This document shows positions 1 to 64,000 of a stretch of DNA of 64,000 nt, piece by piece (position 1 is the first letter of the stretch; every line of letters starts with the position of its first letter). The stretch covers positions 17,780 through 81,779 of the forward strand of contig JBGVCT010000003.1 of assembly GCA_045118975.1 (NCBI GenBank). The letters run 5' to 3'. Both the position numbers and the translations under genes were made by a program. Source of the stretch: Bacilli bacterium. Lineage in GTDB: Bacteria > Bacillota_I > Bacilli_A > RFN20 > DUOF01. The notes below the pieces were generated by a model, which saw only the letters and a list, made by a program, of their open reading frames with translations, did no database searches and was not told the DNA's origin.

Positions 1-411
1 GAATCTTCTATAAGAGTCATATGCAAATTGTGCATTACCTGTTAATTCAATTAAAGTTTCAACGATTTCATCATTGATACCTAAGTTTAAAACAGTGTCC
101 ATCATACCAGGCATTGATACTCTAGCACCACTTCTTACTGATAATAATAATGGATTGTTTTTATCTCCTAATTTCTTACCAACACTATTTTCAAATTTTT
201 CTAATGCTACTAAAACTTCTTCTCTGATTTCTGGATGTAATGTTTCATTATCATCATAGTATCTAACACAAGCTTCAGTAGAAATTGTGAATCCACCTGG
301 AACTGGTAAACCAATGCTTGTCATCTCTGCTAATCCAGCACCTTTACCACCAAGCGTATTTCTCATACTAGCGTTTCCTTCGCTAAATAAGTAAACATAT
401 TTTTTAGCCAT
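1..411 (-). CDS. ppdK: pyruvate,phosphate dikinase, N-terminal fragment (runs off the left edge)
   Basis: My own minus-strand translation from the ATG at 411 reads [37 protein letters not shown]..., the canonical PPDK N-terminus. A GGAGGGAG RBS lies upstream. It is absent from the ORF track because it is truncated. Confidence 0.85.
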
Positions 412-457
412 GTTTTATTTCTCCCTCCATAACATTTTTATTATATTATTTATGCCT

Positions 458-1399
458 TTACTCCTCAATATTATTGGCTATTTCTTTTATTTTTCTAAGA
501 CGATGATTTATACCACTTTTGCTAACATTAGTCCCATATAAAGAATTGAATATGTCAGCAATTTCTTGCATATTAGCTTCTGGGTTTTCTTTTCTTATAC
601 TTATAATTTTTTTATCCTTTTCATCAAGGAGATATTCTTTAGAGTGGGCATATATCTTTTCTATGTACTCTAATTGAGTATTCGCAGATTTTATGGTTTT
701 AACCTCATTTGATACCTCACATATAGTTAATCTATTATTTGAGTTCCAATAATCTTTATTTATTCTCTCTTCTTCAAAATCCAAAACACAGTTATTTGCG
801 TTAATAATTCTTAGGAAGTCACTAATTTCTTCACTCTTTTTAATATAAACCACATAGACATTTCTTCTTTTAATAATTTTTGCATTAAGCTCAAATTTAG
901 AAATAATTTTAGTTAGAAATTCAGCATGCTTATCACTATGAGTTGTTATCTCTAAATGATAATTTTTGCTTACAGGGTCATTTACACTACCACTCGCTAA
1001 AAAACTTCCCATCAAGTAGGCTCTTAAATCTCCTGTATTCTTCAAAATATCTTTGTTTGGATTATGATCTAATTTACCATTTTTATAAATTTGTAAATCT
1101 TCAAGAATCTCGATCCCTCTATTACCAACTTGTAATAAATAAACATTATTCTTCTTTAGTTTCATTTTTTTAGCTACAAGAATTCTAGCGTCAACATTGT
1201 ATAAATCCTTAATTATCACAAATAACAATTTTGCAATCTTGGCATTTTCACTTCTTATTTCTAAAGCGACTCCACCCTTACCCATAGAGATTGTTCCATT
1301 TATTCTAGCAAGCGATGATAATAATGCTTTTTTTTCGCCATCATTAGCAAACTCATATCTAACTATTTCTTCTTTAACATCTATTGAAAAAGACATCAT
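458..1399 (-). CDS. whiA: DNA-binding sporulation/cell-division regulator WhiA
   Basis: The 313 aa product has a WhiA-like N-terminus (MSFSIDVKEEI...LLSSLARINGTISM), a degenerate LAGLIDADG-type core and a C-terminal HTH (NVSKSGINHRLRKI). Confidence 0.9.
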   Translation of the reverse strand: MMSFSIDVKEEIVRYEFANDGEKKALLSSLARINGTISMGKGGVALEIRSENAKIAKLLFVIIKDLYNVDARILVAKKMKLKKNNVYLLQVGNRGIEILEDLQIYKNGKLDHNPNKDILKNTGDLRAYLMGSFLASGSVNDPVSKNYHLEITTHSDKHAEFLTKIISKFELNAKIIKRRNVYVVYIKKSEEISDFLRIINANNCVLDFEEERINKDYWNSNNRLTICEVSNEVKTIKSANTQLEYIEKIYAHSKEYLLDEKDKKIISIRKENPEANMQEIADIFNSLYGTNVSKSGINHRLRKIKEIANNIEE

Positions 1400-1507
1400 T
1401 AACCACTCCTTCTAGTATTCTACCACAAATACTACTTTTTTAGGCTTTAAATAGTGAAAATTTAGATATAATAAAGTATACTATTATAAAAAGTGAGGTA
1501 ATGAATT

Positions 1508-2062
1508 ATGGCTCTAGTAGAGATTGAATTAACAGACTTAGTGGATGCTTTAGATGAAACAGGATCAGAGTATGCCGCATTTTTCCGTCCAATGCTTGGA
1601 TATGAAGCAGTTTTAAAATTATATTTAGGTATCACAGATGATGTTGAACCACTTCTTGTAGAAATCGAAGATGAAAGTTCATTCGAATTTCCACCTGATT
1701 TAGTTTCATTCTATATGTGTACTAATGGTGGAGAATTTGGAGATTTAGAATTATATCCATTAACTACTGATGCTTCAGTTACAAATAGTTTACACAAATT
1801 AAATGTAACAGATAAGAGTTTCAAAGAATCTATCGGATTAGATAATAAAACTCTATTGATTGGTGGATATCCAGATGATCCAGACACATACATAACTTGC
1901 AAATTAAATCCTGATGGATCATATGCATATCAAATGTATGATGCAACAAAGAAAAAAGCAAAAATGGAGTTTGAGTATATTATTCAATTAGTAGCACTTG
2001 AAGTTAATTATGTAACTGACTATGATGCTCTAGTAGATTATGCAAATGGAAAAGGAGAATAA
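1508..2062 (+). CDS. SMI1/KNR4 (SUKH-1) family protein
   Basis: The 184 aa product carries the motif FEFPPDLVSFYMCTNGGEFGDLELYPL, typical of SUKH-1/SMI1-KNR4 domains. RBS GTGAGG lies upstream. Confidence 0.55.
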   Translation: MALVEIELTDLVDALDETGSEYAAFFRPMLGYEAVLKLYLGITDDVEPLLVEIEDESSFEFPPDLVSFYMCTNGGEFGDLELYPLTTDASVTNSLHKLNVTDKSFKESIGLDNKTLLIGGYPDDPDTYITCKLNPDGSYAYQMYDATKKKAKMEFEYIIQLVALEVNYVTDYDALVDYANGKGE

Positions 2063-2078
2063 ACATTCTCCTTTTTTT
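2052..2078 (+). terminator. rho-independent terminator after the SUKH gene
   Basis: Hairpin AAGGAGAA-taaaca-TTCTCCTT followed by TTTTT. The stop codon lies in the loop. Confidence 0.6.
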
Positions 2079-2562
2079 ATTTATTTATATATTTTTTTAT
2101 TAATGCTACGCTAGCATCAACGTTTTCAAGTTGCTCTATTTTATATTTTTCTGTATTAGTAATAATTACTATATATCCTGTTTTAAATTCAAAATTAATA
2201 TATGGACCAGATACAGTATCTTTTACACCTTTTACTTTTGTTATATCTGATACTTTAATTTGTCTTATTGTATCATCATATATAAAAATAAAATCATGAT
2301 CATATACTATTGCCTCTTTAGGATATGTATTTAATCTCCTTATTTTTTCTCCCGCCTTAGAAACAAGCCATATAATAAGAACATATATGATACATAATAC
2401 TAAAAACACATAGCCCATTGTGGTAGCAAAATCTTCTTGCATTGGGTTAATAAAACATACAACACAAAAGATAAATAATACAGCAAAAAATACCCATAAA
2501 AGTCTTATTGTTATTTTTGTATTATCTTTTTTTATTTGTCTATAGGCTAATACCTCTTTCAA
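2077..2562 (-). CDS. membrane protein, unknown function (two TM helices plus a small C-terminal beta-rich domain)
   Basis: The track start (TTG at 2598) lies inside the secG terminator hairpin. The TTG at 2562 is preceded by AGGAGGG. Two hydrophobic helices are present (LLWVFFAVLFIFCVVCFI and VFLVLCIIYVLIIWLV). Confidence 0.6.
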   Translation of the reverse strand: MKEVLAYRQIKKDNTKITIRLLWVFFAVLFIFCVVCFINPMQEDFATTMGYVFLVLCIIYVLIIWLVSKAGEKIRRLNTYPKEAIVYDHDFIFIYDDTIRQIKVSDITKVKGVKDTVSGPYINFEFKTGYIVIITNTEKYKIEQLENVDASVALIKKYINK

Positions 2563-2575
2563 TCCAATCCCTCCT

Positions 2576-2603
2576 AAAAAAAAATCTTTGCTTTGCAAAG
2601 ATT
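2576..2603 (-). terminator. rho-independent terminator of secG
   Basis: On the minus strand, AATCTTTGC-aaa-GCAAAGATT is followed by a T8 run. Confidence 0.7.
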
Positions 2604-2609
2604 CCTTTA

Positions 2610-2843
2610 TTATCTTCCCATTAAGAAGTGCATTATAATTGCTAGAGTAAAGAATAAGATTCCTAAAACAAAAGTAATTCTTGAAACAACCACTTCAGGA
2701 CCTCTTTCTTTTTTATCTGCAAATGTATTAGCAATACTTTGTCCACCAATTACACCTAGTCCACTATCTTTTCCACTTTGTAACAATGTAATAACGATTA
2801 TAAGTACAGATATAATCATGAATATAATATTTAATACTAACAT
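2610..2843 (-). CDS. secG: preprotein translocase subunit SecG
   Basis: The 77 aa product has two TM helices and the SecG signature LLQSGKDSGLG... Confidence 0.85.
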   Translation of the reverse strand: MLVLNIIFMIISVLIIVITLLQSGKDSGLGVIGGQSIANTFADKKERGPEVVVSRITFVLGILFFTLAIIMHFLMGR

Positions 2844-2900
2844 TAAGATTCCTCCCTTAGCCTACATAAGTATAACAAATTGATTTTTAAATTTAAACAA

Positions 2901-4871
2901 TTAATTACCAATATCTCCTTTTAATTCGAAAATAATATCTCTAAGTTGCATAGCCCTCTCAAAATCCAATAATTTCGCAGCTTCTTTCATCTCTTTTTCT
3001 AAATCCAATATCATTACTTCTTTTTCTCTTTTAGATATCTTTTTAGATTTACTAGTAAAATAATCTTTATAATCTTCTTTTAATTTTATTGGTTTTCTTA
3101 TTTCTTTTATTATAGTTTGAGGAATTATATTATGCTTCAAATTATATTCTGTTTGAATATTTCTTCTACGTTCAGTTTCCATAATTGCCGCTTTCATTGA
3201 ATCAGTCATGTTATCTGCATACATAACAACTTCTCCATTTGCATTTCTAGAAGCTCTACCTATAATTTGAATAAGCGATCTACTACTTCTTAAAAATCCC
3301 TCACTGTCTGCATCCAATATAAGCACTTGAGAAACTTCTGGGATATCTAATCCCTCTCTTAATAAGTTTATTCCCACTAAAATATCATATTTACCTTTTC
3401 TTAATTCATAAATTATTTGTGTTCTTTCAAGTGTTTTGGTTTCACTATGTAAATATGCAACTTTATATCCTAAGTTTTTTAAATAAGCTGTTAAATCCTC
3501 TGCCATTCTAATAGTTAAAGTAGTAACTAATGTTCTTTCATTTTTCTTGATTCTATCATTTATTCTTTCCACAATATCATCTATTTGATTAGTTTTAGAA
3601 ACAACACTAACCTTTGGATCAACTAATCCCGTTGGCCTTATAATTTGTTCACTTACTTTTCCATTTACTTTCTCTAATTCATAGTCTCCAGGAGTTGCGC
3701 TAACAAAAATAATATTGTTTCCCTTCTTTTCAAACTCCTCGAATTTTAATGGTCTATTATCAAGTGCACTAGGAAGTCTAAATCCATACTCAACAAGCGT
3801 TTCTTTCCTGCTTCTATCTCCATTAAACATTCCTCTAAATTGTGGTAAAGAGACATGTGACTCATCAATAACTATCATATATTCCCCATCAATATAATCA
3901 AATAATGTATATGGGGTTTCTCCGCTCTTTCTGCCATCAATTTTAGCACTATAGTTTTCCACACCTGGACACGTACCAAGTTCCTTTAAAGACTCCATAT
4001 CATGATTAGTTCTTTCTTCTAATCTTTGTGCCTCAAGCAATTTTCCATTATCTTTAAAATATTTAAGTCTTTCTATTAGCTCTTCTTTTATTGAGGGAAT
4101 AGCCCTTAAAATTCTCTCCTTTGATGAAGAATAGGCATAAGCAGGATAAAAAGGATATACACTATATGTTTCCAACACCTTATTTGTTAATACATCAACT
4201 TTACATATCCTTTCAACTAAATCATCGAATAATTCTATTCTGATATAGTAATCATCATTAGTGGCAACTGATACCTCGATATTTTCTCCTCTTACTTTAA
4301 AACTTCCTGGGGTTCTATCGACATCATTTCTATAATATTGAGCTTCTACTAGCTTTGCTAGAAATGCTTTTCTATCTATAGTCTCCCCTTTAACAACATT
4401 AAAAACAAGTGCACTATATTCACTAGGGTCACCAAGCCCATATATAGCAGCAACAGAGGCCACAACGATAGTATCTTTTCTTTCAATAAGAGAATTAATT
4501 GCACTACTTCTCATCATTTCTATTTCTTGATTTGTTAACGCATTCTTATCTATGTATGTATCGGTTTTAGGCAAATAGGCCTCGGGTTGATAAAAATCAA
4601 AATTAGAAATAAAATACTCAACCCTATTATTAGGAAAAAACTCTTTAAGTTCAGCATAGAGTTGCCCTGCAAGAGTTTTATTGTGAGCCATAATAATAGT
4701 AGGTTTATTTACATTTTTAATAACGTTAGAAATGGTAAAAGTCTTACCTGTGCCAGTAGCACCTAGTAAGACTTGATATCTTTTATTTTCTTTTAATACG
4801 CCATCACTTAATTCTTTTATTGCTTTTTCTTGATCTCCTTGTGGAGAAAACTTACTAACCAAATCAAACAT
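2901..4871 (-). CDS. uvrB: excinuclease ABC subunit B
   Basis: Features include Walker A GATGTGKT, the beta-hairpin region, helicase motifs and the C-terminal UVR motif (LDFERAMQLRD). The ATG at 4871 follows GAGGTGAG. The track TTG at 4889 is an over-extension. Confidence 0.95.
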   Translation of the reverse strand: MFDLVSKFSPQGDQEKAIKELSDGVLKENKRYQVLLGATGTGKTFTISNVIKNVNKPTIIMAHNKTLAGQLYAELKEFFPNNRVEYFISNFDFYQPEAYLPKTDTYIDKNALTNQEIEMMRSSAINSLIERKDTIVVASVAAIYGLGDPSEYSALVFNVVKGETIDRKAFLAKLVEAQYYRNDVDRTPGSFKVRGENIEVSVATNDDYYIRIELFDDLVERICKVDVLTNKVLETYSVYPFYPAYAYSSSKERILRAIPSIKEELIERLKYFKDNGKLLEAQRLEERTNHDMESLKELGTCPGVENYSAKIDGRKSGETPYTLFDYIDGEYMIVIDESHVSLPQFRGMFNGDRSRKETLVEYGFRLPSALDNRPLKFEEFEKKGNNIIFVSATPGDYELEKVNGKVSEQIIRPTGLVDPKVSVVSKTNQIDDIVERINDRIKKNERTLVTTLTIRMAEDLTAYLKNLGYKVAYLHSETKTLERTQIIYELRKGKYDILVGINLLREGLDIPEVSQVLILDADSEGFLRSSRSLIQIIGRASRNANGEVVMYADNMTDSMKAAIMETERRRNIQTEYNLKHNIIPQTIIKEIRKPIKLKEDYKDYFTSKSKKISKREKEVMILDLEKEMKEAAKLLDFERAMQLRDIIFELKGDIGN

Positions 4872-4881
4872 TTTCTCACCT

Positions 4882-6249
4882 CTAGCCAATCAATCCCAAA
4901 ACTGTCTCTAATTGATTGTTTTGGAACTCAAGTTTATCATCATAAATTAATTTTGCAAAAAAGCCTAATGTAGCAGCATCATATTTTCCAGTTGGGGTTA
5001 AGCCATTGTTTGTTTGGAAAGCAATTAATGCATCTCTTGTTTCCTCATCAAAAAAAGAATGAATTGGCCCTGTATATAAACCCAATTTTGACAATATAAT
5101 TTGTAAGCTCTTTACACCTTTTCCATAGTCATATAATTTATATTCTTCCTCGTATAAATCAACGCTAGAAATACCTGTATTAACATCCATAACACTTGGT
5201 ACAACACCAATATGATTTATTGTTTTATTTGCAGGAGTTTTCCATATTGCATATGTATAGTGGAAATATGTGCCATCTTCAAAATGATATGTTTTTTGAG
5301 CACTTCCTTTTCCAAATGTTGTATCTCCATATAAAACAACATTATTTAAATGATAATCCATAGCAGCTGCCAAAGCTTCTGCTCCAGAAGCACTATTATT
5401 ATCAATTAATACATATATTTTTTCAAACAAATAATCATCATCATCTATAGTTTTAACTGTAGAAATACTACCATGTTTGTCTTCTGTATACATTACAACT
5501 TTATTAGCCCTGACAAAAATATCTAAAACTTGTTGAACAGCACTAATGTATCCACCAGGATTTCCCCTCAAATCTATGATTAGATTTAACGGTAATTCAT
5601 TATTCAAAGTTTCAAAATAATTTCTAATATATTCTGCAGTATCTGAATTAAATTCAGTAATTTGAACATATGAAGTATTTTCATATTCTTTTGTAAAGAC
5701 AGTTATAGGCTCATAGCTTTTAACTGGTACATTAATTGTAAATTTATTATTAGGATCTAAAGATCCATCTCTTACAAGACCCAAAGCAACATTACTTTTA
5801 TTAGTAATCATTGATTGAATATCCTCTATAGTTTTACCTTTTAAATCAACACCATTAATAGAAACTAACAAATCATTAACTTTTACTCCAGCATCTATTG
5901 TCGCTTTAGATGATATTTCACTGATAATATAATAATCACCATAGGCATGAATAGTTACCCCAATTCCAGTATAAGAATCAGCCAAAGACCCAAGAGAAGT
6001 TAAATATTTTGTATACGGATCCTTTACTGGGTCTTGCAAAGAAAGAATCATTTTATTTTCAAGAGTATTAGAAATATCTTCGTCTTCCACCCCATAATAC
6101 CATTCGTTCTCCATAATTTCTTGAATGATTTCTAATTTTGTCTTTTCTTTTTCATTCACTCTATAAGAAAAATAGTATCCAAAGCACAACGAAAACAAAC
6201 AAGTTAGACATAATGCAATTATCCAAACTTTTTTCTCACTCTTGTTCAT
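4882..6249 (-). CDS. S41 carboxy-terminal processing peptidase with PDZ and C-terminal peptidoglycan-binding domains
   Basis: The product has an N-terminal TM anchor, a PDZ domain (GVKVNDLLVSINGVDL), the S41 motifs DLRGNPGG and NSASGAEALA, and a PG_binding_1-like tail (LQIILSKLGLYTGP...ALIAFQTNNGLTPTG). Confidence 0.85.
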   Translation of the reverse strand: MNKSEKKVWIIALCLTCLFSLCFGYYFSYRVNEKEKTKLEIIQEIMENEWYYGVEDEDISNTLENKMILSLQDPVKDPYTKYLTSLGSLADSYTGIGVTIHAYGDYYIISEISSKATIDAGVKVNDLLVSINGVDLKGKTIEDIQSMITNKSNVALGLVRDGSLDPNNKFTINVPVKSYEPITVFTKEYENTSYVQITEFNSDTAEYIRNYFETLNNELPLNLIIDLRGNPGGYISAVQQVLDIFVRANKVVMYTEDKHGSISTVKTIDDDDYLFEKIYVLIDNNSASGAEALAAAMDYHLNNVVLYGDTTFGKGSAQKTYHFEDGTYFHYTYAIWKTPANKTINHIGVVPSVMDVNTGISSVDLYEEEYKLYDYGKGVKSLQIILSKLGLYTGPIHSFFDEETRDALIAFQTNNGLTPTGKYDAATLGFFAKLIYDDKLEFQNNQLETVLGLIG

Positions 6250-6258
6250 TACTTTCCC

Positions 6259-7110
6259 CTACTTTCTAGATATCATTTCAAATCCATTACCATATACATT
6301 CACAGCCTTATATACACTTATAAATGCATCTTTATCAATTTTTTGGATTTCATGTTTGATTTTGTAATATTCTTTTTCGTTAAATATTACTTCAATCATT
6401 CCCTTATCATCGCCTCTAATTCCACCCTTGGCACTGATAATTGTAGACCCTCTCTCTAAATCATTAATAATGTAATCATTAATTACTTCCATCTTGTCAC
6501 TTACAATATGCATCATGTAACTAGAATTTCCTCTAATTGTAATGATTTCGATTAAATAAGAAGCAATAATTACACATATAATTCCATATAAAGATGAACT
6601 AACATTAACCATAAATAATCCTAATGCTACTATTATAGAATCAATGATAAATGTGGAATGGGATATTTTTACACCAAGATGTTTATGCAATAAAACAGAT
6701 ATCACATCTAACCCACCTGTGCTTCCACCAACCTTATATACTAACCCCAAACCAACTCCCACAAGTATTGCGGCCATAATTGAGGCTAAAAGTGGATCAT
6801 TTAAATCCTTTATAATATATTGTGCACAATTTGTAAAATGCAATAAATTTACCACAAGAGGATAAACTATCGTAGACAACAGTGTCTTAAGTGCAAAATC
6901 TTTCTTTAAAAAGATAAATCCCACAGCAAACAAAATCCAGTTAAGGACAAAAATCACTATAGCAGGATCAAACCATCGCTCTAAAACCACCGAAATTCCT
7001 GAAAGTCCACCATTATCTATACTAAATGGCAAGATAAAAATACTAGTAGCAATCGCTAACATTGTATTTCCTAGTATTATTATTAACGAATTCAGTATTT
7101 TATCTTTCAT
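6259..7110 (-). CDS. YitT-family membrane protein (DUF2179 C-terminal domain)
   Basis: The 283 aa product is polytopic with a C-terminal soluble domain, and its overall sequence resembles YitT/YpjC. Confidence 0.75.
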   Translation of the reverse strand: MKDKILNSLIIILGNTMLAIATSIFILPFSIDNGGLSGISVVLERWFDPAIVIFVLNWILFAVGFIFLKKDFALKTLLSTIVYPLVVNLLHFTNCAQYIIKDLNDPLLASIMAAILVGVGLGLVYKVGGSTGGLDVISVLLHKHLGVKISHSTFIIDSIIVALGLFMVNVSSSLYGIICVIIASYLIEIITIRGNSSYMMHIVSDKMEVINDYIINDLERGSTIISAKGGIRGDDKGMIEVIFNEKEYYKIKHEIQKIDKDAFISVYKAVNVYGNGFEMISRK

Positions 7111-7111
7111 A

Positions 7112-8218
7112 TTAGTTATTCCTCATTTTTAAATATGCACTTATAAAATCTTCTAAGTCACCATCCATAACTTTATTAACATCACTAACCTCAAAGTTAC
7201 TTCTGTGATCTTTTACCATTGTATATGGACAAAAAACATACGACCTTATTTGAGAGCCCCACTCATTAGCCATAGATTCACCTTTGATTTTAGCTAATTC
7301 CATTTCTTTTTCTCTCATTTTCTTTTCATATAATTTGCTTTTTAAAACATTCATACAATATTCTCTATTTTGTATTTGGCTTCTTTGCGTTTGGCAAGAA
7401 ACTACAATACCTGTAGGAATATGAGTGATTCTCACAGCACTGTCTGTTTTATTAACGTGTTGTCCACCCGCTCCACTAGCTCTATAAGTATCAACTTTTA
7501 TATCTTCATCTCTAACTTCAATTTCTATGTTATCCTCAAATATTGGAGACACCTCTACTGAAGCAAATGATGTATGTCTTCTCTTATTTGCATCAAAAGG
7601 AGAGATTCTTACAAGTCTATGCACACCTTTCTCACCCTTTAACATACCATAAGCATTATCCCCTTTAACCTCAAAAGTAACACTTTTGATACCAGCTTCT
7701 TCTCCACTTAAATGATCAATAATATCCACCTTGAAATCATTTTGTTCACAATATCTAAGATACATTCTATATAACATATCAGCCCAGTCATGAGCCTCAA
7801 CGCCACCCGCTCCTGGATGAATCTCCACAATTGCGTTTGTGTCATCAAATGGCCCAGATAACAATATTTCTAGTTCCATTTTTTCTAACAATTGCTCACT
7901 AGCTTTTATATGGTCTTCTAACATGGTATTTAATTCTTCAGAATCCTCTTCGCCAATCATAGCAATCAAATCTTTAAAATCACTAATCATTGAATCAAGT
8001 TCTAAGACTTTTTCAATATTGTTTTTATCTTTACTAATCTTTTTTAAGATTTTACTGGCCGCTCTATTATCATCCCAAAAATCACTAGCATTAGTTTGTT
8101 CCTCTAAAGATGCTATTTCCTTTTTTAATTCTTCTATATTCAAACATTCCTTTAAGTCATTTACCCTTTTAGAAAAATCATTATATAAAAGATTTATTTC
8201 ATACATGTCTTTAAACAT
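7112..8218 (-). CDS. prfB: peptide chain release factor 2, encoded as one uninterrupted frame
   Basis: It carries the SPF tripeptide (RISPFD) and GGQ (SGAGGQHVNKT). Its length is 368 aa and the start overlaps the secA stop. Confidence 0.95.
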   Translation of the reverse strand: MFKDMYEINLLYNDFSKRVNDLKECLNIEELKKEIASLEEQTNASDFWDDNRAASKILKKISKDKNNIEKVLELDSMISDFKDLIAMIGEEDSEELNTMLEDHIKASEQLLEKMELEILLSGPFDDTNAIVEIHPGAGGVEAHDWADMLYRMYLRYCEQNDFKVDIIDHLSGEEAGIKSVTFEVKGDNAYGMLKGEKGVHRLVRISPFDANKRRHTSFASVEVSPIFEDNIEIEVRDEDIKVDTYRASGAGGQHVNKTDSAVRITHIPTGIVVSCQTQRSQIQNREYCMNVLKSKLYEKKMREKEMELAKIKGESMANEWGSQIRSYVFCPYTMVKDHRSNFEVSDVNKVMDGDLEDFISAYLKMRNN

Positions 8219-10619
8219 CTATAACATCCCCTGCTTGTTTTTCATTAATCTTTTTACCATCAGGAGTAACAAAGATTATTCTAAACTTTAAATTTAATGT
8301 TCTAGCAGCAACTTCCAAAGCAATATGATCATTTACTTCTTCAAACATTTCAAATCCTCTATTAGTATATGTATGAATAGGATCTTTTTGCTCATACTTT
8401 AAATATTCAACAGCCTTGTGGAACTTATCCATATTATCTATATGTTCAGTCCAATGCTTATCAAACACAGCTAACGCTACAGCTTTTTCTTGTTTATATA
8501 ATTCACTAGCAGGAATACTCTTATATTTAGTTTCCAAAACATCTACAAGAGTATCTCTAACTTTATCTTTTACTTCATCAACTTCACATCCATCAAAAGA
8601 TCCATCTGGGAAGTCAATATATACTTGTATGTGTTGCTTAATTAGTGCTTCTAACATTCTTTCATCAATTGCCAAATCTCCATCAACTTCTGTTACAGAA
8701 TGTTCAACCAAATAATCAGCTGCCTCTCTATATAGCTTTAAGATGATATCTTTAGGATCTTCACACGCTAAAATTTCATCTCTTCTTCTATACATAATTT
8801 CTCTTTGTTCTCTTAAAACCTCATCATACTTTAATAAATATTTACGATGGTCAAACTTTAATCCTTCAACCCTAAGTTGAGCAACAGATAACATCTTAGT
8901 TAAGAATGGTGAATCTATAGAATCACCTTGTAAATGTTTCTTTAACAATGCATTGTTTTGTAATTTTTCTTCATCGAAATGCTTCATTAAATTGTCATGA
9001 ATAGAAACATAGAATTTAGAATATCCTGGATCCCCTTGTCTACCACTACGTCCTCTTAATTGGTTATCAACACGTCTTGAATCATTTCTCTCACTTCCAA
9101 GAACAGCAAGTCCGCCCAGTTCTCTAACGCCCTCGCCAAGCTTAATGTCAGTACCTCTACCTGCCATGTTAGTAGCAATTGTTACCGCACCTTTTTGTCC
9201 AGCAAGTGCAACAATCTCTGCTTCTCTAGCATTATTTTTAGCATTTAAAACTTCGTGTTTTATTCCTCTTTTCTTAATAAGACTAGATAAATACTCACTC
9301 ACTTCTACTGAAGATGTACCAATAAGTACTGGTTGTCCAACAGCATGCCTTCTTTCTAAATCTGCAATTAAAGCTTCATATTTTTCTTTTAAAGAATAAT
9401 ACATTGAATCTACATCATCTATTCTTTGAACTGGTTTATTTGTTGGAATAACAACAACTCTCATATTATATATGTTAGTTAATTCTTCTTCTTCGGTTTT
9501 AGCAGTACCAGTCATACCACTCAACTTGTTATATAATCTAAAGAAATTTTGGAAGGTTATCTTAGCTAGAGTTATTGTTTCTCTTTTTATTGTTAAACCT
9601 TCTTTTGCCTCTATTGCTTGGTTCAAACCTTCACTATATGCTCTACCAGGAAGTTTTCTACCTGTGTTTTGGTCAATAAGCATAATTTCTCCATTATCAA
9701 CCATATAGTCAATATCTCTTTTCATAACATAATTAGCCTTTAAAGCATTACCTATAAGGTGAACTAATGAAGCATTATCAATATCAAACAAATTCTTTAA
9801 TCCAAAGAATTTTTCAGCAGCAGCCACACCACTTTCAGTTAATACAGCTGTTCTAGATTTTTGATCATATGTATATTGACTATTATTTAATGATTTAGCA
9901 AACCTATCAGCAGGTTGATATTGATTAGAGGTCTCTTTACTTCCTCCTGATAGAATAAGAGGAACACTACCCTCATCAATTAAAACAGAGTCAGCCTCAT
10001 CTACCAAAGCAAAATTAAGTTCCCTTAAAACTTTGTCTTTAAGATTATTAACTCTATTATCTCTTAGATAATCAAAACCAATTTCGCTACTTGTTGTATA
10101 AGTTACATCGCATAAAAATGCTTCTCTTTTTTGATCGTTTGTTAATTCTCTGGCATTAACACCAACAGTTAATCCTAAGAATTGATAAACTCTTCCCATC
10201 CACTCAGCATCTCTTTTTGCCAAATATTCATTAACTGTAACAACATGAACACCTTTTCCAGATAAAGCATTTAAATAAACAGCCATAGTAGCAGTAAGTG
10301 TCTTACCCTCTCCTGTTCTCATCTCAGCAACATCGCCATTATCTAAAACAAGTGCTCCCATTATTTGAACCTTATAAGGAAACTCACCTAAAACTCTTCT
10401 ATCTGCTTCTCTAGCAACCGCATATGCTTCATACTTAATATCCTTAAGTTGTTTACCATTAGCTAGTTGTTCTTTAAAGTAAGTTGTCTTAGCTTGTAAC
10501 TCTTCATCAGTCAATTTAGACATTTCTTCTTCGTATTTTAAAACTTCTTCAGTTTCTTTTAATATTTTCTTAAGTCTTCTCTCGTCAACTCTAAATAATT
10601 TATTAATAAATGCACCCAT
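8211..10619 (-). CDS. secA: preprotein translocase ATPase SecA
   Basis: The 802 aa product has Walker A MRTGEGKT, the DEAD-like box VDEADSVLIDE, and preprotein cross-linking and helical scaffold regions. Confidence 0.97.
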   Translation of the reverse strand: MGAFINKLFRVDERRLKKILKETEEVLKYEEEMSKLTDEELQAKTTYFKEQLANGKQLKDIKYEAYAVAREADRRVLGEFPYKVQIMGALVLDNGDVAEMRTGEGKTLTATMAVYLNALSGKGVHVVTVNEYLAKRDAEWMGRVYQFLGLTVGVNARELTNDQKREAFLCDVTYTTSSEIGFDYLRDNRVNNLKDKVLRELNFALVDEADSVLIDEGSVPLILSGGSKETSNQYQPADRFAKSLNNSQYTYDQKSRTAVLTESGVAAAEKFFGLKNLFDIDNASLVHLIGNALKANYVMKRDIDYMVDNGEIMLIDQNTGRKLPGRAYSEGLNQAIEAKEGLTIKRETITLAKITFQNFFRLYNKLSGMTGTAKTEEEELTNIYNMRVVVIPTNKPVQRIDDVDSMYYSLKEKYEALIADLERRHAVGQPVLIGTSSVEVSEYLSSLIKKRGIKHEVLNAKNNAREAEIVALAGQKGAVTIATNMAGRGTDIKLGEGVRELGGLAVLGSERNDSRRVDNQLRGRSGRQGDPGYSKFYVSIHDNLMKHFDEEKLQNNALLKKHLQGDSIDSPFLTKMLSVAQLRVEGLKFDHRKYLLKYDEVLREQREIMYRRRDEILACEDPKDIILKLYREAADYLVEHSVTEVDGDLAIDERMLEALIKQHIQVYIDFPDGSFDGCEVDEVKDKVRDTLVDVLETKYKSIPASELYKQEKAVALAVFDKHWTEHIDNMDKFHKAVEYLKYEQKDPIHTYTNRGFEMFEEVNDHIALEVAARTLNLKFRIIFVTPDGKKINEKQAGDVIDV

Positions 10620-10684
10620 ATTATCTTCCTCTCTTCAACAAATAATATTCTACCACAAATATTATAATTTATTTATAATATTTT

Positions 10685-10712
10685 AAATAAAAATAGGAAC
10701 CCAAAGGTTCCT
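10685..10712 (-). terminator. rho-independent terminator of the cold-shock gene
   Basis: Hairpin AGGAACC-tttg-GGTTCCT followed by a T-rich run on the minus strand. Confidence 0.6.
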
Positions 10713-10718
10713 TTTTAA

Positions 10719-10922
10719 TTATTTAACTAGAGTCACAACATTTTGCGCTTGAGGCCCTTGAGAAGTTTCAAGTAATTCAAACTCCACCTCTTGCCCTTCT
10801 TGAAGAGTTTTATAGCCATCATAAACGATTTGGCTATAGTGTACAAATATGTCTTGTCCCTCTCCTCTATTAATGAATCCATAACCCTTGTTAGCATTAA
10901 ACCATTTAACTTTTCCTGTCAT
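10719..10922 (-). CDS. cspA: cold-shock protein (CSD)
   Basis: The 67 aa product has RNP1 KGYGFI and RNP2 VFVHY. Confidence 0.95.
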
Positions 10923-10986
10923 TCATTATCACTCCTTTTTGTTTAATTACTTACAAACTAATTTTATTTATTTTTATTAATTCTAA

Positions 10987-11589
10987 TCAAACATTTTCGT
11001 TCCCCTCAAATCGACAATTGCTAGCCAAAACGAGTGCCTTTATAGCAATATTTGTCGGTAATAATCCAATTATAGTTTTAAGCGTCGACAAAGATGTGGT
11101 AACATCATCTAAAATTAATACACGCTTAACATTCTTTAGCTTACTTTTGTCGATTTTTATAATATTTTTTACTGCATTTCTATCCTTCATTTTCTGATCT
11201 GACTGCTTATAATTTTTTGATTTTCTCAAACAATCAATTATTGGTAGACCAAGAACTTTTGCAATCTCAGTTATATGATTAAAACCTCTTTTTTTATCAT
11301 CTCCTTTATAGCTTGGAGCGCAAACTATAAAATGGTTTTTATACTTTCTTTTCAACCTAACTATATAATTGTTTAAAAATGCATCCTTAAGTAGATAATC
11401 ATAACACCCTTTGTACCGGTATAATATTTCTTTAAAGAAATCATTGTACTTATATAAAATTAGCACCTCTACTTTATCTAATAAGATAGTTTTTTCCATT
11501 ACCTCAAATCGATCAATACAACTTTTACACACTTTAAGAGGAACTATTGTCTCTTCAACAGAGTTGAAACATATAAGACATTTATTCAT
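10987..11589 (-). CDS. comFC: ComF family protein ComFC (phosphoribosyltransferase-like)
   Basis: It has N-terminal Cys pairs (CLICF...CKSC) and the PRT motif VLILDDVTTS. It overlaps comFA. Confidence 0.8.
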   Translation of the reverse strand: MNKCLICFNSVEETIVPLKVCKSCIDRFEVMEKTILLDKVEVLILYKYNDFFKEILYRYKGCYDYLLKDAFLNNYIVRLKRKYKNHFIVCAPSYKGDDKKRGFNHITEIAKVLGLPIIDCLRKSKNYKQSDQKMKDRNAVKNIIKIDKSKLKNVKRVLILDDVTTSLSTLKTIIGLLPTNIAIKALVLASNCRFEGNENV

Positions 11590-12670
11590 TCGCTCTTTTT
11601 AACTCCTTTATAGTGAGTCTAACATTCCTACTTTTATGATTTACTAAAAATAATATTTCTCCATGCGGATAATCTTTTTTTCTCCCCACTCTGCCAGAAA
11701 TTTGAACCAAATTCTCATATCCAAACAAAGAACTATCTGCTTTAAAGACTATAACATGACAATTTCTAAATGTTATCCCTCTTTCAAGTACTAATGTTGT
11801 CAATATAATTCCCTTTTCTAATTTATGAAATCTATATAGTAAGTTGTTTCTATCACTTACTTTTGAATTAATCAAAAAGAAGTCATGCTTAAATTTCTTA
11901 GAAAACTTTATTTGTTCTTTTATAGTAGGAAAATATATAAGCACTAAATCGTTTTTATGTCTTTTTATAAATCTCTCTATTTCCCAATTAAAAAACATAT
12001 ATCTAATCTTTGGTATATCTAACTTTTCCCCATGATATCTCTTATTTAAATAATATGTATGTTCAGTGTTTAACCCTTTTGGAATTGTGGCACTCATATA
12101 AAAGATATTGCCTTTTGAGGCATTATGCAAAAACCTTTGCAAAAGCAGGTTTCCCCTATATGGAAACGCATCTACCTCATCTATAATTACTAAATCAAAG
12201 TAATTATTATATCTATATAGTTGATGTGTTGTTAGTATAACTATATCAGAGTTTAACTCTTTAGCATGTCCTCCATATACTGAAACAACACTCGAACTTT
12301 TAAAATCCTTTTCAATTCTTTTACACAATTCAATTACTACATCTTTTCTAGGAATTGCCACAGCCACTTTCAAATTATTCTTTACGCAATATTTTATACA
12401 ATCATATATAATTTCTGTTTTTCCTGCACCTGTAACAGCCTTTAAAGTTGCATCTTTTCCTTCCTTAAGACTAGAAAGTAAAAATTCACTTGCCTTTAAT
12501 TGATCATTAGTCAAATCATAGTCTAATTTATATTCACCATCGCCATGAAAATATGTTTGTTCTCTATCAAACTTGTAACTTAAACAAACCCTGCAAACCC
12601 AAACTCCACCCCTACGCATAAATAACTCTTTGTTTCCATTACCACATCTTGGACACCTCATTTCTATCAC
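11582..12670 (-). CDS. comFA: competence helicase ComFA-like (DEAD/DEAH box)
   Basis: It has an N-terminal zinc ribbon (CPRCG...CRVC), Walker A TGAGKT, the box IIDEVD and helicase C motifs. Confidence 0.8.
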   Translation of the reverse strand: MIEMRCPRCGNGNKELFMRRGGVWVCRVCLSYKFDREQTYFHGDGEYKLDYDLTNDQLKASEFLLSSLKEGKDATLKAVTGAGKTEIIYDCIKYCVKNNLKVAVAIPRKDVVIELCKRIEKDFKSSSVVSVYGGHAKELNSDIVILTTHQLYRYNNYFDLVIIDEVDAFPYRGNLLLQRFLHNASKGNIFYMSATIPKGLNTEHTYYLNKRYHGEKLDIPKIRYMFFNWEIERFIKRHKNDLVLIYFPTIKEQIKFSKKFKHDFFLINSKVSDRNNLLYRFHKLEKGIILTTLVLERGITFRNCHVIVFKADSSLFGYENLVQISGRVGRKKDYPHGEILFLVNHKSRNVRLTIKELKRANE

Positions 12671-12765
12671 CTAAGGCCATATTAACATGATTACTATCCA
12701 TAAAAATCTCAACTTTGTCTCAACTTTACCTTTATATGATATATAATATATTTAGGGTGAGAGAT

Positions 12766-13338
12766 GTGAAAACTATAAACAGAGAATTATCTTATATAGA
12801 AATTATAAAGAAATCTAAATTTCTTACTTTTTTACACCCCATAACAAGCGCTAATCAAGCAAAAGAAATTCTAGAAAATTATAAAAAAGAATATAGTGAT
12901 GCAACACATATTTGCTACGCCTATATTCTAGATGAAAATACATTTAAATATTATGACGATGGAGAACCTTCTTCAAGTGCAGGTGCCCCTATCTATCAAT
13001 CGCTAAAAAATCATGATGTTATATATACTCTAGCGATAGTTATTCGCTACTTTGGAGGCACAAAATTAGGTGTAGGTGGTCTAACTAGAGCTTATGCAAG
13101 TGGAGTATTATCGCTAATTGCCAATAACCTTGTTGAATACAAAAAATATGAAGAATACATCGTAGAGATTCCCTATTCTTTATATGATAGTTTTACATAC
13201 CACATAAATAATAAAGGAATTGCCCTTAACGATAAGCAATTCCTTGATAATATATTCATTTCTTTAAACTTAGATGAAGATAGCCTTATTGAATTAAAAG
13301 AACTATTTCCATCACTAGATTTTATTTTATCAAAATAA
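12766..13338 (+). CDS. yigZ: YigZ/IMPACT family protein (UPF0029)
   Basis: The sequence EIIKKSKFLTF...DATHICYAY...DDGEPSSSAG...VVIRYFGGTKLG matches the YigZ N-domain. The start is assigned to the GTG after the AGGGTGAGAG RBS; the track TTG at 12715 is probably an over-extension. Confidence 0.8.
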   Translation: MKTINRELSYIEIIKKSKFLTFLHPITSANQAKEILENYKKEYSDATHICYAYILDENTFKYYDDGEPSSSAGAPIYQSLKNHDVIYTLAIVIRYFGGTKLGVGGLTRAYASGVLSLIANNLVEYKKYEEYIVEIPYSLYDSFTYHINNKGIALNDKQFLDNIFISLNLDEDSLIELKELFPSLDFILSK

Positions 13339-14046
13339 ATCTCCGACAATACCTGCAATAGTATTTAATATAGCCAATAAGAATATTGCTACACCAAAGA
13401 AAGCAAAAGCTTTAAGTTTTTCTTTTCTGACTTCTGGTTGATCTGCATATCTAGCAATATCTATACCTAGAAGTATACCTTTAATTACTAACACTATTCC
13501 TAAAATAGCATAAATAATGTAAATAATATATGTTTTACAAAAGACTACAATCTTTTCAATCCACGTTAAAGCTTCTTCTGCATATTTATCTTCGCTTCTT
13601 TCTTCATTAAAAGAAGCGTTTTCTTTTATGTATTCAAATTCAACATCTAATTCTCCTGGTGATTCTGAATCTATCGCAGCAGGATATTGTTTAAACTCTG
13701 CTGTTACTTTCAAAGTATAGGTAACTCCATTACTCATTTCAAAATACTCAGTCAGATAGAAATCAACATAGCCACCAGAAGTATATTGTTCATTGAATTC
13801 TTTTATAGTAGGCTCTACAATCCCACAACTATTCTTAGGACAAAGGGTAAGTTTTACATTTTCCGCTTTGTATTTAAATGACACTCTTACAACATAATCA
13901 TCATAGACAGTAAAACTTCCAACTTCTCCCTCTCCTGGATATATAACCGTTGAATACCCATAAGAAGAACGTGCATCTACTGTAGTTGGGTTCAAAAACA
14001 ATATCCCTATAAGTAGTAAAAATATTGATAATAACTTCTTTTTCAT
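13330..14046 (-). CDS. secreted protein with a VirB2/TrbC-like C-terminal two-helix hairpin (putative pilin-like T4SS component)
   Basis: It has a signal peptide (MKKKLLSIFLLLIGILFLNPTTVDA|RS), an ectodomain of about 140 aa, and then the hairpin YAILGIVLVIKGILLGIDIARYADQPEVRKEKLKAFAFFGVAIFLLAILNTIAGIV. Confidence 0.45.
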   Translation of the reverse strand: MKKKLLSIFLLLIGILFLNPTTVDARSSYGYSTVIYPGEGEVGSFTVYDDYVVRVSFKYKAENVKLTLCPKNSCGIVEPTIKEFNEQYTSGGYVDFYLTEYFEMSNGVTYTLKVTAEFKQYPAAIDSESPGELDVEFEYIKENASFNEERSEDKYAEEALTWIEKIVVFCKTYIIYIIYAILGIVLVIKGILLGIDIARYADQPEVRKEKLKAFAFFGVAIFLLAILNTIAGIVGDLF

Positions 14047-15320
14047 TAGATAAATCCTACCATCAACTCAGCAATAGCTTCTACAATATCAGTAAAGAAC
14101 CATACGATTACCATTATAATAACCAATGACACAAATAGTGCAACCAAGTGTTTAATATTATCTCTTCTAACATCTGGCTCATCACTAGCCTTAACTATTC
14201 CAACTATCAAAATTGTTCCCCTTACAAGCAACAATACTCCTAAACCTATTTCTAGAATTGGTCTTATATATTCTTGGAATATTTGTATAAATTCTTCTAA
14301 TTTTTCATTATCTATTAATTTACCAGGAGTCATTGCTACAAGACCTGCAACTTGATCCACATAAGTAAGCGTTTGAGTTCTAAGTTCATAATCGCTATCA
14401 ACAACATCAGGAGCAGCTGCATTAGTAAATACATTTGTATTAGAAACAATAGCAGTATCACTAGGACTCCTTACTGAAGCAACATTTAAGAATTGTGCTT
14501 TTGTTGTTAACATTGTATTAATATGGTAAGTAATTCTTGATGTTCCTTCTGGATCTGATGAATCTGGAGCAGTAACTGACATTGTTACAATAACATAAGC
14601 TCCTGATGAATAAGCCATATTTCTTACTCTATCTGGCATATGTTCTATTACATTATATTTATTATAAATAACTCCAGCATCATTTGTTATTTTATTAAAT
14701 CCATTTGCTTCCATTGTAATTTCAGTAAATGATAAGTTTCCATATTTACCCTCATTTTGCCAAGTACCATGATTAGCATCCACTGTACTATTGATTTTTT
14801 TTGCATGATTACACAATTTATAACCACCTGAAGGATTTGTACAAGCAACATATACAGTGCTACTATGATCATTATCTGTTAAACCAGCGATAGAATAATA
14901 AATATCAAGTTTTGATATTTCTATGTCATTTTGAAGTCTTACAGTCAAATTAGAGTACTCATCCACATAAAATTGAGCAACCGCAGATTTCAATTCGTTT
15001 CCACTACACAAGATATTTCCTACCTTATTCCAATTATTAAAGTTAGTAGAAGCAGTACATAAATCATCTGAGGCATTCAGTAATTTACTTTCCGAAATAG
15101 GAGATGGCCCTACATCATTATCAAGCGTGAATGAAGATTTATATAACGCTTGCCTAACTGAATAAAGTCCTGAGTATTCAGTTTCAGAACGTTGAATTAA
15201 AGCCCCATACACTACTATAGTTCCATCATCTTGAGCAGCATAAACTTTTTCTGTAGTTTTTATTGGCATCATTATTAAAATCAATAAAAATGTTGCAACT
15301 AATGAGAATATTTTTTTCAT
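14046..15320 (-). CDS. secreted protein with a VirB2/TrbC-like C-terminal two-helix hairpin (paralogous tail to 13330-14046)
   Basis: It has a signal peptide (…KVYA|AQ), an ectodomain of about 320 aa, and then LEIGLGVLLLVRGTILIVGIVKASDEPDVRRDNIKHLVALFVSLVIIMVIVWFF. An ATGA overlap joins it to the next gene. Confidence 0.45.
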   Translation of the reverse strand: MKKIFSLVATFLLILIMMPIKTTEKVYAAQDDGTIVVYGALIQRSETEYSGLYSVRQALYKSSFTLDNDVGPSPISESKLLNASDDLCTASTNFNNWNKVGNILCSGNELKSAVAQFYVDEYSNLTVRLQNDIEISKLDIYYSIAGLTDNDHSSTVYVACTNPSGGYKLCNHAKKINSTVDANHGTWQNEGKYGNLSFTEITMEANGFNKITNDAGVIYNKYNVIEHMPDRVRNMAYSSGAYVIVTMSVTAPDSSDPEGTSRITYHINTMLTTKAQFLNVASVRSPSDTAIVSNTNVFTNAAAPDVVDSDYELRTQTLTYVDQVAGLVAMTPGKLIDNEKLEEFIQIFQEYIRPILEIGLGVLLLVRGTILIVGIVKASDEPDVRRDNIKHLVALFVSLVIIMVIVWFFTDIVEAIAELMVGFI

Positions 15321-15342
15321 TACAAATCACACCCTTATTTCA

Positions 15343-15371
15343 ATTATATATTTTTCAAAATATATAATCAA
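15343..15371 (-). promoter_or_regulatory. sigma-A-type promoter for the pilin-like gene pair
   Basis: On the minus strand, TTGATT is followed by 17 nt and then TATAAT, about 22 nt upstream of the ATG at 15320. Confidence 0.4.
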
Positions 15372-15396
15372 CATAGCAAGAGCAAATTGCTTAAAA

Positions 15397-15419
15397 ATAA
15401 AAAACTCCCTAAGGAGTTA
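15397..15419 (-). terminator. rho-independent terminator of spoIIQ
   Basis: Hairpin AACTCC-ttag-GGAGTT followed by T6. It overlaps the stop codon. Confidence 0.55.
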
Positions 15420-16061
15420 AATATCTTTTATGTTTTTAGAAATATTGGCAAGTGGATTAATATACTTGCCGTTTTTTAACAAAGAAAAATTCAAATGATT
15501 GCCCATATTAGAATGAATTGTATTAGTGCCTGCTTTACCTATCAAATCACCTTGTTTAACAACATCTCCAACTTTTAAAGAAACATCTGTCAAACTAGAA
15601 TATGTCGCTACCAATCCATTTTCATTTTCTATGATTACACTCAATCCATACATTGGATCAACCACTTTGTCTACAACCTTTCCAGAAAAAGAAGAAACGA
15701 CTTCAAAGTTATGATTGTTATAAAAATAATCCACCCCATTTGAAGGAGTATAACTACCATTATAATAAACTAATGCTTTTTCTCTTTTACTCGCATCATC
15801 ATTTAAATCATAGTAGTAAGTTTTAATTTGAGCATTAACTTTGAATGGAAGTTGCATTTTTTCTTCTGTTATAACAACAATTTCTTCTTCCTTTTCCTCT
15901 TCTTTTTCCACAACACTATCACTAACTACTTCACTCTCTTCATTATCGCTAATGGATATCCCAATAATTCCAGCACCCAATATTCCAACCAAAAAAGTAG
16001 TTAATATTGTGTATTTTGTAGCTTTAGTTAATTTAATTTCTCTTAGTTTTTCCTTTTCCAT
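15417..16061 (-). CDS. spoIIQ: stage II sporulation protein Q (degenerate LytM/M23 domain)
   Basis: An N-terminal TM anchor is followed by REKALVYYNGSYTPSNGVD...SGKVVDKVVDPMYGLSVIIENENGLVATYSSL...VKQGDLIGKAG...GNHLNFSLLKNGKYINPL. From memory, this is collinear with B. subtilis SpoIIQ. Confidence 0.75.
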   Translation of the reverse strand: MEKEKLREIKLTKATKYTILTTFLVGILGAGIIGISISDNEESEVVSDSVVEKEEEKEEEIVVITEEKMQLPFKVNAQIKTYYYDLNDDASKREKALVYYNGSYTPSNGVDYFYNNHNFEVVSSFSGKVVDKVVDPMYGLSVIIENENGLVATYSSLTDVSLKVGDVVKQGDLIGKAGTNTIHSNMGNHLNFSLLKNGKYINPLANISKNIKDI

Positions 16062-16079
16062 TATCTTTCACCTCAATAA

Positions 16080-16110
16080 TAAGTTTTCCACCTATTTTGA
16101 GATTTATACA
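16080..16110 (-). promoter_or_regulatory. candidate sigma-F-type promoter of spoIIQ
   Basis: On the minus strand, TGTATA is followed by 15 nt and then GGAAAACTTA. The recalled B. subtilis sigma-F consensus is GYATA-15-GGnnAnAHTR, which gives one mismatch. Confidence 0.3.
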
Positions 16111-16116
16111 ATTATT

Positions 16117-16563
16117 TTAATGAGTATTTTCGTATTCACTAATCATGTTTATTCTAACAGTGTGTTGCTCCCCTAAAAATTCAGTATTAACTAATTCTTT
16201 AACCATCAAAAAAGCCTCATCAAGATTAGTTTTTTCTGCCCCTAAAGCAATTGCGTTTGCATTAATATGTGCTTTAGCTCTAGCAACATCACTAGAAGTA
16301 ACCGCTAATGTGCACCTAATCCCTTTAACCTTATTTGCAGCCACACAAACTCCATCCCCTGAACCACATATAACCATGGCATAGTTAGATTCATTTTTAG
16401 AAACGCTCTCAGCAGCTTTAAAAGCATATATAGGGAAGTCACATCTAGTTTCACCTTCACAACCAAAGTCTAAACACTCATATCCTAACTCTTCTTTTAC
16501 TTTTTTCATCAATTCTTCTTTTAATTTATATCCTCTATGATCTGAACAAAATGCTATTTTCAT
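16117..16563 (-). CDS. rpiB: ribose-5-phosphate isomerase B
   Basis: The 148 aa product belongs to the RpiB/LacA family (MKIAFCSDHRGY...VICGSGDGVCVAANK). Confidence 0.9.
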   Translation of the reverse strand: MKIAFCSDHRGYKLKEELMKKVKEELGYECLDFGCEGETRCDFPIYAFKAAESVSKNESNYAMVICGSGDGVCVAANKVKGIRCTLAVTSSDVARAKAHINANAIALGAEKTNLDEAFLMVKELVNTEFLGEQHTVRINMISEYENTH

Positions 16564-16598
16564 AATATCACTCCCACTACAATACTAGCACATAATTT

Positions 16599-16994
16599 TT
16601 ATTTTACAAAAAACTTAGAGAAAAAGAATTTAACTCTTATGTTTGAGTCATCACATGTATTTCTCTTTAAATTACCTTTTATAGAATCTCCCTTTGCCTC
16701 TCCAATAAATATAATGATTTTTCCACCTCTATATTCGCCACGACTTCCCTCAAGAGCAAATCTATCAATGTTTGCTTCAACTGCTTTTGCCACTAATGAT
16801 TCTTCAAGACTAGAAATAACAAGATTATATTCATTTATCAAATGTTCTTTATAAATATATCCTTGTATTACATCTTTATTTTCATTGCTATTTAAAACTA
16901 TTTCATACTCATAATTAAACTCTTTTTTACTGACACTAAACCCACAAAATAGCACGCTTAACCCTAATACAAGTACACAAACCTTTTTATACAT
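16599..16994 (-). CDS. small exported or anchored protein, unknown function
   Basis: It is 131 aa with an N-terminal hydrophobic signal or anchor (VCVLVLGLSVLFCGF). I recognise no family. Confidence 0.5.
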   Translation of the reverse strand: MYKKVCVLVLGLSVLFCGFSVSKKEFNYEYEIVLNSNENKDVIQGYIYKEHLINEYNLVISSLEESLVAKAVEANIDRFALEGSRGEYRGGKIIIFIGEAKGDSIKGNLKRNTCDDSNIRVKFFFSKFFVK

Positions 16995-17035
16995 TTTATC
17001 ACCACTAATAGTCTAGGCACTAATTTCTCATTAAA

Positions 17036-17059
17036 ACAAAAAAGAGCGATAATCGCTCT
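17036..17059 (-). terminator. rho-independent terminator of typA
   Basis: Hairpin AGAGCGA-tta-TCGCTCT followed by T6. Confidence 0.65.
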
Positions 17060-18888
17060 TAATTATTATATGAATTTGCCTCTCTTATTCTTTGTTTCTT
17101 TCTCTCTGTTTCATTTAAAATTTTCTTTCTCATTCTAAATGTTGATGGAGTGATTTCTACAAGTTCATCTTCATTTATATAATCTAAACAAGATTCAAGA
17201 GAGAATCTTCTTGGTTTCTTTAATACAACAGTTGTATCCTTATTACTACTTCTCATGTTAGTCAAATTCTTTGCCTTAGCAACATTAACAGCCAAGTCGT
17301 TTTCATAAGCATTTTCACCAACTAGCATACCCTCATACACTTCAATACCTGGTTCAACAAACATAATTCCTCTGTCTTCAACTTGTCCAATACCATAAGC
17401 AGTAGCTTTTCCAGCGTTAGCAGCAACTAATACACCATTTTTTCTTTCTCCAACATTAACATTCTCTCTAGGTCTATACTCTTTATAAGTATGGTTTATA
17501 ATTCCATATCCTTTAGTTAAAGTCATAAAATCTGTAGAGAATCCAATTAATCCCCTTGAAGGAATTACATAGTTAACCCTAGTTTGACCATTATTACTAA
17601 TCATGTTTTCCATAATAGCACCTCTAGTACCTAAAGCTTCTATTACTCCACCAATTGACTCATCTGGGCATTCTATTTGTAAATCTTCATATGGTTCACA
17701 AATTACTCCATCGATTTCTTTTGAGATTACTTGAGGTTTTGATACTTGTAATTCGAAGTCTTCTCTTCTCATGTTCTCAATTAAAATAGATAAATGAAGT
17801 TCTCCTCTTCCTTTAACTAGCCATGATTCGCTATTTGGAATTCTAGTAAATCTTAAACTTACATCTCTTTGTGCTTCCTTTGCCAATCTCTCTTCAATTT
17901 TTCTAGCAGTAACATTCTTTCCTTCTAATCCAGCAAATGGCGAATTATTAGTAGAGAAAGTCATCTCAAGAGTTGGTTCATCAATTCTAAGTGGAGGAAG
18001 AGCTTCTAAACAACCTGTTTCGCAAACAGTTTCTCCAACACCAATATCCTCTAATCCAGCAATAGCACAAATATCTCCAGCACTTACGCTTTCAACTTCC
18101 ACTCTTTTAAGACCACTGAAACCATATAACTTTTGAATTCTAAATTGCTTGTTAGTACCATCAAGTCTCATGCAAGTAACAGTTTGGTTAACCTTAATAA
18201 CACCTCTAGCAACTCTACCAACACCAATTCTTCCAACATAATCATTATAGTCTAATAAAGCAGGTTGGAATTGTAATGGTGAAGAACTATCCATGCTTGG
18301 AGCAGGAACATATTTAATAATTGTTTCATATATTGGGTCCATAGTTTCGCTTTGAGTAGATATATCTTCTTCATAGCTACTTGTTCCCTTAAGACCACTA
18401 GCAAAAACTATAGGGAAATCTATTTGCTCATCTGTAGCATCTAAATCCATAAATAACTCATATACTTCATCGATTACTTCATGAATTCTAGTATTAGGTC
18501 TATCCACCTTATTGATTACTACTATTGGTTTAACATTAGCCTCTAACGCTTTCTTTAAAACAAATCTAGTTTGTGGCATTGTTCCTTCATAAGCATCAAC
18601 AACAAGAAGAACACCATCAACCATTTTCATAATTCTCTCTACTTCTCCACCAAAATCAGCGTGTCCTGGAGTATCAAGAATGTTAATCTTGTAATCCTTA
18701 TATGTTATAGCAGTTGGCTTAGCTAAAATTGTTATTCCTCTTTCTCTTTCAATATCATTACTATCCATTGCTCTTTCTTCTACAACTTCATTAGTTCTAA
18801 ATGTTCCAGATTGTTTAAGAAGTTGGTCTACTAATGTTGTCTTACCATGGTCAACGTGAGCAATGATAGCTATATTTCTTATCTCCAT
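17059..18888 (-). CDS. typA: translational GTPase TypA/BipA
   Basis: It starts [19 protein letters not shown], has DTPGHADF and NKVD, and is 609 aa long. Confidence 0.97.
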
Positions 18889-18925
18889 ATTTACACCTTC
18901 AATCCTAATTAAAAATAACTAACAT

Positions 18926-18954
18926 ATTATACTCATTTTAATATGCTATTACAA
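18926..18954 (-). promoter_or_regulatory. sigma-A-type promoter of typA
   Basis: On the minus strand, TTGTAA is followed by 17 nt and then TATAAT. The -35 lies within the 8-bp inverted repeat ATTACAAA/TTTGTAAT (18948-18967). Confidence 0.4.
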
Positions 18955-18974
18955 ATACTTTTGTAATCTTTGAA

Positions 18975-18998
18975 AAGAAAAAGGAAATTAATTTCCCT
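18975..18998 (-). terminator. weak rho-independent terminator after the VirB4-like gene
   Basis: The palindrome GGAAATTAATTTCC spans the stop codon and is followed by TTTTTCTTTT on the minus strand. The stem is AT-rich. Confidence 0.4.
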
Positions 18999-21591
18999 TA
19001 TTCTTCTTAAAGTTTTGGTCATCTGTAGATTTTTTAAATGCTCTTTCTTCTTTTTCGCTAACCAAAATCTTATGCATAGTAATTCTTTGTCCTGGTGCAA
19101 CAACAAATAAACATTGTCCAATACCTGCGTTAGCGATAAAGTCTTTTTCTTGATCTGAGAATCCACCAACAGATGCATACAAGTCAATAAGTGACTGCAA
19201 GTCAGCAGGGTTAAGACCGAATATAAATGAGTATTGACAACCATTTATAATCGCCGTTGTATATTTTTTAATATTAACCGCACCAACAAAGTCGTTTACG
19301 TTTTGTGTGATAACAACGAAGATACCATTGTATTTTCTAATACGCTTAATCATGTTGTGCATGAATAGCAATGCAGCAGGGCTCTTTTCATCAATGAATA
19401 CGTGTGCCTCATCTACTACGATAGCAATGTGTCTATTATCACCTTTTGCCAAGTTGTGTTCTCTGTTTTTGCTTACTTCATTTTCTAAGAATCTAAGTAC
19501 AAGCATCATTTGAGCGTTCATTACTTGGTCATTTTTAGAGTTTGTCATTTTTCTAAAGTCAAACAGGATTAAATCACTGTTCTTTGTATCAATTGTAGTA
19601 GGTCCATTCCATAAGTTAGATAGCGAACCTTCTCCACACAATCTATCCATATAAACTTCTAGGTTTCTTAAATCATTTAATTCACTACCAACCTCTACAG
19701 CTCTATTACTATCTTTAACAATAATATCGCTAAGTTCAGCAATTCTTTGTTTAATAATGTTCATGATATCATCCATTACAGGGAAATCAGTAGCCTTATA
19801 TTTTACAAAGTCTTCATATTTAGAAATTCCTTTTTCTTCATATGCTTGGCTAAACATTTTAGAAAGTCTTGAAACCTCTCTGTTTGTCATATCAGGAATT
19901 AAGTTTTGCATAAATTGTTCTAAGAATTGAATGTGGCTAGAGAAAATAGATCTATAACCATCTCTCATTTCTTCTTTTGTTAACACCTTATCTCCCGCTT
20001 CTTCTTGCATTACACCAAAGATATGGAAAGGGTTAATTCTAGAGTTATTACCACTACCAACGTCGATGATTTGACCACCAAGTCTTTGAGTCATGATATC
20101 ATATTCTCCTTCAGGGTCAACAATGAATGTTTTAACACCCTCAAGAATCATCTTAAGTAACATTTTCTTTGTAAAGTGAGACTTACCACTACCAGACTTA
20201 CCAATAATCATCATGTTAGAGTTAGTTCTAGAAGGACTTCTTGTTTTAGGGTCAAAGAAAATCAAACTTGATTCATTATAACCCAATAAGAATCCATCTC
20301 TATCTTTAAGATCTTGGAACATAAATGGGAAAGATGCACCTAAAGTTGATGAAGGGATATCTCTACCATTAGTTAAAATAAGATCATCTCTTGGAGATGG
20401 TAACATAGATATAAGACCAGTCATTTGTCTCATAAGTAGCTTATCTACTTTAAATCTATGTTGTTTAAATTGGTTAAGCACTTTTCTATTTGTTGTTCTT
20501 AATTCTTTTTCATTCTCAGCATATGTCATTACATAAATACCGATTAATTTTAAGTATTCATTACCTCTTTCAATATCTCTTAAAACTTCAACGAAAGAAT
20601 CTAATTGAGCTCTTTTAGCCATGTTTTCAGACATCTTTCCTCTTTCAAGAATTTGAGTGTTAATTTCTCTTATCGCCTTATCCATTAAAGCTTTGGCAGT
20701 AGATTGTTCTACATTTCTAATATTCATAACACATGTTGTATTTGGCATACCAACAAGAGGAGTTAACCAAGCTCCAGTTACTTCTCCTGGATAATCATAT
20801 GTTGAGAAAATAGATTCATGCACAGTATCTGTTTTAATCTTTGTTGCAAAGAACTCAATATTCTCTGGCATAATCTCTTTTTTATAATCAACCTCAGGAT
20901 GGCTAAAGAATGACTCTTTTCTTCTTCCTGTTGGATTATAGAAATAATAATACATAGTTTTAATTTCTGCATCATTACAAACTTTTGGTTCAAGTTTAGT
21001 AATAGCAAGTTTTTCGTAAGCATCATCTGTAGCACCTAAAACAGTCTCTTTGCTACCATGATATAAGATGATATAGAAAGACTTAATCATAACCGGATAA
21101 TCAGTGTTGTAAGCATTGATTAAATCATATTCATATTGAATTTGATTTTTTCTTTGTTTATATCCATCCTCTGACATTTCCTTGTCTGCAAATTTTTTAT
21201 CAAGTAGCCCAAACATACCTACTTGTTTATCTACAGAAGTAGTCAAATCTAACTTTCTTTCTAATTTTAAAATTGTACAATCCGTACTTACGCTATTAAA
21301 TACACTAGCAAGTTGTCTCATTTTAGACATTTGCTCTTCATGAGAAAGGTATGAAATGTTTAAAGAACCAACCTTAATAACTTTACCATACTTACCGTTT
21401 GTAAATGTAATAAGTCCATTTTCAATACTACGAATAGGAAGGAAATCTAAAATATCTCCACCTTTTCTTGCTGCGTTTTTAGCAGCTTGTTCTTTTCTTA
21501 GTTTTTCTTGTCTTTCAGCTTCTTTTTTCTTAGCGTCCTCTGCTTTCTTTATGCTAGGATCTGCTTTTTCTATAACCTTACTTCTTGCCAT
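18988..21591 (-). CDS. VirB4/PrgJ/TrsE-family type IV secretion ATPase
   Basis: The 867 aa product has the Gram-positive VirB4 N-domain (DFLPIRSIENGLITFTNGKYGKVIKVGSLNISYLSHEEQ), Walker A IIGKSGSGKS (20179-20202), Walker B HIAIVVDEAH, and VVITQNVNDF. Confidence 0.9.
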   Translation of the reverse strand: MARSKVIEKADPSIKKAEDAKKKEAERQEKLRKEQAAKNAARKGGDILDFLPIRSIENGLITFTNGKYGKVIKVGSLNISYLSHEEQMSKMRQLASVFNSVSTDCTILKLERKLDLTTSVDKQVGMFGLLDKKFADKEMSEDGYKQRKNQIQYEYDLINAYNTDYPVMIKSFYIILYHGSKETVLGATDDAYEKLAITKLEPKVCNDAEIKTMYYYFYNPTGRRKESFFSHPEVDYKKEIMPENIEFFATKIKTDTVHESIFSTYDYPGEVTGAWLTPLVGMPNTTCVMNIRNVEQSTAKALMDKAIREINTQILERGKMSENMAKRAQLDSFVEVLRDIERGNEYLKLIGIYVMTYAENEKELRTTNRKVLNQFKQHRFKVDKLLMRQMTGLISMLPSPRDDLILTNGRDIPSSTLGASFPFMFQDLKDRDGFLLGYNESSLIFFDPKTRSPSRTNSNMMIIGKSGSGKSHFTKKMLLKMILEGVKTFIVDPEGEYDIMTQRLGGQIIDVGSGNNSRINPFHIFGVMQEEAGDKVLTKEEMRDGYRSIFSSHIQFLEQFMQNLIPDMTNREVSRLSKMFSQAYEEKGISKYEDFVKYKATDFPVMDDIMNIIKQRIAELSDIIVKDSNRAVEVGSELNDLRNLEVYMDRLCGEGSLSNLWNGPTTIDTKNSDLILFDFRKMTNSKNDQVMNAQMMLVLRFLENEVSKNREHNLAKGDNRHIAIVVDEAHVFIDEKSPAALLFMHNMIKRIRKYNGIFVVITQNVNDFVGAVNIKKYTTAIINGCQYSFIFGLNPADLQSLIDLYASVGGFSDQEKDFIANAGIGQCLFVVAPGQRITMHKILVSEKEERAFKKSTDDQNFKKNKGN

Positions 21592-21886
21592 TTTTTACTA
21601 CACCACTTCTCTTTTTATAATATTTTTCTTGAGAAAAGAAATCAAAGATAACACCAAATGATTGATATCCTTTCTTGTTAGTGATAAATGATGGTGAAAC
21701 CATCACTAAAGCAGCAAGACCCATAAAAACAATTATAACAATTTTAACACCTAGGTTCCATTGTGTGTTAAATACTAGTAAAGCAAGAACAACAGTTGCA
21801 GCTAGGATTCCAGCCTCTGGCAATCCTAATCCTTTAAAAAGTTGTAATTTTACATTTCTAGCAGATTTTGGTATCAAGTATCCCAT
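21578..21886 (-). CDS. PrgI/VirB3-like small T4SS membrane protein
   Basis: The 102 aa product starts IPKSARNVKLQLFKGLGLPEAG and then has two TM helices. It overlaps the virB4 start by 14 nt. The position and architecture match PrgI/ORF17-type proteins. Confidence 0.6.
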   Translation of the reverse strand: MGYLIPKSARNVKLQLFKGLGLPEAGILAATVVLALLVFNTQWNLGVKIVIIVFMGLAALVMVSPSFITNKKGYQSFGVIFDFFSQEKYYKKRSGVVKNGKK

Positions 21887-21892
21887 AATTCA

Positions 21893-23833
21893 TTATTCCC
21901 CTTTCTTTTGATTCTCGTAGAAGTGAGCAGCCTTATTACTTGCGCTCATCAATCTCTCTCTTTGCTTATCCGCTTGTTCTTTTAATTTAAGAGCTTCTGA
22001 AGTAGACATTCTTTCTCCATTCATTTTTTGAAGTTTAGATGCTGTCTTTGCATAATCTAGTTGAGCTTTTCTATATGAATTAGAAATATTTTTAAGTTCT
22101 TCTTTTGTTTGTTTAGAAATCTCACTAGTCATTGTAGTTGTTGCTCTTTGTTCAAACTTCCTATAGTTATCAGCTAATATATCAGCTTCTTTTTTATAAG
22201 CAGCGGCATAGTCATTAAATGATTTATTCATTTGTGCACTATCATTACTGTTTATTGCAGCAGTGAAGTTATTGCTTGCACTCTTATAATCATTAATCAT
22301 GTTATTTGCAACTTTAGTAGCAGCCTTATCCATCATCTTCCATTCATTAGTAGAAGAAACATTTACATCAGGTTTTACAGATGAGTTTATATAAACAACT
22401 CCTGGACTAACTTTCTCTCCACTATAGTTGCCTTTAGCAACCCCATCTTTAACTGTTCTATTGTTAATTGTGTTAGTTGAATTAAACTTATTTGTTATAG
22501 TTACATTTTGAGTAACATGATTTGTTGTCTTATTAGCAGAATCTTTTCCACCAATATTTCCTCCACCAGAGAATGAACTTTGTCCAAGTCCTCCAGGTTG
22601 TTGAGATTCAATAAATACAGTTTCTCTTTTTGTAGTAGTTGTATTTCTAGTAACTGTTCTTGTTCTAGTTGTTGGTTGACTAGGTTTAGAAGATATTCTT
22701 GATAGTACGTTTTCAAGTAAAGCATCAGTTTTAGTTTCTTTACCTTTAAGAATATCTGCAAGCATTTTAGCACTACTTCTTGTTACACTTGCCGCAGTCA
22801 TTATGATTAATGTTCTACCAACACCATTTAATAATGAGAATGTTGAAGTTACAACCTCTTCTTCAGGAGTAGCACCAGGTTCTGGTTCAAATATGTCACC
22901 AAGCCCTGTATCTTCCTCTACTGATGGCTCTGTAGCTGCAAGTGAATCTAAATTTATATTATTTATCACATTAACCAATGCAACAAATATCATAAACGTA
23001 CCCATTTGAGTTAAGAATAATACAAATTCATAAATCAATTTACCTTGCCATTCTTTAAAACTCTTACCATCATCTAATACCATCTTTGAGATTGCCATTG
23101 GAGAAGCCACATATAATATTACAATGTTGAATAATCTTTTAACCATTTCAAACACAATAACACCCAGGTTGTACAAAACAAATGCTCCACCAAGCAATGA
23201 TATATACCAATGGTAAGCTAATGGAGTTGTTTCTACTCCTGGATCAACTGGAGCTGGATACATTAAGTCGTATAGGAATCCATTACCCAACTCTCTAAAT
23301 GAAGTATAACTAGTTCCAAATGTTTCATTGTATACCTCTATCAAGTTTCCTGAGTTGTTAAATATTGCATCCGCTATACTTATAGATGTGTTATTTCCAA
23401 ACCCGGCAATCCAAACCGCAAGATTACTTACCGCAGAAATTGCAAATAATACAATCGGTCCCATAACAGCGATGAGCAAGAAGGCAAGAGCCATATTTTT
23501 AAGCATTGGGGCCAAACTCCTGTGCTCCTCTTTTGTCATAGTCCTAAGTATTGTAACGAGACTAAATATTAAAATTAGTCCCAAGGCAAAAATTAGTAAT
23601 ATCGCGTAAGCAGTAGTTATTACATTTTGTCCAAGTATTTGATCAATTATACTGGCCTTTTCTACAACGCCATTATTAATATTGATACCAGCCACTTTAT
23701 AAAACAATTTGGTAATCTCATCAACAAGAGATAAAACTGAATAAGTCAGTTTCCAAACTATTTCATACAAAACATATAAGATACCCCTCGCGGCATTTTC
23801 ATAACCTTTACCTGCTAAAGATAAAAAATTCAT
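21893..23833 (-). CDS. VirB6/PrgH-like polytopic membrane protein with a long C-terminal tail
   Basis: At least 6 TM helices fill the first ~380 aa, followed by a T/N/S/G-rich and coiled-coil tail. The ATG at 23833 follows GGTGAT. The track TTG at 23902 is the -35 box of the operon promoter. Confidence 0.55.
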   Translation of the reverse strand: MNFLSLAGKGYENAARGILYVLYEIVWKLTYSVLSLVDEITKLFYKVAGININNGVVEKASIIDQILGQNVITTAYAILLIFALGLILIFSLVTILRTMTKEEHRSLAPMLKNMALAFLLIAVMGPIVLFAISAVSNLAVWIAGFGNNTSISIADAIFNNSGNLIEVYNETFGTSYTSFRELGNGFLYDLMYPAPVDPGVETTPLAYHWYISLLGGAFVLYNLGVIVFEMVKRLFNIVILYVASPMAISKMVLDDGKSFKEWQGKLIYEFVLFLTQMGTFMIFVALVNVINNINLDSLAATEPSVEEDTGLGDIFEPEPGATPEEEVVTSTFSLLNGVGRTLIIMTAASVTRSSAKMLADILKGKETKTDALLENVLSRISSKPSQPTTRTRTVTRNTTTTKRETVFIESQQPGGLGQSSFSGGGNIGGKDSANKTTNHVTQNVTITNKFNSTNTINNRTVKDGVAKGNYSGEKVSPGVVYINSSVKPDVNVSSTNEWKMMDKAATKVANNMINDYKSASNNFTAAINSNDSAQMNKSFNDYAAAYKKEADILADNYRKFEQRATTTMTSEISKQTKEELKNISNSYRKAQLDYAKTASKLQKMNGERMSTSEALKLKEQADKQRERLMSASNKAAHFYENQKKGE

Positions 23834-23872
23834 TAAAATCACCACGTATTTCCGGTCACTAGACCTACATAA

Positions 23873-23902
23873 ATTATAACCTAGTATTTTTTGTTTTTTC
23901 AA
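23873..23902 (-). promoter_or_regulatory. sigma-A-type promoter of the T4SS-like triad
   Basis: On the minus strand, TTGAAA is followed by 18 nt and then TATAAT. This leaves a leader of about 40 nt before the ATG at 23833. Confidence 0.45.
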
Positions 23903-23962
23903 TTATTTACCAAGATTAAAAAAAATATGTGTAAATTTTGATTAAAAAATATATTTTTTAAA

Positions 23963-23990
23963 GAAAAAAAGAGTAACTTTCTCGTTACCC
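23963..23990 (-). terminator. rho-independent terminator of spoIVA
   Basis: Hairpin GGGTAAC-gagaaa-GTTACTC with one mismatch, followed by T7. Confidence 0.45.
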
Positions 23991-23991
23991 T

Positions 23992-25467
23992 TTAAAAAAC
24001 CACTGCAATCAGATTGTTTTTACCCTTGTTAGAAATTGTCTTCATTAAATTTTGCAGTTTAACTTTTGTGTTTTCTGGAAGTGTAGTGAGTTTACCACTT
24101 ATTCCACCCTGTAAAACCACACCCATATTTTGCCCAAATATTTGTTTATCAAATATTGCTTTACTATCTTCTTCCATACCTTCACTTAAATATTCCACTA
24201 AAGACTCACTTTGTTCTTTTAAACCAATAAGGGGAGAAAAAGTAGACTCTACATCAACTCTTATTATATGCAGTGTCGGTGCACTCGCTTTTACACTTAC
24301 TCCATATCTATTTCCTTGTTTTATTAATTCCGGCTTTTCAATAGTAATTTTATCCACACCAGGAGTAGCAAATCCATAACCACTAACCATCGCCATCTCT
24401 ACAGCACTAGAAATGTAGGCATATTCTCTTTTAAGCTTTGCATAATCCTGCATAACCCTTAATAATTCACTAGGATCATCTATATCAAAACCCATAATTT
24501 CTTTTAAAATCCCCTCATATAAAGAATCATCTGTCTCTATCTCTATTTCCACAACACCAGCATTCATGTCGACATTATTGATTTTAAATTCCTTTATGTA
24601 TTCATTATCTTTAATAACATCTTTTATTCCTTCAATATCCTTTATCTTTTTAGCATAATTTAGTGCTCCCTCTACACTAGTATCAATAGACTTTCTAAGC
24701 CAATGATCTTTATCCAACACACTGACCCAACTAGGAAGAGAAATCTCAATGTTTGAAACCGGGAATTCATATAAGGCTTCTTTTAAAATTAAATCTATAT
24801 CTTCTTGTTTCATATTTGCAAGATCCAAGGAGATGACTGGAACATTGTATTTACCAGACAAATCACTTGCAACATTACTTGCTTTTTCTCCACTCGGATT
24901 TTTACTATTAACAACGATTACAAACGGCTTATTAATTTTTACTAGTTCATCTATGACTTCTTTTTCTGCTTCTTCATACTTTTCTTTTGGAATATCTAGT
25001 ATAGTACCATCACTTACAACAACCACCCCTATTGTGGAATGATCACTAATAACTTTTTGTGTTCCTATTTTAGCGGCCTCGTTAAATGGTATTGCCTCTT
25101 CAAACCATGGAGTTTTAACCATTCTAACACCATCTTCATCCTTATATCCTTTTGCATCGTCAATTACATATCCAACACAATCTACTAATCTAGTGTTAAT
25201 ATGAATACCCTCAACACTTATATCAACACCCTTATTTGGTACAAACTTAGGCTCCATTGTAGTAATTGTTTTTCCTTCTCCTGAAATAGGAAGTTCATCA
25301 ATCGCCCTTTGCTTCTCATCCTCGTTTTCAATATTAGGAATAATAGCAAGTTCCATAAACTTTTTAACAAAAGTAGACTTACCTGTTCTTACAGGCCCCA
25401 CAACACCTAAATAAACATCACCATTTCCCCTACTAGCCAAACTAGCCAATAATTCATTTCTATTCAT
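23992..25467 (-). CDS. spoIVA: stage IV sporulation protein A (spore coat morphogenetic ATPase)
   Basis: Full-length collinearity with SpoIVA as I recall it. Matching segments include GDVYLGVVGPVRTGKSTFVKKFMEL, TTMEPKFVPN, LYEFPV, LPSWV..HWLRKS and VDVESTFSPLIG. Confidence 0.97.
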   Translation of the reverse strand: MNRNELLASLASRGNGDVYLGVVGPVRTGKSTFVKKFMELAIIPNIENEDEKQRAIDELPISGEGKTITTMEPKFVPNKGVDISVEGIHINTRLVDCVGYVIDDAKGYKDEDGVRMVKTPWFEEAIPFNEAAKIGTQKVISDHSTIGVVVVSDGTILDIPKEKYEEAEKEVIDELVKINKPFVIVVNSKNPSGEKASNVASDLSGKYNVPVISLDLANMKQEDIDLILKEALYEFPVSNIEISLPSWVSVLDKDHWLRKSIDTSVEGALNYAKKIKDIEGIKDVIKDNEYIKEFKINNVDMNAGVVEIEIETDDSLYEGILKEIMGFDIDDPSELLRVMQDYAKLKREYAYISSAVEMAMVSGYGFATPGVDKITIEKPELIKQGNRYGVSVKASAPTLHIIRVDVESTFSPLIGLKEQSESLVEYLSEGMEEDSKAIFDKQIFGQNMGVVLQGGISGKLTTLPENTKVKLQNLMKTISNKGKNNLIAVVF

Positions 25468-25487
25468 AAAATCCCCCTGACTAATAC

Positions 25488-25516
25488 ACTTTATGAATAG
25501 TTACATAAAAATATGC
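25488..25516 (-). promoter_or_regulatory. sigma-E-type promoter of spoIVA
   Basis: On the minus strand, GCATATT is followed by 14 nt and then CATAAAGT. The recalled B. subtilis sigma-E consensus is (G/T)(A/C)ATAnn-14-CATACAhT. The AGGGGGA RBS follows. Confidence 0.5.
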
Positions 25517-25519
25517 AAT

Positions 25520-25542
25520 AAAAAAAGCCGATTCCTCGGCTT
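25520..25542 (-). terminator. rho-independent terminator after the 140-aa gene
   Basis: Hairpin AAGCCGA-ggaa-TCGGCTT followed by T7. Confidence 0.7.
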
Positions 25543-25963
25543 ATCTTCTTTTCGTACTTGTATTTTTTTTGTTTCTCTCTATTTGATCAACAACTTCATT
25601 ATATTGAGGTTCTACTTGATCTAGTAATTTATTAGCGTTTCTTTCAAGCACTGTCAATTGGAATTCACATGCTCTTGTATCTTCTTGAGCATTAGATTCT
25701 CTTGTTCTAGAATTCATTTCTATTCTCTTGTCTAAATCATCAATAGCACATGCAAGAACTAATGTGTGATCAATTTTTTCAATTTGCGCTTTTGTGTAAC
25801 CTTTTCTTTTAGCCACTTCTTCTAACGCTTTTCTATTTGCTTTTAAAACATCGTCATAATGTTTTGATAATGACGCCTCTAATTTATCATAATTCAAAGG
25901 TTCTTTAACTCTTGATTTAGCCCATTGCATTTTTGTGCTTTCTTCTGTTACCTTCTTAGCCAT
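25541..25963 (-). CDS. hypothetical protein (140 aa, helical, charged)
   Basis: The ATG follows the AGGTGAG RBS. I recognise no family. It shares a short KGY...motif region with the next gene (AKRKGYTKAQIEK versus AKQKGYQLKEW). Confidence 0.6.
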   Translation of the reverse strand: MAKKVTEESTKMQWAKSRVKEPLNYDKLEASLSKHYDDVLKANRKALEEVAKRKGYTKAQIEKIDHTLVLACAIDDLDKRIEMNSRTRESNAQEDTRACEFQLTVLERNANKLLDQVEPQYNEVVDQIERNKKNTSTKRR

Positions 25964-25987
25964 ATTAACTCACCTAACCTTAATTAG

Positions 25988-26016
25988 ATTTTACCATTAT
26001 CGATATCATTTATCAA
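25988..26016 (-). promoter_or_regulatory. sigma-A-type promoter of the 140-aa gene
   Basis: On the minus strand, TTGATA is followed by 17 nt and then TAAAAT. The leader TAAAATCTAA..TAGGTGAGT is shared with the promoter at 27916-27944. Confidence 0.4.
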
Positions 26017-26037
26017 ACATTCATTACTTTTTCCACA

Positions 26038-26526
26038 CTATACTTTTTTTCTAGGTGGATTATTTTCATATTTTGCTAAAACATTTGGACACAACTTACT
26101 TGTCTCATTAATAAATACATTCATTATTTGAATAATTTCAGCAATATATGTATGTCCTCTTCTTTGACTTTTATCAACTTTATATTCATCTAAGAACTTC
26201 TTTAATATATCTTGTTGTTTTTCTAAAAGATCCCTTTTGATTGCAGCCAATCTTCTAGCTTGAACTAGAGCTACATGCCACTCTTTTAGTTGATATCCTT
26301 TTTGCTTAGCAATCTTTCTTACATTCTTTTCTATTTCTTTTAACTCTTTCTTTGTCCCCTCTGGGCAAGTATCTATCCAATCTGCAATAAACTCAGAAGG
26401 ATCTTCTTCATATTCAGGAATTCTAAAAGGAGATTTACCATTTGGGTTTATCCATTTTTTTCCTGCTGCTTTGTTTTTTTCCATCATCGCTGTGATTTCT
26501 TTAATTTCGGCTTCATATTTAAGCAT
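26038..26526 (-). CDS. hypothetical protein (162 aa)
   Basis: The ATG at 26526 follows GGAGTG; the track GTG at 26535 is an over-extension. I recognise no family. Confidence 0.6.
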   Translation of the reverse strand: MLKYEAEIKEITAMMEKNKAAGKKWINPNGKSPFRIPEYEEDPSEFIADWIDTCPEGTKKELKEIEKNVRKIAKQKGYQLKEWHVALVQARRLAAIKRDLLEKQQDILKKFLDEYKVDKSQRRGHTYIAEIIQIMNVFINETSKLCPNVLAKYENNPPRKKV

Positions 26527-26547
26527 ATCTATCACTCCATCGATAAT

Positions 26548-26576
26548 ATTTTATCATTGCAAACGAGTGTTTTCAA
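26548..26576 (-). promoter_or_regulatory. sigma-A-type promoter of the 162-aa gene
   Basis: On the minus strand, TTGAAA is followed by 17 nt and then TAAAAT. Confidence 0.35.
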
Positions 26577-26579
26577 TCA

Positions 26580-27092
26580 TTATTTTCTAGCCTTATCAAT
26601 AAATCTTTTTCCTATTTTTTCTTTCAAAAAAGTATCAAATTCTTCTTCACCAATACCTACAAAACCATTTCTCTCCATAATAAAAGCCTGCGTTCTAGTA
26701 ATAAACAAAAAATAGTACTCTTTACTTTTGTATACAGAGAGTAACTCTTTATAGTAGTATTCATCGTTAAAGTCACCTAATTTGGAAACTTGATTTATAC
26801 TAACGCATTCATCAAGAAACGAAAATGTTTGCCTTGCCCCACATCTGAGTAATGCATTCTTTTTAATATTTTCGCTTTCTAATAGTTTAATAAAATAATG
26901 CACAAATATCGGTAAACTTATAGCTAAAACAAGATATATGTATCCCGCATATTGAAAAAACAATAATAAAACTCCAATTAAGCACAACAAAAAAGAAGTT
27001 ATATAAGAAAGTAGTTTAACCTTTTTATATAACAACTTTTGAAATGCTTTATAACTTTTTATAGTATAAACAGAAACATTAATCCTTTTCAT
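26580..27092 (-). CDS. YcxB-like membrane protein (two TM helices plus a C-terminal YcxB/PH-like domain)
   Basis: The 170 aa product has a TM pair (FLLCLIGVLLLFF and IYLVLAISLPIFVHYFI) and then a soluble domain with a pattern similar to YcxB-family proteins. Confidence 0.5.
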   Translation of the reverse strand: MKRINVSVYTIKSYKAFQKLLYKKVKLLSYITSFLLCLIGVLLLFFQYAGYIYLVLAISLPIFVHYFIKLLESENIKKNALLRCGARQTFSFLDECVSINQVSKLGDFNDEYYYKELLSVYKSKEYYFLFITRTQAFIMERNGFVGIGEEEFDTFLKEKIGKRFIDKARK

Positions 27093-27098
27093 GTTTTT

Positions 27099-27893
27099 TT
27101 ATGGTCTTGTAACAGAGCCCATTCTAAGTCTATTTCTAGTTGTTTGTCTGTTTTCTGTTGTAATTTTTTCTGGGCCTTCTGTTGTAGATTCTGTTGTAGA
27201 TTCTGTTGTATTTTGTTTTTGGTCATTAACGATAGATCCAGATCCCTTCCCCACCATAGCAACTGTTTGAGCATATTTGCTTGGATCATATTTTAAACTA
27301 TCATATCGTGTTGATCTAGGAGATGGTAACCCCTTAAGAATGTTATTTATATCTGTTGAAGTTGCTTTTGCTGGTGATTTACTTGCCATATCTACACCAA
27401 GTCCCAGTTTAGCATCTTTTTGCCCCGCTTTATTTCTTTTTGCTAAATTTTTAAGTTCACTCTTTTTGGTTTGATCATTAAGCTTTTTGAAGTTTTCCCT
27501 GTTTTCCTTCATTTGATTTTTTATATTTTTATAGTCTTCTTTACTTTGCATAAGTTTTTCACGAATCTTCATTAGTTCAAGCGCCATTCTTTTTTTCTTG
27601 CCAACTTTTTCTTCAATTCGTGCTCTAACTAGTAAATCGCTGTACTTATTGTACATTTCTTCCATGTGATCAAAAAGTTCTTGTCTTTCTTCTTCTAAAA
27701 GATCATATTCTCCATTTAAAAATTCTTGTATTACTAAAGAAGCATACAAGCATTCTTCCATTTCCTTTAATTCATCTTCGCTTAGTTCGCCTTCTTTTAA
27801 TATTTCTAATCTTTCTTCTACTTCTTTATCAATTAAAAGTCTAGTTTCTTCGTCCATGCGCCTAGCAATATTAGCTATTTCTCTTTTTGTCAC
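27099..27893 (-). CDS. hypothetical coiled-coil protein with a T/E/S-rich tail
   Basis: The start is assigned to the GTG at 27893, 5 nt after AGGTGAG. The track GTG at 27902 lies inside that RBS. The product is acidic and helical at the N-terminus, K-rich in the middle, and carries TTESTTESTTE near the C-terminus. Confidence 0.6.
   Translation of the reverse strand: MTKREIANIARRMDEETRLLIDKEVEERLEILKEGELSEDELKEMEECLYASLVIQEFLNGEYDLLEEERQELFDHMEEMYNKYSDLLVRARIEEKVGKKKRMALELMKIREKLMQSKEDYKNIKNQMKENRENFKKLNDQTKKSELKNLAKRNKAGQKDAKLGLGVDMASKSPAKATSTDINNILKGLPSPRSTRYDSLKYDPSKYAQTVAMVGKGSGSIVNDQKQNTTESTTESTTEGPEKITTENRQTTRNRLRMGSVTRP
27177..27210 (-). repeat. 12-nt tandem repeat (about 2.8 copies) inside a CDS
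   Basis: On the plus strand, TTCTGTTGTAGA occurs twice plus a partial copy, encoding TTESTTESTTE. A degenerate copy lies at 27153-27164. Confidence 0.8.
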
Positions 27894-27915
27894 AGCACTC
27901 ACCTACTCTATTTAG

Positions 27916-27944
27916 ATTTTATATAAAAATGTTATCTTAGTCAA
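27916..27944 (-). promoter_or_regulatory. sigma-A-type promoter of the 27099-27893 / YcxB-like operon
   Basis: On the minus strand, TTGACT is followed by 17 nt and then TAAAAT, then the leader CTAAATAGAGTAGGTGAGT. Confidence 0.4.
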
Positions 27945-28028
27945 ATAATCATCTATCAAGATTACACTTTTCCACACTCTAATTATTTAAATCCCCAAAT
28001 AAACATTATTTTTTCTCATTTACCTTCT

Positions 28029-28060
28029 AAAAAAAATAAAAGCATATCATTTAGATATGC
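28029..28060 (-). terminator. rho-independent terminator of spoVIF
   Basis: Hairpin GCATATC-taaat-GATATGC followed by TTTTATTTTTTTT. Confidence 0.65.
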
Positions 28061-28067
28061 CCTTATT

Positions 28068-28304
28068 CTATAAATTTTTATCCAAGTTCTTTGGTATTTT
28101 ATCTTTTATAATAGCATCAATAATTTTTTCTTCTCTTTCTTTACTAACTTCTTTTCCCGCAAGTTTAGCAACATCTTTAATAATTTTTCTTAGTTCATCT
28201 TCATCTTTCAAATTTTTATTTTGTATAGATTTAGCAAGTGAAACTATATCCTCTTTTTTTACTTTTGTTTTAGCTTCTACTTTAGAAAAAATATCATTAT
28301 TCAT
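28068..28304 (-). CDS. spoVIF: stage VI sporulation protein F
   Basis: The 78 aa product starts at an ATG preceded by GGGAGGA. MNNDIFSKVEAKTKVKKEDIVSLAKSIQNKNLKDEDELRKIIKDVAKLAGKEVSKEREEKII is collinear with B. subtilis SpoVIF (YjcC) as I recall it. The track start at 28370 is an over-extension. Confidence 0.7.
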   Translation of the reverse strand: MNNDIFSKVEAKTKVKKEDIVSLAKSIQNKNLKDEDELRKIIKDVAKLAGKEVSKEREEKIIDAIIKDKIPKNLDKNL

Positions 28305-28350
28305 ATAAATCCTCCCAGTAGAATATATGCTAATGCCTACTTTTTTGTTA

Positions 28351-28381
28351 ATAAAAAAGAAGCCTAGCAAAACTAGACTTC
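28351..28381 (-). terminator. rho-independent terminator of the CPBP protease gene
   Basis: Hairpin GAAGTCTAG-ttttg-CTAGGCTTC with one G-U pair, followed by TTTTTTATT. Confidence 0.55.
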
Positions 28382-29110
28382 TTTATTTTTCTTTAAAGAC
28401 ATAGCAAGATATAAAGCATATCCTCCAGTAATGATTGCAAGTAATATAGCACTAATCATTTGCGCTTCAATAGTAGCATTTGCCTCATTTGAAAAAGCAC
28501 TCAAAGCATTAAACAGGCCATGAGAAGCAATACACAAAAGTAAACTACCACTCTTATAATATATCATCACAAACATAAATCCTGCCGCCGTGGCATAAAC
28601 AACTTGTAATAAATTAGATATTAATTGCATTCCTGAACCATTAAACAAATTAATAATATGTCCTATACCGAAAGTAATGCTTGAAACTATAATAGCAGCC
28701 TTTAAACTATCTTGCTTCATCCCATTGAATAACAATCCCCTAAAAATTATCTCTTCTAGAAGCCCAACAAAGAGCATAGTTAAAACATAAAATATTGTTT
28801 CTATCACTCCATAATTTAAAGTCAAACCATACCATAAATTAGCTGTAAGCATAATTAAAATAGGTATATAAAAAAGCATGTTCTTAGCTTTTATATCACT
28901 TTTACAAATCCCATGCTCTTTCAATAACTTATGTTTAGTTAAAAACCATACCAGTATAATAGAAAGACCTAGACTTATAGCAAGCGTGATTGACTTTTCC
29001 ACACCTATGAGCACAGAAAAGTAATCACCAACAGACATTAACACACAATATGCAATAATCCAGGTGATTGCAAACCATATTTTACTTTTATCATATAGTC
29101 TTTTTAACAT
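28373..29110 (-). CDS. CPBP-family intramembrane glutamic endopeptidase (CAAX protease-like)
   Basis: It is polytopic, with the motifs EEIIFRG and FGIGH plus HGLFN. Confidence 0.85.
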   Translation of the reverse strand: MLKRLYDKSKIWFAITWIIAYCVLMSVGDYFSVLIGVEKSITLAISLGLSIILVWFLTKHKLLKEHGICKSDIKAKNMLFYIPILIMLTANLWYGLTLNYGVIETIFYVLTMLFVGLLEEIIFRGLLFNGMKQDSLKAAIIVSSITFGIGHIINLFNGSGMQLISNLLQVVYATAAGFMFVMIYYKSGSLLLCIASHGLFNALSAFSNEANATIEAQMISAILLAIITGGYALYLAMSLKKNKEV

Positions 29111-29132
29111 ATTACACCTCTTGGTTTAAAAT

Positions 29133-30443
29133 TTATTCTTTTTTGCTTCTACACTTAATAACTATAGGCGTCCCCTCAAATCCAAACGCCTCTCTTAATT
29201 TATTTTCAATAAATCTTTGGTAAGAAAAATGAAGATATTTTGGGTCGTTTACAAACAAAACAAAATATGGAGGTTGAGCACTAACTTGATTAGCATATAA
29301 CACTCTCAAAATTCCCCCATTAAATTCTAATGGTGGTGTTCTAGTAATTGCTTCAAGTAAAACATCGTTTAATACTGAAGTAGAAATTCTTTTTGTAGAA
29401 CTTTCATAGCTTGTTGTTATTGCTTTAAACAAAGTATCAATTCTCTCATTTTTTAAAGCACTAACAAAAACAATCTCAGCATAACTTAAAAACTTAAATT
29501 CATTTCTAATTTGTTTTTCCATTGCAGCCATTGTATGGGTATCCTTAACAACAGCATCCCACTTATTAACAACAATAACAACAGCTTTACCTGCTTCATG
29601 AGCATATCCTGCTACATGTTTATCTTGCTCTTTAATTCCATCTTTTCCATCAATAACAATACAACAAACATCACTTCTGTCAATTGCACTAAGAGCCCTT
29701 AATGCAGCGTATTTATCAATCGATTCAAATATTTTTCCCTTTTTCTTTAGTCCAGCCGTATCTATTGCAACATATTGAACTCCATCTCTAGTAAAAGGTG
29801 TGTCTATTGCATCTCTAGTAGTTCCCTCAATATTAGAAACAATAACTCTATCTTCTCCTAAAATAGCATTAGTCAAACTAGATTTTCCTACATTTGGTCT
29901 ACCAATAAAAGAGAATCTAACACTTCCTTCATAGTCCTCATATTCTTTATTTGGAAATGATTTAACTATTTCATCTAGTAAATCACCAATACCAACACCA
30001 TGAATACCACTAACTGCAATTGGATCTCCTAATCCTAAAGTATAAAAATCATAAATACTATTCTTCTTACTTCCATCATCAACTTTATTAACCGCAAGAA
30101 TAACCTTTTTCTTACTTCTTTTTAGTAAAGAAGCAATATACATATCATCATTATCGCAACCTGTTCTACCATCACAAATATAAACAATAATATCTGCTTC
30201 TTCTATAGCAATTTGAGCTTGCATTCTAATTAATTCTTGGAATGGAGCATCTTTCAATTCAATACCACCTGTATCAATTACTCTAAAATCCTTCCCAAGC
30301 CAACTTGCCTTTGCATACAATCTATCTCTAGTTACTCCAGGAGTATCTTCTATAATAGATTTTCTTTCACCAATTATACGATTAAATATTGTAGACTTTC
30401 CTACATTTGGCTTACCTATAAATGCTACAACTGCCTCTATCAT
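29133..30443 (-). CDS. der: ribosome-associated GTPase Der/EngA
   Basis: It has two tandem G domains (GKPNVGKST and GRPNVGKSS) and a KH-like C-terminus. Confidence 0.97.
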   Translation of the reverse strand: MIEAVVAFIGKPNVGKSTIFNRIIGERKSIIEDTPGVTRDRLYAKASWLGKDFRVIDTGGIELKDAPFQELIRMQAQIAIEEADIIVYICDGRTGCDNDDMYIASLLKRSKKKVILAVNKVDDGSKKNSIYDFYTLGLGDPIAVSGIHGVGIGDLLDEIVKSFPNKEYEDYEGSVRFSFIGRPNVGKSSLTNAILGEDRVIVSNIEGTTRDAIDTPFTRDGVQYVAIDTAGLKKKGKIFESIDKYAALRALSAIDRSDVCCIVIDGKDGIKEQDKHVAGYAHEAGKAVVIVVNKWDAVVKDTHTMAAMEKQIRNEFKFLSYAEIVFVSALKNERIDTLFKAITTSYESSTKRISTSVLNDVLLEAITRTPPLEFNGGILRVLYANQVSAQPPYFVLFVNDPKYLHFSYQRFIENKLREAFGFEGTPIVIKCRSKKE

Positions 30444-30447
30444 ATAC

Positions 30448-31107
30448 TCACACCCTTTCTTCTACTAATCTTAGAACACAATTAACCACTTCATCAAAAC
30501 TCATGTTTGTTGTATCAATCACTATTGCTTCATCAACTTTTACTAAAGCCTTAGAAACATAAGTATCCACATAATCTCTATGTTCTAGATTTTTTAATAC
30601 ATCTTCATAACTTGTATTAATTCCCTTTTCTAAATTTTCTTTATAACGTCTATCCGCCCTTACACTTAAATCTGCTATTTGATATATCTTCAATTCTGCA
30701 TCTTTTAAAACAACTGAAGCAATATCTCTTCCATCCATTATTACCCCTCTTGCTTTACCCATTTCTTGTTGTTTAACTACAAGTGCACTTCTAACAACAG
30801 GATTAGCAACAATCTTAGGTAACATTTCATTAACCTCTTTACTCCTTATTTGTACGGTAACATTCTCACCATTTAAAAATACTTCACCATCTTTAGCAAC
30901 ATAGTCATATTTTTCATTTAATATAGTTTCAATTTTATTATCATCACTAGAAGAAATTTTGTTTTTAACTAATAAATAAGCAACACATCTATACATACTT
31001 CCGGTATCAACATAAGTATAGCCTAGTTTCTTAGCAACAACTTTTGCCACACTAGATTTACCACTGCCAGCTAATCCATCTATTGCAATATTTATCTTTT
31101 TCATCAT
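30448..31107 (-). CDS. cmk: cytidylate kinase
   Basis: It starts IAIDGLAGSGKSS, has YVDTGSMYR, and is 219 aa long. Confidence 0.95.
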   Translation of the reverse strand: MMKKINIAIDGLAGSGKSSVAKVVAKKLGYTYVDTGSMYRCVAYLLVKNKISSSDDNKIETILNEKYDYVAKDGEVFLNGENVTVQIRSKEVNEMLPKIVANPVVRSALVVKQQEMGKARGVIMDGRDIASVVLKDAELKIYQIADLSVRADRRYKENLEKGINTSYEDVLKNLEHRDYVDTYVSKALVKVDEAIVIDTTNMSFDEVVNCVLRLVEERV

Positions 31108-31121
31108 TTCCCCTCCTTACA

Positions 31122-31150
31122 ATAAAAAAGTACTTTTTAGCTAAGTACTT
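31122..31150 (-). terminator. rho-independent terminator
   Basis: Two copies of the self-complementary AAGTACTT, separated by 7 nt, form an 8-bp stem. TTTTTTATT follows on the minus strand. Confidence 0.5.
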
Positions 31151-31151
31151 T

Positions 31152-31871
31152 TTAACTCCTTAAAATAACAATTGAGATAGCAACACCTATTGCAACAATT
31201 GCCACTAATAGTATCGATAGCATTGCTATTGCCCTACCATTAGATTTTCTTATCTTTATATTTAACTCTTTTCTTACATCCACACCAGTATGTTGATTTA
31301 TATTTTTTTGCATCATCTCTGCTGTATATGTATCAGTAACAGGTGATCTTTTGTGTCCTCTGTTTTGATCAATTAACTCTTTTTGTCTTTCAAACTTAGC
31401 TCTAAGAATTTCTTCAGCTTTAAGCAGTTTGTTATAACTTACTGGTTGCTCAATAGAGAATTCATTATCCTCTTTCACCATTGGAACCTTCTTTGATTTC
31501 TTAGCCTCTTTTTTTGAAACTTCTTCAACTTGAGGCGCTTTTATATCTTTAAAAGTCTCCGCTAAATCGCTCAAATCAGAAATGTTAAAATTTGCACTTT
31601 TTTGATCTGCCACATCTGCTAAATCCTCTACAACAAATGCATCTTTTTCCTTGTCTGCAATATCTCCTAAATCTTCAACAATTAAAGAATCCTTTTCTTT
31701 ATCTGAAAGGTCTGCTAAATCCTCTATTACCAAAGAATCCTTTTCTTTATCTGACACATCACCTAAATCTTCTAACTCAAAAGCATCAAGATTTAATCCA
31801 TGTGAGTTACTATCAACAGTATCTATTTGATCATATAATTTTTTGTTCTTTTCAACACGGGATTTTTTCAT
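31152..31871 (-). CDS. acidic tandem-repeat protein with a C-terminal TM anchor, unknown function
   Basis: The ATG at 31871 follows GGAAGGTGAAG. There are three and a half 16-aa repeats, EDL(G/A)D(V/L/I)(S/A)DKEKD(S/A)(L/F)(V/I)(I/V). The C-terminus AIAMLSILLVAIVAIGVAISIVIL is a tail anchor. Confidence 0.65.
   Translation of the reverse strand: MKKSRVEKNKKLYDQIDTVDSNSHGLNLDAFELEDLGDVSDKEKDSLVIEDLADLSDKEKDSLIVEDLGDIADKEKDAFVVEDLADVADQKSANFNISDLSDLAETFKDIKAPQVEEVSKKEAKKSKKVPMVKEDNEFSIEQPVSYNKLLKAEEILRAKFERQKELIDQNRGHKRSPVTDTYTAEMMQKNINQHTGVDVRKELNIKIRKSNGRAIAMLSILLVAIVAIGVAISIVILRS
31580..31775 (-). repeat. 48-nt in-frame tandem repeat (about 3.5-4 copies)
   Basis: The period was read directly from the codons. 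The Glu codons of successive EDL units fall at 31626-28, 31674-76, 31722-24 and 31770-72. Confidence 0.8.
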
Positions 31872-31924
31872 AAACTTCACCTTCCACATATATCTAATAT
31901 AAGTATATTTTAAATTACCTTTTA

Positions 31925-31953
31925 TTGCAAATAAATATTAGTTACTTTATAAT
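31925..31953 (+). promoter_or_regulatory. sigma-A-type promoter of the ferredoxin gene
   Basis: TTGCAA is followed by 17 nt and then TATAAT. The GGGAGGAG RBS is downstream. Confidence 0.5.
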
Positions 31954-31983
31954 TTATTTTGTATCGGGAGGAGATATATAAAT

Positions 31984-32178
31984 ATGAAAAAAGCTGTTGT
32001 AAAAAAAGATGTTTGCATCGGTTGTGGCCTTTGCACATCAATAGCAAGTGAAGTATTTGGCTTCGCTGATGATGGATTAGCAGAGAATATTCTTGGTGGA
32101 GACGTTCCTGCAGGAAGTGAAGATGCAGTTCAAGAGTCTGCAGATTCTTGCCCAGTAGGCGCTATCGAAGTAGAATAA
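31984..32178 (+). CDS. small ferredoxin (single [Fe-S] cluster type)
   Basis: The 64 aa product has CIGCGLC...CP. Confidence 0.85.
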   Translation: MKKAVVKKDVCIGCGLCTSIASEVFGFADDGLAENILGGDVPAGSEDAVQESADSCPVGAIEVE

Positions 32179-32184
32179 AAAAAC

Positions 32185-32212
32185 AATTGGAACCTTGCGT
32201 TCCAATTTTTTA
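32185..32212 (+). terminator. rho-independent terminator of the ferredoxin gene
   Basis: Hairpin AATTGGAAC-cttgc-GTTCCAATT followed by TTTTT. Confidence 0.75.
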
Positions 32213-32277
32213 TTTCTAACAACATTTATTAGCGAAAATATCAATAATTTATTATACTATTTCTCGAGGTGCATTTT

Positions 32278-33054
32278 ATGAAAAAATATTCAAACCACAT
32301 CATAGTTTTAGATTTAGATGAAACTTTATTAACTTCAGACAAAAATATTACTCCTAATACTTTGAATACTCTTTCAAGGTGTAAAGAAAAAGGATTTAAT
32401 ATCGCTATTTCTTCAACTAGAGGTTATGGTTCATGTATTAATGTTGCAAATCTTATTGATGCCGATTATATTTGTTGCCAAGCTGGAAATATGATCGTAG
32501 ATAAAGATAAAAACATTCTTTATAAACATCCTTTTTCCACACAAGATATATCAGATTTCATAGATTATTTTAGTAAGTATACTAATAATTTTATAATTGA
32601 TTCCGACACTGCCCTTTATGGTGGAGTAGATGATGATTTTTCTCATTCTTGGGGCGTTATTTATAAAACAAATGAGGAACTAAAAAAGTTGCCATCATAT
32701 AAAATTTGTGCCTATTATGAACCCCATTATAAGCAAGAAATGATAGATTATTGCAAAAAGCATAATTTTGTATGCATCGAGATGAGAGGAAATGATTTTA
32801 TTATGCTTATAACACCTGCAAATAGCGATAAATATTATGCTCTTGAGCAACTAATAAACATACTTAATACAGATCATTCAAAACTTGTGGTTTTTGGCGA
32901 TGACACAAGTGATTTATTATCTATTCAAAAAGCCGGATATGGTGTTGCGATGGCTAATTCTAGACAAATTGTTTTAGAAAAGGCAAAATACATCACTCTT
33001 TCAAATGATGAAGATGGAGTTGCTCACTTTTTAAACAAAACATTTGAAATATAA
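32278..33054 (+). CDS. Cof-type HAD-IIB phosphatase
   Basis: It has IIVLDLDETLL (DxD), STRG and FGDDTSDL. The ATG follows GAGGTG. Confidence 0.8.
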   Translation: MKKYSNHIIVLDLDETLLTSDKNITPNTLNTLSRCKEKGFNIAISSTRGYGSCINVANLIDADYICCQAGNMIVDKDKNILYKHPFSTQDISDFIDYFSKYTNNFIIDSDTALYGGVDDDFSHSWGVIYKTNEELKKLPSYKICAYYEPHYKQEMIDYCKKHNFVCIEMRGNDFIMLITPANSDKYYALEQLINILNTDHSKLVVFGDDTSDLLSIQKAGYGVAMANSRQIVLEKAKYITLSNDEDGVAHFLNKTFEI

Positions 33055-33073
33055 TTTTATAAAGCTCATCGGG

Positions 33074-33102
33074 TGAAGAATTTAGTATTCTTCATCTTTT
33101 TA
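33074..33102 (+). terminator. rho-independent terminator
   Basis: Hairpin TGAAGAAT-ttagt-ATTCTTCA followed by TCTTTTT. Confidence 0.6.
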
Positions 33103-33153
33103 TTTTCCTCCTTATACACTTTTGGTTTATTTTTTTATAAATTTCATTTATAG

Positions 33154-34323
<1,170 letters not shown>

Positions 34324-34324
34324 T

Positions 34325-35344
34325 ATGAGAACTGATGATTTTGATTATTTTTTACCAGAAGAATTGATTGCTCAAACTCCCCTTTTAAAAAGAGAAACAT
34401 CTAGACTATTAGTGCTAGATAAAAAAAGTGGCACTTATGAAGATAAACACTTTTACGATATTATAGATTATTTAAATCCTGGCGATATTCTAGTTAGAAA
34501 TAACACAAAAGTTATACCTGCTAGAATATTTGGAACTAAAAAAGATACTGGTGCTCATGTAGAGGTTTTAATTTTAAAAGAATTGGATTCAGCACATGAA
34601 TGTTTAGTTGGTAATGCAAGAGTTGTAAAAGTAGGAACAGAAATAATCTTTAGTGATAAATTAAAAGCAACGTGCCTAGAAGTTAAAGATGAAGGAATAA
34701 GAATTTTAAAATTTGAAGCGAAAGGAATCTTTTTAGAAGTTTTAGAGGAAATTGGAAACATGCCTCTTCCTCCATACATAAAAGAAAAACTTGAAGATAA
34801 AAACAGATATCAAACTGTATATGCAAAATTTAATGGTAGTGCCGCTGCTCCTACTGCAGGATTACACTTTACAGATGATTTATTTACTAAGTTAAAAGAA
34901 AAAGGAATTGAAGTGTTAGATGTTACATTACATGTTGGCTTAGGTACTTTTAGACCTGTTAAAGTGGATGATGTCAAAAATCACGTAATGCACAAAGAAG
35001 AGTATTTTATGAGTGCGGAAGTTGCAGAAAAATTAAATAACGCTAAGCAAGATGGAAAAAGAATTATTGCAGTGGGAACAACTTCTACTAGAGTTTTAGA
35101 AACTGTGATGAATAAGTATGGTAAATTTAAAGAGTGTCATGAGGAAAGCGACATCTTTATCTATCCAGGATATGAGTTTAAAGCCATTACTTCTTTAATA
35201 ACTAATTTTCACTTACCTAAATCCACACTCATTATGCTAGTTAGTGCTCTTGCGGGAAAAGAAAATATTATGGAGGCATACAAGCACGCTGTAGAAGAAC
35301 AATATAGATTCTTCTCTTTTGGTGATGCTATGTTTATAAAATAA
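34325..35344 (+). CDS. queA: S-adenosylmethionine:tRNA ribosyltransferase-isomerase
   Basis: It has [27 protein letters not shown] and VGTTSTR. Confidence 0.95.
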
Positions 35345-35345
35345 T

Positions 35346-35978
35346 ATGAGAGTATTTACTAACTATCAAAAATTTTTAAATCAAATAGAAGAAGTAAAAA
35401 AACTGGATTATAAACCAAAGTTGTTATTACACTCTTGTTGTGGACCTTGCTCTTGCTACCCACTTTTAGTATTAAAAGATTATTTTGATATTACTATTTT
35501 TTACAATAATTCTAATATTTACCCACATAGTGAGTTTGATTTAAGATTTGATACCTTAAATGACTATGTAAATAAAATCAATTTAGAACATAATGCCAAT
35601 ATCAAAATAATTAAATGTGATTATAAAAACGAAGAATTCAATAATGTTTTAGAGAAACGAAAAGATGACAAGGAAGGTAGTATACGTTGTTTTATGTGTT
35701 ATTCCCTTCGTTATAAGCATCTTTGTGAATATGCAAGTGAAAATAACTATGAATATGTTTGTTCAGTTATGACTATTTCAAGGCAAAAAAACGAAGAAAT
35801 GATCAATAAAATTCTTGCTGGATACGCATCTAAACACACAAATTTAAAATATCTTTATAGTAATTTCAAGAAAGATAAAGGGTTAGAAAAAGCACAGCAA
35901 ATAGTGAAAGAGACAAGAATGTACTCTCAAGATTATTGTGGTTGTAAATTCTCTATAAGAGAAAACACGAATAAATAA
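35346..35978 (+). CDS. queH: epoxyqueuosine reductase QueH (DUF208)
   Basis: It has LLHSCCGPCS, a C-terminal CGC motif, and is 210 aa long. Confidence 0.85.
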   Translation: MRVFTNYQKFLNQIEEVKKLDYKPKLLLHSCCGPCSCYPLLVLKDYFDITIFYNNSNIYPHSEFDLRFDTLNDYVNKINLEHNANIKIIKCDYKNEEFNNVLEKRKDDKEGSIRCFMCYSLRYKHLCEYASENNYEYVCSVMTISRQKNEEMINKILAGYASKHTNLKYLYSNFKKDKGLEKAQQIVKETRMYSQDYCGCKFSIRENTNK

Positions 35979-36014
35979 TCTCCACATATTAGATATTCTA
36001 GGGCTCATTTTTGT

Positions 36015-36043
36015 TTGAAAAGTTAGGGAAGTCAATGTATAAT
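36015..36043 (+). promoter_or_regulatory. near-consensus sigma-A promoter
   Basis: TTGAAA (36015-20) is followed by 17 nt and then TATAAT (36038-43), with TG immediately 5' of the -10. Confidence 0.55.
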
Positions 36044-36066
36044 GATAGTAATCGGAGGTGACTCTT

Positions 36067-36657
36067 ATGAACAAGCAGCTTAGAAATTCACGTACTCTTG
36101 AAAGTGTATACGCTATAAACCCTGTTACGTTAGAGTCATCAGGTCGTCTTATTAAGGCCCAAAGACAAACATGCGGGTTAACAACTAGCGATAAAGAGAG
36201 ACTACAATGTGAATATAATTTAACTAGATCACTTCAAAAGCATATTATGATACTTCAAGAAGGAATTATTTTAGGTGCAGGACAAGCACCTAGCAAGATT
36301 ATTTCTCCTGAAGTAGCAAAAAGATTAACAAGCCTAACAGCTTCACCTATTGCTTATAGCGAAGGAAAATTTAGTTATGTTGATGTTGACACACTAAGAA
36401 GCTTAGAAGTTTTAAACAAATCTGTTGTATTAACAAAGAATGTTGTTTTACCAATTAAAGTTAAATCTGGTGGATACAAATTAAATGCGCAAATTGTTTT
36501 GTCACAAAACAACGTATTAAGTTATGCTTCTAATGGCTTAGGATATGAAGAAAATTATGCTAAATTATATAGACCCGTAAAGATTGAAAGATTAGGAAAC
36601 GGAATTAAAAAGAACGAAATTATTGAAAAAGCAAACGCTAATAGCGCTACTAGATAA
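36067..36657 (+). CDS. hypothetical protein (196 aa), no family recognised
   Basis: The ATG lies 7 nt after GGAGGTG; the track GTG at 36058 lies inside the RBS. It is followed 12 nt later by a DUF1292 gene with an AAGGAGGGG RBS. Confidence 0.6.
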   Translation: MNKQLRNSRTLESVYAINPVTLESSGRLIKAQRQTCGLTTSDKERLQCEYNLTRSLQKHIMILQEGIILGAGQAPSKIISPEVAKRLTSLTASPIAYSEGKFSYVDVDTLRSLEVLNKSVVLTKNVVLPIKVKSGGYKLNAQIVLSQNNVLSYASNGLGYEENYAKLYRPVKIERLGNGIKKNEIIEKANANSATR

Positions 36658-36669
36658 GGAGGGGTATAG

Positions 36670-36966
36670 ATGGATGATTATAGCTTCACTATAATTAATG
36701 AACAAGGCATGGAAGTTAAATGTGATGTTATCTCTGTTGTAAGTGATAACGAAACTAACCAAGTATATATTGTTTACACAGACTATCTATTAACAAAGAC
36801 AAACAAATTTAGAATTCTAATTTCTGAATTAACTGAAGTTAATGGAGAATATACTCTTAAAGATATAAATGATTCGCGTAAACTAGAAGAAATCAAAAAT
36901 ACTTCCTTAACGCTACACGCTAAGGCTTATCAAAGATTACAAGAAAAATATAAAGACATGAATTAA
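36670..36966 (+). CDS. DUF1292 (UPF0473/YrzB-like) family protein
   Basis: The 98 aa product shows the pattern ..INEQGMEVKCDVISVV...NQVYIVYTD.......ISELTEVNGEYTLKDI, typical of DUF1292. Confidence 0.6.
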   Translation: MDDYSFTIINEQGMEVKCDVISVVSDNETNQVYIVYTDYLLTKTNKFRILISELTEVNGEYTLKDINDSRKLEEIKNTSLTLHAKAYQRLQEKYKDMN

Positions 36967-36990
36967 GGTGAGAAATCACCTTTTTTCTTT
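36965..36990. terminator. bidirectional rho-independent terminator (DUF1292 gene / spmB)
   Basis: Hairpin AAGGTGA-gaaa-TCACCTT followed by TTTTTC on the plus strand. It sits between convergent genes. Confidence 0.65.
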
Positions 36991-36993
36991 TTA

Positions 36994-37518
36994 CTATATT
37001 CCCAAAAATATAATAGACAAAAACACTCCTACCCCAATTCCTACAACATCTGCAATTAAACCGGCTTTAAGAGCATGTTTCCATTTTGTAACCCCTATAC
37101 TAGAAAAATATAAAGATAACACATATAAAGTTGTATCAGTACTCCCTTGAATTACACTTCCCACTTTACACACAAGTGAATCTGGGCCATACTCTGAGCA
37201 AATACTTGAAAACACACTTATCGAGGCACTCCCCGATATTGGTCTAAATAAAATAAGTGGAATTAATTCACTACTACTTTTATCAATATTAAAGATTTTA
37301 GCAATCAAATTACCAATATCACTTATTACTCCACATCCTCTTAATACCCCCACAATGGTAAGTGTAGCTAAAAGGGTTGGAAAGACTTCGCCAATTAATC
37401 CCATCCCTTCTTTTGCTCCTACTAAAAACGAATCATATACATTAACTTTTTTAACACTAGCAACAATCATGATGGTTATACACAATACAGGAATTATAAA
37501 GTAACTAATATTATTCAT
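36994..37518 (-). CDS. spmB: spore maturation protein B
   Basis: It is a 174 aa polytopic protein of the nucleoside-recognition (Gate) family, and it overlaps spmA by 4 nt. Confidence 0.8.
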   Translation of the reverse strand: MNNISYFIIPVLCITIMIVASVKKVNVYDSFLVGAKEGMGLIGEVFPTLLATLTIVGVLRGCGVISDIGNLIAKIFNIDKSSSELIPLILFRPISGSASISVFSSICSEYGPDSLVCKVGSVIQGSTDTTLYVLSLYFSSIGVTKWKHALKAGLIADVVGIGVGVFLSIIFLGI

Positions 37519-38090
37519 ACTTTATTCCTTCTATATAAATAATCCACAAACAATCCTGCTAAACAAGAACAGAAAGTAGCAATTATTGGCAAGAATATCA
37601 TATCGCTTGGATTGTTACTCCCTAAGGCTGATCTAATTGAAATAACTGTAGTAGGTATTATTGTAACTCCTGCAGTATTTAACACTAAAAAAGTAACCAT
37701 TTCATAAGTTGCTTCCTTTTTATCACCCTTATTTAATTCCTGCATCCTCTTTATTGCTTTTAGTCCACTAGGAGTGGCCCCATAACCAAGACCTAACATA
37801 TTGGAAACAATATTAGTAGACATATATTCAAGTGCTTCTTTATCCTTAAACTTAGGCATTATAAGATTAAAAAGCGGAGAAATCTTTTTAGACATCCACG
37901 ATATAAACCCCGCCTCAGTTAAAATGTTCATCATCCCATTCCAAAAACAAGCACTACTAACAAGCGTAATAAGCAAACTAACACTTTCTTTAGGAATATT
38001 TAATATAGCATTAGATACATTAACAACCCTTCCACTTAACACTCCATACATACAAGAAATAAAAAAGATACAAAGCCATATCTTGTTCAT
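37515..38090 (-). CDS. spmA: spore maturation protein A
   Basis: It is collinear with B. subtilis SpmA as I recall it (NMLGLGYGATPSGLKAIKRMQELN...FLVLNTAGVTIIPTTVISIR). Confidence 0.85.
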   Translation of the reverse strand: MNKIWLCIFFISCMYGVLSGRVVNVSNAILNIPKESVSLLITLVSSACFWNGMMNILTEAGFISWMSKKISPLFNLIMPKFKDKEALEYMSTNIVSNMLGLGYGATPSGLKAIKRMQELNKGDKKEATYEMVTFLVLNTAGVTIIPTTVISIRSALGSNNPSDMIFLPIIATFCSCLAGLFVDYLYRRNKV

Positions 38091-38131
38091 TGAATCACCT
38101 AAAACAATATATGAGATTGTATCTTTATTTA

Positions 38132-40729
38132 TTATTTTTTATTATTATTTTTCTTTTTTGAAAACGACTTTTCAATCCTATCAAAATGTGAATCTAAATA
38201 TCCTAAATATCTATAACATTCTTTTTTTACTTCCCCAATAGAGGAAATTCCTAACTCTATTAAAATATCTTCACCTATAGTCCCTTTTAAATATAAACCT
38301 TCTAAAACATTTATATTTTTTTCCCATTCTTTATTTCTGGAAGGATTTAGTTGATTTTTCATTACAATTAAATACCTTTTTTTATCATCCTCATTTGCAT
38401 TATTCATTAACAATGACAGTTCTTCTACACTATACTTTCTTATACCATTTTCATCTATCTTATATTCATAGGTCAAAGACTTATATTTCTTTTTAAAACT
38501 ATCAAGACCTATTAAATCAATATAATCCTTATCAATGATTTTGATAAAGAAGTCATCTAAATTCATGCTTTTTTTGTCTTTGTCGACCCTTTTAATGCTA
38601 TGACTATACTTTAATGAACTTTCAATTTTTTCAAGTTGTGCCATCTTTTCGTCAAGAGACTTATTTGGATTATCCAAACCAAACAATGCATCTGTTAAAA
38701 GTTTAGCTTTAAACTCTGTATCAAATTCAAAACTCACCCAATCATAATTACTCTTATAATAATCTTCTCCTAAAATATCTCTCAATATTTCATCTTTTGC
38801 ATAATAATTAATATCCGGATCATCATCAAAATTAGCTTCTTCAATATTCTTGAACTGTATAGCGTGATTTATCTCATGATGTAAAGTTTTAATCATATCA
38901 TAAACACTTCTATCATGCCCATTATATAAACTAACTCTTTTATGTTCTCTATTTTCGCAACCATAAGTATCTTTATCTTTACTATAGTCAAACACTTCAA
39001 CAGAATAATCACCAACACCATTTTTATTCAATACTTTAAGTGCATACATTTTAATAGCTAACATTTCTTCAAGTGTTAACTCACTTCTTTTTTTGTGTTG
39101 AAGAGAAACTATAACATCTTCTAATGACTCTTCTTTTTTCATGATTTTAAGAAGATACTGCTCATCTTTTTGTTCATACAAATATCTTTTAAAAGTTGTC
39201 TTTTCAAGCAAAACTCTAGTGTGATGATTAACATTCAACTTATCCAGTATATCTTGTCTAGTAAGATAATTACTAGATAACATGCTCATAGCTAAAGTGC
39301 CATCTTTAAAAGCGTCTAAAATTAAGTCTATGTCTCCTTCTTTAAACTCATTACTATATCTATTTCTTGGGATATCCAAAATTAAATTTCTAAGCCTAAA
39401 GTAGGTATCTTCAAAGAAGTTACTTTTATCAAGTTCATTCTTTTTTAATAAAATATTTTTCAATATTTCCATTGCATAATGAGAAGGGATATCCAAAAAA
39501 GTCTCTTCATCATATCTAACTCCAAGCATAATTGCAGCCATATTTACATCTATTTCGCTAAGAACTCTAAGCGCCCTATAATCAGCATACATAACAAAAG
39601 AATCCACATTTAAAATATCATGATTTAAAATAACCTCTTTATATCTAGCATATTCTTCATCGCTTATTTCATGACTTGTAAACTGCTCGATATACTCCAT
39701 ATCTCCTCGATCAAAAGCTTCTTTTAAGACTCTAGCTGTTCCATCAAAATCATTGCTTAAAGATGCTAAAACAAAATTAAAATTAATATTAGCAACTCTA
39801 GGATAATTACTCAATTTAAAATTGGTATCTTTTAAAAGTTCATATAATCTCTTTGAATCATTATCAGATAATAAAACCCTTATATAAGAACCCTCTATAT
39901 TGTTTAAAAAATTCTTATATGCATGTTTATTTTCTAAACACGAAAAAAATAACTCTGGTTCTATATTAAATACCCCAAGCATTTCTATTATCTTCTTTTT
40001 TTCTTCCTCACTATGAGGGTTAGTAAAAATTTCTTCTAATCTAATTAAACACTCTATATATAATTCATCATTATCTTTAATAGCTTTTAAAATTTGATAT
40101 GCCCTAACATATAAAGTCTCTATCGCATCCTTTTCTAAAGACACTTTGATTAAATCATGATATGCACATGCAACTTCAATGCTATTTATATCAATAACAA
40201 AATTATGCCTTTTTAATATCTCTCTAAACTCTTCCCTGTCTTCACTAGAAATAGGAATATTTAAATGTTGTTTTAGAAAATCTAAAGTATCTTCATAATT
40301 GTTATTTAATGATACATTTATTAACCAAGGATTTTGATGTGCAAAATAAGCCATGTTATTATTTATAACAAATCCTTTATTCTTTAATATAGACTTTATA
40401 TTATTATTTACACTTAGCTTACAGCCATGTTTAATTAAACAAGAAAGTGTATATTCATAATTGTAAGATAAACTTTTTTCTAAGAGTTCTTCATTACAGG
40501 CAAAAGCGCTATAATTATAATCATTAATCCTAACACTATCTTTACTTAACAAATAGTCACTAACTTCTCTAGGATATTTTTTAGACACCCACTCCATGTA
40601 ACTTTTGTTATTTACAACCCTTGAAGGAGTAGAACTATCTAGAATATATTGCTCTCTTTTTAGAATTTCTATTTCTTCTTTTGAAAGTGGTGTATCACTA
40701 TTATTTTTTAAAACATCTTCTAATTTCAT
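38132..40729 (-). CDS. large repeat protein with a C-terminal HExxH zincin-like module (paralogue B, 865 aa)
   Basis: The ATG at 40729 lies 5 nt after AGGTGG, which overlaps the TAG stop of the upstream paralogue. There are about 6 degenerate ~55-67-aa repeats, and HEINH lies at 38864-38878. No signal peptide or TM helix is present. Confidence 0.75.
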   Translation of the reverse strand: MKLEDVLKNNSDTPLSKEEIEILKREQYILDSSTPSRVVNNKSYMEWVSKKYPREVSDYLLSKDSVRINDYNYSAFACNEELLEKSLSYNYEYTLSCLIKHGCKLSVNNNIKSILKNKGFVINNNMAYFAHQNPWLINVSLNNNYEDTLDFLKQHLNIPISSEDREEFREILKRHNFVIDINSIEVACAYHDLIKVSLEKDAIETLYVRAYQILKAIKDNDELYIECLIRLEEIFTNPHSEEEKKKIIEMLGVFNIEPELFFSCLENKHAYKNFLNNIEGSYIRVLLSDNDSKRLYELLKDTNFKLSNYPRVANINFNFVLASLSNDFDGTARVLKEAFDRGDMEYIEQFTSHEISDEEYARYKEVILNHDILNVDSFVMYADYRALRVLSEIDVNMAAIMLGVRYDEETFLDIPSHYAMEILKNILLKKNELDKSNFFEDTYFRLRNLILDIPRNRYSNEFKEGDIDLILDAFKDGTLAMSMLSSNYLTRQDILDKLNVNHHTRVLLEKTTFKRYLYEQKDEQYLLKIMKKEESLEDVIVSLQHKKRSELTLEEMLAIKMYALKVLNKNGVGDYSVEVFDYSKDKDTYGCENREHKRVSLYNGHDRSVYDMIKTLHHEINHAIQFKNIEEANFDDDPDINYYAKDEILRDILGEDYYKSNYDWVSFEFDTEFKAKLLTDALFGLDNPNKSLDEKMAQLEKIESSLKYSHSIKRVDKDKKSMNLDDFFIKIIDKDYIDLIGLDSFKKKYKSLTYEYKIDENGIRKYSVEELSLLMNNANEDDKKRYLIVMKNQLNPSRNKEWEKNINVLEGLYLKGTIGEDILIELGISSIGEVKKECYRYLGYLDSHFDRIEKSFSKKKNNNKK

Positions 40730-40738
40730 AACAACCAC

Positions 40739-43700
40739 CTACGAAATCTTTCTTTTAAATTCTTCAGTAGAAATTCTTTTATCGCTTTCAATAATTTTTT
40801 CAGCAATACCTAAATATTTGCTAACAAAAACCTCATTTTCCTTAACAAACATCCTATATTCATCATTCAACTCATCCAAAATTTCTTCTAAAAGACCATT
40901 TAATTCCTCATCACCTTTAATAGTTTCCATAAATAAATCTATATCTTCCATATAACTAGAATTATAAAGCGGATCTAATCTACATCTAAATATAGATTTA
41001 TAAACCTCTTTATCCAATTCATTTGCTTGCTTATATGAAGACACTAATTCTTTTACATCATATTTTTTTACTGGTGATGAACTTATATCGTATTCATATT
41101 TAATTATCGGATATTGTTTCATTAATTCCTCAATATCTATAATCCCAGTACGCACACAAATATTTAAGCAATATTCAAACAGGTCATCCAAAAGATAATC
41201 TTGACCATCAAAAGATCTGTGAGCAGTTAATGAATACTTATTACGCTCTGCCCCAAATCTAGTTAGACTCTCCCTATCAACTAAGGTAGAGACATCTTCC
41301 CCTTTATGTAAAAGTTCTCCCTCTAATCTTAAAACTTTTAAAGCTTCCATTTGAGATTTAAGCTCCGTATCATATTCAAAACTTATAGCCCAATAATTTT
41401 CCATATAATAATCAAAATGGCAATAATTTCTAAGCACTGTCCTAATTATCTCATCTTTTGTATATAATATAATATCTGGATCGCTTGTAATATCTAAAGT
41501 AGTTATATCTATCTTTTGCTTTGCATGATTATTTTCATGAATAATAGTTTCTACCATACCATGTATCGATTCATCATGACCATTATAAAGCCTTAATTTA
41601 GATCCTCCATATGCCCCTAAATTTGTCTTAGAAGGTCCATAAACATAGGTGTCTACTTTACAATTTTCAATTCCTTTTTTATATTGATCTTTTTTAGCAA
41701 AAAACGCTAGGGCCAACATTTGAGTAAGGGATAAATCTTTTTTAGTCTTAGATATACTTTGTAAATATGCAAGTTCATCTTCAATGCTATCAAATTTACT
41801 ACCCAAACATTTTAGTAATCTTATTTCATCTTCTTTAGAGTAAACATAAGATTGATTAAAATATATCTTTTCATATAATTCTTCAACCTCTTTGCTCTCT
41901 AAATATGGTGCTATTTGTTCAAGGCTCTCAAAAGGAATATAAGCAAGTGGCGCCCCATGATCTATAAGAAATTTCATATACTTTTCTGTTTGACCATTCT
42001 TTTTTTTCTTTTCATCACCAAAAATTCCCCATGCTATAATAGAGACAAACTTTGGATATTTGCTTAAGTCTACTTTTCTAGTCTCACTTATACTTATAAG
42101 TTTTTCCATTACCTTTTCACTACTTGCTTTGTCCATCATAGCAAGTGGCCTATCATTTCTTTCTACCTCTTCCATTAACTTATCAAAATTTTTCTCTAAC
42201 CTTCTTACCATTAAAGAAGGAGTTCTTGAAAGTAACCTATAAAATAGTTCCTCATCTTGCCCGCTATTCCACAATATAGAAACAATTTTACTAGCTTGTT
42301 CATCATTTATCTCTACATCATTTATAGGTAACTTAGAATTCATTAAAAAGCTTCTTGTACCATAATAATCATTTTCTAAAGCCGCAATTAAGAATAAAGG
42401 ACTTAGAAATAGTAACCCACCTGTTTCCTTAGTAAATGTAAAATTATTAGATCTTAAAATATTATATATGGCCGCCATTGCCTCAGGATTATTTATTCTT
42501 AATTGAGTATTTCTATCTCCCTTTGCCATATTTGCAATAGTTCTATCATAATTTTGATGTAAAGCTTGAACTAAAATGTCGTTATCTTGAGAAATAAATT
42601 CTCTAATTGTAGAATTAAATTTTATATCGTTTTGAGTAATTCCCTCTACCATTAATTTTCTAACAGTAGATGGAAACATAGTAACCTTCTCTTTTACAAA
42701 ATCCTCAAGGACAAACAACTCATGAATACCATGTTTCATTGTCTTTACAAAATCATTTTTTAAAGACACCTCAAACATTAAATCCACTAAATATGGATTA
42801 TTATCTTTATAACCAGCAACATAACCTTTATTTTTTAGTTCATCTTTTATAAAAGCAGATGTAATAGACTCAAACTTACTCACATCACATGAAGCAAGAA
42901 GTTTTAATCCCTCCACATAATTATCTTTTAATATTTCTCTAATAACTGAAGGTCTTTTATTAACCAAACTTGTAAGTGCTTTTCTTGCATCATATGATGG
43001 ATGTAATCTATCCACATTTTCTACAAGAATTTTCTTAATTATTTCCTTATTATTGTCTATATCTAAATAATCCCAAATATGTTCTCCTGATGTTAAGGTA
43101 GCAAAAGGATCATTTCTAAATGATTTTCTTATTATTCTAGTCATTACATCATTGCTAACTAAACTCTTAAAAGACATATATAAATCAGAGTCTATAACAA
43201 AACCTGGTTTAGATGTTAAAATTTCTTCTACATCTAAATTCAATAAATATTCTCTAAATTCTCTTGTATGTCTCCCTTTAGCTAAAGTAACAACTGTGGT
43301 ATATGGGTCATTTTCCATAGATATATCAGCTATGCCGGGACTTAAATGCAATAAATTCAAAGTAGATACACTTAAAACAAAATTATTGCTTTGTAAAATA
43401 GGCTTAATTGTCCTATATAAATCGTAAGCTCTGCTATTAGTAAGTCCAGATTGAGACATATCTGATAAAACAGATAGAGTTTGAGCATAATCATTTTTTA
43501 ATGAAAGCTCAGCAACTTCTGGCCATATCTTCACAAGTCTAGCGCTATTTGTATCAATAACAAAATTAGGGCCCAAAACCTCTATTATATCTCTTGGAGA
43601 AATTCCATATAAATATATTCTGCACTCTTCTATCTTTCTAAAAGTATATTCAGGATCGTTTCTTAAAGATACTGCAATTAAATATGGTTGAGCTACAACT

Positions 43701-44341
43701 AAATCAACATTATCCTCATCTATTAGAAAATCGTGATTATTATCAATATATTCATTAATTATTTCTTTTGTTAAAATCCCTTTCAATGAAGAACTATATC
43801 TTTTTAAATACTCAAGCGTTGCTTCTTTGTTATTTTTAAATGACCTAACAAGCTTAACTCTAGCCATATCGTCCCCATCAAATATATTATCCATATTTGA
43901 CCCATCAACACCCAATACAAAAGTTTCATCTTGTTTTATATTATCTTCCAATATTTTATATACTTGAGGATTTAAAAAATCTATCCAAGTGTCCTTAAGC
44001 GCATCAATAACCTCATCATATCTATACTCTAATAACTTACCCTTTATAGAGGGACAAAGCAAGTATGCCTCTACGTTGGTATTATTAATTATAATTGTAT
44101 TTGGATCCACAATCGATTCGATAATATCTCCAACTCCAGGTATAGTTCCATATTTAGATACAAAAGTCGCAAAAAAAGCAGCACCTGACTCATATGCATA
44201 TCTAACAATCTCTGGATATTGTAAAATCACATTTTGAATTTCCTCAATACCTGGCTCTGTTAAAACATATGATCTTAAAAAGCGTTCTTTCTTTTCGTTA
44301 TCTAAATTCTCCAAGATGTTAACCATATCTATATTAGCCAT
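40739..44341 (-). CDS. large repeat protein with a C-terminal HExxH zincin-like module (paralogue A, 1200 aa)
   Basis: It has RBS GGAAGGTG, about 10 degenerate ~60-aa repeats (NF[VT][IL]...P.L[IV]..SL.ND[YPF]..T), and HENNH at 41525-41539. No signal peptide or TM helix is present. Confidence 0.75.
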   Translation of the reverse strand: MANIDMVNILENLDNEKKERFLRSYVLTEPGIEEIQNVILQYPEIVRYAYESGAAFFATFVSKYGTIPGVGDIIESIVDPNTIIINNTNVEAYLLCPSIKGKLLEYRYDEVIDALKDTWIDFLNPQVYKILEDNIKQDETFVLGVDGSNMDNIFDGDDMARVKLVRSFKNNKEATLEYLKRYSSSLKGILTKEIINEYIDNNHDFLIDEDNVDLVVAQPYLIAVSLRNDPEYTFRKIEECRIYLYGISPRDIIEVLGPNFVIDTNSARLVKIWPEVAELSLKNDYAQTLSVLSDMSQSGLTNSRAYDLYRTIKPILQSNNFVLSVSTLNLLHLSPGIADISMENDPYTTVVTLAKGRHTREFREYLLNLDVEEILTSKPGFVIDSDLYMSFKSLVSNDVMTRIIRKSFRNDPFATLTSGEHIWDYLDIDNNKEIIKKILVENVDRLHPSYDARKALTSLVNKRPSVIREILKDNYVEGLKLLASCDVSKFESITSAFIKDELKNKGYVAGYKDNNPYLVDLMFEVSLKNDFVKTMKHGIHELFVLEDFVKEKVTMFPSTVRKLMVEGITQNDIKFNSTIREFISQDNDILVQALHQNYDRTIANMAKGDRNTQLRINNPEAMAAIYNILRSNNFTFTKETGGLLFLSPLFLIAALENDYYGTRSFLMNSKLPINDVEINDEQASKIVSILWNSGQDEELFYRLLSRTPSLMVRRLEKNFDKLMEEVERNDRPLAMMDKASSEKVMEKLISISETRKVDLSKYPKFVSIIAWGIFGDEKKKKNGQTEKYMKFLIDHGAPLAYIPFESLEQIAPYLESKEVEELYEKIYFNQSYVYSKEDEIRLLKCLGSKFDSIEDELAYLQSISKTKKDLSLTQMLALAFFAKKDQYKKGIENCKVDTYVYGPSKTNLGAYGGSKLRLYNGHDESIHGMVETIIHENNHAKQKIDITTLDITSDPDIILYTKDEIIRTVLRNYCHFDYYMENYWAISFEYDTELKSQMEALKVLRLEGELLHKGEDVSTLVDRESLTRFGAERNKYSLTAHRSFDGQDYLLDDLFEYCLNICVRTGIIDIEELMKQYPIIKYEYDISSSPVKKYDVKELVSSYKQANELDKEVYKSIFRCRLDPLYNSSYMEDIDLFMETIKGDEELNGLLEEILDELNDEYRMFVKENEVFVSKYLGIAEKIIESDKRISTEEFKRKIS

Positions 44342-44362
44342 AACCTACACCTTCCTAATAAA

Positions 44363-44371
44363 ATTATAACA
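44363..44371 (-). promoter_or_regulatory. extended -10 promoter element upstream of giant paralogue A
   Basis: On the minus strand, TGTTATAAT lies 21 nt upstream of the ATG and downstream of the TPR-gene terminator. Confidence 0.4.
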
Positions 44372-44411
44372 TGGTTATAATTCACTTCCTATTTTTTTTA
44401 AACATATTCCC

Positions 44412-44442
44412 CAAAATAAAAATAGAGATTTTACTCTCTATT
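44412..44442 (-). terminator. rho-independent terminator of the TPR gene
   Basis: Hairpin AATAGAGA-gtaaaa-TCTCTATT followed by TTTTATTTT. The stop codon lies in the loop. Confidence 0.6.
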
Positions 44443-45324
44443 TATAAATTCTTTAACTATTGAATTATAGTCAATAGGTATGCCCTCTTTTATAGCCACA
44501 TCAATAAATTCTTCTTCATTAAATTCTAAATCTCTATCTAAAGGTTTAATCTCTTTTAATTCCTCATATAATTCTTTTACTGGATTCAAACTATAACTCT
44601 TTTGATACATTAAAAACTCATAGTCTTTATTAATAAATTTATAACAATAATTACCTACAAAATAATAAAAATCCCCTAAATCTTCTTGTCTATGTATATA
44701 TTTGTGAACTTTTAATAGCTCTTCTTTTGCTTCTTCAAATTTCTTATTTACCTTAAGTAGCAAAGCCTTAAAAAAATACGCTTCCTTTAGGAATGGATTG
44801 TATGTTTTAGCCAAATCAAACGACAATAAAGCTTCATTAGTTTTATTTTCTTCAAGTAAAATTCTACCATACATAAAATAAGCAAAACCTTTATTAAGAT
44901 CTGTATATATAATCTCTCTATCATCATCATTAATTAGATTATATAACTCTCTTTCCTCTTCGTTATCAATATATACAATATTAGCAAACTCATCATTCAA
45001 ATAACTATTAGAAAAAGATTTAATCATTGATTCCAATAATTCTTTTACTTCTTTTATTTTTCCCTTTTCAAAATATTCATTTCCAAGAGCAATTCCATAA
45101 TTAATGCTCTCATTATACTTAGCTAGCATTTCTAAATAGGCCTCTTTTTGAGGCTTATCTAGATATAATTTTTCCTTTATTAAAATCTTATCTAACAGAT
45201 TCTTATATCTTGGATGACTCTTGTATTTTTCCTTTTTTATATCAAGAATCTCTAAATTACTTTGATAGTCATTACTCAAATCTCCAAAAACATCATCAAG
45301 CAATTCTTTTATTTCCTTTTCCAT
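44431..45324 (-). CDS. TPR-like helical repeat protein
   Basis: The 297 aa product has TPR-like A/Y/F periodicity (EALLSFDLAKTYNPFLKEAYFFKALLLKVNKKFEEAKEELLK). Confidence 0.5.
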   Translation of the reverse strand: MEKEIKELLDDVFGDLSNDYQSNLEILDIKKEKYKSHPRYKNLLDKILIKEKLYLDKPQKEAYLEMLAKYNESINYGIALGNEYFEKGKIKEVKELLESMIKSFSNSYLNDEFANIVYIDNEEERELYNLINDDDREIIYTDLNKGFAYFMYGRILLEENKTNEALLSFDLAKTYNPFLKEAYFFKALLLKVNKKFEEAKEELLKVHKYIHRQEDLGDFYYFVGNYCYKFINKDYEFLMYQKSYSLNPVKELYEELKEIKPLDRDLEFNEEEFIDVAIKEGIPIDYNSIVKEFINRE

Positions 45325-45335
45325 TTAATCACCCC

Positions 45336-46166
45336 TTAAGCCTCAACTTTATAACTTAGTACATCTAATACAGTTTCTCCATCAATTTGAAGTGGTGTTG
45401 GTTTATCAAATGTCACTTCAATTACTTTCCCTTTTGTCATTCTTACATTGTTTTTATATTTAGGATGTTTTCCTTTAAATATACTTGGGAAAATAAATAA
45501 TGTTTTAAGTTTACTTCTAGAAAAATAAACTACATTAGTAAGTAACTTTTCTTCTCTATTTTGATATGGGGCAATCATCATTCCTCCCCCAAAATATCTT
45601 CCTTTCATACTTGGAGCAAGCCATACATTTTTATATTTATTAACAACCCCATCAACATTAACTATAGCATTCACCCTCTTATAAGCAAAAAGTAATCCCT
45701 TTAGTGCTATTGTAGTATAGTTTATTTTCTTTTTAGATTTAGCTTTAGCCCTATCGCCTTCCATTGTACAATAACCATCAATACCATATCCTATACCATT
45801 TATAAAATATCTAGTCATACCATTAACATATACTTTTGGTAAATTGACTAAATATTTATTTATAATAGTAAAATCCTCTTTTGCCTCAATATCATTTAAA
45901 AAATCATTTCCAGTACCCGCTCTATAAAGGTAGATATCATTATGTATATCATCCAAATCAATATCATTAATAAAATGATTAAGTGTTCCATCTCCACCCA
46001 CCAAAATAACATCATCATTGCTCGATAAATTTTCCATAAATGACTTAGCATCTAATCCAATCAAATTAATAACTTCACATTTTCCTTTAAGTTTAGTTTT
46101 AGCTTCTTCTACAGTTTTTTCGCCTCTTTTATTGTTAGAAAGTGGATTATATAATAAATACTTCAT
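45336..46166 (-). CDS. diacylglycerol/lipid kinase family protein (YegS/BmrU-like)
   Basis: It has ILVGGDGTLNHFIN and AGTGNDF. Confidence 0.8.
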   Translation of the reverse strand: MKYLLYNPLSNNKRGEKTVEEAKTKLKGKCEVINLIGLDAKSFMENLSSNDDVILVGGDGTLNHFINDIDLDDIHNDIYLYRAGTGNDFLNDIEAKEDFTIINKYLVNLPKVYVNGMTRYFINGIGYGIDGYCTMEGDRAKAKSKKKINYTTIALKGLLFAYKRVNAIVNVDGVVNKYKNVWLAPSMKGRYFGGGMMIAPYQNREEKLLTNVVYFSRSKLKTLFIFPSIFKGKHPKYKNNVRMTKGKVIEVTFDKPTPLQIDGETVLDVLSYKVEA

Positions 46167-46168
46167 AA

Positions 46169-46996
46169 TTATTCTCCTTTATCATACTCATCTAAATAAG
46201 AAATATATTTGTCACCTTTTTTATATCCTAAAATCATGTCCATATTAACATTACTAGCACTCGAGAAAATATTGCTTTCTACAAACTGATTATAAGATAT
46301 TAATTCTTTTATAAGCATCTTTGTCTTTAACCTTTGAGAACTAACCTTATCATTTTTTACCTCATCAGTAAACTTACAAGCACACTCTATAAATTCTAAT
46401 TCATTTCTTTTGCACCAACCCTTTATATCCTTCTCCCTTACTAAATATAATGGTCTAATTAATTCCATTCCCTCATAGTTATCACTATGTAATTTAGGAA
46501 GCATAGTTTGAAATGTTCCTGAATTTAACATATTCATTAAAGTTGTCTCAATTACATCATCATAGTGATGTCCCAAAGCAATTTTGTTGCACCCAAGTCC
46601 TTGAGCAATATTATATAAAGCGCCCCTTCTCATTTTAGCGCACAAATAACAAGGACTCTTAACTTGAATTGCAGCAACTTCAAATATATCTGTTTCAAAA
46701 ATTTTTGCATCAATGTTTAAAATCTCTAAATTTTCTTTTATCTTATCCAGATTCTTTTTATTATATCCCGGATTCATAACTATAAATTCAACATCGAAAT
46801 AAACATCGCTGTGTCTTTTTAATTCTTGAAATAGTTTAGCCATAACCATTGAATCTTTACCACCAGATATACAAACACAAATCTTGTCATTTTCTTTTAT
46901 GAGCTCATACTCTTTTATGGCCCTCATAAACTTACTCCAAAGCCTAGACCTGTATGTAGTTATGATACTTCTTTCTATCTCCTTATATCTTTCCAT
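46169..46996 (-). CDS. ttcA: tRNA 2-thiocytidine biosynthesis TtcA-family PP-loop ATPase
   Basis: It has the PP-loop CISGGKDS and CYLCAKMRRG. Confidence 0.8.
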   Translation of the reverse strand: MERYKEIERSIITTYRSRLWSKFMRAIKEYELIKENDKICVCISGGKDSMVMAKLFQELKRHSDVYFDVEFIVMNPGYNKKNLDKIKENLEILNIDAKIFETDIFEVAAIQVKSPCYLCAKMRRGALYNIAQGLGCNKIALGHHYDDVIETTLMNMLNSGTFQTMLPKLHSDNYEGMELIRPLYLVREKDIKGWCKRNELEFIECACKFTDEVKNDKVSSQRLKTKMLIKELISYNQFVESNIFSSASNVNMDMILGYKKGDKYISYLDEYDKGE

Positions 46997-46998
46997 AA

Positions 46999-47700
46999 TT
47001 AACTCCTTAATAAATCTTTGATTACTTCACCAGCTATAATAAGACCTGCCACAGATGGTGTAAAAGCATTACTTCCTGGAATAGCCCTTCTACCATCTTC
47101 GCCAACATTTATAACTTTCATTGGTTCCTCTTTTGAATAAACAACCTTCAATTTTTTGATATTCCTATTCTTTAATTCTTTTCTCATAACCTTAGCCAAA
47201 GGACAAACACTTGTTTTATAAATATCGCTAACTTCAAATCTAGTCGGATCCATTTTATTCCCAGTTCCCATACAAGAAATAACCCTGCACCCTTCATTAT
47301 TTGCCTTGACCACTATTTCGATTTTTCCACTTACAGTGTCAATACAATCAACCACATAATCATATTTAGTAAAATCAAATTGACTACTATTTTCAGGTAA
47401 AAAGAAAGTTTTATAAGTATTAACAATACACTTTTCATTTATACTTAAGATTCTCTCTTTTGCCACTTCCACTTTATCTTTTCCAATTGTAAAATTTGTC
47501 GCAATTATTTGTCTATTTATATTAGATTCACTTACTACATCATTATCTATTAAATCAAAATTTTGAATACCACTTCTAGCTAGTGCCTCAACAACATATC
47601 CACCAACTCCACCAATTCCAAAAATAGCAATGCGCTTATCTTTCAGTTTTTGAAATCCTTCTTTAGTAAATAGCATTTCACTCCTAATAAATTTAGACAT
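46999..47700 (-). CDS. tcdA: tRNA threonylcarbamoyladenosine dehydratase (ThiF/E1-like)
   Basis: It has the Rossmann motif IFGIGGVGGY. The ATG at 47700 follows GGAGTGG; the track GTG is at 47709. Confidence 0.8.
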   Translation of the reverse strand: MSKFIRSEMLFTKEGFQKLKDKRIAIFGIGGVGGYVVEALARSGIQNFDLIDNDVVSESNINRQIIATNFTIGKDKVEVAKERILSINEKCIVNTYKTFFLPENSSQFDFTKYDYVVDCIDTVSGKIEIVVKANNEGCRVISCMGTGNKMDPTRFEVSDIYKTSVCPLAKVMRKELKNRNIKKLKVVYSKEEPMKVINVGEDGRRAIPGSNAFTPSVAGLIIAGEVIKDLLRS

Positions 47701-47756
47701 GTAAACCACTCCTAAAAATATTTTACAAGGTTATGATAAAAATGTAAAAATTTATA

Positions 47757-48737
47757 TTAATTTATTATCCTACATTGACCCACTAAACTTTCTTTTTTTT
47801 CCTCAATTAAATATACACTAATCTTTTCTCCACCAATTTTATATAACAACGTATAGTTTTTACCCTCACCTTCTAAAGAAACATATATATCTTTTTTACA
47901 TTGGATAAAATAGTCCTCTATATGATTATTTCCCTTATTAAAAACCTTAATTGATATATATTTATCAAAATTTTTCTCACATAAAAACTTATGAAAATTA
48001 AAATCATTACCACAATCTAAAGTCACAACAACTAAAGTAGTATCTCCTTTTTTTGATGCTGTAACTAGAGTTCTTCTGGCTTTATCTGTAAATCCAGTTT
48101 TTCCTCCAATATTATATTTATAACTCGTTAATAATTTATTTTTATTCTTCCAAACACCTATTTCGCTTTTATAAGTTTTAGTGGAAATTATTCTCAAAAA
48201 AACTTCATTCTTGAGAGCATATGACATAAGGAGTCCCAAATCATAACTGGTAGATATATTTCCTTCATCCTCAATATCAAGCCCACTTGGATTATTAAAT
48301 TTAGAATTTTTCATCCCTATCTCCAAAGCCTTTTCATTCATCAAATAAACAAATCCCTCTTCACTACCACCAACATATCTAGCAATAGCTTTAGCAGCAT
48401 CATTTCCACTTCTAAGCATTAGCCCATAAACCAAATCTAGTAAAGATAAAGTATTTCCTTCTTTTAAATAGATGCTGCTTCCATATGTCTTTAAATCTTC
48501 TTTTATTATTTCTACATTTTCATCTAAGTTACCCTCTTCAATAGCCACAATAGCAGTCATAATTTTAGATACTGAAGCAACACTTCTAGCAAGATGAATA
48601 TTTTTCCCCTCTAATACATTATTAGTTAGAGAATCCATCACTATATAACTTTTATTAACGTACTGATTATATTCACTATTTGAATTTAAACTTGTTATAA
48701 CAAATAAAGAAATAAAAAAACACACAACTTTTTTCAA
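47757..48737 (-). CDS. D-alanyl-D-alanine carboxypeptidase (S11, PBP5-type)
   Basis: It has a signal peptide, SxxK (SVSK), SGN and KTGFT. Confidence 0.85.
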   Translation of the reverse strand: MKKVVCFFISLFVITSLNSNSEYNQYVNKSYIVMDSLTNNVLEGKNIHLARSVASVSKIMTAIVAIEEGNLDENVEIIKEDLKTYGSSIYLKEGNTLSLLDLVYGLMLRSGNDAAKAIARYVGGSEEGFVYLMNEKALEIGMKNSKFNNPSGLDIEDEGNISTSYDLGLLMSYALKNEVFLRIISTKTYKSEIGVWKNKNKLLTSYKYNIGGKTGFTDKARRTLVTASKKGDTTLVVVTLDCGNDFNFHKFLCEKNFDKYISIKVFNKGNNHIEDYFIQCKKDIYVSLEGEGKNYTLLYKIGGEKISVYLIEEKKESLVGQCRIIN

Positions 48738-48785
48738 AATATCACCATTAAAAGTTATGTGTTTATATTTTTATTTATGTGTTAG

Positions 48786-49310
48786 TTAATCTAAGTAATG
48801 ATCAATTCTATTTAAAAGTTTATCAGCTAAATATGTATTTGCATATCCAAGTTCACTATGAATCAAACTTCCCTCTTTTACATATCCTTCTCTTTTTTCC
48901 TTACTCCATCCTTTTGGAGCACATCTAAGATTGTAAACTCTATCAGCAAGTTTAACTATAGCAACCTCTTTTCTAAGCTTCTTAATCCTTGCAATTGAGT
49001 CAGCCATTCTAAGTTCTTTGTCAATATTTTCATTTTTACTCAAAGCACTTACCCCATCTGCTATATCCTTACCAAACTTAGAGACAATATCAAGGTAGGT
49101 AACACTAGTATCTTCCATAGTATCATGCAACATAGCAACTTTCAAAGCATAGTCTAAATCAAAATCCTTGTCCCCATTTTCATACGCTTCTAAAACATTA
49201 CTAGCAACCCCTACAATATGCGTTACATAACATACTTGTGGTTCAAACATCTTTTGTCCCTCATGGGCAATAGAGGCAAACATTAATACTTCTTCTAAAT
49301 CCTTAATCAT
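48786..49310 (-). CDS. HD-domain (p)ppGpp hydrolase-like protein (small alarmone hydrolase type)
   Basis: The 174 aa product has AHEGQ, H...LHDTMEDT and VKLADRVYNL, as in the RelA/SpoT hydrolase domain. Confidence 0.7.
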   Translation of the reverse strand: MIKDLEEVLMFASIAHEGQKMFEPQVCYVTHIVGVASNVLEAYENGDKDFDLDYALKVAMLHDTMEDTSVTYLDIVSKFGKDIADGVSALSKNENIDKELRMADSIARIKKLRKEVAIVKLADRVYNLRCAPKGWSKEKREGYVKEGSLIHSELGYANTYLADKLLNRIDHYLD

Positions 49311-49323
49311 TACTACACCTCAA

Positions 49324-51138
49324 CTATCTTTTATTGTTATTTGTATTGTTTTGAAGTTTCTTTTTTTCATTTAGTAATTCTTTTAATTGTCTTATAGCAT
49401 TCTTTAAATCACTAAATAAAATATCATATGGTTCATCACTTTCAAGATCAACACCAACTTTCTTTAGTATTGCATCTGGGTAATCATTTCCACCACTCTT
49501 TAACAATTCAAAATATTTCTCTTTCATGTTATTTTTATCATTCAAGATACATGTTGCAATATAGTTAGCGCTAGTAAAACTTGTTGCGTATTTATAAACA
49601 TAGAAAGGTCTATAAAAATGAGATATTCTAATCCATTCATATTCTAATAGTTCATCTACTTCTACAACTCCACCAAAATGCTTATCCAATACTTTGCGAT
49701 ACTCTTGTTTAATAACTGGTAAATTAACAGGAACTTCTTGCTCAATAAGAGAATGCATTTTTTCTTCAAATTCACTAAACATAGTTTGTCTAAATACTGT
49801 AGACTTAATATTTTTTATATATCTATCCAAATAATAAATCTTGTCATCGATATCTTGGCTATTTTCTAACATATACTTATTCAATAAAATCTCATTAACT
49901 GTAGAAGCAACTTCTGCTACATATATAGCATATCCTGCAGTTTCATATGGTTGATTCTTATTTGAATAATAACTATGCATCGCATGTCCTGCTTCATGTG
50001 CTAAAGTTGACATACTATTATAGTCATCAGTATTATTTAAGAAAATAAATGGATGTGTATCATAACTTCCAAATTGATATCCTCCACTAGATTTTGTATC
50101 ACTAGGATATACATCTATCCATCTTTCATTATAAGCCCTATCAAGTAAAGAAACATATTCCTCACCAAGTACTGCCAAGGCTTCTTTTACTATCTTAAAT
50201 TGAGTTTCATAATCAAATTCTTTATCTAAAGAACTTATTGAAATATATGTATCATAATATTTAAATTCATCAAGTCCTGATTCGCTCTTCAATAAAGAAA
50301 AATATTCCTTCATAACATCAACATTTTCGCTTACTTTGTTCACAAGATTGTAATAAACACCCTCAGGAATTCTACTACTCTTTAATACTGCACTTAAGTA
50401 TGAATCATGATTTCTAATTGATAAATCCGATGATCCAGACTTTAAATGATATACAAATAGTTTAGAGAATGTATGTGCAAATTGTTTATATACATCATAT
50501 AGTCCAGTATATGCTTTTTCTCTTACTTCTCTATTCTTATCGCTCATGTACAAACCATATAGTTCATCTGTAAGCTTGTACTCTTTATCTCCCACTTTAA
50601 ATGATTTGAAAGCTAAATTTGTGTCAATCAAGGTGTCATAAATATCACTGAATCCACCATCATAACTTGAAGTGATAGATAAAGCTCTCTCTTCAATTTC
50701 ACTCAATACATGCTTCTTGTTTTGAATAATAGACTCAAAGCTAATCTTATGATCCTTAAACTCTTCTTTTTCTAATAATTTCAAATAGAAGTCATCATTA
50801 TTTGCAGCAAGTTCTGGACTAATAAATGATGTAGCCATAGATAATTTATATTGTAAATTTTCAATTTTATTTAAATTAGTTTGAAATGTGTCATCTTTTA
50901 AGGCTACATCATGTCCTAAATAACTATATAAGTATAGATTCATAAACTTTCTAGAATACCATTCATTAAATTCTAAATATTCTTTTAACACTTCTTCAGT
51001 ATTTAATCTTCCTTTATATTCTTCATATTTTCCTACATTAGCCATAAGTTCTTCATAATCTTGATCCCATGCTTCTTGACTAGGATATATATCTTTTAAG
51101 TTCCACTTATACTTTTCTAAAGCTTCTTCTCTTTCCAT
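49324..51138 (-). CDS. pepF: oligoendopeptidase F (M3B)
   Basis: It has HEAGHAMH and is 604 aa long. Confidence 0.9.
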   Translation of the reverse strand: MEREEALEKYKWNLKDIYPSQEAWDQDYEELMANVGKYEEYKGRLNTEEVLKEYLEFNEWYSRKFMNLYLYSYLGHDVALKDDTFQTNLNKIENLQYKLSMATSFISPELAANNDDFYLKLLEKEEFKDHKISFESIIQNKKHVLSEIEERALSITSSYDGGFSDIYDTLIDTNLAFKSFKVGDKEYKLTDELYGLYMSDKNREVREKAYTGLYDVYKQFAHTFSKLFVYHLKSGSSDLSIRNHDSYLSAVLKSSRIPEGVYYNLVNKVSENVDVMKEYFSLLKSESGLDEFKYYDTYISISSLDKEFDYETQFKIVKEALAVLGEEYVSLLDRAYNERWIDVYPSDTKSSGGYQFGSYDTHPFIFLNNTDDYNSMSTLAHEAGHAMHSYYSNKNQPYETAGYAIYVAEVASTVNEILLNKYMLENSQDIDDKIYYLDRYIKNIKSTVFRQTMFSEFEEKMHSLIEQEVPVNLPVIKQEYRKVLDKHFGGVVEVDELLEYEWIRISHFYRPFYVYKYATSFTSANYIATCILNDKNNMKEKYFELLKSGGNDYPDAILKKVGVDLESDEPYDILFSDLKNAIRQLKELLNEKKKLQNNTNNNKR

Positions 51139-51179
51139 CTACTTTTCACCTCTATATATTTTGTAACTATATTTTTAAA

Positions 51180-52499
51180 TTAATCTGCTAAAGTTCCCAT
51201 TGGATCCCATGGATTTAAATGTATAGGCTTTGATTTTAATTGTTTCTTTTGTTCATCGCTTAAATACTTCTTATCCACAACTGCTTGATATACAAATCTA
51301 TCAAACCATGTATCACTACACATATAATATCCTTTATAAGCAACATCTCCACCCCAAGAGTTTTCTATCTTCCACTTAGTTGGTATATCATCTACTAAAT
51401 TAACACCAGTTAAAACCATCGCATGATTCATTGCACTATTTCTATAAAGTAATGATTCTTCTTTAGTTAAATTAAAATCTATTCCAAAACTTTCATTATA
51501 TGTAAACAACTTATCATCCCAATTACCTTTACTTCTATCACCATAATTAGAACAATCGCTACCAAACCAAACAATCTCCTTGTTAGTTAATTGTTTTAAA
51601 ACAAGATTTTTAAATTCTTTCATCTCAAGATTTAAATATAAAATATCTTCTCCATCAATAACATTACCAAGATAATCTACAGTATATGTTTTATTAAATG
51701 GTTTATCTTTTGTAGGAGCATTAATAATACTTACATAGTTTTTTAATACATCACCAACATAATTGCTATAGAATTCTAGTGGCATGATGTCTTTGATCAT
51801 GTGATATTCTTTATTTTTATCAACATATTCAAAATCGAACTTAGTAGGAGGCACACCAAAACAAGTGCACAATAAGTTATATGCATCCACCATAACCTTA
51901 TCTTTTAAATCTCTAATTTTATCTTCATTTTTTTCTTTTCTAATATCAGCATTAAACTTTCTAAGCATTGAATTGATTAAATAGTTCATTTGTCTAGTTC
52001 CACTACTAGCGCTTGTTTCAGGCATAGCGTCCTTACTAACTAAACCGTATTTTTCAACAACATTAACAAACATATCCCATTGTCCACCATCGGCAATACC
52101 CGTAGACAATAACCAAACTAACACTCTATCATCTTCATCTTTATTTCTAAGTTCAATTGATTTTTCTAAGATAAAATTAATCTTTTCTAGTTTATCGTAA
52201 AAAGCAACATAGTTTTGAGAAAATTCAAAGTTTTCAATATTATATTTATGACCAATAATTTCTCTTAAGAAATTAAGACCGGCAAAAATCCAACATCTTC
52301 CACTTTGCTTTTGATTAGTTGCACTCATTGTAGGAATATCCACGCTAAATCTAAATGCATCTTTCCCCTCTGCTTCTATATTATAAGTAGAGTTATTTAT
52401 ATCATTTTTTGCTATTGCTCTTCTTAGAGTAGTTAAATTAACATTCTTTTTATAATCTTTATTTGCCATTTCTAGCCATTCTTTTGTTATTTCTTTCAT
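51180..52499 (-). CDS. pepC: aminopeptidase C (C1B, bleomycin hydrolase-like)
   Basis: It has the catalytic-Cys motif QKQSGRCWIFA, NHAMVLTG and ENSWG. Confidence 0.9.
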   Translation of the reverse strand: MKEITKEWLEMANKDYKKNVNLTTLRRAIAKNDINNSTYNIEAEGKDAFRFSVDIPTMSATNQKQSGRCWIFAGLNFLREIIGHKYNIENFEFSQNYVAFYDKLEKINFILEKSIELRNKDEDDRVLVWLLSTGIADGGQWDMFVNVVEKYGLVSKDAMPETSASSGTRQMNYLINSMLRKFNADIRKEKNEDKIRDLKDKVMVDAYNLLCTCFGVPPTKFDFEYVDKNKEYHMIKDIMPLEFYSNYVGDVLKNYVSIINAPTKDKPFNKTYTVDYLGNVIDGEDILYLNLEMKEFKNLVLKQLTNKEIVWFGSDCSNYGDRSKGNWDDKLFTYNESFGIDFNLTKEESLLYRNSAMNHAMVLTGVNLVDDIPTKWKIENSWGGDVAYKGYYMCSDTWFDRFVYQAVVDKKYLSDEQKKQLKSKPIHLNPWDPMGTLAD

Positions 52500-52582
52500 A
52501 AAAACACCTCTTATAAAAAAAATTATACTCCAAAATTGTCCCGTTTTTAAATAAATGTTACGATATTTTATAGGGTGATTAT

Positions 52583-53722
52583 ATGATTTTTGATGTTAAC
52601 AATTTACCACAAGAGAGAAAAGTTTGTTTTGGTTACTATTTAAATGTACAACACATTGTTCCATTCATTGTGGGCATGATGTTTTTATTAGGTGGTCTAT
52701 TTATGGCTTTTACTGGATTATCAATTGACCCTCCTGGTAGTTATATTTTACTAGGCGTTGGAGGCACCATCGCTTCTATTGCATTGATTGCGTTTTTATT
52801 AGTTATTGCAAAAATGAGTTTCTATCCAAAAATGGTTAAGCATGGTACTAGACTATTTGTAGAAGTAGTTCATGTAGGTGAAGATTCAATGCTATTACAT
52901 GGAACTGTTGATGGAAAAGAAATATCTTATAAAGTTAATATGCCTGCTAGATTTTCTAAACTGTATGGAAAATACACATATATTCCTGCTTTTTACCATA
53001 ATGATCGATTAATGCCTGACTGGAAAAACATACCAGATTATGGAAGTATAGATGCTCCTAGTAAGGGAGAAAATACTCCAATTAATGTAGTAAAAGAAAA
53101 TGTAAATATGGCAGCTAAAGCAGCAAATGACGCCAACGTTAATACTCAATATACAAAAAATCAATTAGAGGATTCATTTAGAGGTAGATACATATCATTT
53201 ATATGCTCTAATTTTGTTATGTCAGGTTTATTATTAATCTTTTTAGGAAGAAAGATAACAGATACAATTTTAGTATTAATTAATGGTGGTGCATTTGATC
53301 CATTTGAAATGTTATTACCAACCATTATTACAATTTATATAGTTTATGCTTTATTTCTTTCTATATTAACTTTAGGTGCATTTGCAAAATATACAACTGC
53401 ATATAAAAAAGGAGAAAGAGTAGTAGCAAGCGTAAATTTCTATAGTTCTAAACACCATTACAAATCTCATAATAAATTTCTATCTCCTTTCAATCAAAAC
53501 GTAAAAGGTGGAACAATTATAGAATTTACATATTCTAATCACAATGGGGAATCTTGCAGTGGAGCATATTCATTTAATCCTGCATATTACAATGATCTTA
53601 AAGATGAAACATCTTTACCAGCAATAGTATATAAAAATAAAGTGTATCCTAACTGGGCTGGTATAGTAAGACATATAGAATTAAGAGATGAAGAATTAAG
53701 ACAACAAAGAGAAGGGCAATAA
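52583..53722 (+). CDS. membrane protein with two TM-bundle plus beta-domain modules, unknown function
   Basis: The 379 aa product has two hydrophobic segments, each followed by a soluble region (TRLFVEVVHVGED... and ERVVASVNFYSS...). This architecture resembles DUF3592. Confidence 0.5.
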   Translation: MIFDVNNLPQERKVCFGYYLNVQHIVPFIVGMMFLLGGLFMAFTGLSIDPPGSYILLGVGGTIASIALIAFLLVIAKMSFYPKMVKHGTRLFVEVVHVGEDSMLLHGTVDGKEISYKVNMPARFSKLYGKYTYIPAFYHNDRLMPDWKNIPDYGSIDAPSKGENTPINVVKENVNMAAKAANDANVNTQYTKNQLEDSFRGRYISFICSNFVMSGLLLIFLGRKITDTILVLINGGAFDPFEMLLPTIITIYIVYALFLSILTLGAFAKYTTAYKKGERVVASVNFYSSKHHYKSHNKFLSPFNQNVKGGTIIEFTYSNHNGESCSGAYSFNPAYYNDLKDETSLPAIVYKNKVYPNWAGIVRHIELRDEELRQQREGQ

Positions 53723-53800
53723 GCTCTTCTTTTTTTATAATTCTTTAGTTTCCACTATTAGAAAAATAATGTATAATACTTCTTGGTTAGGAGGGTTTAT

Positions 53801-54529
53801 ATGGAAAGATTGCAAAAAATAATTGCGCAGGCTGGTATTTGTTCAAGAAGAAAAGCAGAGGAACTTATAAGCGAAGGAAGAGTTAGCGTAAATGGAAAAG
53901 TTATAACAGAGCTTGGATTTAAAGCAGATATTAGCGATAAAATTACCGTAGATAATAAACCAATATTTAAAAAAGAAAAATTAGTTTATCTTGTATTAAA
54001 CAAACCAAGAAATACGGTTGCTACAGTTAAAGATGATAGAGGAAGAAAGACAGTTTTAGATTGTATTGAAAATGTTAACAAAAGAATTTATCCTGTAGGA
54101 AGATTAGATTATGATACTACTGGCGTTCTTTTATTAACAAATGATGGAGATTTAGCAAATAAATTAACTCATCCTTCTAGTGAGATCGATAAAGTATACA
54201 TTGCTACAATAAAAGGTGAAATCACCAAAGATGATTTAGCTAAACTTGAAGAAGGCGTGGAATTCGATGGTAAAAAATCTTCTCCATGCAAAGCAGTTTT
54301 AAATAAATACAACAAAGATAAAGACAAATCAATTGTAGAACTAACAATTCATGAAGGAAGAAATCACCAAGTAAAAAAAATGTTTGAAGCTATTGGTAAA
54401 GAAGTTATTAAACTTCATAGAGATTCTTTTGCAGGAATATCTAGCAAAGGTTTATATGAGGGACAATCTAGAAGACTTACTGAATCAGAACTAAAAGAAC
54501 TTAAAAAATTAGTACAAAAAGAAAAATAG
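53801..54529 (+). CDS. rluB: 23S rRNA pseudouridine synthase (RsuA/RluB family)
   Basis: It has an S4 domain (RLQKIIAQAGICSRRKAEELI) and the catalytic motif GRLDYDTTG. The ATG follows AGGAGGG, and a TATAAT lies at 53772-77. Confidence 0.9.
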   Translation: MERLQKIIAQAGICSRRKAEELISEGRVSVNGKVITELGFKADISDKITVDNKPIFKKEKLVYLVLNKPRNTVATVKDDRGRKTVLDCIENVNKRIYPVGRLDYDTTGVLLLTNDGDLANKLTHPSSEIDKVYIATIKGEITKDDLAKLEEGVEFDGKKSSPCKAVLNKYNKDKDKSIVELTIHEGRNHQVKKMFEAIGKEVIKLHRDSFAGISSKGLYEGQSRRLTESELKELKKLVQKEK

Positions 54530-54553
54530 TCACGAATTTGTGACTATTTTTTT
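54527..54553. terminator. bidirectional rho-independent terminator
   Basis: Hairpin TAGTCAC-gaattt-GTGACTA, flanked by T7 on the plus strand and T5 on the minus strand. Confidence 0.65.
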
Positions 54554-54930
54554 CTACTATTTCTTATATAATCTTGGACTTCTTCATCCATTTTTATTTC
54601 TTTTATTATTTCTACAGCGTGATCCTTATACCATTTTGTAAATTCATTAACACTTGAAAATTCTTTAGCACCTTCTTTTTCTTCGATGATTCTATTACAC
54701 TCTAACTCATATAAAGTCATATCATCTTCACAATAAAGTTTAAATCTTATCGAATAAGCCCTTCCTTGACTTTTTCTAGAGGCGTTAATCGCCTTAGTAA
54801 TCTCGTGAATTGCAACCAAAGATTTTTTATCTTCATAAATTCTTTTTGGGTCTTGGTTAATTATTGCCATGATATTTTCTTTTCTTTTTGAAACACTTGG
54901 AGTTTCTATAACTACAAACTTATCTGCCAT
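54544..54930 (-). CDS. hypothetical protein (128 aa), paralogue of 55015-55362
   Basis: It shares the pattern KFV.[IL]E.P...K....NI..II.Q.P......[KR]..L..I.....IN..RKS..G.Y...F...F..WY with its neighbour. Confidence 0.6.
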   Translation of the reverse strand: MADKFVVIETPSVSKRKENIMAIINQDPKRIYEDKKSLVAIHEITKAINASRKSQGRAYSIRFKLYCEDDMTLYELECNRIIEEKEGAKEFSSVNEFTKWYKDHAVEIIKEIKMDEEVQDYIRNSRKK

Positions 54931-54994
54931 CTAAATCACATCCTTATTAAAATTATAAAATAAGCTCTCTTCCCTTGCAATAGTTATCCACAAT

Positions 54995-55016
54995 ATAAAA
55001 AACCCCTGTGGGGTTT
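54995..55016 (-). terminator. rho-independent terminator
   Basis: Hairpin AACCCC-aca-GGGGTT followed by TTTTT. Confidence 0.65.
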
Positions 55017-55362
55017 ATCTTTTTATATTTTTTAAATCTTTTTTAGATTTTTCCTCTAATTCTTCCTCAATTAATTTAGGCCCATACTCATTTACATACC
55101 AATTGGCAAAATCACTGATAGTTTCAAATACTGGTATATCATGGCTTTTTTCATCTATTTCACTAGATAAATGAAGCGTTAATGTGTACCCTCCAGTAAT
55201 ACTTTTTCTAATTTCATTAATTCTTGCTGCTACAGATTGAATACTTAATAAACACTCTCTATAATTATGCACTTCAGATGGTGGTTGAGTTATTATTCCT
55301 AAAATATTCTTTTCCTCTTTAGCATTATGAGGCAATTCAAGCATTACAAACTTCTTTTCCAT
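55015..55362 (-). CDS. hypothetical protein (115 aa), paralogue of 54544-54930
   Basis: See its paralogue. It has its own terminator, and I recognise no family. Confidence 0.6.
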   Translation of the reverse strand: MEKKFVMLELPHNAKEEKNILGIITQPPSEVHNYRECLLSIQSVAARINEIRKSITGGYTLTLHLSSEIDEKSHDIPVFETISDFANWYVNEYGPKLIEEELEEKSKKDLKNIKR

Positions 55363-55435
55363 TAAAGGTCACTTCCTTTGCCTTACCATTTTAAAACAAC
55401 ACTCATAAAATTACAACACTCTTTTTTCCCTAGAA

Positions 55436-55464
55436 AATAAAAAAAGATAAGTAATTCTTATCTT
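55436..55464 (-). terminator. rho-independent terminator ending the parAB transcription unit
   Basis: Hairpin AAGATAAG-aatta-CTTATCTT followed by T7. Confidence 0.65.
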
Positions 55465-55750
55465 AATTTATCTTTTGTATAGTACCAATAAAAATGTTTT
55501 TCTTACTCTTTACATGTTTTAAAATGAATTGCTCGTATTTTTTATTATAAGATTCACTAGTTTCTTTTCCTATATAAAGAGCCATGAATTCCTTGGTTTC
55601 TGTTTCAATATTTAAAACATTCTCAGCGAATTCTCTAAGGAACATATTAGTTTTCCCCATAATAGTCCCATTCATAAATTTCACAATTTCTTTTTGGTAG
55701 TCTATTTTTATTTCTATAACATCTCCATTTTCGTATGTTAATGAAGACAT
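55463..55750 (-). CDS. hypothetical protein (95 aa), co-transcribed with parB
   Basis: It starts 1 nt after the parB stop. I recognise no family. Confidence 0.55.
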   Translation of the reverse strand: MSSLTYENGDVIEIKIDYQKEIVKFMNGTIMGKTNMFLREFAENVLNIETETKEFMALYIGKETSESYNKKYEQFILKHVKSKKNIFIGTIQKIN

Positions 55751-55751
55751 A

Positions 55752-56600
55752 TTATAATAACTCCATTATTCTCTTTAATGTATTTTCATCCTTAAATGAA
55801 ATTCTAATTTCATTATCTTTAATTTTAACTTTAGTCTTAAACTTCTTGTGTAAAGCACTAGTTACATATTCATAATATGGATTGAAATCTTTTTGTTCTG
55901 GCTTTTTAGCTCTGTTAATTTCTCTACCATGTGCTAAATTTGCTAATGCCTCAATTTGTCTAGAAGTATATCCAAGTTCGATTGCATCATTTGCAATTTT
56001 AATGGCATCGCTTTCACTTAAATTAATAAGTGGCTTAACTTGACCCATAGTCAATACACCATTAATTACATAATCTTGAATAACTTGTGGTAAATTCAAT
56101 AGTCTCATGATATTAGCAATATATGATCTAGATTTACCTACTCTTTGTCCAATTTGTTCTTGAGTAAGACCTAATTTGCTACACAAACTATCATATGCCT
56201 TTGCTTCTTCAATAACATTTAATTCTTCTCTTTGAATGTTTTCAATGATAGATAACTCCATCATTTGCTTATCATCAAATTCTGCTACAATTGCAGGAAC
56301 TTTAGTTAAACCAGCAATTTTACTAGCTCTAAATCTTCTTTCTCCAGCCAAGATTTGATATCTTCCATCACTTGTTTTTCTAAGTAAAATTGGAGAAATA
56401 ACACCATAAGTCTTAATTGATGTTGCTAATTCTTGTAATTTAACTTCATCAAATATTTTTCTTGGTTGATATGGGTTAGTATCAATTAACTTAGTAGAAA
56501 CTTCTTGTCTAGATTCACTAGTAGCATATTCCTTTAATTTTTCAATTTCTTTTAATTCTTCACTTATTTCAAATACATTAATCTTGCTCTGACTTTGCAT
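55752..56600 (-). CDS. parB: chromosome partitioning protein ParB/Spo0J
   Basis: It has the ParB box LAGERRFRA, the N-terminal motif NPYQPRK, and an HTH (LTQEQIGQRVGKSRSYIAN). Confidence 0.95.
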   Translation of the reverse strand: MQSQSKINVFEISEELKEIEKLKEYATSESRQEVSTKLIDTNPYQPRKIFDEVKLQELATSIKTYGVISPILLRKTSDGRYQILAGERRFRASKIAGLTKVPAIVAEFDDKQMMELSIIENIQREELNVIEEAKAYDSLCSKLGLTQEQIGQRVGKSRSYIANIMRLLNLPQVIQDYVINGVLTMGQVKPLINLSESDAIKIANDAIELGYTSRQIEALANLAHGREINRAKKPEQKDFNPYYEYVTSALHKKFKTKVKIKDNEIRISFKDENTLKRIMELL

Positions 56601-57360
56601 TACCTATTACCTCCCTAGCGAAACTCATATAAGCATCAAAAACAGGTGTACCTGGAGCGTACTCCACAATTGTCTTCCCATGTTTTTGTGATTCAATAAT
56701 TTTGTTACTTCGTGGTAAAGTTGTTCTATAAACTCTACTGTTAACAAACATCTCTCTTATTTCTTTTTCTATTTCTTTGTTTATATTAAACTTTGGATCA
56801 TACATGTTAAGTACGATACCACTTACATATAATTTTTTGTTAAAAGAATTCTTAATTCTTCTAACCGCAGCATACGCTTCTATTAAACTTTCTTTTGAAA
56901 AATAATGACATACAGAAGGAATAATTACATCATCACTTGCATTCAATACATTAACATTTAATCCCATTCCTGGAGGACAATCTATAACTATATAATCATA
57001 CTTTCTTCTAGTATTTTTTAGGATTTCCTTTAGTCTAGAATATCTGTTTTTCTCATACAAAGTAGCAAGCTCAACATCCGCACCAGCAAGAAGAGGCGAT
57101 GAAGGAATAAAATCTAACTTTTTCACTCCTGTTTTTCTAATAATTGTAGAAATATCAGCTTTATCAACTAAAGCCTCGTATAAACTAGATCCTACATTAT
57201 ATCTATCAAATCCCAAACCCATTGTGGCATCACAAATAGGATCGGTATCTATTAACAATGTTTTTTTTCCAAGATAAGCTAAAGACGCAGCTAAATTAAT
57301 AGCAACAGTTGTTTTTCCAACTCCGCCTTTTTGATTTACAATTGCAACAACTTCCGCCAT
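56578..57360 (-). CDS. parA: chromosome partitioning ATPase ParA/Soj
   Basis: It has the deviant Walker A NQKGGVGKTT. Confidence 0.95.
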   Translation of the reverse strand: MAEVVAIVNQKGGVGKTTVAINLAASLAYLGKKTLLIDTDPICDATMGLGFDRYNVGSSLYEALVDKADISTIIRKTGVKKLDFIPSSPLLAGADVELATLYEKNRYSRLKEILKNTRRKYDYIVIDCPPGMGLNVNVLNASDDVIIPSVCHYFSKESLIEAYAAVRRIKNSFNKKLYVSGIVLNMYDPKFNINKEIEKEIREMFVNSRVYRTTLPRSNKIIESQKHGKTIVEYAPGTPVFDAYMSFAREVIGNAKSEQD

Positions 57361-57374
57361 TGTATATACCTCCC

Positions 57375-58079
57375 TTACAGTGGTTTTTTCTTCATTTTAT
57401 TATAATCTCTAGGATACTTATGTGGAGTATAATCTAATTTAGTATAAATAAGGTTGTATCTTTTACCAAAACTCTTTGGTAATATAATCTTTTGTTTTTG
57501 AGTTAAATCTAGCTTAAGTTCTCTACAAGCAGCATCACACTCTGCAGCTTCTTCCTTAGCTAAAGGTCCTTTTAAAGCGATGAATTTTCCACCAACTTTT
57601 ACCATTGGAGAACTTAATTCCATTAACACATTTAATCTAGATACTGCTCTAGCTGTAACATAGTCATATTCTTCTCTATGTTCTCTTCCATAATCTTCAG
57701 CTCTAGCAACAACAACATCAATGCCTTCTAATCCTAACTCCTCGATAACTAATTTTACAAAATCCATTCTCTTATTCATTGAATCTAGAGCGATTACATG
57801 TAAATCTGGGAAAGCAATTTTTAATGGGATAGATGGGAATCCCGCACCAGTTCCTACATCACACAATGTTTTACCATTTAAGTCATTTTCAAATGATAAT
57901 GTTAAGCAATCATAAAAGTGTTTCTCATAAACATCCTCTTTTTGAATAATTGTTGTTAGATTTAATCTTTCATTCCAAATTTGAAGTAATTCAAAATATC
58001 TTCTAAATTGTTTTTCTTGTTTCTCAGTTAATATAATATCGTGTTCTGCTAATAAATCTTTAAATTGTTGTTCATTCAT
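57375..58079 (-). CDS. rsmG: 16S rRNA (guanine527-N7)-methyltransferase
   Basis: It belongs to the GidB family and has the SAM motif DVGTGAGFP. Confidence 0.93.
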   Translation of the reverse strand: MNEQQFKDLLAEHDIILTEKQEKQFRRYFELLQIWNERLNLTTIIQKEDVYEKHFYDCLTLSFENDLNGKTLCDVGTGAGFPSIPLKIAFPDLHVIALDSMNKRMDFVKLVIEELGLEGIDVVVARAEDYGREHREEYDYVTARAVSRLNVLMELSSPMVKVGGKFIALKGPLAKEEAAECDAACRELKLDLTQKQKIILPKSFGKRYNLIYTKLDYTPHKYPRDYNKMKKKPL

Positions 58080-59940
58080 CGTTTTTTACCCCTTTCATTT
58101 TTAAATACATTAACAATATTGATATATCACTTGGATTTACACCAGATATTCTAGATGCTTGCCCTATATTCAAAGGCTTAACTTTATTTAACTTTTGCCT
58201 TGCTTCTAGAGCTAAATTATCTATTTGGTCATAATCTATATTTTTATCCAAAGTTAAGTTTTCTAGTTTTTTGCTATTCAAAGCCGCTTTTTCCTCTTTG
58301 GATATATATCCAGCAAATTTTATTTGTATTTCTACTTCTTCTAAAATTTCATCATCATAATCTAATTTATCACTAAATTGTTGAATATCCTTGTATGAAA
58401 TGTTTGGCCTTTTTAGTAATTCATAGTATGACAAGCTATTTTCTATACTTTCATTTTTTTCGTTCTTTAACCACTCGCAAAATTCACTATTCTTTTTAAA
58501 TTTGTACTCTTTCAATAATTCCTTGAGCGATTCAATAGTTTTAACTTTCTCTACAAATTTTTCATATCTTTCCTCACCAAGTAATCCAACATCATATCCA
58601 TGTTTACAAAGCCTAAGATCTGCATTGTCGTGTCTCAATATCAAACGATACTCAGCTCTGGAAGTTAACATTCTATAAGGTTCTTTTGTTCCCTTGGTAA
58701 CTAAATCATCTATCATAACTCCAATATAAGCTTCATCTCTTTGCAAAATAAGTGGATCTTTTTCTTTTAACTTCAAGCAAGCATTTATACCAGCCATAAG
58801 TCCTTGAGCTGCCGCCTCTTCATATCCACTTGTTCCATTTATTTGTCCCGCTGTGAATAGATTCTTTATAACTTTACTTTCTAGACTTGGCCACATAGTA
58901 AGTGGATCTATTGCGTCATATTCGATAGCATAAGCGAATATCTTCACCCTAGCGTTTTCAAATCCTGGCAAAGAGTGAATCATTTCAAGTTGTACATCCT
59001 CAGGCATTGAAGTTGAAAACCCTTGCAGGTAAATTGTATCTAATTCTTCTGACTCAGGCTCAACAAATAATTGGTGTCTCTCTTTATCAGAGAATCTAAC
59101 AATTTTATCTTCTATAGATGGACAATACCTAGGACCAATTCCCTCAACTACCCCACCATACATAGCAGACTTTTCTAGATTTGCCATAATAATTTCTTTA
59201 GTTTTATCGGTCGTATGAATCAAATAACACAATCTTTGTTCTTCTAGTGGTTTAAATTCTTTTGTAGTATATGAGAATGATAAATTTCCTTCACTTCCTG
59301 GTTGAATTTCCATATTAGAATAATCCACACTATCAGCATAAATTCTAGCAGGAGTTCCTGTTTTCAATCTTTGGATAGGAATACCCAATTCTTCCAGGTT
59401 TTTTGATAACCCCTTAGCTGATGGTTCATTGTCTGGCCCCTCAATTACAGATTTATGACCTCTTAATGTTCTGGATTCTAAATATGTTCCTGTTGTTAAT
59501 ATGACAGATTTAGATTCTATTTCTTTTCCATCATTTAACACTACACCTTTACACTCTTGATTCTCGCATATAAGTTTAACAACCATTCCTTCAATTACAT
59601 CTAAGTTAGGTTGATTGTATAATGTTTGTTGCATCGTTCTTTTATATAGCAATTTATCACTTTGTGCTCTAAGGCACCTAACGCCAGGCCCCTTTGCAGT
59701 ATTCAACATTTTCATTTGTAAATACGTTTGATCAGCGTTAATTCCCATTTGTCCACCAAGCGCATCAATTTCTCTAACAATTACTCCTTTTGCAGGACCA
59801 CCTATCGATGGATTACAAGGCATGGAAGCAATATTGTTCTTGGTTAAAGTAATTAGTAATGTGGACATACCAATTCTAGCAGATGCCAAAGCAGCTTCAA
59901 CACCAGCATGGCCGCCACCCACTACGATTACATCGTACAT
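58072..59940 (-). CDS. mnmG: tRNA uridine 5-carboxymethylaminomethyl modification enzyme
   Basis: It has the FAD motif YDVIVVGGGHAGVEAA and is 622 aa long. Confidence 0.97.
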   Translation of the reverse strand: MYDVIVVGGGHAGVEAALASARIGMSTLLITLTKNNIASMPCNPSIGGPAKGVIVREIDALGGQMGINADQTYLQMKMLNTAKGPGVRCLRAQSDKLLYKRTMQQTLYNQPNLDVIEGMVVKLICENQECKGVVLNDGKEIESKSVILTTGTYLESRTLRGHKSVIEGPDNEPSAKGLSKNLEELGIPIQRLKTGTPARIYADSVDYSNMEIQPGSEGNLSFSYTTKEFKPLEEQRLCYLIHTTDKTKEIIMANLEKSAMYGGVVEGIGPRYCPSIEDKIVRFSDKERHQLFVEPESEELDTIYLQGFSTSMPEDVQLEMIHSLPGFENARVKIFAYAIEYDAIDPLTMWPSLESKVIKNLFTAGQINGTSGYEEAAAQGLMAGINACLKLKEKDPLILQRDEAYIGVMIDDLVTKGTKEPYRMLTSRAEYRLILRHDNADLRLCKHGYDVGLLGEERYEKFVEKVKTIESLKELLKEYKFKKNSEFCEWLKNEKNESIENSLSYYELLKRPNISYKDIQQFSDKLDYDDEILEEVEIQIKFAGYISKEEKAALNSKKLENLTLDKNIDYDQIDNLALEARQKLNKVKPLNIGQASRISGVNPSDISILLMYLKMKGVKNDE

Positions 59941-60031
59941 TAATGTTCCCTCCTCTTCTATTTTACATAATTCATTTAATCACTTTAAAAAAGTGTAGTC
60001 AATAATTCAGTTCCGTTTCATGTGAAACATT

Positions 60032-60068
60032 TAAAAAAATCCGAGATTTCATTATTTTATCCCGGATT
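60032..60068 (-). terminator. rho-independent terminator of the hydrolase gene
   Basis: Hairpin ATCCGGGAT-(11 nt)-ATCTCGGAT with one G-U pair, followed by T7 on the minus strand. Confidence 0.55.
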
Positions 60069-60103
60069 TCAATATATGTTAACAGCTTTTATCGCTGTTA
60101 TAT

Positions 60104-61201
60104 TTATTTGATTGTTTTAATTACTAAACTATCGTCTGCTTCTTGCAAAGCATCAAATCTAGCAGGATTAACAACAGGTTCTTCTATTACTGTGACAATA
60201 TTAGTTTCTTCTTTAACTGGAGCTCCAACAACCTCAACTTCAGGTTGTGCTTGTGTAACAACTTCTTTAACTTCGCCAACAACACCATTTTCAGCCCAAG
60301 CAATAATAGAATCCATGAATTCAAATCTATTTGTTTCAAACAATAATTCATGTCTTCCAGGAACAATAACAGAAGATGCATTAGTGAATCCTCTAAGTCT
60401 ATAATAGCGTTCCATAGCAATTGTTCTTCTACCACGTAATGTAGTTAAATCATGATCTCCAGAAACAAATAGCATAGGCATTGTTTTATCTGTGTGTTTA
60501 AATCTCATAAATAAATGAGGTGTAAATACCTTTCTTAAGTAATAGTAGAAATAGTGTCCTACTGTACCAGGTGTATCTAAATATTTTCCATTAACAAGTT
60601 TTTGAACTTGACTAGCATCACTTGATAACCAAGAATATTTGCTTCCGCCTTCAAATCTAATTGCTAATCCCTTGTTCTTAGAGAAATGAGCGAACTTGCA
60701 AGTTCCATTATCCCATAAGAATAATTTTCTTAAATATGATGAAAGTAAAAATCCAACATCTTGTGCCCTTGGCATTCCCCAACCAATAGTAACAAGCCTA
60801 TCAATTACCTCTGGGAATTCTTTAATCAAACATAGAGATAACATTGCTCCAAAATCATTTCCAATAAGACAAATCTTTGCGTTTGGATGTTCTCTTTTTG
60901 CAATAACAGTTAATGAATGAACATTATATGCAGCATAATAAGAATCTTTTCTACCCCAGTTTTTATAAACGTGTTTCTTGTTTACTTCACCAGTTTTTCC
61001 ATATTGCCATTCGTCAATAGCATATAAAGCATGCCCTTTTGAGTCTAAATAGTCAGCGATCTCATTATATAAAGATCCAGTTCCTTCCATACCTGTAGCT
61101 ATAACAAATACTTCTTTAGTACTGTTTTTAGTCTCAGCAGTCTCATTTGAATAATAGTAATAAGTTTTTAAATTAGGTCCTACAGCCTTGTGTTCATACA
61201 T
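60104..61201 (-). CDS. alpha/beta-hydrolase fold protein with an acidic C-terminal extension
   Basis: The 365 aa product has lysophospholipase-like architecture. The nucleophile elbow reads GNDFG, with Asp where Ser is usual. Confidence 0.65.
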   Translation of the reverse strand: MYEHKAVGPNLKTYYYYSNETAETKNSTKEVFVIATGMEGTGSLYNEIADYLDSKGHALYAIDEWQYGKTGEVNKKHVYKNWGRKDSYYAAYNVHSLTVIAKREHPNAKICLIGNDFGAMLSLCLIKEFPEVIDRLVTIGWGMPRAQDVGFLLSSYLRKLFLWDNGTCKFAHFSKNKGLAIRFEGGSKYSWLSSDASQVQKLVNGKYLDTPGTVGHYFYYYLRKVFTPHLFMRFKHTDKTMPMLFVSGDHDLTTLRGRRTIAMERYYRLRGFTNASSVIVPGRHELLFETNRFEFMDSIIAWAENGVVGEVKEVVTQAQPEVEVVGAPVKEETNIVTVIEEPVVNPARFDALQEADDSLVIKTIK

Positions 61202-61288
61202 ATTTAATCACCTCAACAATTTGATTATAACACCATCAAACAAAGAAATAAACATTTTTTTATCTCCCCGTGTGGATTAGTTTTCTTA

Positions 61289-62131
61289 TCATTTATTTTT
61301 ACACACTAAATCATAAACATAATTTTTCTTTAAATTATATTTATCTGTCAATAAAGCAACAATCTCTTTACTAGACATACTGGTTAACATTGATTTTATT
61401 TCCTCAACCAATTCTTCTTCAGTTATTGTCTTTTCCTTCTCTAAATTTCCTTCAACAATAACAACCATTTCCCCCTTTAAGGAAGGAGCCACTTCAAGCA
61501 CTTCACTAGCCATTCCCCTTACATATTCTTCAAATTTTTTAGTAAGTTCTCTGGCCAAAACAACACGTCTATTACCAAAAACTTTGATCAAATCTTCCAA
61601 GAACTCCTCAATTCTATGTGGAGACTCATAGAAAATTAATGTTTCTTTATTCTTTTTTAACTCCTCTAATTCTTTCACCCTAGATGAACTTTTAGCATCT
61701 AAAAAGCCAACAAAAGTAAATCTAGAAAGAGAAAATCCCGAAGAAACAAGAGCATTCAAAAACGCACTCGCCCCAGATATTGTGGTTACATTAAATCCTC
61801 TTTTTATAACCTCATTAACAAGAACACTACCTGGGTCACTAACAAGAGGATACCCAGCATCGCTAATAAGAGCGATGTCTTCCCCTTTTTCTAAAATCTC
61901 AATAAATCTTTCTACACTCTCTTTTTCATTGAATTTATGGTAAGAAAGTAATGGAGTATCAATTTCAAAATGAGAAAGCAATGTTTTACTTGTCCTAGTA
62001 TCTTCACACCCTATTACGCTCACAGATTTCAATGTTTCAATAGCGCGAGGAGTAAATTCACTTAAATTTCCAACAGGTGTAGCAACAAGATACAATGTTG
62101 GTTTATTATTTACAAACGTTTGTTGTCTCAT
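61289..62131 (-). CDS. rsmI: 16S rRNA (cytidine1402-2'-O)-methyltransferase
   Basis: It has LYLVATPVGNL, IGCEDTR and YESPHR. Confidence 0.92.
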   Translation of the reverse strand: MRQQTFVNNKPTLYLVATPVGNLSEFTPRAIETLKSVSVIGCEDTRTSKTLLSHFEIDTPLLSYHKFNEKESVERFIEILEKGEDIALISDAGYPLVSDPGSVLVNEVIKRGFNVTTISGASAFLNALVSSGFSLSRFTFVGFLDAKSSSRVKELEELKKNKETLIFYESPHRIEEFLEDLIKVFGNRRVVLARELTKKFEEYVRGMASEVLEVAPSLKGEMVVIVEGNLEKEKTITEEELVEEIKSMLTSMSSKEIVALLTDKYNLKKNYVYDLVCKNK

Positions 62132-62943
62132 TATTTCATCATCCCATTTACATCATCAAAGCTTATAACTTTAATTATCTCTTTATCACTACTTTCTATT
62201 TTTACTGTTTTAGAAAGTAAATTTACACCAGTTATTTTGTAGTCTACACCATCATGTTTAAATCTTGTTCCATATCTAGGCGCATCCTTTTTTAATTCAG
62301 TATAATCTTGATCTTCATATTTCAAACAACACAAAAGTTTTCCACATTGACCAGATAGTTTTTGAATATTCAATGCCAAAAATTGATTCTTGGCCATATT
62401 AATACTAATACCTTCAAACTCACTTAAAAATTTCTTACAACAAAGAGGCAACCCACATATTCCAATACCACCAGTTATTTTACTTCTATCTCTTGGTCCA
62501 ATTTGTTTTAGTTCTATTCTACACTTTAACTTATTAGATAAATCCTTTAGTAGTTCTCTAAAATCAACTCTCTCTTCAGAAACATATCTGAATAAAATTT
62601 TACTTTTATCCAAAACATAAAAAGCATCTACAAGTCTCATATTTAATTTTAAAGTATTTACGGCATCATTAAATATTTTTGAGGCTTCATTTGCACTTTC
62701 TTTATTAACATAATAAAACTTCATATCCTCCTCACTTGCTAATCTTAGGATAGACTTGTAAGAATACCCTTGGCTTTCACTCTCTAAAACAGGCTCTTTG
62801 CAAACTTTTGCAACTTCTACACCAAACTCAGTTTCTACAACAACATAATCACCTTTTTTTATGTTAGAAAAAGAAGAATAAAAATAATTTTTTTCTTTAC
62901 TAGAATCTAGTTCTACTTCTAAATAATAACCTTCATTCATCAC
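62131..62943 (-). CDS. ricT: PSP1-domain regulator RicT/YaaT
   Basis: It has a PSP1 C-terminal domain with a Cys cluster (GICGLPLCCKKF and GKLLCCLKYE). Confidence 0.88.
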   Translation of the reverse strand: MMNEGYYLEVELDSSKEKNYFYSSFSNIKKGDYVVVETEFGVEVAKVCKEPVLESESQGYSYKSILRLASEEDMKFYYVNKESANEASKIFNDAVNTLKLNMRLVDAFYVLDKSKILFRYVSEERVDFRELLKDLSNKLKCRIELKQIGPRDRSKITGGIGICGLPLCCKKFLSEFEGISINMAKNQFLALNIQKLSGQCGKLLCCLKYEDQDYTELKKDAPRYGTRFKHDGVDYKITGVNLLSKTVKIESSDKEIIKVISFDDVNGMMK

Positions 62944-62945
62944 TA

Positions 62946-63905
62946 CTATTCTCCTTTCAAATTAATAATTACACTATCAAGTAAAAGTTTTAAATTTGCA
63001 TTTAAATCAATTTGACTTCTATATCTCATGATTTTTTCTACCTTATTAGATATATTAGGCATTAGCGCATTAACTTTCTTTAATAACTCCTTATGTTCAA
63101 CAAAATTAACATCTTCATTATCACAATTAACAACATCAAGTAAAAATAAGTTTAATATATCTAAGAACAATCTAAAATTAACTTTATCAGACGCTACATC
63201 TCCCATTTCTACTTGCGCAAAGTATAAAATGTTTTCATTTTCTACATACTCATTAAACATTTCTATCACAAGGTCTTTTAAAGAAATATATTTAGTATTA
63301 TTATAACATTCCTCAATAAGAGATACACTTCCATTAAAAGAAGCAAGAACAAGAGCATCCTCTAATGTTATACCTTTTTTAATAACCTCTACAACTAATT
63401 CTCTTTTACTTGCTTTTGATAATCTCAAATTTAAACATCTAGAGATAATTGTCGGTAATACATTATTTATATTTTCTGTAGTTATTATCGCATATGTATC
63501 TTGATCTGGTTCTTCTAAAAATTTAAGCAAAGAGTTAATCGCCTCATTAGTGGAATGTTCAATCAAATTAATGATATAAATTCTTTTAGCATTTTCTTCT
63601 ATACTACTAAGAGAAAATCTTTCTTGCATTTTTTCTATTTCGCCTTTTTTTATTGTTTGATTTTTACCATCAATAATAATTAAATCGGCGTAATTACCAT
63701 TGTTAATCTTGATACATTTAATATCGTCTTCATTAGGCTCATCTCCATCACAGACAATCCAAGAAGCACTATATTTAGCTATTTCTAGAAGCGGAATATC
63801 TTTGCTACCATTTAATAATATTGCTTGTGGGAATTTTCCTCTTTTTTTGGAATTTAATAAAGTGTTATAAAATACACTTTGATACTTACTTAGATACTCT
63901 TTCAT
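62946..63905 (-). CDS. holB: DNA polymerase III delta' subunit
   Basis: The 319 aa product has an AAA+-like fold with a degenerate P-loop (AILLNGSKDIP) and PTIISRC. The tmk-holB-ricT-rsmI synteny matches Bacillus yaa/yab genes. Confidence 0.75.
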   Translation of the reverse strand: MKEYLSKYQSVFYNTLLNSKKRGKFPQAILLNGSKDIPLLEIAKYSASWIVCDGDEPNEDDIKCIKINNGNYADLIIIDGKNQTIKKGEIEKMQERFSLSSIEENAKRIYIINLIEHSTNEAINSLLKFLEEPDQDTYAIITTENINNVLPTIISRCLNLRLSKASKRELVVEVIKKGITLEDALVLASFNGSVSLIEECYNNTKYISLKDLVIEMFNEYVENENILYFAQVEMGDVASDKVNFRLFLDILNLFLLDVVNCDNEDVNFVEHKELLKKVNALMPNISNKVEKIMRYRSQIDLNANLKLLLDSVIINLKGE

Positions 63906-64000
63906 AATTTTGTTCCTCTAATTTAGCTTTAATAATGTTATAAACATCATTAATTACTTGCTCAAATGATTTACTAGCATCCACAACCACAATTCTATCT
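63886..64000 (-). CDS. tmk: thymidylate kinase, C-terminal fragment (runs off the right edge)
   Basis: My own translation gives ...DRIVVVDASKSFEQVINDVYNIIKAKLEEQNYERVSK*, which resembles a Tmk C-terminus. It overlaps the holB start by 20 nt. Confidence 0.55.
   Translation of the reverse strand, partial: DRIVVVDASKSFEQVINDVYNIIKAKLEEQNYERVSK

What the first reader, a model, noticed from the sequence alone, without database searches (positions are those of the whole stretch)
13330..15320. Two tandem secreted proteins whose C-termini form a shared VirB2/TrbC-like hairpin fused to large ectodomains
**Seen in sequence**
- Both proteins have cleavable signal peptides (…TVDA|RS and …KVYA|AQ).
- Their ectodomains are unrelated and measure about 140 aa and about 320 aa.
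- Both end in a clearly homologous ~70-aa module: TM helix, then a short charged loop, then a second TM helix.
- The two modules read GIVLVIKGILLGIDIARYADQPEVRKEKLKAF-AFFGVAIFLL and GVLLLVRGTILIVGIVKASDEPDVRRDNIKHL-VALFVSLVII.
- The genes overlap (ATGA) and have their own TTGATT-17-TATAAT promoter.

**Established knowledge**
- A signal peptide followed by two hydrophobic helices with a basic cytoplasmic loop is the VirB2/TrbC pilin topology. Small Gram-positive T4SS proteins of the PrgF or Maff2 type have the same layout.

**Inference**
- These genes lie only 3.7 kb from the VirB4 triad, separated from it by spoIIQ, rpiB and typA.
- They may be surface-displayed subunits that dock into that machine.
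- Pilin-like anchors fused to large N-terminal ectodomains would be unusual.
Basis: partly seen in the sequence, partly recalled or inferred. Interest (0 to 1): 0.7.

Follow-up and report, generated by a model that had tools for sequence, protein, structure and literature searches.

The report
Surface proteins anchored by T4SS pilin-like hairpins
Two neighbouring genes of an uncultured spore-forming gut bacterium encode secreted proteins whose membrane-anchoring tails belong to a family of pilin-like type IV secretion proteins, so they are probably surface parts of the unusual chromosomal secretion machine encoded 3.7 kb away.

Summary
Two minus-strand genes, A (14046-15320, 424 aa) and B (13330-14046, 238 aa), each encode a signal peptide, an unrelated ectodomain and a homologous ~85-aa C-terminal two-helix hairpin (BLASTP E 5e-8).

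The tail is not a generic anchor. A profile of it finds 154 protein clusters among 1.84 billion. Of 150 scanned, 108 match NCBIfam NF045849 (Mbov_0395 pilin-like conjugal transfer protein) and 78 match Pfam PF18895 (T4SS_pilin). A and B themselves score below both cut-offs. No similarity to canonical VirB2/TrbC was detected.

The neighbouring triad passes the curated cut-offs for the mycoplasma-ICE VirB4 and VirB6-like families. In related genomes a stand-alone tail homologue heads the same T4SS locus, and one ectodomain-fused homologue lies directly beside it.

The module is fused to only three ectodomain families. B's is an Ig/FN3-like sandwich. A's confident fold has no PDB match.

The T4SS is chromosomal. 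No coupling protein was found in the window, and a relaxase was not systematically sought. Its VirB4 is more conserved than SecA.

Best reading: hairpin-docked surface subunits of a domesticated T4SS. This is a new variant of a known kind. Function is inferred, not shown.

The parts
15343..15371 (-). Sigma-70-like promoter match TTGATT-17-TATAAT upstream of gene A
   Evidence: This is a consensus match only. Site density in the region equals the shuffle expectation.
15403..15418 (-). Terminator-like hairpin (AACTCCTTAGGGAGTT followed by a T run) between the SpoIIQ-like gene and gene A
   Evidence: Terminator-like sites are enriched over shuffles (6 found against 0.7 expected).
14046..15320 (-). 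Gene A, 424 aa: signal peptide, ~310-aa ectodomain and pilin-like hairpin
   Evidence: There are 33 homologous clusters. pN/pS is 0.25 against a 98%-identical strain.
15237..15320 (-). Gene A signal peptide (aa 1-28, ...KVYA|AQ)
   Evidence: Read from the sequence. V26 and A28 are nearly invariant in 29 homologues.
14310..15236 (-). Gene A ectodomain (aa 29-337), a beta-rich fold with two conserved cysteines
   Evidence: - AF2 mean pLDDT is 81 and pTM 0.73.
- No PDB match is better than E 0.28.
- No Pfam family matches it.
14049..14309 (-). Gene A tail (aa 338-424): amphipathic helix, TM1, loop KASDEPDVRRDNIKH, TM2 and a C-terminal helix
   Evidence: PF18895, E 3e-4; NF045849, E 9.2e-6.
13330..14046 (-). 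Gene B, 238 aa: signal peptide, ~130-aa ectodomain and pilin-like hairpin. Its start overlaps the stop codon of A by one base (TAATG).
   Evidence: There are 82 homologous clusters. pN/pS is 0.05.
13582..13971 (-). Gene B ectodomain (aa 26-155): an Ig/FN3-like beta-sandwich with two invariant cysteines, then an acidic linker
   Evidence: The AF2 model has pLDDT 80-90 over the sandwich. Foldseek finds only generic FN3/Ig-like matches, best E 9.5e-4.
13333..13581 (-). Gene B tail (aa 156-238): amphipathic helix, TM1, loop RYADQPEVRKEKLK and TM2
   Evidence: PF18895, E 6.5e-3; NF045849, E 3.2e-3. By tblastn it is 34% identical (E 2.8e-10) to the stand-alone pilin that heads the T4SS locus in L018.
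21893..23902 (-). VirB6-like polytopic membrane protein (669 aa) of the presumed partner machine
   Evidence: NF045848 scores 110.6 bits (cut-off 90) and NF045889 scores 77.7 bits (cut-off 70).
21578..21886 (-). VirB3-like small membrane protein (102 aa), overlapping the start of the VirB4 gene
   Evidence: - It matches positions 2-97 of the VirB4_plasma model NF045975 (E 1.2e-7).
- It hits DUF4133 and PrgI weakly.
- It is unrelated to the A/B tail (hhalign probability 0.2%).
18988..21591 (-). VirB4 ATPase (867 aa) of the mycoplasma-ICE type
   Evidence: NF045975 scores 599.6 bits (cut-off 590). It is 92-94% identical in relatives whose SecA is 83-86% identical.
15417..16061 (-). SpoIIQ-like degenerate M23 protein immediately upstream. 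It is context, not shown to be part of the system.
   Evidence: Pfam M23. The best NCBIfam hit is SpoIIQ at 138.6 bits, below the cut-off of 250.

Best explanation
**What they are.** A and B are Sec-exported surface proteins held in the cytoplasmic membrane by a C-terminal two-helix hairpin.
- The N-terminal ectodomain is outside the cell.
- The short conserved charged loop K-x-x-D-E/Q-P-x-V-R is in the cytoplasm.
- The C-terminus is outside.

**Origin of the hairpin.** It is a diverged member of a pilin-like small-protein family. That family is encoded next to the VirB6-like and VirB4 genes in Mollicutes ICEs and plasmids (Mbov_0395 / ICEA CDS15, PF18895 type). In Mycoplasma agalactiae, transposon insertion in cds15 abolishes or strongly reduces ICE transfer.

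**Proposed mechanism.** In this clade the stand-alone pilin-like gene was duplicated and fused to ectodomains. The hairpin docks the proteins into, or lets them be handled by, the chromosomal VirB6/VirB3/VirB4 machine 3.7 kb away. The ectodomains form its extracellular, contact-making part. B's ectodomain is Ig/FN3-like and A's is a fold with no solved relative.

**The machine.** No coupling protein was found, and no relaxase was seen among the annotated neighbours, although one was not systematically sought. The machine is vertically inherited, so it is probably not a conjugation apparatus.

**Shown:** the architecture, the homology of the tail, the identity of the neighbouring genes, the comparative contexts and purifying selection.

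**Inferred:** the topology, docking to the T4SS, and an adhesive or contact role.
For: **Architecture and tail homology**
- The tails are homologous and the ectodomains are not.
- A tail profile searched against 1.84 billion representatives finds 154 clusters, always with the module at the C-terminus.
- Of 150 members, 108 match NF045849 (best E 3.7e-13; P0109 scores 49 bits, above the cut-off of 40). 78 match PF18895 and 2 match CagC. No other family recurs.
- A alone hits NF045849 at E 9.2e-6 over model positions 2-78 of 80.
- hhalign of the tail profile against an annotated Spiroplasma Mbov_0395-family protein gives probability 80% and E 1.4e-5, in register. Its HMM score of 21.8 bits exceeds all 2000 block-preserving shuffles.

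**Neighbouring machine**
- The neighbouring VirB4 and VirB6-like proteins pass the curated cut-offs of the matching ICE families.
- On the Spiroplasma plasmid the order is adhesin, pilin-like, VirB6-like, hypothetical, VirB4, T4CP.

**Comparative contexts**
- One relative (contigs L009 and L018 of GCA_045612885.1) keeps spoIIQ-A-B. Its T4SS locus is on another contig and is headed by a stand-alone pilin 34% identical to the B tail.
- In L028 a third ectodomain-fused form sits divergently beside the stand-alone pilin of the T4SS locus. The two tails are near-identical in the motif region.
- In L021, L001, L004 and L008 the pair and the triad are syntenic with the window.
- Only three ectodomain families carry the module.

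**Selection and published genetics**
- pN/pS is 0.25 for A and 0.05 for B, so both are functional genes.
- ICEA cds15, cds16 and cds17 are all among the genes whose disruption abolishes or strongly reduces transfer (PMC6030558).
Against: - A and B are below the curated cut-offs of both pilin-like models (25.3 and 17.1 bits against 40; 21.2 and 17.0 bits against 26.6).
- No similarity to canonical VirB2/TrbC was found, either by Pfam or by hhalign against five annotated VirB2/TrbC proteins (probability 0.4%).
- No solved structure is related by sequence.
- The hairpin alone could not be compared structurally with VirB2.
- The pair is not adjacent to the triad. Four housekeeping or sporulation genes intervene. 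A further paralogue sits after rpoC, far from any T4SS gene in its 20-kb locus.
- All co-occurrence comes from one clade with conserved synteny, so phylogenetic inertia is not excluded.
- A review describes mycoplasma CDS15 as VirB3-like rather than VirB2-like (PMC12857230).
- There are no expression, localisation or interaction data.
Confidence: 0.6

Rival explanations
1. A and B are true polymerising pilins. Their VirB2-like hairpins are extracted from the membrane by the VirB4 machine and assemble into a fibre whose outside is decorated with the N-terminal ectodomains. A might be the tip or minor subunit and B the major subunit.
For: - The tail family matches PF18895 T4SS_pilin. The literature counts that family with the VirB2-like pilins of Patescibacteria, which also occur as tandem, highly divergent arrays averaging ~25% identity. 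The A and B tails are likewise 25% identical.
- Two members hit CagC and one hits an ICE membrane protein family, TIGR03745.
- Stand-alone forms of pilin-like size (about 100-130 aa) exist in the same loci.
Against: - No similarity to canonical VirB2 was detected.
- Ectodomains of 130-310 aa on every subunit would be sterically demanding.
- In relatives the stand-alone form, not A or B, heads the T4SS locus.
- No pilus is known for any Bacillota T4SS.
Confidence: 0.15
2. A and B are sporulation-related membrane proteins that work with the upstream SpoIIQ-like protein, for example at the forespore-mother cell interface. The pilin-like tail is merely a co-opted anchor with no link to the VirB4 machine.
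For: - The pair follows the SpoIIQ-like gene in every syntenic genome seen.
- The T4SS locus itself abuts spoIVA.
- The M23 protein's best hit is SpoIIQ.
Against: - A terminator-like hairpin and a sigma-A-type promoter separate the pair from the SpoIIQ-like gene.
- In L028 a fused homologue and the T4SS locus lie next to der and cmk with no spoIVA between them.
- Another paralogue follows rpoC.
- The stand-alone relatives are T4SS-locus genes.
Confidence: 0.1
3. The shared tail is a generic two-helix membrane anchor. Its weak hits to pilin models come from transmembrane composition, and its proximity to the VirB4 triad is coincidence.
For: - A and B score below the curated thresholds.
- Other weak hits to unrelated membrane families appear for single proteins.
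- Profile search of the PDB returns only chance membrane-protein hits.
Against: - Only the two pilin-like models recur across the family, in 108 and 78 of 150 members.
- The conserved charged loop motif, not only the hydrophobic stretches, aligns in register.
- Block-preserving shuffles never reach the real score.
- Stand-alone homologues sit at the head of T4SS loci.
- Only three partner ectodomain families exist.
Confidence: 0.05

Closest known systems
Mbov_0395 / MMCAP2_0565 family pilin-like conjugal transfer protein (NCBIfam NF045849). By locus-tag order this is presumably CDS15 of Mycoplasma ICEs.
   Same: - It has a two-helix hairpin with a short charged loop.
- A, B and most of their family match the model in register.
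- Its partner genes, the Mbov_0396-like VirB6 and the Mbov_0397-like VirB4, are the families found next to the pair.
- ICEA cds15 is among the genes whose disruption abolishes or strongly reduces ICE transfer.
   Different: - The known members are small stand-alone proteins, such as the 88-aa Spiroplasma one, encoded directly before the VirB6-like gene on mobile elements.
- A and B carry a Sec signal peptide and a 130-310-aa ectodomain.
- They lie 3.7 kb from the machine in a non-mobile chromosomal setting.
- They score below the family cut-off.
Pfam PF18895 T4SS_pilin, including the VirB2-like pilin arrays of Patescibacteria
   Same: - It is a weak but recurrent profile match.
- Both occur as tandem, sequence-divergent copies.
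- In both cases the T4SS is chromosomal and relaxase-less and of monoderm (MPF-FATA-related) ancestry.
   Different: - The host here is a spore-forming Bacillota lineage, not Patescibacteria.
- Here the module is the C-terminal anchor of larger ectodomain proteins.
- Whether Patescibacterial pilins ever carry such ectodomains was not examined.
Canonical VirB2/TrbC pilins (PF04956; Agrobacterium VirB2)
   Same: The layout is shared: a cleavable signal peptide, two hydrophobic helices, a short cytoplasmic loop, and both ends outside.
   Different: - No sequence or profile similarity was detected.
- No cyclisation or pilus is known for this family.
- VirB2 has no large ectodomain.
Surface adhesins of monoderm T4SSs (PrgB-type proteins; the 'adhesin' gene next to the pilin-like gene on the Spiroplasma plasmid)
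   Same: They are predicted extracellular proteins genetically linked to a monoderm T4SS. On the Spiroplasma plasmid an adhesin gene directly precedes the pilin-like gene. A fusion of two such genes would give an A/B-like architecture.
   Different: - No sequence similarity to the Spiroplasma adhesin was found in the window.
- A and B are anchored by a hairpin, not by LPXTG or a lipid.
- An adhesive function is only inferred.

Membership tests
NCBIfam NF045849 (Mbov_0395 family pilin-like conjugal transfer protein) | HMM score at or above the curated cut-off (40 bits) | tested here: not met
   A scores 25.3 bits (E 9.2e-6) and B scores 17.1 bits (E 3.2e-3). The stand-alone relative P0109 meets the cut-off at 49 bits. 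108 of 150 family members match at E<=1e-3.
NCBIfam NF045849 (Mbov_0395 family pilin-like conjugal transfer protein) | Small stand-alone protein encoded directly upstream of the Mbov_0396-like and Mbov_0397-like genes | tested here: not met
   A and B are 424 and 238 aa, carry ectodomains, and lie 3.7 kb and four genes away from the triad. The feature is met by their stand-alone homologues in L017, L018 and L028.
NCBIfam NF045849 (Mbov_0395 family pilin-like conjugal transfer protein) | Two hydrophobic helices joined by a short charged loop, aligned over the whole model | tested here: met
   The alignment covers model positions 2-78 of 80. AF2 predicts hairpins in both proteins. hhalign against an annotated member gives probability 80% and E 1.4e-5.
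Pfam PF18895 T4SS_pilin | Score at or above the gathering threshold (26.6 bits) | tested here: not met
   The isolated A tail scores 21.2 bits and the B tail 17.0 bits. 78 of 150 family members match at E<=1e-3, best E 5.6e-9.
Pfam PF04956 TrbC/VirB2 | Detectable sequence or profile similarity to canonical VirB2/TrbC | tested here: not met
   There is no PF04956 hit at E<=10 for A, B or their tails, and none among 150 relatives at E<=1e-3. hhalign against five annotated VirB2/TrbC proteins gives probability 0.4%. That reference alignment is small and holds only alphaproteobacterial sequences.
Pfam PF04956 TrbC/VirB2 | Polymerisation into a T4SS-dependent pilus | not testable with these tools
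   This needs imaging or biochemistry.
Maff2 / PrgF-type small monoderm T4SS proteins | Profile match to the family models | tested here: not met
   No Maff2 or PrgF hit appears in the Pfam scans of A, B, their tails or the relatives. Only isolated weak DUF3852 hits were seen.
Mollicutes-ICE-type (MPF-FATA) T4SS, for the neighbouring triad | VirB4 and VirB6-like proteins above the curated cut-offs of the ICE families | tested here: met
   NF045975 scores 599.6 bits against a cut-off of 590. NF045848 scores 110.6 against 90. NF045889 scores 77.7 against 70.
Mollicutes-ICE-type (MPF-FATA) T4SS, for the neighbouring triad | Coupling protein (VirD4/CDS5) and mobile-element context | tested here: not met
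   - tblastn with the Spiroplasma T4CP finds nothing in the window or in any related locus.
- The flanking genes are housekeeping and sporulation genes, conserved in synteny.
- GC content shows no anomaly.
- A relaxase or DDE transposase was not systematically searched for in the whole window.

The most novel reading that the evidence does not exclude
An uncultured, spore-forming, Mycoplasma-related Bacilli clade has domesticated a coupling-protein-less T4SS into a core cellular organelle. Its VirB4 is more conserved than SecA, and the locus is duplicated in some lineages. A and B are then VirB2-like subunits that this machine assembles into an ectodomain-decorated surface fibre or contact device. 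That would be the first T4SS pilus-like structure in Bacillota. It would also be a likely source for the essential VirB2-like pilin arrays of Patescibacteria.
Probability: 0.12. Interest if true: 0.85.

Novelty: new variant of a known kind. Interest (0 to 1): 0.62.

Why it matters
**Challenge to current reviews.**
- Reviews state that monoderm T4SSs lack VirB2-type pilin genes.
- Here a pilin-like module of the same Pfam family is part of Bacillota T4SS loci. It stands alone on Spiroplasma plasmids and in chromosomal loci.
- In this clade it has also been turned into an anchor for two large, unannotated ectodomain families (33 and 82 clusters at 50% identity).

**What it offers.**
- It gives concrete candidates for the missing extracellular part of a minimal Gram-positive T4SS.
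- It bears on where the Patescibacterial pilins came from.
- It points to a chromosomal T4SS in which no coupling protein was found, under housekeeping-level constraint, whose function is unknown.

Tried and rejected
**Searches that returned little or nothing**
- Word-indexed homologue searches for A and B gave only 2 and 6 hits. The exhaustive profile search was needed.
- A profile search of PDB sequences with the tail gave only chance hits to membrane proteins.
- Foldseek with whole models cannot isolate the hairpin. B gave only generic FN3/Ig sandwiches and A gave nothing significant.
- The genome-contig scan first failed on a too-diverse alignment. With a narrower one it returned only 2 loci.
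- The metagenome-contig scan returned 3 short contigs of no contextual use.
- tblastn of the A tail against plasmids gave no match.
- Several context look-ups landed on short contigs.
- Rfam found nothing in the window.

**Hypotheses tested and rejected**
- The tail is a paralogue of the local VirB3-like protein: rejected (hhalign probability 0.2%).
- The tail is similar to canonical VirB2: not detected.
- The gene after P0060 in L012 is VirB6-like: rejected. It is a lipoprotein with no similarity to the window's VirB6-like protein.
- The window's 1200-aa and 868-aa ORFs are the giant VirB6-like protein or the second ATPase of the expanded locus: rejected. They have no similarity to either and no TM segments.
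- Strong positive selection acts on A and B: not supported between close strains (pN/pS 0.25 and 0.05).
Full report
**1. What is there**

The finding covers two genes on the minus strand. Gene A is 14046..15320 (424 aa). Gene B is 13330..14046 (238 aa).
- The stop of A (TAA) and the start of B share one base (TAATG).
- Both proteins begin with a typical Sec signal peptide. The V-x-A cleavage motif is conserved in homologues.
- BLASTP of A against B aligns only the last ~65 residues (E 5e-8, 25% identity, 63% positives).
- A promoter-like TTGATT-17-TATAAT (15371..15343) and a terminator-like hairpin after the upstream gene (15418..15403) are present. The promoter is only a consensus match.
- Only A and B carry the module in the 64-kb window. 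GC content (30%) shows no anomaly.

**2. Structure**

*Protein B* (6-sequence alignment, mean pLDDT 74):
- A beta-sandwich spans residues 28-138, followed by a hairpin (H162-199, H204-235).
- Foldseek finds only generic FN3/Ig-like sandwiches, best E 9.5e-4.

*Protein A* (29-sequence alignment, mean pLDDT 81, pTM 0.73):
- It has a beta-rich ectodomain and a hairpin (H338-377, H382-407) plus a further C-terminal helix.
- No PDB chain matches better than E 0.28.
- No Pfam family covers either ectodomain.

**3. What the tail is**

*Direct hits*
- Pfam gives T4SS_pilin (PF18895) as the recurring hit. It is the top hit for four of the eight proteins or tails scanned, but always below the 26.6-bit threshold (isolated A tail 21.2 bits, E 3e-4; B tail E 6.5e-3).
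- NCBIfam gives a single hit for each protein, NF045849 'Mbov_0395 family pilin-like conjugal transfer protein'. A scores E 9.2e-6 over model positions 2-78 of 80, and B scores E 3.2e-3. Both are below the 40-bit cut-off.

*Family survey*
- A profile of seven tails searched against 1.84 billion representative proteins found 154 clusters at E<=1e-3. The module was always C-terminal.
- Of 150 members scanned, 108 match NF045849 (best E 3.7e-13) and 78 match PF18895 (best E 5.6e-9). Two match CagC. No other family recurs.
- The stand-alone member P0109 passes the NF045849 cut-off at 49 bits.

*Comparison with an annotated member*
- hhalign of the tail profile against an annotated Spiroplasma Mbov_0395-family protein gives probability 80% and E 1.4e-5, in register.
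- Its score against the tail HMM (21.8 bits) exceeds all 2000 block-preserving shuffles, whose maximum was 20.4.

*Negative results*
- There is no PF04956 hit anywhere.
- hhalign against five annotated VirB2/TrbC proteins gives probability 0.4%.
- No solved structure is related by sequence.
- There is no similarity to the locus's own VirB3-like protein (probability 0.2%).

So the tail is a diverged member of the PF18895/NF045849 pilin-like group. A relationship to canonical VirB2 rests on topology only.

**4. Not a generic anchor**

Clustering the N-terminal parts of all hits gives three ectodomain families:
- a B-like family of 82 clusters (166-391 aa);
- an A-like family of 33 clusters;
- a small Cys-rich family of 3 clusters.

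The remaining ~38 hits are short. Some are fragments and others are stand-alone proteins of about 100-130 aa.

**5. The neighbouring machine**

- The 867-aa ATPase (18988..21591) passes the cut-off of NF045975, 'Mbov_0397 family ICE element conjugal transfer ATPase' (599.6 bits against 590).
- The 669-aa protein (21893..23902) passes NF045848 and NF045889, the VirB6-like families.
- The 102-aa protein matches the N-terminal, VirB3-like part of the VirB4 model.
- Locus tags Mbov_0395, 0396 and 0397 are consecutive.
- On a Spiroplasma plasmid the annotated order is adhesin, pilin-like, VirB6-like, hypothetical, VirB4, T4CP.
- In M. agalactiae ICEA, insertions in cds15, cds16 and cds17 each abolish or strongly reduce transfer (PMC6030558).
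- In the window the triad lies between spoIVA and typA, among secA, comFA, comFC, yigZ, rpiB, der and cmk.
- No T4CP homologue is found in the window or in any related locus.

**6. Comparative context**

*Syntenic relatives.* L001, L004 and L008 ('Bacilli bacterium', sheep rectum) have identical synteny with the window. Protein identities to the window in these three loci:

| Protein | Identity to window |
|---|---|
| TypA | 95-96% |
| VirB4 | 92-94% |
| VirB3-like | 88-89% |
| SecA | 83-86% |
| VirB6-like | 76-78% |
| SpoIIQ-like | 63-70% |
| B | 49-51% |
| A | 38% |

- Ectodomains diverge faster than tails. For A the figures are 34-38% against 51-61%, and for B 45-48% against 59-61%.
- Between two close strains pN/pS is 0.25 for A and 0.05 for B. 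Both genes are therefore under purifying selection.

*Other arrangements*
- **GCA_045612885.1.** This more distant genome keeps spoIIQ-A-B on contig L009 with no VirB4 beside typA. On another contig (L018) the order is spoIVA, stand-alone pilin (129 aa), a 1555-aa protein whose N-terminal region is VirB6-like, a second VirB4 paralogue, VirB6-like, VirB3-like and VirB4. That stand-alone pilin is 34% identical to the B tail (E 2.8e-10).
- **L017 and L019.** Both show the expanded locus.
- **L021.** It has the ATPase paralogue plus the triad upstream of typA, and the A/B pair downstream.
- **L028.** A Cys-rich ectodomain-fused form lies divergently beside the stand-alone pilin, giant VirB6-like protein and ATPase operon. 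The two tails are almost identical in the motif region, which indicates recent duplication.
- **L020.** A further B-like paralogue follows rpoC on a contig whose length (332,514 bp) equals that recorded for two VirB4 clusters.

*VirB4 homologue tiers*:
- 81-92% identity;
- 66-69% identity;
- 55-59% identity, which is the paralogue;
- 49% identity;
- then a gap down to <=36% for ICE-type proteins of Clostridia.

The closest plasmid VirB4s are from Spiroplasma, at 27-31% identity.

**7. Interpretation**

The tail derives from the small pilin-like protein of Mollicutes-type T4SS loci. In this clade it was duplicated and fused behind secreted ectodomains.

The signal peptide fixes the topology. 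The ectodomain is outside, the conserved K..DEP.VR loop is cytoplasmic, and the C-terminus is outside.

The most economical reading is that the hairpin docks A and B to the VirB6/VirB3/VirB4 complex and the ectodomains form its extracellular, contact-making part.

The machine itself is chromosomal and vertically inherited, no coupling protein was found with it, and it is under strong constraint. It therefore probably has a non-conjugative function. This parallels the chromosomal, relaxase-less T4SS with VirB2-like pilin arrays of Patescibacteria (PMC12102498, PMC12857230).

Docking, surface exposure and function are inferences. A polymerising, ectodomain-decorated fibre is a less likely but not excluded variant. 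A sporulation role linked to SpoIIQ is possible but disfavoured by the separate promoter and terminator and by L028.

**8. Novelty**

- The pilin-like family and its ICE context are already recognised in NCBI's annotation models.
- The fused architecture, its two unannotated ectodomain families, and the domesticated T4SS of a spore-forming Bacilli clade were not found in the papers retrieved by the searches run here.
- The taxon is known only as 'Bacilli bacterium' MAGs. Placement among the Mycoplasmatales-related uncultured orders (PMC10868615) is my inference.

Noticed in passing
window 18988-23902 (-): A VirB6-like/VirB3-like/VirB4 triad of the mycoplasma-ICE type sits between spoIVA and typA in a conserved chromosomal position, with no coupling protein nearby. 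Its VirB4 is 92-94% identical in relatives whose SecA is only 83-86% identical, which suggests a core rather than a mobile function. Compared with the NCBIfam VirB4_plasma model, the VirB3-like N-terminal part is a separate 102-aa gene here.
   Followed up: partly
L017 8170-18547; L018 10001-20390; L019 64-12487; L028 1-6706: In related genomes the T4SS locus is larger. It holds a stand-alone pilin-like gene, a giant 1361-1648-aa protein whose N-terminal ~300-400 residues are VirB6-like, and a second VirB4 paralogue (~811 aa, 55-59% identical to the main VirB4). These precede the VirB6/VirB3/VirB4 triad, which is seen in L017, L018 and L019; L028 ends inside the ATPase gene. The window lineage lacks these three genes at this locus.
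   Followed up: partly
window 15417-16061 (-): The M23 protein upstream of gene A is SpoIIQ-like (138.6 bits, below the 250-bit cut-off). By eye its catalytic motifs look degenerate (SNGVDY in place of HxxxD; NHLNF in place of HxH). It precedes the A/B pair in all syntenic genomes.
   Followed up: partly
window 38132-44341 (-): Two adjacent large ORFs (1200 aa and 868 aa, with overlapping junction) have no Pfam domain and no predicted TM segment. They have no similarity to the giant T4SS-locus proteins of relatives.
   Followed up: partly
window 16599-16994 (-): A 131-aa ORF between typA and rpiB has an N-terminal signal or lipoprotein-like sequence and no family hit. It is conserved in synteny but diverges quickly (57-67% identity).
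   Followed up: no
L020 10001-13446: A further B-like, tail-bearing paralogue (P0040, 275 aa, C-terminal ...YGGIF) lies directly after rpoB-rpoC. It overlaps the start of an 873-aa protein with no domain hit. Homologues with this C-terminus make up much of the family.
   Followed up: partly
L012 228-2967: Another tail-bearing protein (P0060, 296 aa) is followed by a 611-aa predicted lipoprotein (lipobox LTAGC) with no family hit. This is reminiscent of the surface lipoprotein CDS14 of mycoplasma ICEs.
   Followed up: no
alignment A4 (one unidentified member): One member of the tail family also matches the sporulation sigma factor SigG models (E 1.5e-21). This is probably a gene call that runs from a truncated tail gene into an adjacent sigG. 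I did not identify which member it is.
   Followed up: no
window 25541-27902 (-): A run of small ORFs (140, 165, 170 and 267 aa) lies between spoIVA and spoVIF. Three have no Pfam hit and one has a YcxB hit. Similarly sized unannotated genes occupy the same position in L017 and L018.
   Followed up: no
window 1-64000: No Rfam family reaches its gathering score anywhere in the 64 kb, on either strand. No tRNA, rRNA, riboswitch or T-box was found.
   Followed up: no

What the first reader, a model, noticed from the sequence alone, without database searches (positions are those of the whole stretch)
18988..23902. Orphan three-gene T4SS core (VirB6-like, PrgI/VirB3-like, VirB4 ATPase) between spoIVA and typA, with no DNA-processing or mobility genes
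**Seen in sequence**
- Three tightly coupled minus-strand genes form the unit. The gaps are 6 nt and a 14-nt overlap.
- The first is a polytopic membrane protein of about 646 aa.
- The second is a 102-aa two-TM protein starting IPKSARNVKLQLFKGLGL.
- The third is an 867-aa ATPase with a Gram-positive VirB4 N-domain, Walker A GKSGSGKS and Walker B VVDEAH.
- The unit has its own TTGAAA-18-TATAAT promoter (23873-23902) and a terminator hairpin (18975-18998).
- The flanks are core genes (spoIVA and typA), each with its own terminator or promoter.

**Established knowledge**
- The gene order matches prgH-prgI-prgJ of Enterococcus pCF10 and the orf15-17 module of Tn916-type elements.
- In those elements the module always travels with a VirB8-like/NTF2 protein, a peptidoglycan hydrolase, a VirD4/FtsK-type coupling protein, a relaxase and an integrase. 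None of these is present anywhere in these 64 kb.

**Inference**
- All three ORFs are long and intact, which argues against simple ICE decay.
- The module may be a domesticated, chromosomally fixed minimal secretion or uptake machine.
- Its function is unknown. Protein export, DNA uptake or release, contact-dependent killing, or a sporulation-linked channel are all untested possibilities.
Basis: partly seen in the sequence, partly recalled or inferred. Interest (0 to 1): 0.8.

Follow-up and report, generated by a model that had tools for sequence, protein, structure and literature searches.

The report
Chromosomally fixed mycoplasma-type T4SS core
The three genes are real and form the membrane core of a type IV secretion machine of the kind mycoplasmas use for conjugation, but here it is a stable, strongly conserved chromosomal fixture of an uncultured spore-forming gut Bacilli lineage, with pilin-like partner genes nearby and no DNA-transfer genes next to it, so it has probably been repurposed for something other than classical conjugation.

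Summary
Three intact, tightly coupled minus-strand genes lie between spoIVA and typA: a VirB6-like gene (646 aa), a VirB3-like gene (102 aa) and VirB4 (867 aa). A conserved sigma-A-type promoter sits upstream. The 3' terminator is weak.

All three belong to the Mollicutes ICE conjugation module, not to the pCF10 or Tn916 types:
- VirB4 passes the NCBIfam Mbov_0397 cutoff.
- The 102-aa protein matches the N-terminal membrane domain that is fused to VirB4 in Mollicutes.
- The 646-aa protein passes the Mbov_0396/MMCAP2_0566 cutoffs.

The unit is not an ICE remnant:
- It is intact in 11 related MAG loci, at 48-94% VirB4 identity.
- It sits beside spoIVA in five lineages.
- VirB4 dN/dS is 0.042, against 0.034 for typA.
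- There is no relaxase, T4CP, integrase, tRNA or att repeat in the 64 kb.

It is not truly orphan either. Relatives carry a six-gene cluster (pilin, giant VirB6, VirB4b, VirB6a, VirB3, VirB4a) in the same spoIVA-typA interval. In the nearest relative, and probably in this genome, the first half sits elsewhere.

The closest functional analogues are the relaxase-less chromosomal T4SSs of Patescibacteria and Bartonella Trw. The function itself is inferred, not shown. I rate it a new variant of a known kind, interest about 0.62.

The parts
23873..23902 (-). Sigma-A-type promoter of module A (TTGAAA, 18 nt, TATAAT).
   Evidence: Best match in the region, at 11 of 12 positions. The -10 is invariant and the -35 nearly so in six related loci, whatever the upstream gene. 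The intergenic region is 94% identical to L003 although dS is about 1.
21893..23833 (-). VirB6-like polytopic membrane protein, 646 aa. The N-terminal 350 aa form a 6-7 TM domain. The C-terminal 300 aa form a conserved hydrophilic, helical extension.
   Evidence: NCBIfam NF045848 (MMCAP2_0566 family) scores 110.7 bits against a cutoff of 90. NF045889 (Mbov_0396 ICE transmembrane protein) scores 77.7 against 70. Pfam TrbL_4 is sub-threshold at E 0.003. The AF2 model has pLDDT 67. Its top Foldseek hit is a chain of the R388 T4SS inner-membrane complex (8rtd_H), but at E 0.48. dN/dS is 0.13.
21578..21886 (-). VirB3/PrgI-like two-TM protein, 102 aa. Its gene overlaps the VirB4 gene by 14 nt.
   Evidence: It matches positions 2-97 of the Mollicutes VirB4 model NF045975 (E 1.2e-7), that is, the membrane domain fused to VirB4 in Mollicutes. 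Pfam PrgI hits 8 of 9 orthologues, best E 1.1e-4, and DUF4133 scores E 0.0016. The N-terminal YLIPKSAR.VK..FKG.G motif is invariant. dN/dS is 0.096.
18988..21591 (-). VirB4-family ATPase, paralogue A, 867 aa.
   Evidence: NCBIfam NF045975 (Mbov_0397 family ICE conjugal transfer ATPase) scores 599.6 bits against a cutoff of 590. Pfam P-loop_TraG scores E 3.6e-18, with AAA_10 and DUF87 also hit. Walker A and B are invariant. dN/dS is 0.042. The closest plasmid homologues are Spiroplasma, at 27-31% identity.
18975..18999 (-). Weak AT-rich hairpin with a T-run, overlapping the VirB4 stop codon. A possible leaky terminator.
   Evidence: dG -8.1 kcal/mol and z -0.98 against shuffles. It is not called by the terminator scan. 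A typA promoter-like site follows at 18954-18926.
14046..15320 (-). Secreted beta-rich ectodomain fused to a C-terminal VirB2-like two-helix pilin domain, 424 aa. A probable accessory surface component of the system.
   Evidence: Pfam T4SS_pilin scores E 0.0065 at residues 339-410. NCBIfam Mbov_0395 pilin-like scores E 9.2e-6, sub-threshold. It shares the loop motif (A/S)DEPxVR with the small pilins that sit beside the T4SS in relatives. The AF2 model has pLDDT 82, with helices at 338-377 and 382-423. There is no PDB fold match. dN/dS is 0.56.
13330..14046 (-). Second, shorter ectodomain-pilin fusion, 238 aa.
   Evidence: It has the same C-terminal domain. NCBIfam Mbov_0395 pilin-like scores E 0.0032. 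The 424-aa/238-aa pair is conserved, with yigZ-comFA-comFC downstream, in L003 and L085.

Best explanation
**What it is**

The three genes encode the cytoplasmic-membrane core of a type IV secretion system of the monoderm MPF-FATA class, in its Mollicutes-ICE branch.
- The VirB4 hexameric ATPase supplies the energy.
- The VirB3-like hairpin tethers VirB4 to the membrane. The two are one polypeptide in Mollicutes and two translationally coupled genes here.
- The VirB6-like polytopic protein forms the channel or assembly platform.

**History**

- The module is a vertically inherited chromosomal fixture of an uncultured spore-forming gut Bacilli lineage related to Erysipelotrichales and Mollicutes.
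- The ancestral layout was spoIVA, pilin, VirB6, VirB3, VirB4.
- It duplicated in tandem into a six-gene cluster with two VirB6 and two VirB4 paralogues.
- In the closest MAG, and by inference in this genome, the pilin, giant-VirB6 and VirB4b half moved to another core locus. That left this triad with its own sigma-A promoter.

**Most likely function (inferred, not shown)**

No coupling protein, relaxase or recombinase accompanies the module in any of the loci examined. The system does keep VirB2-like pilins and fast-evolving pilin-anchored ectodomain proteins. The most likely job is therefore not self-transfer of DNA. I propose VirB4-driven extraction and assembly of pilin-domain proteins into a surface filament or adhesive structure for cell-cell contact, possibly doubling as a conduit. 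This is what has been proposed for the T4CP-less Bartonella Trw system and for the relaxase-less Patescibacteria T4SS.

**Shown:** family membership, gene content, synteny, selection, promoter conservation, and absence of mobility genes in the regions held.

**Inferred:** pilus or adhesion function, cooperation of the two VirB4 paralogues, and involvement of the 13330-15320 genes.
For: **Family**
- NCBIfam scores are above the curated cutoffs for VirB4 and for the VirB6-like protein. The 102-aa protein matches the N-terminal domain of the same VirB4 model.
- A Spiroplasma plasmid has the same gene order: adhesin, Mbov_0395 pilin, Mbov_0396, a hypothetical protein, Mbov_0397, then a T4CP.

**Fixation and vertical descent**
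- The module is intact in 11 related loci, and L003 is fully syntenic with the window.
- In L084 the whole six-gene cluster sits between spoIVA and typA.
- spoIVA lies directly upstream in L011 and L013.
- The A and B paralogue trees are congruent, and the clade is monophyletic.
- VirB4 identity tracks that of core genes.

**Selection**
- dN/dS is 0.042 for VirB4, 0.096 for VirB3L and 0.131 for VirB6L, against 0.034 for typA and 0.058 for spoIVA.

**Not mobile**
- Every other ORF that matches a family is a housekeeping, sporulation or competence gene.
- There is no tRNA and no att repeat.
- GC and codon usage lie within the range of the window.
- tblastn with the Spiroplasma T4CP finds nothing in the window or in L001-L013.
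- Module B in the closest MAG lies between rplM-rpsI-eno and dedA-pgi-pgm.

**Pilins**
- The small pilin next to module B passes the Pfam T4SS_pilin cutoff. 8 of 9 pilin-domain sequences hit that family.
- The window's two fusion proteins share the domain and evolve fast, with dN/dS 0.56 for the 424-aa protein.

**Regulation**
- The promoter is conserved in six loci.

**Precedents**
- Patescibacteria have a chromosomal, relaxase-less T4SS with VirB2-like pilins, essential for epibiotic growth (PMC12102498; PMC12857230).
- Bartonella Trw lacks VirD4 and carries variable pilin copies, proposed to serve adhesion (PMC12857230).
Against: - The function is wholly inferred. There are no expression or phenotype data.
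- The rest of the genome could not be scanned. A T4CP or relaxase encoded elsewhere is not excluded, and T4CPs are often encoded far from virB4 (PMC12102498).
- The closest experimentally studied homologues, M. agalactiae ICEA CDS15/16/17, are needed for conjugation (PMC6030558).
- The VirB6 fold match is not significant (E 0.48). The PrgI and T4SS_pilin Pfam scores of the window proteins are below the gathering thresholds.
- No VirB1-like or VirB8-like component was found. It is therefore unclear how a filament would cross a Gram-positive wall.
- The two pilin-fusion genes are 3.7 kb away, beyond typA and rpiB. They are absent from the equivalent position in L084, so their link to the triad is circumstantial.
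- All relatives are MAGs.
Confidence: 0.6

Rival explanations
1. It is a working conjugation or chromosomal-transfer apparatus, like mycoplasma ICE transfer and mycoplasma chromosomal transfer. Its coupling protein and DNA-processing functions would be encoded elsewhere in the genome.
For: - The nearest characterised homologues are conjugation genes. ICEA CDS15, CDS16 and CDS17 are each required for transfer (PMC6030558).
- NCBIfam places VirB4 and the VirB6-like protein in those families.
- In Spiroplasma plasmids the T4CP gene directly follows VirB4.
- T4CP genes are often encoded far from virB4 (PMC12102498).
- Another Firmicutes locus (L083) combines a T4SS_pilin, a T4CP and a VirB4.
Against: - No T4CP homologue lies within 10 kb of the module in any of 11 clade loci or in the 64-kb window.
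- Both modules are embedded in core genes.
- Vertical descent, with congruent paralogue trees, and typA-like constraint fit a host function better than a selfish element.
- There is no recombinase, tRNA or repeats.
Confidence: 0.17
2. It is a DNA-uptake (competence) machine. A T4CP-less VirB2/3/4/6 set would import DNA, as in Helicobacter ComB or the archaeal Ced system, and hand it to ComEC/ComFA/ComFC.
For: - ComB works without VirD4, using VirB2-4 and VirB6-10 homologues plus ComEC (PMC12857230).
- The pilin-fusion gene pair is followed by yigZ and then comFA-comFC in the window, in L003 and in L085, which shares 33% identity with the 424-aa protein.
- There is a weak NCBIfam hit of VirB4 to the archaeal DNA-translocating ATPase CedD (E 1.7e-5).
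Against: - The comF adjacency concerns the pilin-fusion genes, not the triad. It is interrupted by an opposite-strand gene.
- In L084 the equivalent position holds an ABC transporter.
- In Saccharibacteria the essentiality of the T4SS is independent of ComEC (PMC12857230).
- The CedD hit is far below its cutoff of 600 bits.
Confidence: 0.1
3. It is a sporulation-linked channel or envelope machine, co-opted because of its fixed position beside spoIVA.
For: - spoIVA lies immediately upstream in five lineages, down to 48% VirB4 identity.
- spoVIF and a SpoIIQ-like M23 protein are within a few kb.
Against: - The conserved promoter is of the vegetative sigma-A type, TTGAAA-18-TATAAT.
- A strong terminator separates spoIVA from the module.
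- In the closest MAG, module B sits among ribosomal and glycolytic genes.
- Homologous systems work in non-sporulating Mollicutes and Patescibacteria.
Confidence: 0.05
4. It is a decaying remnant of an integrated conjugative element, with no current function.
For: Only a subset of T4SS genes is present, and its closest named families are ICE families.
Against: - All ORFs are intact in every relative.
- dN/dS ranges from 0.04 to 0.13.
- The promoter and intergenic region are more conserved than synonymous sites.
- Walker motifs are invariant in both paralogues.
- The position is syntenic across deep divergence.
Confidence: 0.02

Closest known systems
Conjugative module of Mollicutes ICEs and Spiroplasma plasmids: M. 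agalactiae ICEA CDS15/16/17, which correspond to the NCBIfam Mbov_0395/0396/0397 and MMCAP2_0565/0566 families.
   Same: - The protein families are the same, with VirB4 and the VirB6-like protein above the NCBIfam cutoffs.
- The gene order is the same: pilin-like, polytopic TM protein, (small TM protein), VirB4.
- No VirB1-like or VirB8-like partners are present (PMC12857230).
   Different: - Identity is only about 28-31%.
- The VirB3-like domain is a separate gene rather than fused to VirB4.
- There is no adjacent T4CP (CDS5), lipoprotein CDS14 or DDE transposase CDS22.
- The module is not on a mobile element. It is fixed beside spoIVA and vertically inherited.
- VirB6 and VirB4 are duplicated.
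- The host is a spore-former and so presumably has a cell wall.
Chromosomal relaxase-less T4SS of Patescibacteria (CPR), described in PMC12102498; the essential system of Southlakia epibionticum is reviewed in PMC12857230.
   Same: - It is a chromosomal MPF-FATA-derived T4SS in a monoderm.
- It has VirB3, VirB4 and VirB6 plus VirB2-like PF18895 pilins.
- It has no relaxase at the locus.
- It is vertically inherited within the lineage.
- Its pilin genes are multiple and divergent.
   Different: - VirB4 is only 22-27% identical and falls outside the Patescibacteria group in the NJ tree.
- Here there are two VirB4/VirB6 paralogue sets and ectodomain-pilin fusions.
- No TrsD-like gene was seen.
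- The host is a spore-forming Bacilli lineage, not an ultrasmall epibiont.
- Essentiality is unknown.
Bartonella Trw T4SS.
   Same: It lacks VirD4 and carries multiple sequence-variable pilin genes. The proposal is that it kept pilus production for adhesion and dropped substrate transfer (PMC12857230).
   Different: It is a Gram-negative MPF-T system with an outer-membrane core complex and VirB5 copies. It has no close sequence relationship to the system here.
Rickettsiales rvh T4SS.
   Same: It has duplicated VirB4 and extended VirB6 paralogues. It is scattered over several chromosomal loci, vertically conserved, and not part of a mobile element (PMC2653234; PMC12857230).
   Different: It is a diderm P-type system with VirB8-11 and VirD4, and it translocates effectors into eukaryotic cells.
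   Same: The functional order is the same: VirB6-like, VirB3-like, VirB4. Orthologues give sub-threshold Pfam PrgI hits.
   Different: The scores are far weaker than for the Mollicutes families. The CD1110-type VirB4 model scores 182.6 bits against a cutoff of 325, and PrgI scores 15 bits against 27. Those elements also carry VirB8-like proteins, a hydrolase, a T4CP and a relaxase, none of which is present here.

Membership tests
VirB4 ATPase, Mollicutes ICE type (NCBIfam NF045975, equivalog) | Whole-protein score above the curated cutoff of 590 bits. | tested here: met
   The score is 599.6 bits, E 7.9e-180, over model positions 99-893. The margin is narrow. Paralogue B in L010 scores 644.5 bits.
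VirB4 ATPase, Mollicutes ICE type (NCBIfam NF045975, equivalog) | Intact Walker A and Walker B nucleotide-binding motifs. | tested here: met
   GKSGSGKS at 464-471 and DEAH at 727-730 are invariant across 10 A and B paralogues.
VirB4 ATPase, Mollicutes ICE type (NCBIfam NF045975, equivalog) | N-terminal VirB3-like membrane domain as part of the same polypeptide (model positions 1-98). | tested here: not met
   This domain is encoded by the separate 102-aa gene, which matches model positions 2-97 at E 1.2e-7 and overlaps VirB4 by 14 nt.
Mbov_0396 / MMCAP2_0566 ICE transmembrane protein (VirB6-like, ICEA CDS16) | Scores above the curated cutoffs (70 and 90 bits). | tested here: met
   The scores are 77.7 and 110.7 bits over residues 18-366.
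TrbL/VirB6 superfamily | Pfam TrbL/VirB6-clan match above the gathering score, or a significant fold match to VirB6. | tested here: inconclusive
   TrbL_4 scores 17.5 bits against a cutoff of 27. The top Foldseek hit is a chain of the R388 T4SS inner-membrane complex, whose subunit identity was not checked, at E 0.48 and TM 0.22-0.30, from a model with pLDDT 67. A profile search against PDB sequences found nothing. The polytopic topology with 6-7 TM segments is met.
VirB3 / PrgI (PF12666) | Small two-TM protein encoded next to VirB4 and matching the family profile. | tested here: inconclusive
   The two TM segments and the position are met. PrgI scores E 0.033 for the window protein. It hits 8 of 9 orthologues, best E 1.1e-4, all below the gathering score of 27 bits. 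Homology to the VirB3-like domain of Mollicutes VirB4 supports the assignment.
Integrative conjugative element (mycoplasma ICE or any other ICE) | Coupling protein (VirD4 or CDS5 type) within the element. | tested here: not met
   There is no T4CP family hit in any window ORF. tblastn with the Spiroplasma T4CP finds nothing in the window or in L001-L013.
Integrative conjugative element (mycoplasma ICE or any other ICE) | Integrase, DDE recombinase or relaxase, plus flanking repeats or a tRNA target. | tested here: not met
   None is present in the 64 kb.
Integrative conjugative element (mycoplasma ICE or any other ICE) | Patchy presence or variable location among related genomes. | tested here: not met
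   The module is present and intact in all 11 clade loci. It lies beside spoIVA in five lineages.
Patescibacteria-type chromosomal T4SS | Chromosomal VirB3/4/6 cluster with VirB2-like PF18895 pilins and no relaxase at the locus. | tested here: met
   The small pilin in L010 scores 28.2 bits against a cutoff of 26.6. The window's own pilin-domain proteins are sub-threshold.
Patescibacteria-type chromosomal T4SS | VirB4 inside the monophyletic Patescibacteria clade. | tested here: not met
   Identity is 22-27%. The NJ tree puts the Bacilli clade with Firmicutes and Spiroplasma sequences, apart from the CPR group. The tree has no support values.
Patescibacteria-type chromosomal T4SS | Required for growth or for host attachment. 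| not testable with these tools
   This needs genetics in a cultured representative.
T4SS_pilin (PF18895) / Mbov_0395 pilin-like, for the genes at 13330-15320 | Profile score above the cutoff, and a two-helix hairpin with a short charged loop. | tested here: inconclusive
   The scores are below the cutoffs: Pfam 17.0 bits against 26.6 for the 424-aa protein, and NCBIfam 25.3 and 17.1 bits against 40. The hairpin is predicted with pLDDT of about 90. The loop motif (A/S)DEPxVR is shared with bona fide small pilins.

The most novel reading that the evidence does not exclude
Spore-forming gut Bacilli outside the CPR carry a host-essential or fitness-critical, pilus-building T4SS. In this reading a double VirB4/VirB6 machine assembles VirB2-like pilins and displays pilin-anchored ectodomains of a new fold, and the cell uses them to attach to other cells and exchange material with them. 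The Patescibacteria-style repurposed T4SS would then not be unique to ultrasmall epibionts. It would be an older monoderm invention shared with the ancestors of Mollicutes, whose ICE conjugation module may derive from it.
Probability: 0.25. Interest if true: 0.8.

Novelty: new variant of a known kind. Interest (0 to 1): 0.62.

Why it matters
- A recent review of the field states that VirB2 pilins, and the potential to build T4SS pili, are found among monoderms only in Patescibacteria (PMC12857230). This locus and its relatives show a chromosomal, relaxase-less T4SS with VirB2-like pilins in spore-forming gut Bacilli. Two more distant uncultured Firmicutes loci carry related VirB4 genes: one beside a T4SS_pilin and a T4CP (L083), the other as a giant-VirB6/VirB4 pair among core genes (L081/L082).
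- It links three things so far treated separately: the minimal conjugation module of mycoplasma ICEs, the CPR T4SS, and duplicated or scattered T4SSs such as the Rickettsia rvh system.
- It gives a tractable comparative set for asking what a T4SS does when it stops moving DNA: single-copy, tandem six-gene and split layouts, all anchored beside spoIVA.
- Public annotation calls these proteins only 'ATP-binding protein' or 'VirB4 component'. No paper in the searchable library describes them.

Tried and rejected
- **Fold of the VirB6-like protein.** An AF2 model of the N-terminal domain (pLDDT 67) searched with Foldseek against the PDB gave no significant match. The best hit was a chain of the R388 inner-membrane complex at E 0.48. 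A sequence profile against PDB chains found nothing.
- **Fold of the 424-aa pilin fusion.** A confident AF2 model (pLDDT 82) searched with Foldseek against the PDB gave no match to the ectodomain.
- **M23 peptidase.** I considered the protein at 15417-16061 as the missing VirB1-like hydrolase. I rejected this because its best family is SpoIIQ and it has the SpoIIQ architecture.
- **Large ORFs.** I considered the 868-aa and 1200-aa ORFs at 38132-44341 as T4SS partners. They have no TM segments and no similarity to the giant VirB6 paralogues.
- **ICE borders.** I looked for att repeats, tRNA genes and Rfam families and found none.
- **Foreign composition.** GC, GC3 and codon usage lie within the range of the window.
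- **Word-based protein searches.** These gave only close relatives for the VirB6-like protein (31 hits) and for the 424-aa protein (2 hits).
- **Whole-genome scan.** The genome could not be scanned for a T4CP or relaxase.

Full report
**1. Observation**

- 18988-21591 encodes 867 aa.
- 21578-21886 encodes 102 aa.
- 21893-23902 reads as 669 aa from a TTG.

That TTG lies inside the -35 hexamer. The plausible start is the ATG at 23833, behind a GGTGA ribosome-binding site. This gives 646 aa, the same length as the orthologue in L003. The 6-nt gap and the 14-nt overlap are as described.

Walker A (GKSGSGKS) and Walker B (VVDEAH) are present and are invariant in an alignment that spans both paralogue groups. 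A hydropathy scan gives 6-7 TM segments in the first 350 residues of the 646-aa protein and 2 in the 102-aa protein.

The promoter TTGAAA-18-TATAAT (23902-23873) is the best consensus match in 13 kb. Such matches are no more frequent in the region than in shuffles. What validates it is conservation.
- The spoIVA-to-VirB6L spacer is 94% identical to L003, although dS in the flanking genes is 0.9-1.7.
- The -10 hexamer is invariant, and the -35 nearly so, in six loci. These include four where the upstream gene is a second VirB4 rather than spoIVA.

The 3' hairpin is weak: dG -8.1 kcal/mol, z -0.98. The spoIVA and typA terminators are strong by comparison.

**2. Context**

Every other ORF in the 64 kb that matches a family is a housekeeping, sporulation or competence gene.
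- To the left of the triad lie whiA, uvrB, ctpA, prfB, secA, comFC/comFA, yigZ, rpiB and typA.
- To the right lie spoIVA, spoVIF, der, cmk, tgt/queA/queH, spmA/B, dacB, pepF, parB/parA, gidB/gidA and holB.

There is no relaxase, coupling protein, VirB8-like protein, integrase or transposase. There is no tRNA, no Rfam family and no att-like repeat. GC, GC3 and codon usage of the triad fall within the range of the window. The M23 peptidase at 15417-16061 has an N-terminal TM segment, and its best NCBIfam match is SpoIIQ. It is a sporulation protein, not a T4SS hydrolase.

**3. What the proteins are**

Pfam alone is vague: P-loop_TraG, AAA_10 and DUF87 for the ATPase, with sub-threshold DUF4133 and TrbL_4 for the other two. 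NCBIfam is decisive.
- The ATPase scores 599.6 bits against NF045975, 'Mbov_0397 family ICE element conjugal transfer ATPase' (cutoff 590). It aligns to model positions 99-893.
- The 102-aa protein aligns to positions 2-97 of the same model (E 1.2e-7). It is therefore the VirB3-like membrane domain that is fused to VirB4 in Mollicutes. Here it is split off and translationally coupled.
- Residues 18-366 of the 646-aa protein pass both NF045848 (MMCAP2_0566 family, 110.7 bits against 90) and NF045889 (Mbov_0396 ICE transmembrane protein, 77.7 against 70). This is the CDS16 family, regarded as the VirB6 equivalent of mycoplasma ICEs (PMC12857230).

Eight of nine orthologues of the 102-aa protein also give sub-threshold PrgI hits.

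The closest plasmid-borne VirB4s are from Spiroplasma, at 27-31% identity. One such plasmid has the order adhesin, Mbov_0395 pilin-like, Mbov_0396, hypothetical protein, Mbov_0397, T4CP.

The fold test of the VirB6-like domain was inconclusive. The model has pLDDT 67. The top Foldseek hit is a chain of the R388 T4SS inner-membrane complex, but at E 0.48.

**4. Relatives**

The VirB4 has close relatives only in uncultured 'Bacilli bacterium' and Erysipelotrichaceae gut MAGs. Beyond those come Spiroplasma, Clostridia MAGs and Patescibacteria, at 22-30% identity.

L003 (sheep rectum MAG RGIG6178, 94% identity) is collinear with the window from der to comFC.

Several relatives (L004, L005, L007, L009, L011) carry a larger cluster:
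- a small pilin (105-124 aa),
- a giant VirB6 paralogue (1341-1648 aa),
- VirB4b (about 812 aa, 55% identical to VirB4a),
- VirB6a,
- VirB3,
- VirB4a.

In L084 this whole six-gene cluster lies exactly between spoIVA and typA. L011 also has spoIVA directly upstream. So does the deepest branch, L013, which has a single pilin-VirB6-VirB3-VirB4 set at 48% identity.

In RGIG6178 the pilin, giant-VirB6 and VirB4b half lies on another contig, between rplM-rpsI-eno and dedA-pgi-pgm. The window's triad is thus the remaining half of a split system.

An NJ tree makes the clade monophyletic and gives congruent A and B subtrees. This is as expected for one duplication followed by vertical descent. The tree has no support values.

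dN/dS against L003 is 0.042 for VirB4, 0.096 for VirB3L and 0.131 for VirB6L. It is 0.034 for typA and 0.058 for spoIVA. None of the 11 clade loci, nor the window, contains a T4CP homologue.

**5. Additional parts in the window**

The proteins at 14046-15320 (424 aa) and 13330-14046 (238 aa) each have three elements:
- a signal peptide,
- an extracellular domain,
- a C-terminal pair of hydrophobic helices.

The loop between the helices carries the motif (A/S)DEPxVR, shared with the small pilins of module B. Eight of nine of these sequences hit Pfam T4SS_pilin, and the L010 small pilin exceeds the gathering score. NCBIfam gives sub-threshold Mbov_0395 'pilin-like conjugal transfer protein' hits.

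An AF2 model of the 424-aa protein is confident (pLDDT 82). It has a beta-rich ectodomain and a long helical hairpin, and no PDB fold match.

The family is rare: 58 representatives among 1.84 billion proteins. The 424-aa protein evolves fast, with dN/dS 0.56. The gene pair is conserved, with yigZ-comFA-comFC downstream, in L003 and L085. It is absent from the equivalent place in L084.

**6. Mechanism**

Shown:
- This is the VirB3/VirB4/VirB6 inner-membrane core of an MPF-FATA T4SS of the Mollicutes-ICE branch.
- It is chromosomally fixed, vertically inherited and under strong constraint.
- It has its own conserved sigma-A-type promoter.
- VirB2-like pilins accompany it.
- No coupling protein, relaxase or recombinase lies in the regions available.

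Inferred: VirB4, anchored by the VirB3-like hairpin to the VirB6-like platform, extracts pilin-domain proteins from the membrane and assembles them into a surface filament or adhesive structure, possibly a conduit. This is the role proposed for the VirD4-less Bartonella Trw system and for the relaxase-less, pilin-rich Patescibacteria T4SS, which is essential for epibiotic growth (PMC12102498; PMC12857230). The two VirB4 paralogues may occupy distinct positions in one complex.

Rivals:
- Conjugation or chromosomal transfer with a T4CP encoded elsewhere. This cannot be excluded without the whole genome, and ICEA CDS15/16/17 are conjugation genes (PMC6030558).
- ComB- or Ced-like DNA uptake. The neighbouring comFA/comFC genes are only a hint.
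- A sporulation-linked role. Only the spoIVA linkage supports it, and the sigma-A-type promoter argues against it.
- ICE decay. This is contradicted.

**7. Comparison and novelty**

Membership of the Mollicutes VirB4 and CDS16 families is met by the curated score cutoffs. Membership of an ICE is tested and not met. The system resembles the Patescibacteria T4SS in repertoire and in chromosomal fixation, but its VirB4 lies outside the CPR group.

Related systems occur in two other uncultured Firmicutes loci.
- A giant-VirB6/VirB4 pair sits between gapdh and a V-ATPase operon in L081/L082.
- L083 combines a T4SS_pilin, a T4CP and a VirB4.

Public databases label these proteins only 'ATP-binding protein' or 'VirB4 component'. 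No paper in the searchable library describes them.

I rate this a new variant of a known kind. It is of moderate to high interest to T4SS specialists, because a recent review treats Patescibacteria as the only monoderms with VirB2-like pilins and a repurposed T4SS.

**8. Caveats**

- All relatives are MAGs.
- The function is untested.
- The VirB4 score exceeds its NCBIfam cutoff only narrowly.
- The Pfam scores for PrgI, T4SS_pilin and TrbL in the window proteins are sub-threshold.
- The rest of the genome could not be scanned.

Noticed in passing
window 13330-15320 (minus strand): Two adjacent genes encode a signal peptide, a beta-rich ectodomain with no PDB fold match, and a C-terminal VirB2-like pilin hairpin. 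The family is rare, with 58 representatives in 1.84 billion proteins. The 424-aa protein evolves fast (dN/dS 0.56). The pair is conserved upstream of yigZ-comFA-comFC in L003 and L085.
   Followed up: partly
window 15417-16061 (minus strand): An M23 peptidase with an N-terminal TM segment. Its best NCBIfam match is SpoIIQ (138.6 bits, below the cutoff of 250). It is probably the forespore SpoIIQ of this lineage rather than a T4SS cell-wall hydrolase.
   Followed up: partly
window 18988-21591: The VirB4 gene has a third-position GC skew of about 0.01. Nearly all other minus-strand genes in the window have 0.2-0.6. Its codon usage is about 1 SD from the window mean despite its length. This is unexplained. 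Gene conversion with the paralogue elsewhere in the genome is one speculation.
   Followed up: no
window 23834-23991: The intergenic region between spoIVA and the VirB6-like gene is 94% identical to the L003 orthologous spacer, although synonymous sites nearby are near saturation. Besides the promoter, the roughly 40-nt leader (AGGTCTAGTGACCGGAAATACGTGGTGA) is conserved and may hold a regulatory element. It has no Rfam match.
   Followed up: partly
window 25541-27902: Four small, fast-evolving ORFs (140, 165, 170 and 267 aa) lie between spoVIF and spoIVA. One has a YcxB domain and one has weak phage-type DUF hits. They are absent in L013, where spoVIF abuts spoIVA. This is a lineage-specific insertion of unknown function.
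   Followed up: no
window 38132-44341 (minus strand): Two adjacent large ORFs (868 and 1200 aa) have no TM segments and no family match above threshold. The only hit is a weak DUF6782 metallopeptidase match. They are unrelated to the giant VirB6 paralogues.
   Followed up: partly
window 16599-16994 (minus strand): A 131-aa protein with an N-terminal signal or anchor segment is conserved next to typA in L003 and L084. It has no family hit.
   Followed up: no
window 55752-59940; whole-window GC skew: parB, parA, gidB and gidA are present, and GC skew is uniformly negative. This places the window on one replichore, with the origin beyond the right end. The T4SS module therefore lies within some tens of kb of the origin region, reminiscent of the origin-proximal T4SS reported for some Patescibacteria (PMC12102498).
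   Followed up: no
L081/L082 4357-11532; L083 2394-13756: Two other uncultured Firmicutes loci carry related VirB4 genes in chromosomal settings. In one, a 1502-aa VirB6-like giant and a VirB4 sit between gapdh and a V-ATPase operon. In the other, a T4SS_pilin, a T4CP, VirB6-like proteins and a 1251-aa VirB4 follow a two-component system, with no relaxase within 10 kb.
   Followed up: partly
L008 1271-8815: This relative has two VirB3-like genes, one after VirB4b and one before VirB4a, so each VirB4 paralogue has its own anchor. In the other clade loci examined, module B has no VirB3-like gene.
   Followed up: no

What the first reader, a model, noticed from the sequence alone, without database searches (positions are those of the whole stretch)
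38132..44341. Two translationally coupled giant paralogues (1200 aa and 865 aa) built from ~60-aa degenerate repeats
**Seen in sequence**
- Gene A is 40739-44341 and gene B is 38132-40729. The TAG stop of A is embedded in the AGGTGG RBS of B.
- Neither protein has a signal peptide or a TM helix.
- A contains about 10 repeats and B about 6, with a period of 55-67 aa.
- The repeat core is NF[VT][IL]-x(12-16)-P.L[IV]..[SA]L.ND[YPF]..T...L.
- Examples in A are NNFVLSVSTLNLLHLSPGIADISMENDPYTTVVTL, GPNFVIDTNSARLVKIWPEVAELSLKNDYAQTLSVL and SNNFTFTKETGGLLFLSPLFLIAALENDYYGTRSFL.
- Examples in B are KGFVINNNMAYFAHQNPWLINVSLNNNYEDTLDFL and TNFKLSNYPRVANINFNFVLASLSNDFDGTARVL.
- The ND-type anchors in A fall at residues 170, 228, 283, 344, 410, 473, 529, 596, 657 and 717.
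- The last ~330 residues of both proteins are clearly homologous.

**Inference**
- I do not recognise this repeat as a named family.
- Together the two genes take up 6.2 kb, about 10% of the window.
- The architecture, a helical-repeat scaffold followed by a putative catalytic module, resembles effectors, toxins or large regulatory proteases.
Basis: seen in the sequence. Interest (0 to 1): 0.75.

Follow-up and report, generated by a model that had tools for sequence, protein, structure and literature searches.

The report
Paired solenoid-repeat zinc-protease-like proteins
Two adjacent large genes encode members of a rare, unnamed protein family of uncultured gut Bacilli in which a helical arm built from a new repeat carries a predicted zinc protease domain; the genes and the repeat are real, but what the proteins do in the cell is still unknown.

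Summary
Both ORFs exist on the minus strand: A at 40739-44341 (1200 aa) and B at 38132-40729 (865 aa). A's TAG stop lies inside B's AGGTGG ribosome-binding site. Neither protein has a signal peptide or a membrane helix. The C-terminal ~320 residues are homologous (33.6% identity, E 6e-36).

The repeat is real. A has 8 copies well above shuffled controls plus 2 degenerate ones. B has 4 plus 1 borderline copy.

Both are invariant in all 56 aligned family members, which is a gluzincin-type signature. AlphaFold models are confident (pLDDT 83-86). They show an all-alpha solenoid followed by a three-strand sheet, the HExxH helix and a Glu-bearing helix.

No Pfam, NCBIfam, PDB, PADLOC, plasmid or phage match reaches significance. 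The family is rare: 75 clusters among 1.84 billion representatives, all from low-GC sequences.

A and B are old tandem duplicates. The pair and its neighbourhood are conserved in a sheep-gut Bacilli MAG. A and B diverge much faster (50% and 62% identity) than their neighbours (78-96%).

Relatives sit repeatedly inside the dacB-spmA-spmB locus, yet each has its own sigma-A-type promoter. The toxin or effector reading is not supported.

The parts
40739..44341 (-). Gene A, 1200 aa: alpha-solenoid arm plus C-terminal zincin-like module
   Evidence: The ORF is listed. A 99% identical protein occurs in two Logan assemblies and a 50% identical full-length orthologue in L003. dN/dS is 0.107 against the 98.9% identical strain. 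The whole-protein AF2 model has pLDDT 83.3.
38132..40729 (-). Gene B, 865 aa: the same architecture with a shorter arm
   Evidence: The ORF is listed. The orthologue in L003 is 61-62% identical. The HEINH motif is at residues 618-622.
40727..40741 (-). A/B junction: TAG stop of A inside the AGGTGG ribosome-binding site of B, 5 nt before B's ATG (translational coupling inferred)
   Evidence: Read directly from the sequence. The same layout is present in L003.
42158..43942 (-). Repeat array of A (residues 134-728): 8 HMM-significant units plus 2 degenerate ones. The 42-aa core consensus is ENILIDNNFVLDKNNPSLLKYNPLLLLASLKNDYEKTIKYLK.
   Evidence: In the AF2 model each unit is a long helix followed by three short helices.
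39722..40549 (-). Repeat array of B (residues 61-336): 4 significant units
40784..41929 (-). C-terminal family module of A (residues 805-1186), containing the zincin-like core
   Evidence: The family HMM matches at E 2e-111. The AF2 model has pLDDT 86.2 and pTM 0.83.
41525..41539 (-). HENNH (A residues 935-939): predicted zinc-binding and catalytic motif
   Evidence: HExxH is present in every family member that covers this region. H935, E936 and H939 are invariant in 56 sequences.
41375..41377 (-). Glu989 of A: predicted third zinc ligand, in the motif SFEYDTE
   Evidence: Invariant in 56 sequences. It lies on helix 987-1003 of the model.
38153..39283 (-). C-terminal family module of B (residues 483-859), with HEINH at 38864-38878 and Glu668 at 38726-38728
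44363..44371 (-). TGTTATAAT, an extended -10 (sigma-A-type) promoter element about 20 nt upstream of A's ATG
   Evidence: The element is conserved upstream of the orthologues in L003 and L006. TGnTATAAT-like or TATAAT-type -10 elements lie upstream of most family members in other contexts. Function is inferred.
44413..44440 (-). Weak hairpin (AGAGA...TCTCT) plus T-run at the end of the TPR-like gene: a possible terminator separating it from A
   Evidence: Read from the sequence and conserved in L003. It was not called by the G+C-rich terminator scan.
39943..39949 (-). T7 tract in B (codons ~261-263), the site of a 1-nt deletion in closely related strains
44431..45324 (-). 297-aa TPR-like protein, a conserved upstream neighbour at the spm-type loci
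   Evidence: Only weak TPR hits. It is 80% identical in L003 and 65% in L006, at the same position. A 298-aa ORF with no Pfam hit sits at the same position in L010, but its homology was not checked.
36994..38090 (-). spmA (37515-38090) and spmB (36994-37518) homologues, 41 nt downstream of B with no terminator between
   Evidence: Gate domain hits. The first terminator-like site on this strand lies after spmB, at 36925-36905.

Best explanation
**What they are.** A and B are intact, anciently duplicated tandem paralogues. They belong to an undescribed family restricted to a group of low-GC, uncultured Bacilli.

**Architecture.** Each protein is cytoplasmic and has two parts.
- The first part is an N-terminal all-alpha solenoid arm. 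It is built from a new repeat with a 42-aa conserved core and a 56-70-aa period, roughly four helices per unit.
- The second part is a ~380-aa C-terminal module. Its core has the order and ligands of a gluzincin-type zinc metallopeptidase: a small beta-sheet, a helix carrying HExxH, and a later helix carrying an invariant Glu.

**Most likely mechanism (inferred).** The fast-evolving, variable-length solenoid arm binds a protein partner or substrate. The conserved zincin site then cleaves it inside the cell.

**Expression (inferred).** The pair is transcribed from its own sigma-A-type extended -10 promoter. B is translationally coupled to A. With no terminator after B, transcription probably reads through into spmA-spmB.

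**Physiological role.** The target is unknown. The repeated placement of family members inside the dacB-spmA-spmB spore-maturation locus makes a role connected with spore maturation the leading guess. That step is weak.
For: **Shown**
- The ORFs, the junction and the lack of export signals.
- HExxH is present in every relative covering the site.
- Only H935, E936, H939, E989 and R1042 are invariant across 56 sequences. Q942, Y960, D963, Y978/979, N982, Y983 and D991 are near-invariant.
- The AF2 model of A 801-1200 has pLDDT 86.2. It shows strands at 95-120, then the HExxH helix at 126-148, then the helix 187-203 that bears the Glu.
- The best fold agreement for the core is a 128-aa phage SprT-like zincin (TM 0.70 normalised to the target). 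Weaker IrrE-like and 'zinc metallopeptidase' hits follow. All have non-significant E-values.
- Sub-threshold Pfam hits fall only on metallopeptidase families: DUF6782 in 13 of 56 members, plus Zn_peptidase_2, SprT-like, M48 and DUF2268.
- Whole A is all-alpha up to about residue 870. It matches HEAT/ARM solenoids generically, at E ~1e-5 and TM ~0.15.
- The repeats score far above shuffles and recur in about 50 relatives.
- Purifying selection acts on both genes: dN/dS is 0.11 for A and 0.13-0.29 for B.
- The catalytic segment is the best conserved part (64% in A, 75% in B). The arm is the least conserved, at 38-44% in A.
- The pair and the full gene order are conserved in L003.
- A conserved TGnTATAAT element lies upstream. 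No terminator lies between B and spmA.

**Locus association**
- Family members lie between the TPR-like gene and spmA, and/or between spmA and spmB, in four lineages: the window, L003, L006 and L010.
- dacB, spmA and spmB belong to the gene set shared by all spore-formers (PMC3533761).
Against: - No sequence or structure match to any characterised peptidase reaches significance. Pfam scores stay below the gathering cut-off. The PDB sequence search is empty. Foldseek against PDB on the C-terminal module gives nothing below E 0.1.
- Zinc binding and proteolysis are untested.
- The promoter upstream of every member looks sigma-A-type rather than sigma-E, -K, -F or -G. This weakens a sporulation-specific role.
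- Many members lie at unrelated loci: Dfx-RNase J, PFOR, and a tandem array in L014.
- Whether the host sporulates was not tested.
Confidence: 0.55

Rival explanations
1. The family is a conflict or defence-type cassette. It would be a self-contained gene with its own promoter, in which the variable solenoid senses a foreign (for example phage) protein and the zincin acts as the effector. In some members a small coupled protein would act as inhibitor or immunity partner. The position in the spm locus would then be an insertion hotspot.
For: - A and B diverge far faster (50% and 62% identity) than their neighbours (78-96%).
- Copy number at the locus varies from 1 to 3. Four family members lie within about 9 kb in L014, interspersed with unrelated genes.
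- Each copy carries its own TGnTATAAT-type or TATAAT-like -10 element.
- A conserved 45-67-aa partner is translationally coupled to a subset of members.
- One-nucleotide deletions in a T-tract occur at the homologous site in two lineages.
Against: - No PADLOC or PHROG match was found.
- No copies occur on plasmids, phages or IMG/VR contigs.
- The neighbours are housekeeping or sporulation genes, not defence islands.
- The genomic position is conserved across lineages.
- There is no NTPase or P-loop switch domain.
- The small partner is absent from the window.
- Short-term dN/dS is about 0.1.
Confidence: 0.2
2. The proteins are non-catalytic structural or scaffold proteins, for example a spore coat or cortex assembly component, that merely retain a zincin-derived fold.
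For: - Both proteins are large and solenoid-rich, lack export signals, and sit in the spm locus.
- No peptidase family match is significant.
Against: The metal ligands and the catalytic Glu are the only residues invariant in all 56 members, together with one Arg. Pseudo-enzymes normally lose such residues. The catalytic segment is the most conserved part of both proteins.
Confidence: 0.08
3. The proteins are secreted or injected toxins or effectors with a helical delivery or targeting domain.
For: The layout is a large repeat arm plus a C-terminal HExxH module. A mycoplasma-type ICE lies 15 kb away in the window.
Against: - There is no signal peptide, TM helix or recognisable trafficking domain.
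- No secretion genes are adjacent.
- The locus is syntenic in relatives and lies outside the ICE.
- No immunity-like small gene follows A or B.
Confidence: 0.05

Closest known systems
Minimal zincins of the SprT-like and IrrE/ImmA-like kind
   Same: The core has a small beta-sheet followed by an HExxH helix. The best structural agreement for the core is a 128-aa phage SprT-like protein (TM 0.70 normalised to the target), followed by IrrE N-terminal-like proteins. One or two members give weak SprT-like Pfam hits.
   Different: The E-values are not significant (0.17 or worse). From general knowledge, SprT uses a third His. Here the only invariant candidate ligand is a Glu 50 residues after the second His. 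The core is embedded in about 250 extra helical residues and preceded by a solenoid.
Pfam PF20573, DUF6782 (putative metallopeptidase family)
   Same: There is local similarity around the HExxH helix, covering profile positions ~59-116 of 241. It appears in B and in 13 of 56 relatives.
   Different: The best score is 19.7 bits against a gathering score of 27. Only a quarter of the profile is matched. A itself gives no hit. No literature on DUF6782 was found.
Gluzincin peptidases fused to helical-repeat domains, for example BepA (M48 plus TPR)
   Same: The design logic is shared: an HExxH...E zincin joined to an alpha-helical repeat platform for protein recognition. BepA (6sar) appears among the non-significant fold hits at E 1.9.
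   Different: From general knowledge, BepA is periplasmic and has the protease N-terminal to the TPR domain. No sequence or significant structural similarity was found here, and the repeat is of a different type.
HEAT/ARM alpha-solenoids (CAND1, transportins, huntingtin)
   Same: All are all-alpha superhelical repeat arms. Foldseek gives E ~1e-5 for whole A.
   Different: TM is only about 0.15. No Pfam repeat family matches at E<=1. The unit is about 57-63 aa with roughly four helices. From general knowledge, HEAT units are ~40 aa with two helices and ARM units ~42 aa with three.

Membership tests
Zincin / gluzincin metallopeptidases (MEROPS clan MA type) | HExxH motif on an alpha-helix | tested here: met
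   HENNH in A and HEINH in B. The motif is invariant in all relatives covering the site and lies in helix 926-948 of the model.
Zincin / gluzincin metallopeptidases (MEROPS clan MA type) | Third zinc ligand Glu on a downstream helix | tested here: inconclusive
   E989 is invariant and lies on helix 987-1003. Its spatial proximity to the two His residues could not be checked because no coordinates were available.
Zincin / gluzincin metallopeptidases (MEROPS clan MA type) | Beta-sheet immediately N-terminal to the active-site helix | tested here: met
   Three strands at C-terminal-model residues 95-101, 109-112 and 115-120 precede the HExxH helix.
Zincin / gluzincin metallopeptidases (MEROPS clan MA type) | Significant sequence or fold similarity to a characterised member | tested here: not met
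   All Pfam hits are below the gathering score. The PDB sequence search gave 0 hits. Foldseek against PDB gave nothing below E 0.1. Against BFVD the SprT-like hit has TM 0.70 but E 0.17.
Zincin / gluzincin metallopeptidases (MEROPS clan MA type) | Zinc binding and peptide-bond hydrolysis | not testable with these tools
   This needs biochemistry.
Pfam DUF6782 (PF20573) | Score at or above the gathering cut-off (27 bits) | tested here: not met
   The best scores are 17.9-19.7 bits for B, and none for A. Only weak hits appear in 13 of 56 relatives.
Named helical repeats (TPR, HEAT, ARM, Sel1, PPR and others) | Profile match to the repeat family | tested here: not met
   Pfam and NCBIfam list no family for A at the E<=1 reporting limit, although HMMER's filters drop most matches above E~0.1. 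No repeat family recurs in the 56 relatives at E<=0.1.
Named helical repeats (TPR, HEAT, ARM, Sel1, PPR and others) | All-alpha solenoid fold | tested here: met
   The AF2 model is all-helical through about residue 870. Foldseek hits are HEAT/ARM proteins at E ~1e-5, though TM is only ~0.15.
Polymorphic toxins / secreted effectors | Signal peptide or N-terminal trafficking domain, and an adjacent immunity gene | tested here: not met
   No hydrophobic N-terminus or TM helix and no known domain. No small partner ORF occurs in the window.
Known anti-phage defence systems (PADLOC-DB 2.0) | Match to a defence protein model | tested here: not met
   0 families for A, B and the TPR-like neighbour.
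dacB-spmA-spmB sporulation operon (as an accessory member) | Co-directional with spmAB, no intervening terminator, and the position conserved across lineages | tested here: met
   for the window. for four lineages.
dacB-spmA-spmB sporulation operon (as an accessory member) | Sporulation-sigma (E, K, F or G) promoter, or sporulation-specific expression | tested here: inconclusive
   The conserved element upstream of A is a TGnTATAAT sigma-A-type extended -10. This was judged by eye only, and no expression data exist.

The most novel reading that the evidence does not exclude
A lineage-specific family of solenoid-armed zinc proteases has become part of the spore-maturation operon (dacB-spmA-spmB). 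It would act on the still-unknown SpmA/SpmB pathway or on cortex or coat proteins. Gene B would additionally be switched or split by slippage at a conserved T-tract. The split would yield a repeat-only fragment and a 'standard-size' protease of ~560 aa.
Probability: 0.15. Interest if true: 0.65.

Novelty: new variant of a known kind. Interest (0 to 1): 0.42.

Why it matters
- **New family and repeat.** If the prediction holds, this defines a new zinc-peptidase family and a new alpha-solenoid repeat. Neither is represented in Pfam, NCBIfam or the PDB. Both come from a poorly known group of gut Bacilli.
- **Possible link to SpmA/SpmB.** The family is recurrently embedded in the dacB-spmA-spmB locus. 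The biochemical function of SpmA and SpmB is still unknown (PMC3533761), so the family offers a possible handle on that pathway.
- **Specificity evolution.** The fast-diverging arm joined to a conserved catalytic core would be a useful case of how substrate recognition evolves.
- **If not confirmed.** Otherwise it remains a well-delimited 'domain of unknown function' worth depositing as a family.

Tried and rejected
- **Word-indexed homology searches.** These returned almost nothing: only the self cluster, a fragment, and two or three relatives. The exhaustive phmmer search was needed to find the family.
- **Genome-collection scans.** The scan with the 25-sequence alignment failed for lack of a conserved stretch. 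With a closer alignment it found one locus. The JGI metagenome scan added only one fragment and two distant repeat-less relatives of 450 aa. Pfam did not recognise the one that was scanned (L018).
- **PDB.** The sequence searches were empty. Foldseek on the C-terminal module gave no hit below E 0.1.
- **Defence and phage libraries.** PADLOC and PHROGs gave nothing meaningful.
- **Mobile-element collections.** Plasmid, phage and IMG/VR searches had no match.
- **RNA families.** Rfam found no RNA family in the window.
- **Sporulation promoters.** I looked by eye for sigma-E, -K or -G-type promoters upstream of A and found a sigma-A-type extended -10 instead. A conserved CATATATT just before the spmA/spmB ribosome-binding sites sits too close to the RBS to be read confidently as a -10 element.
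- **Small partner.** I searched the window for the small partner protein seen with other members. It is absent.
- **NTPase motif.** No P-loop is present in A or B.
- **Other copies.** No further family copies occur in the window.
- **Literature.** A search for DUF6782 returned no papers.

Full report
**1. The observation**

The two ORFs are present as described: A at 40739-44341 and B at 38132-40729 (or from a GTG at 40738), both on the minus strand. The junction reads tcgTAGGTGGttgttATG. A's stop codon is therefore part of an AGGTGG Shine-Dalgarno sequence 5 nt upstream of B's ATG.

Neither protein has a hydrophobic stretch that could be a signal peptide or TM helix. The maximum 19-residue Kyte-Doolittle mean is 1.37.

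BLASTP aligns A 822-1137 with B 507-809 at 33.6% identity, E 6e-36. It also gives staggered hits between the N-terminal regions, which is the signature of an internal repeat.

**2. The repeat**

I built a profile from the motif across all relatives and iterated it. It converges on a 42-residue core: ENILIDNNFVLDKNNPSLLKYNPLLLLASLKNDYEKTIKYLK.

- A has 8 copies scoring 18.7-49.6 bits, at residues 134-667.
- B has 4 copies scoring 23-49.6 bits, plus one at 10 bits.
- In 400 shuffles of A and B, the best score was 10.2 bits and none reached 15.

The units anchored at A 473 and A 717 are below the profile's reach but keep the half-motif. 'About 10' for A is therefore fair, and 'about 6' for B is a little high.

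The same repeat occurs in about 50 other proteins, mostly in 1-3 copies. It is a genuine family domain rather than a compositional artefact. No Pfam or NCBIfam model matches it.

**3. The C-terminal module**

The reason is an HExxH motif: HENNH at A 935-939 and HEINH at B 618-622. It is present in every relative that covers the site.

In an alignment of 56 full-length relatives, the only invariant residues are H935, E936, H939, E989 and R1042. Q942, Y960, D963, Y978, Y979, N982, Y983 and D991 are nearly invariant. Two His, a catalytic Glu and a downstream Glu form the ligand set of gluzincin-type zinc peptidases (established knowledge of MEROPS clan MA).

An AlphaFold2 model of A 801-1200, built with a 25-sequence alignment, is confident (pLDDT 86.2, pTM 0.83). 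It shows the expected order: three beta-strands, the HExxH helix, then a helix bearing E989.

Even so, no characterised family is matched significantly.
- Pfam gives only sub-threshold hits, all to metallopeptidase families: DUF6782 in 13 of 56 members, with single hits to Zn_peptidase_2, SprT-like, M48 and DUF2268.
- PDB sequence searches are empty.
- Foldseek against the PDB finds nothing below E 0.1.
- Against BFVD, the best local agreement is a 128-aa phage SprT-like zincin (TM 0.70 normalised to the target, E 0.17). Weaker IrrE-like proteins follow.

I read this as a minimal zincin core buried in a family-specific helical elaboration. The metal-site geometry could not be checked because coordinates are not exposed.

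**4. The whole protein**

A model of all 1200 residues (pLDDT 83.3) is helical from the N-terminus to about residue 870. Repeating groups consist of a long helix followed by three short ones. Foldseek matches are HEAT/ARM solenoids such as CAND1, huntingtin and transportins, at E ~1e-5 but TM ~0.15. This is generic solenoid likeness and nothing more specific.

**5. The family and its distribution**

An exhaustive phmmer search of 1.84 billion cluster representatives finds 75 proteins at E<=1e-3.
- One is a full-length orthologue of A (1198 aa, 50% identity).
- Two are proteins of about B's length (863 and 859 aa). The first, P0016, groups with B.
- The majority are 500-650 aa and align to A 570-1160.

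Clusters are tiny, with 1-8 members. Where a name exists, it is 'hypothetical protein [Bacilli bacterium]'.

Pattern-based scans found few additional loci. They locate only sequences that match the search patterns, so they are not a census.
- Representative genomes of 185,579 species yielded one locus, a sheep-rectum Bacilli MAG, L003.
- JGI metagenomes yielded three loci.
- IMG/VR, plasmids and phages yielded none.

All fetched loci have 25-30% G+C.

**6. Genomic context**

L003 is fully syntenic with the window. Its gene order is ThiF-like, TtcA-like, lipid kinase, the TPR-like 297-aa protein, A', B', spmA and spmB. On the opposite strand lie queH, queA and tgt. The stop-in-RBS junction is also kept.

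Neighbouring proteins are 78-96% identical between the two genomes, whereas A is 50% and B is 62%. Within A, the arm is 38-44% identical and the catalytic segment 64%. In B, the catalytic segment is 75%.

Against a 98.9% identical strain (L001), dN/dS is 0.11 for A and 0.13-0.29 for B. For neighbours it is 0-0.085. Both genes are under purifying selection but are less constrained than their neighbours.

A neighbour-joining tree puts the A clade (A, A', P0005) as sister to the B clade (B, B', P0008). The duplication therefore predates the split from L003.

Other lineages show different arrangements.
- L006 has three paralogues: one before spmA and two between spmA and spmB.
- L010 has one, between spmA and spmB.
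- A second recurrent locus is desulfoferrodoxin-[member]-RNase J, seen in L004, L008, L009 and L012, with a Hydrolase_2 gene directly downstream of RNase J in L012. In L005, RNase J is again followed by Hydrolase_2, but the family member P0040 lies several genes upstream.
- L014 has four copies within about 9 kb, interspersed with unrelated genes.
- L007 and L013 are unrelated contexts.

Homologues are neither always paired nor always next to spmAB. The spm-locus association is nevertheless recurrent, appearing in four lineages.

dacB, spmA and spmB belong to the gene set found in all spore-formers (PMC3533761). The hosts are therefore probably spore-formers. I did not test this directly.

**7. 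Expression signals**

Upstream of A there is a weak hairpin with a T-run at the end of the TPR-like gene. It is followed by TGTTATAAT about 20 nt before the ATG. Both are conserved in L003, and the extended -10 is also present in L006. A TATAAT-like -10 element, often with the TGn extension, precedes most family members examined in other contexts.

This looks like a sigma-A-type promoter and not a sporulation-sigma promoter. Nothing terminator-like lies between B and spmA, which are 41 nt apart. The first terminator-like site on this strand is after spmB. A, B, spmA and spmB are thus probably co-transcribed, but not necessarily only during sporulation.

**8. Interpretation**

The molecular reading is reasonably well supported. 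These are intracellular zinc-peptidase-like proteins in which a diversifying solenoid arm would supply recognition and a conserved zincin site would supply catalysis.

The physiological reading is open. Two options remain.
- **Spore maturation.** Locus association favours this.
- **Conflict-type cassette.** Fast divergence, copy-number change, each gene's own promoter and the small partner seen in some members favour this.

I rank spore maturation slightly higher because the position is conserved in core chromosomal context. There is also no association with defence genes or mobile elements.

The toxin or effector idea lacks any secretion evidence. A purely structural role is disfavoured, because the catalytic residues are the most conserved in the family.

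**9. Novelty and score**

This is a new family within a known kind: a zincin peptidase joined to a helical-repeat platform. The repeat is not in current libraries. It is a solid, well-delimited unknown, but not categorically new, and the functional link to sporulation is only circumstantial. Interest is 0.42.

Noticed in passing
window 39943-39949 (T7 tract in gene B); L001/L002; L003 versus L016: Two Logan assemblies that are 98.9% identical to the window carry T6 instead of T7 here. This splits B into ORFs of 264 and 560 aa. In the lineage whose B is 62% identical, the homologous tract is T6 in L003 and T5 in the ENA contig L016 (coverage 3.3x), again splitting the gene into 274 and 589 aa. 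This may be recurrent slippage (phase variation) or a homopolymer assembly error. The six A7 tracts of B show no such variants. The C-terminal fragment has the size and layout of a typical family member.
   Followed up: partly
L005 3612-3749; L006 14932-15078; L010 8811-8990; L013 1731-1913 and 2883-3062; L014 6989-7156 and 12694-12897: A conserved 45-67-aa helical protein with the motif EEFxYY...YLxxLxxAxxLLExIE is encoded next to a subset of family members, in most cases abutting or overlapping the member gene. It could be an inhibitor, adaptor or chaperone partner. It is absent from the window and from the A/B-type loci.
   Followed up: partly
L006 (ENA ERZ27302875 k141_2759752) 5509-15688: Three family paralogues of 582, 755 and 713 aa, all with HExxH, are interleaved with the sporulation genes. 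The order is dacB-79aa-TPR-like-[582]-spmA-[755]-[713]-48aa-spmB. The normally adjacent spmA-spmB pair is therefore split by two large insertions.
   Followed up: partly
window 18988-23902 (minus strand): Mycoplasma-type integrative conjugative element genes are present. One is an 867-aa Mbov_0397-family VirB4-like ATPase (E 8e-180, above the NCBIfam cut-off). The other is a 669-aa MMCAP2_0566 / Mbov_0396-family protein. This points to an ICE of the Mollicutes type in this Bacilli genome.
   Followed up: no
window 38095-38110; L003 and L006 spmA/spmB upstream regions: A conserved CATATATT lies 4-5 nt upstream of the ribosome-binding site of spmA. It is seen in the window, L003 and L006, and also upstream of the separated spmB in L006. 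It resembles a sigma-E or sigma-K -10 box but sits unusually close to the RBS. Its meaning is unclear.
   Followed up: no
window 55752-59940 and 61289-63905: parB, parA, rsmG (gidB) and mnmG (gidA) are present, together with rsmI-like, PSP1 and holB-like genes. The window therefore lies close to the chromosomal replication origin region. Nearly all genes are on the minus strand and GC skew is steadily negative.
   Followed up: no
window 36058-36657 (plus strand): A 199-aa ORF with no family match is convergent with spmB. It is only 62.5% identical to its L003 counterpart, while flanking genes are 81-96% identical. It is another fast-evolving unknown at this locus.
   Followed up: no
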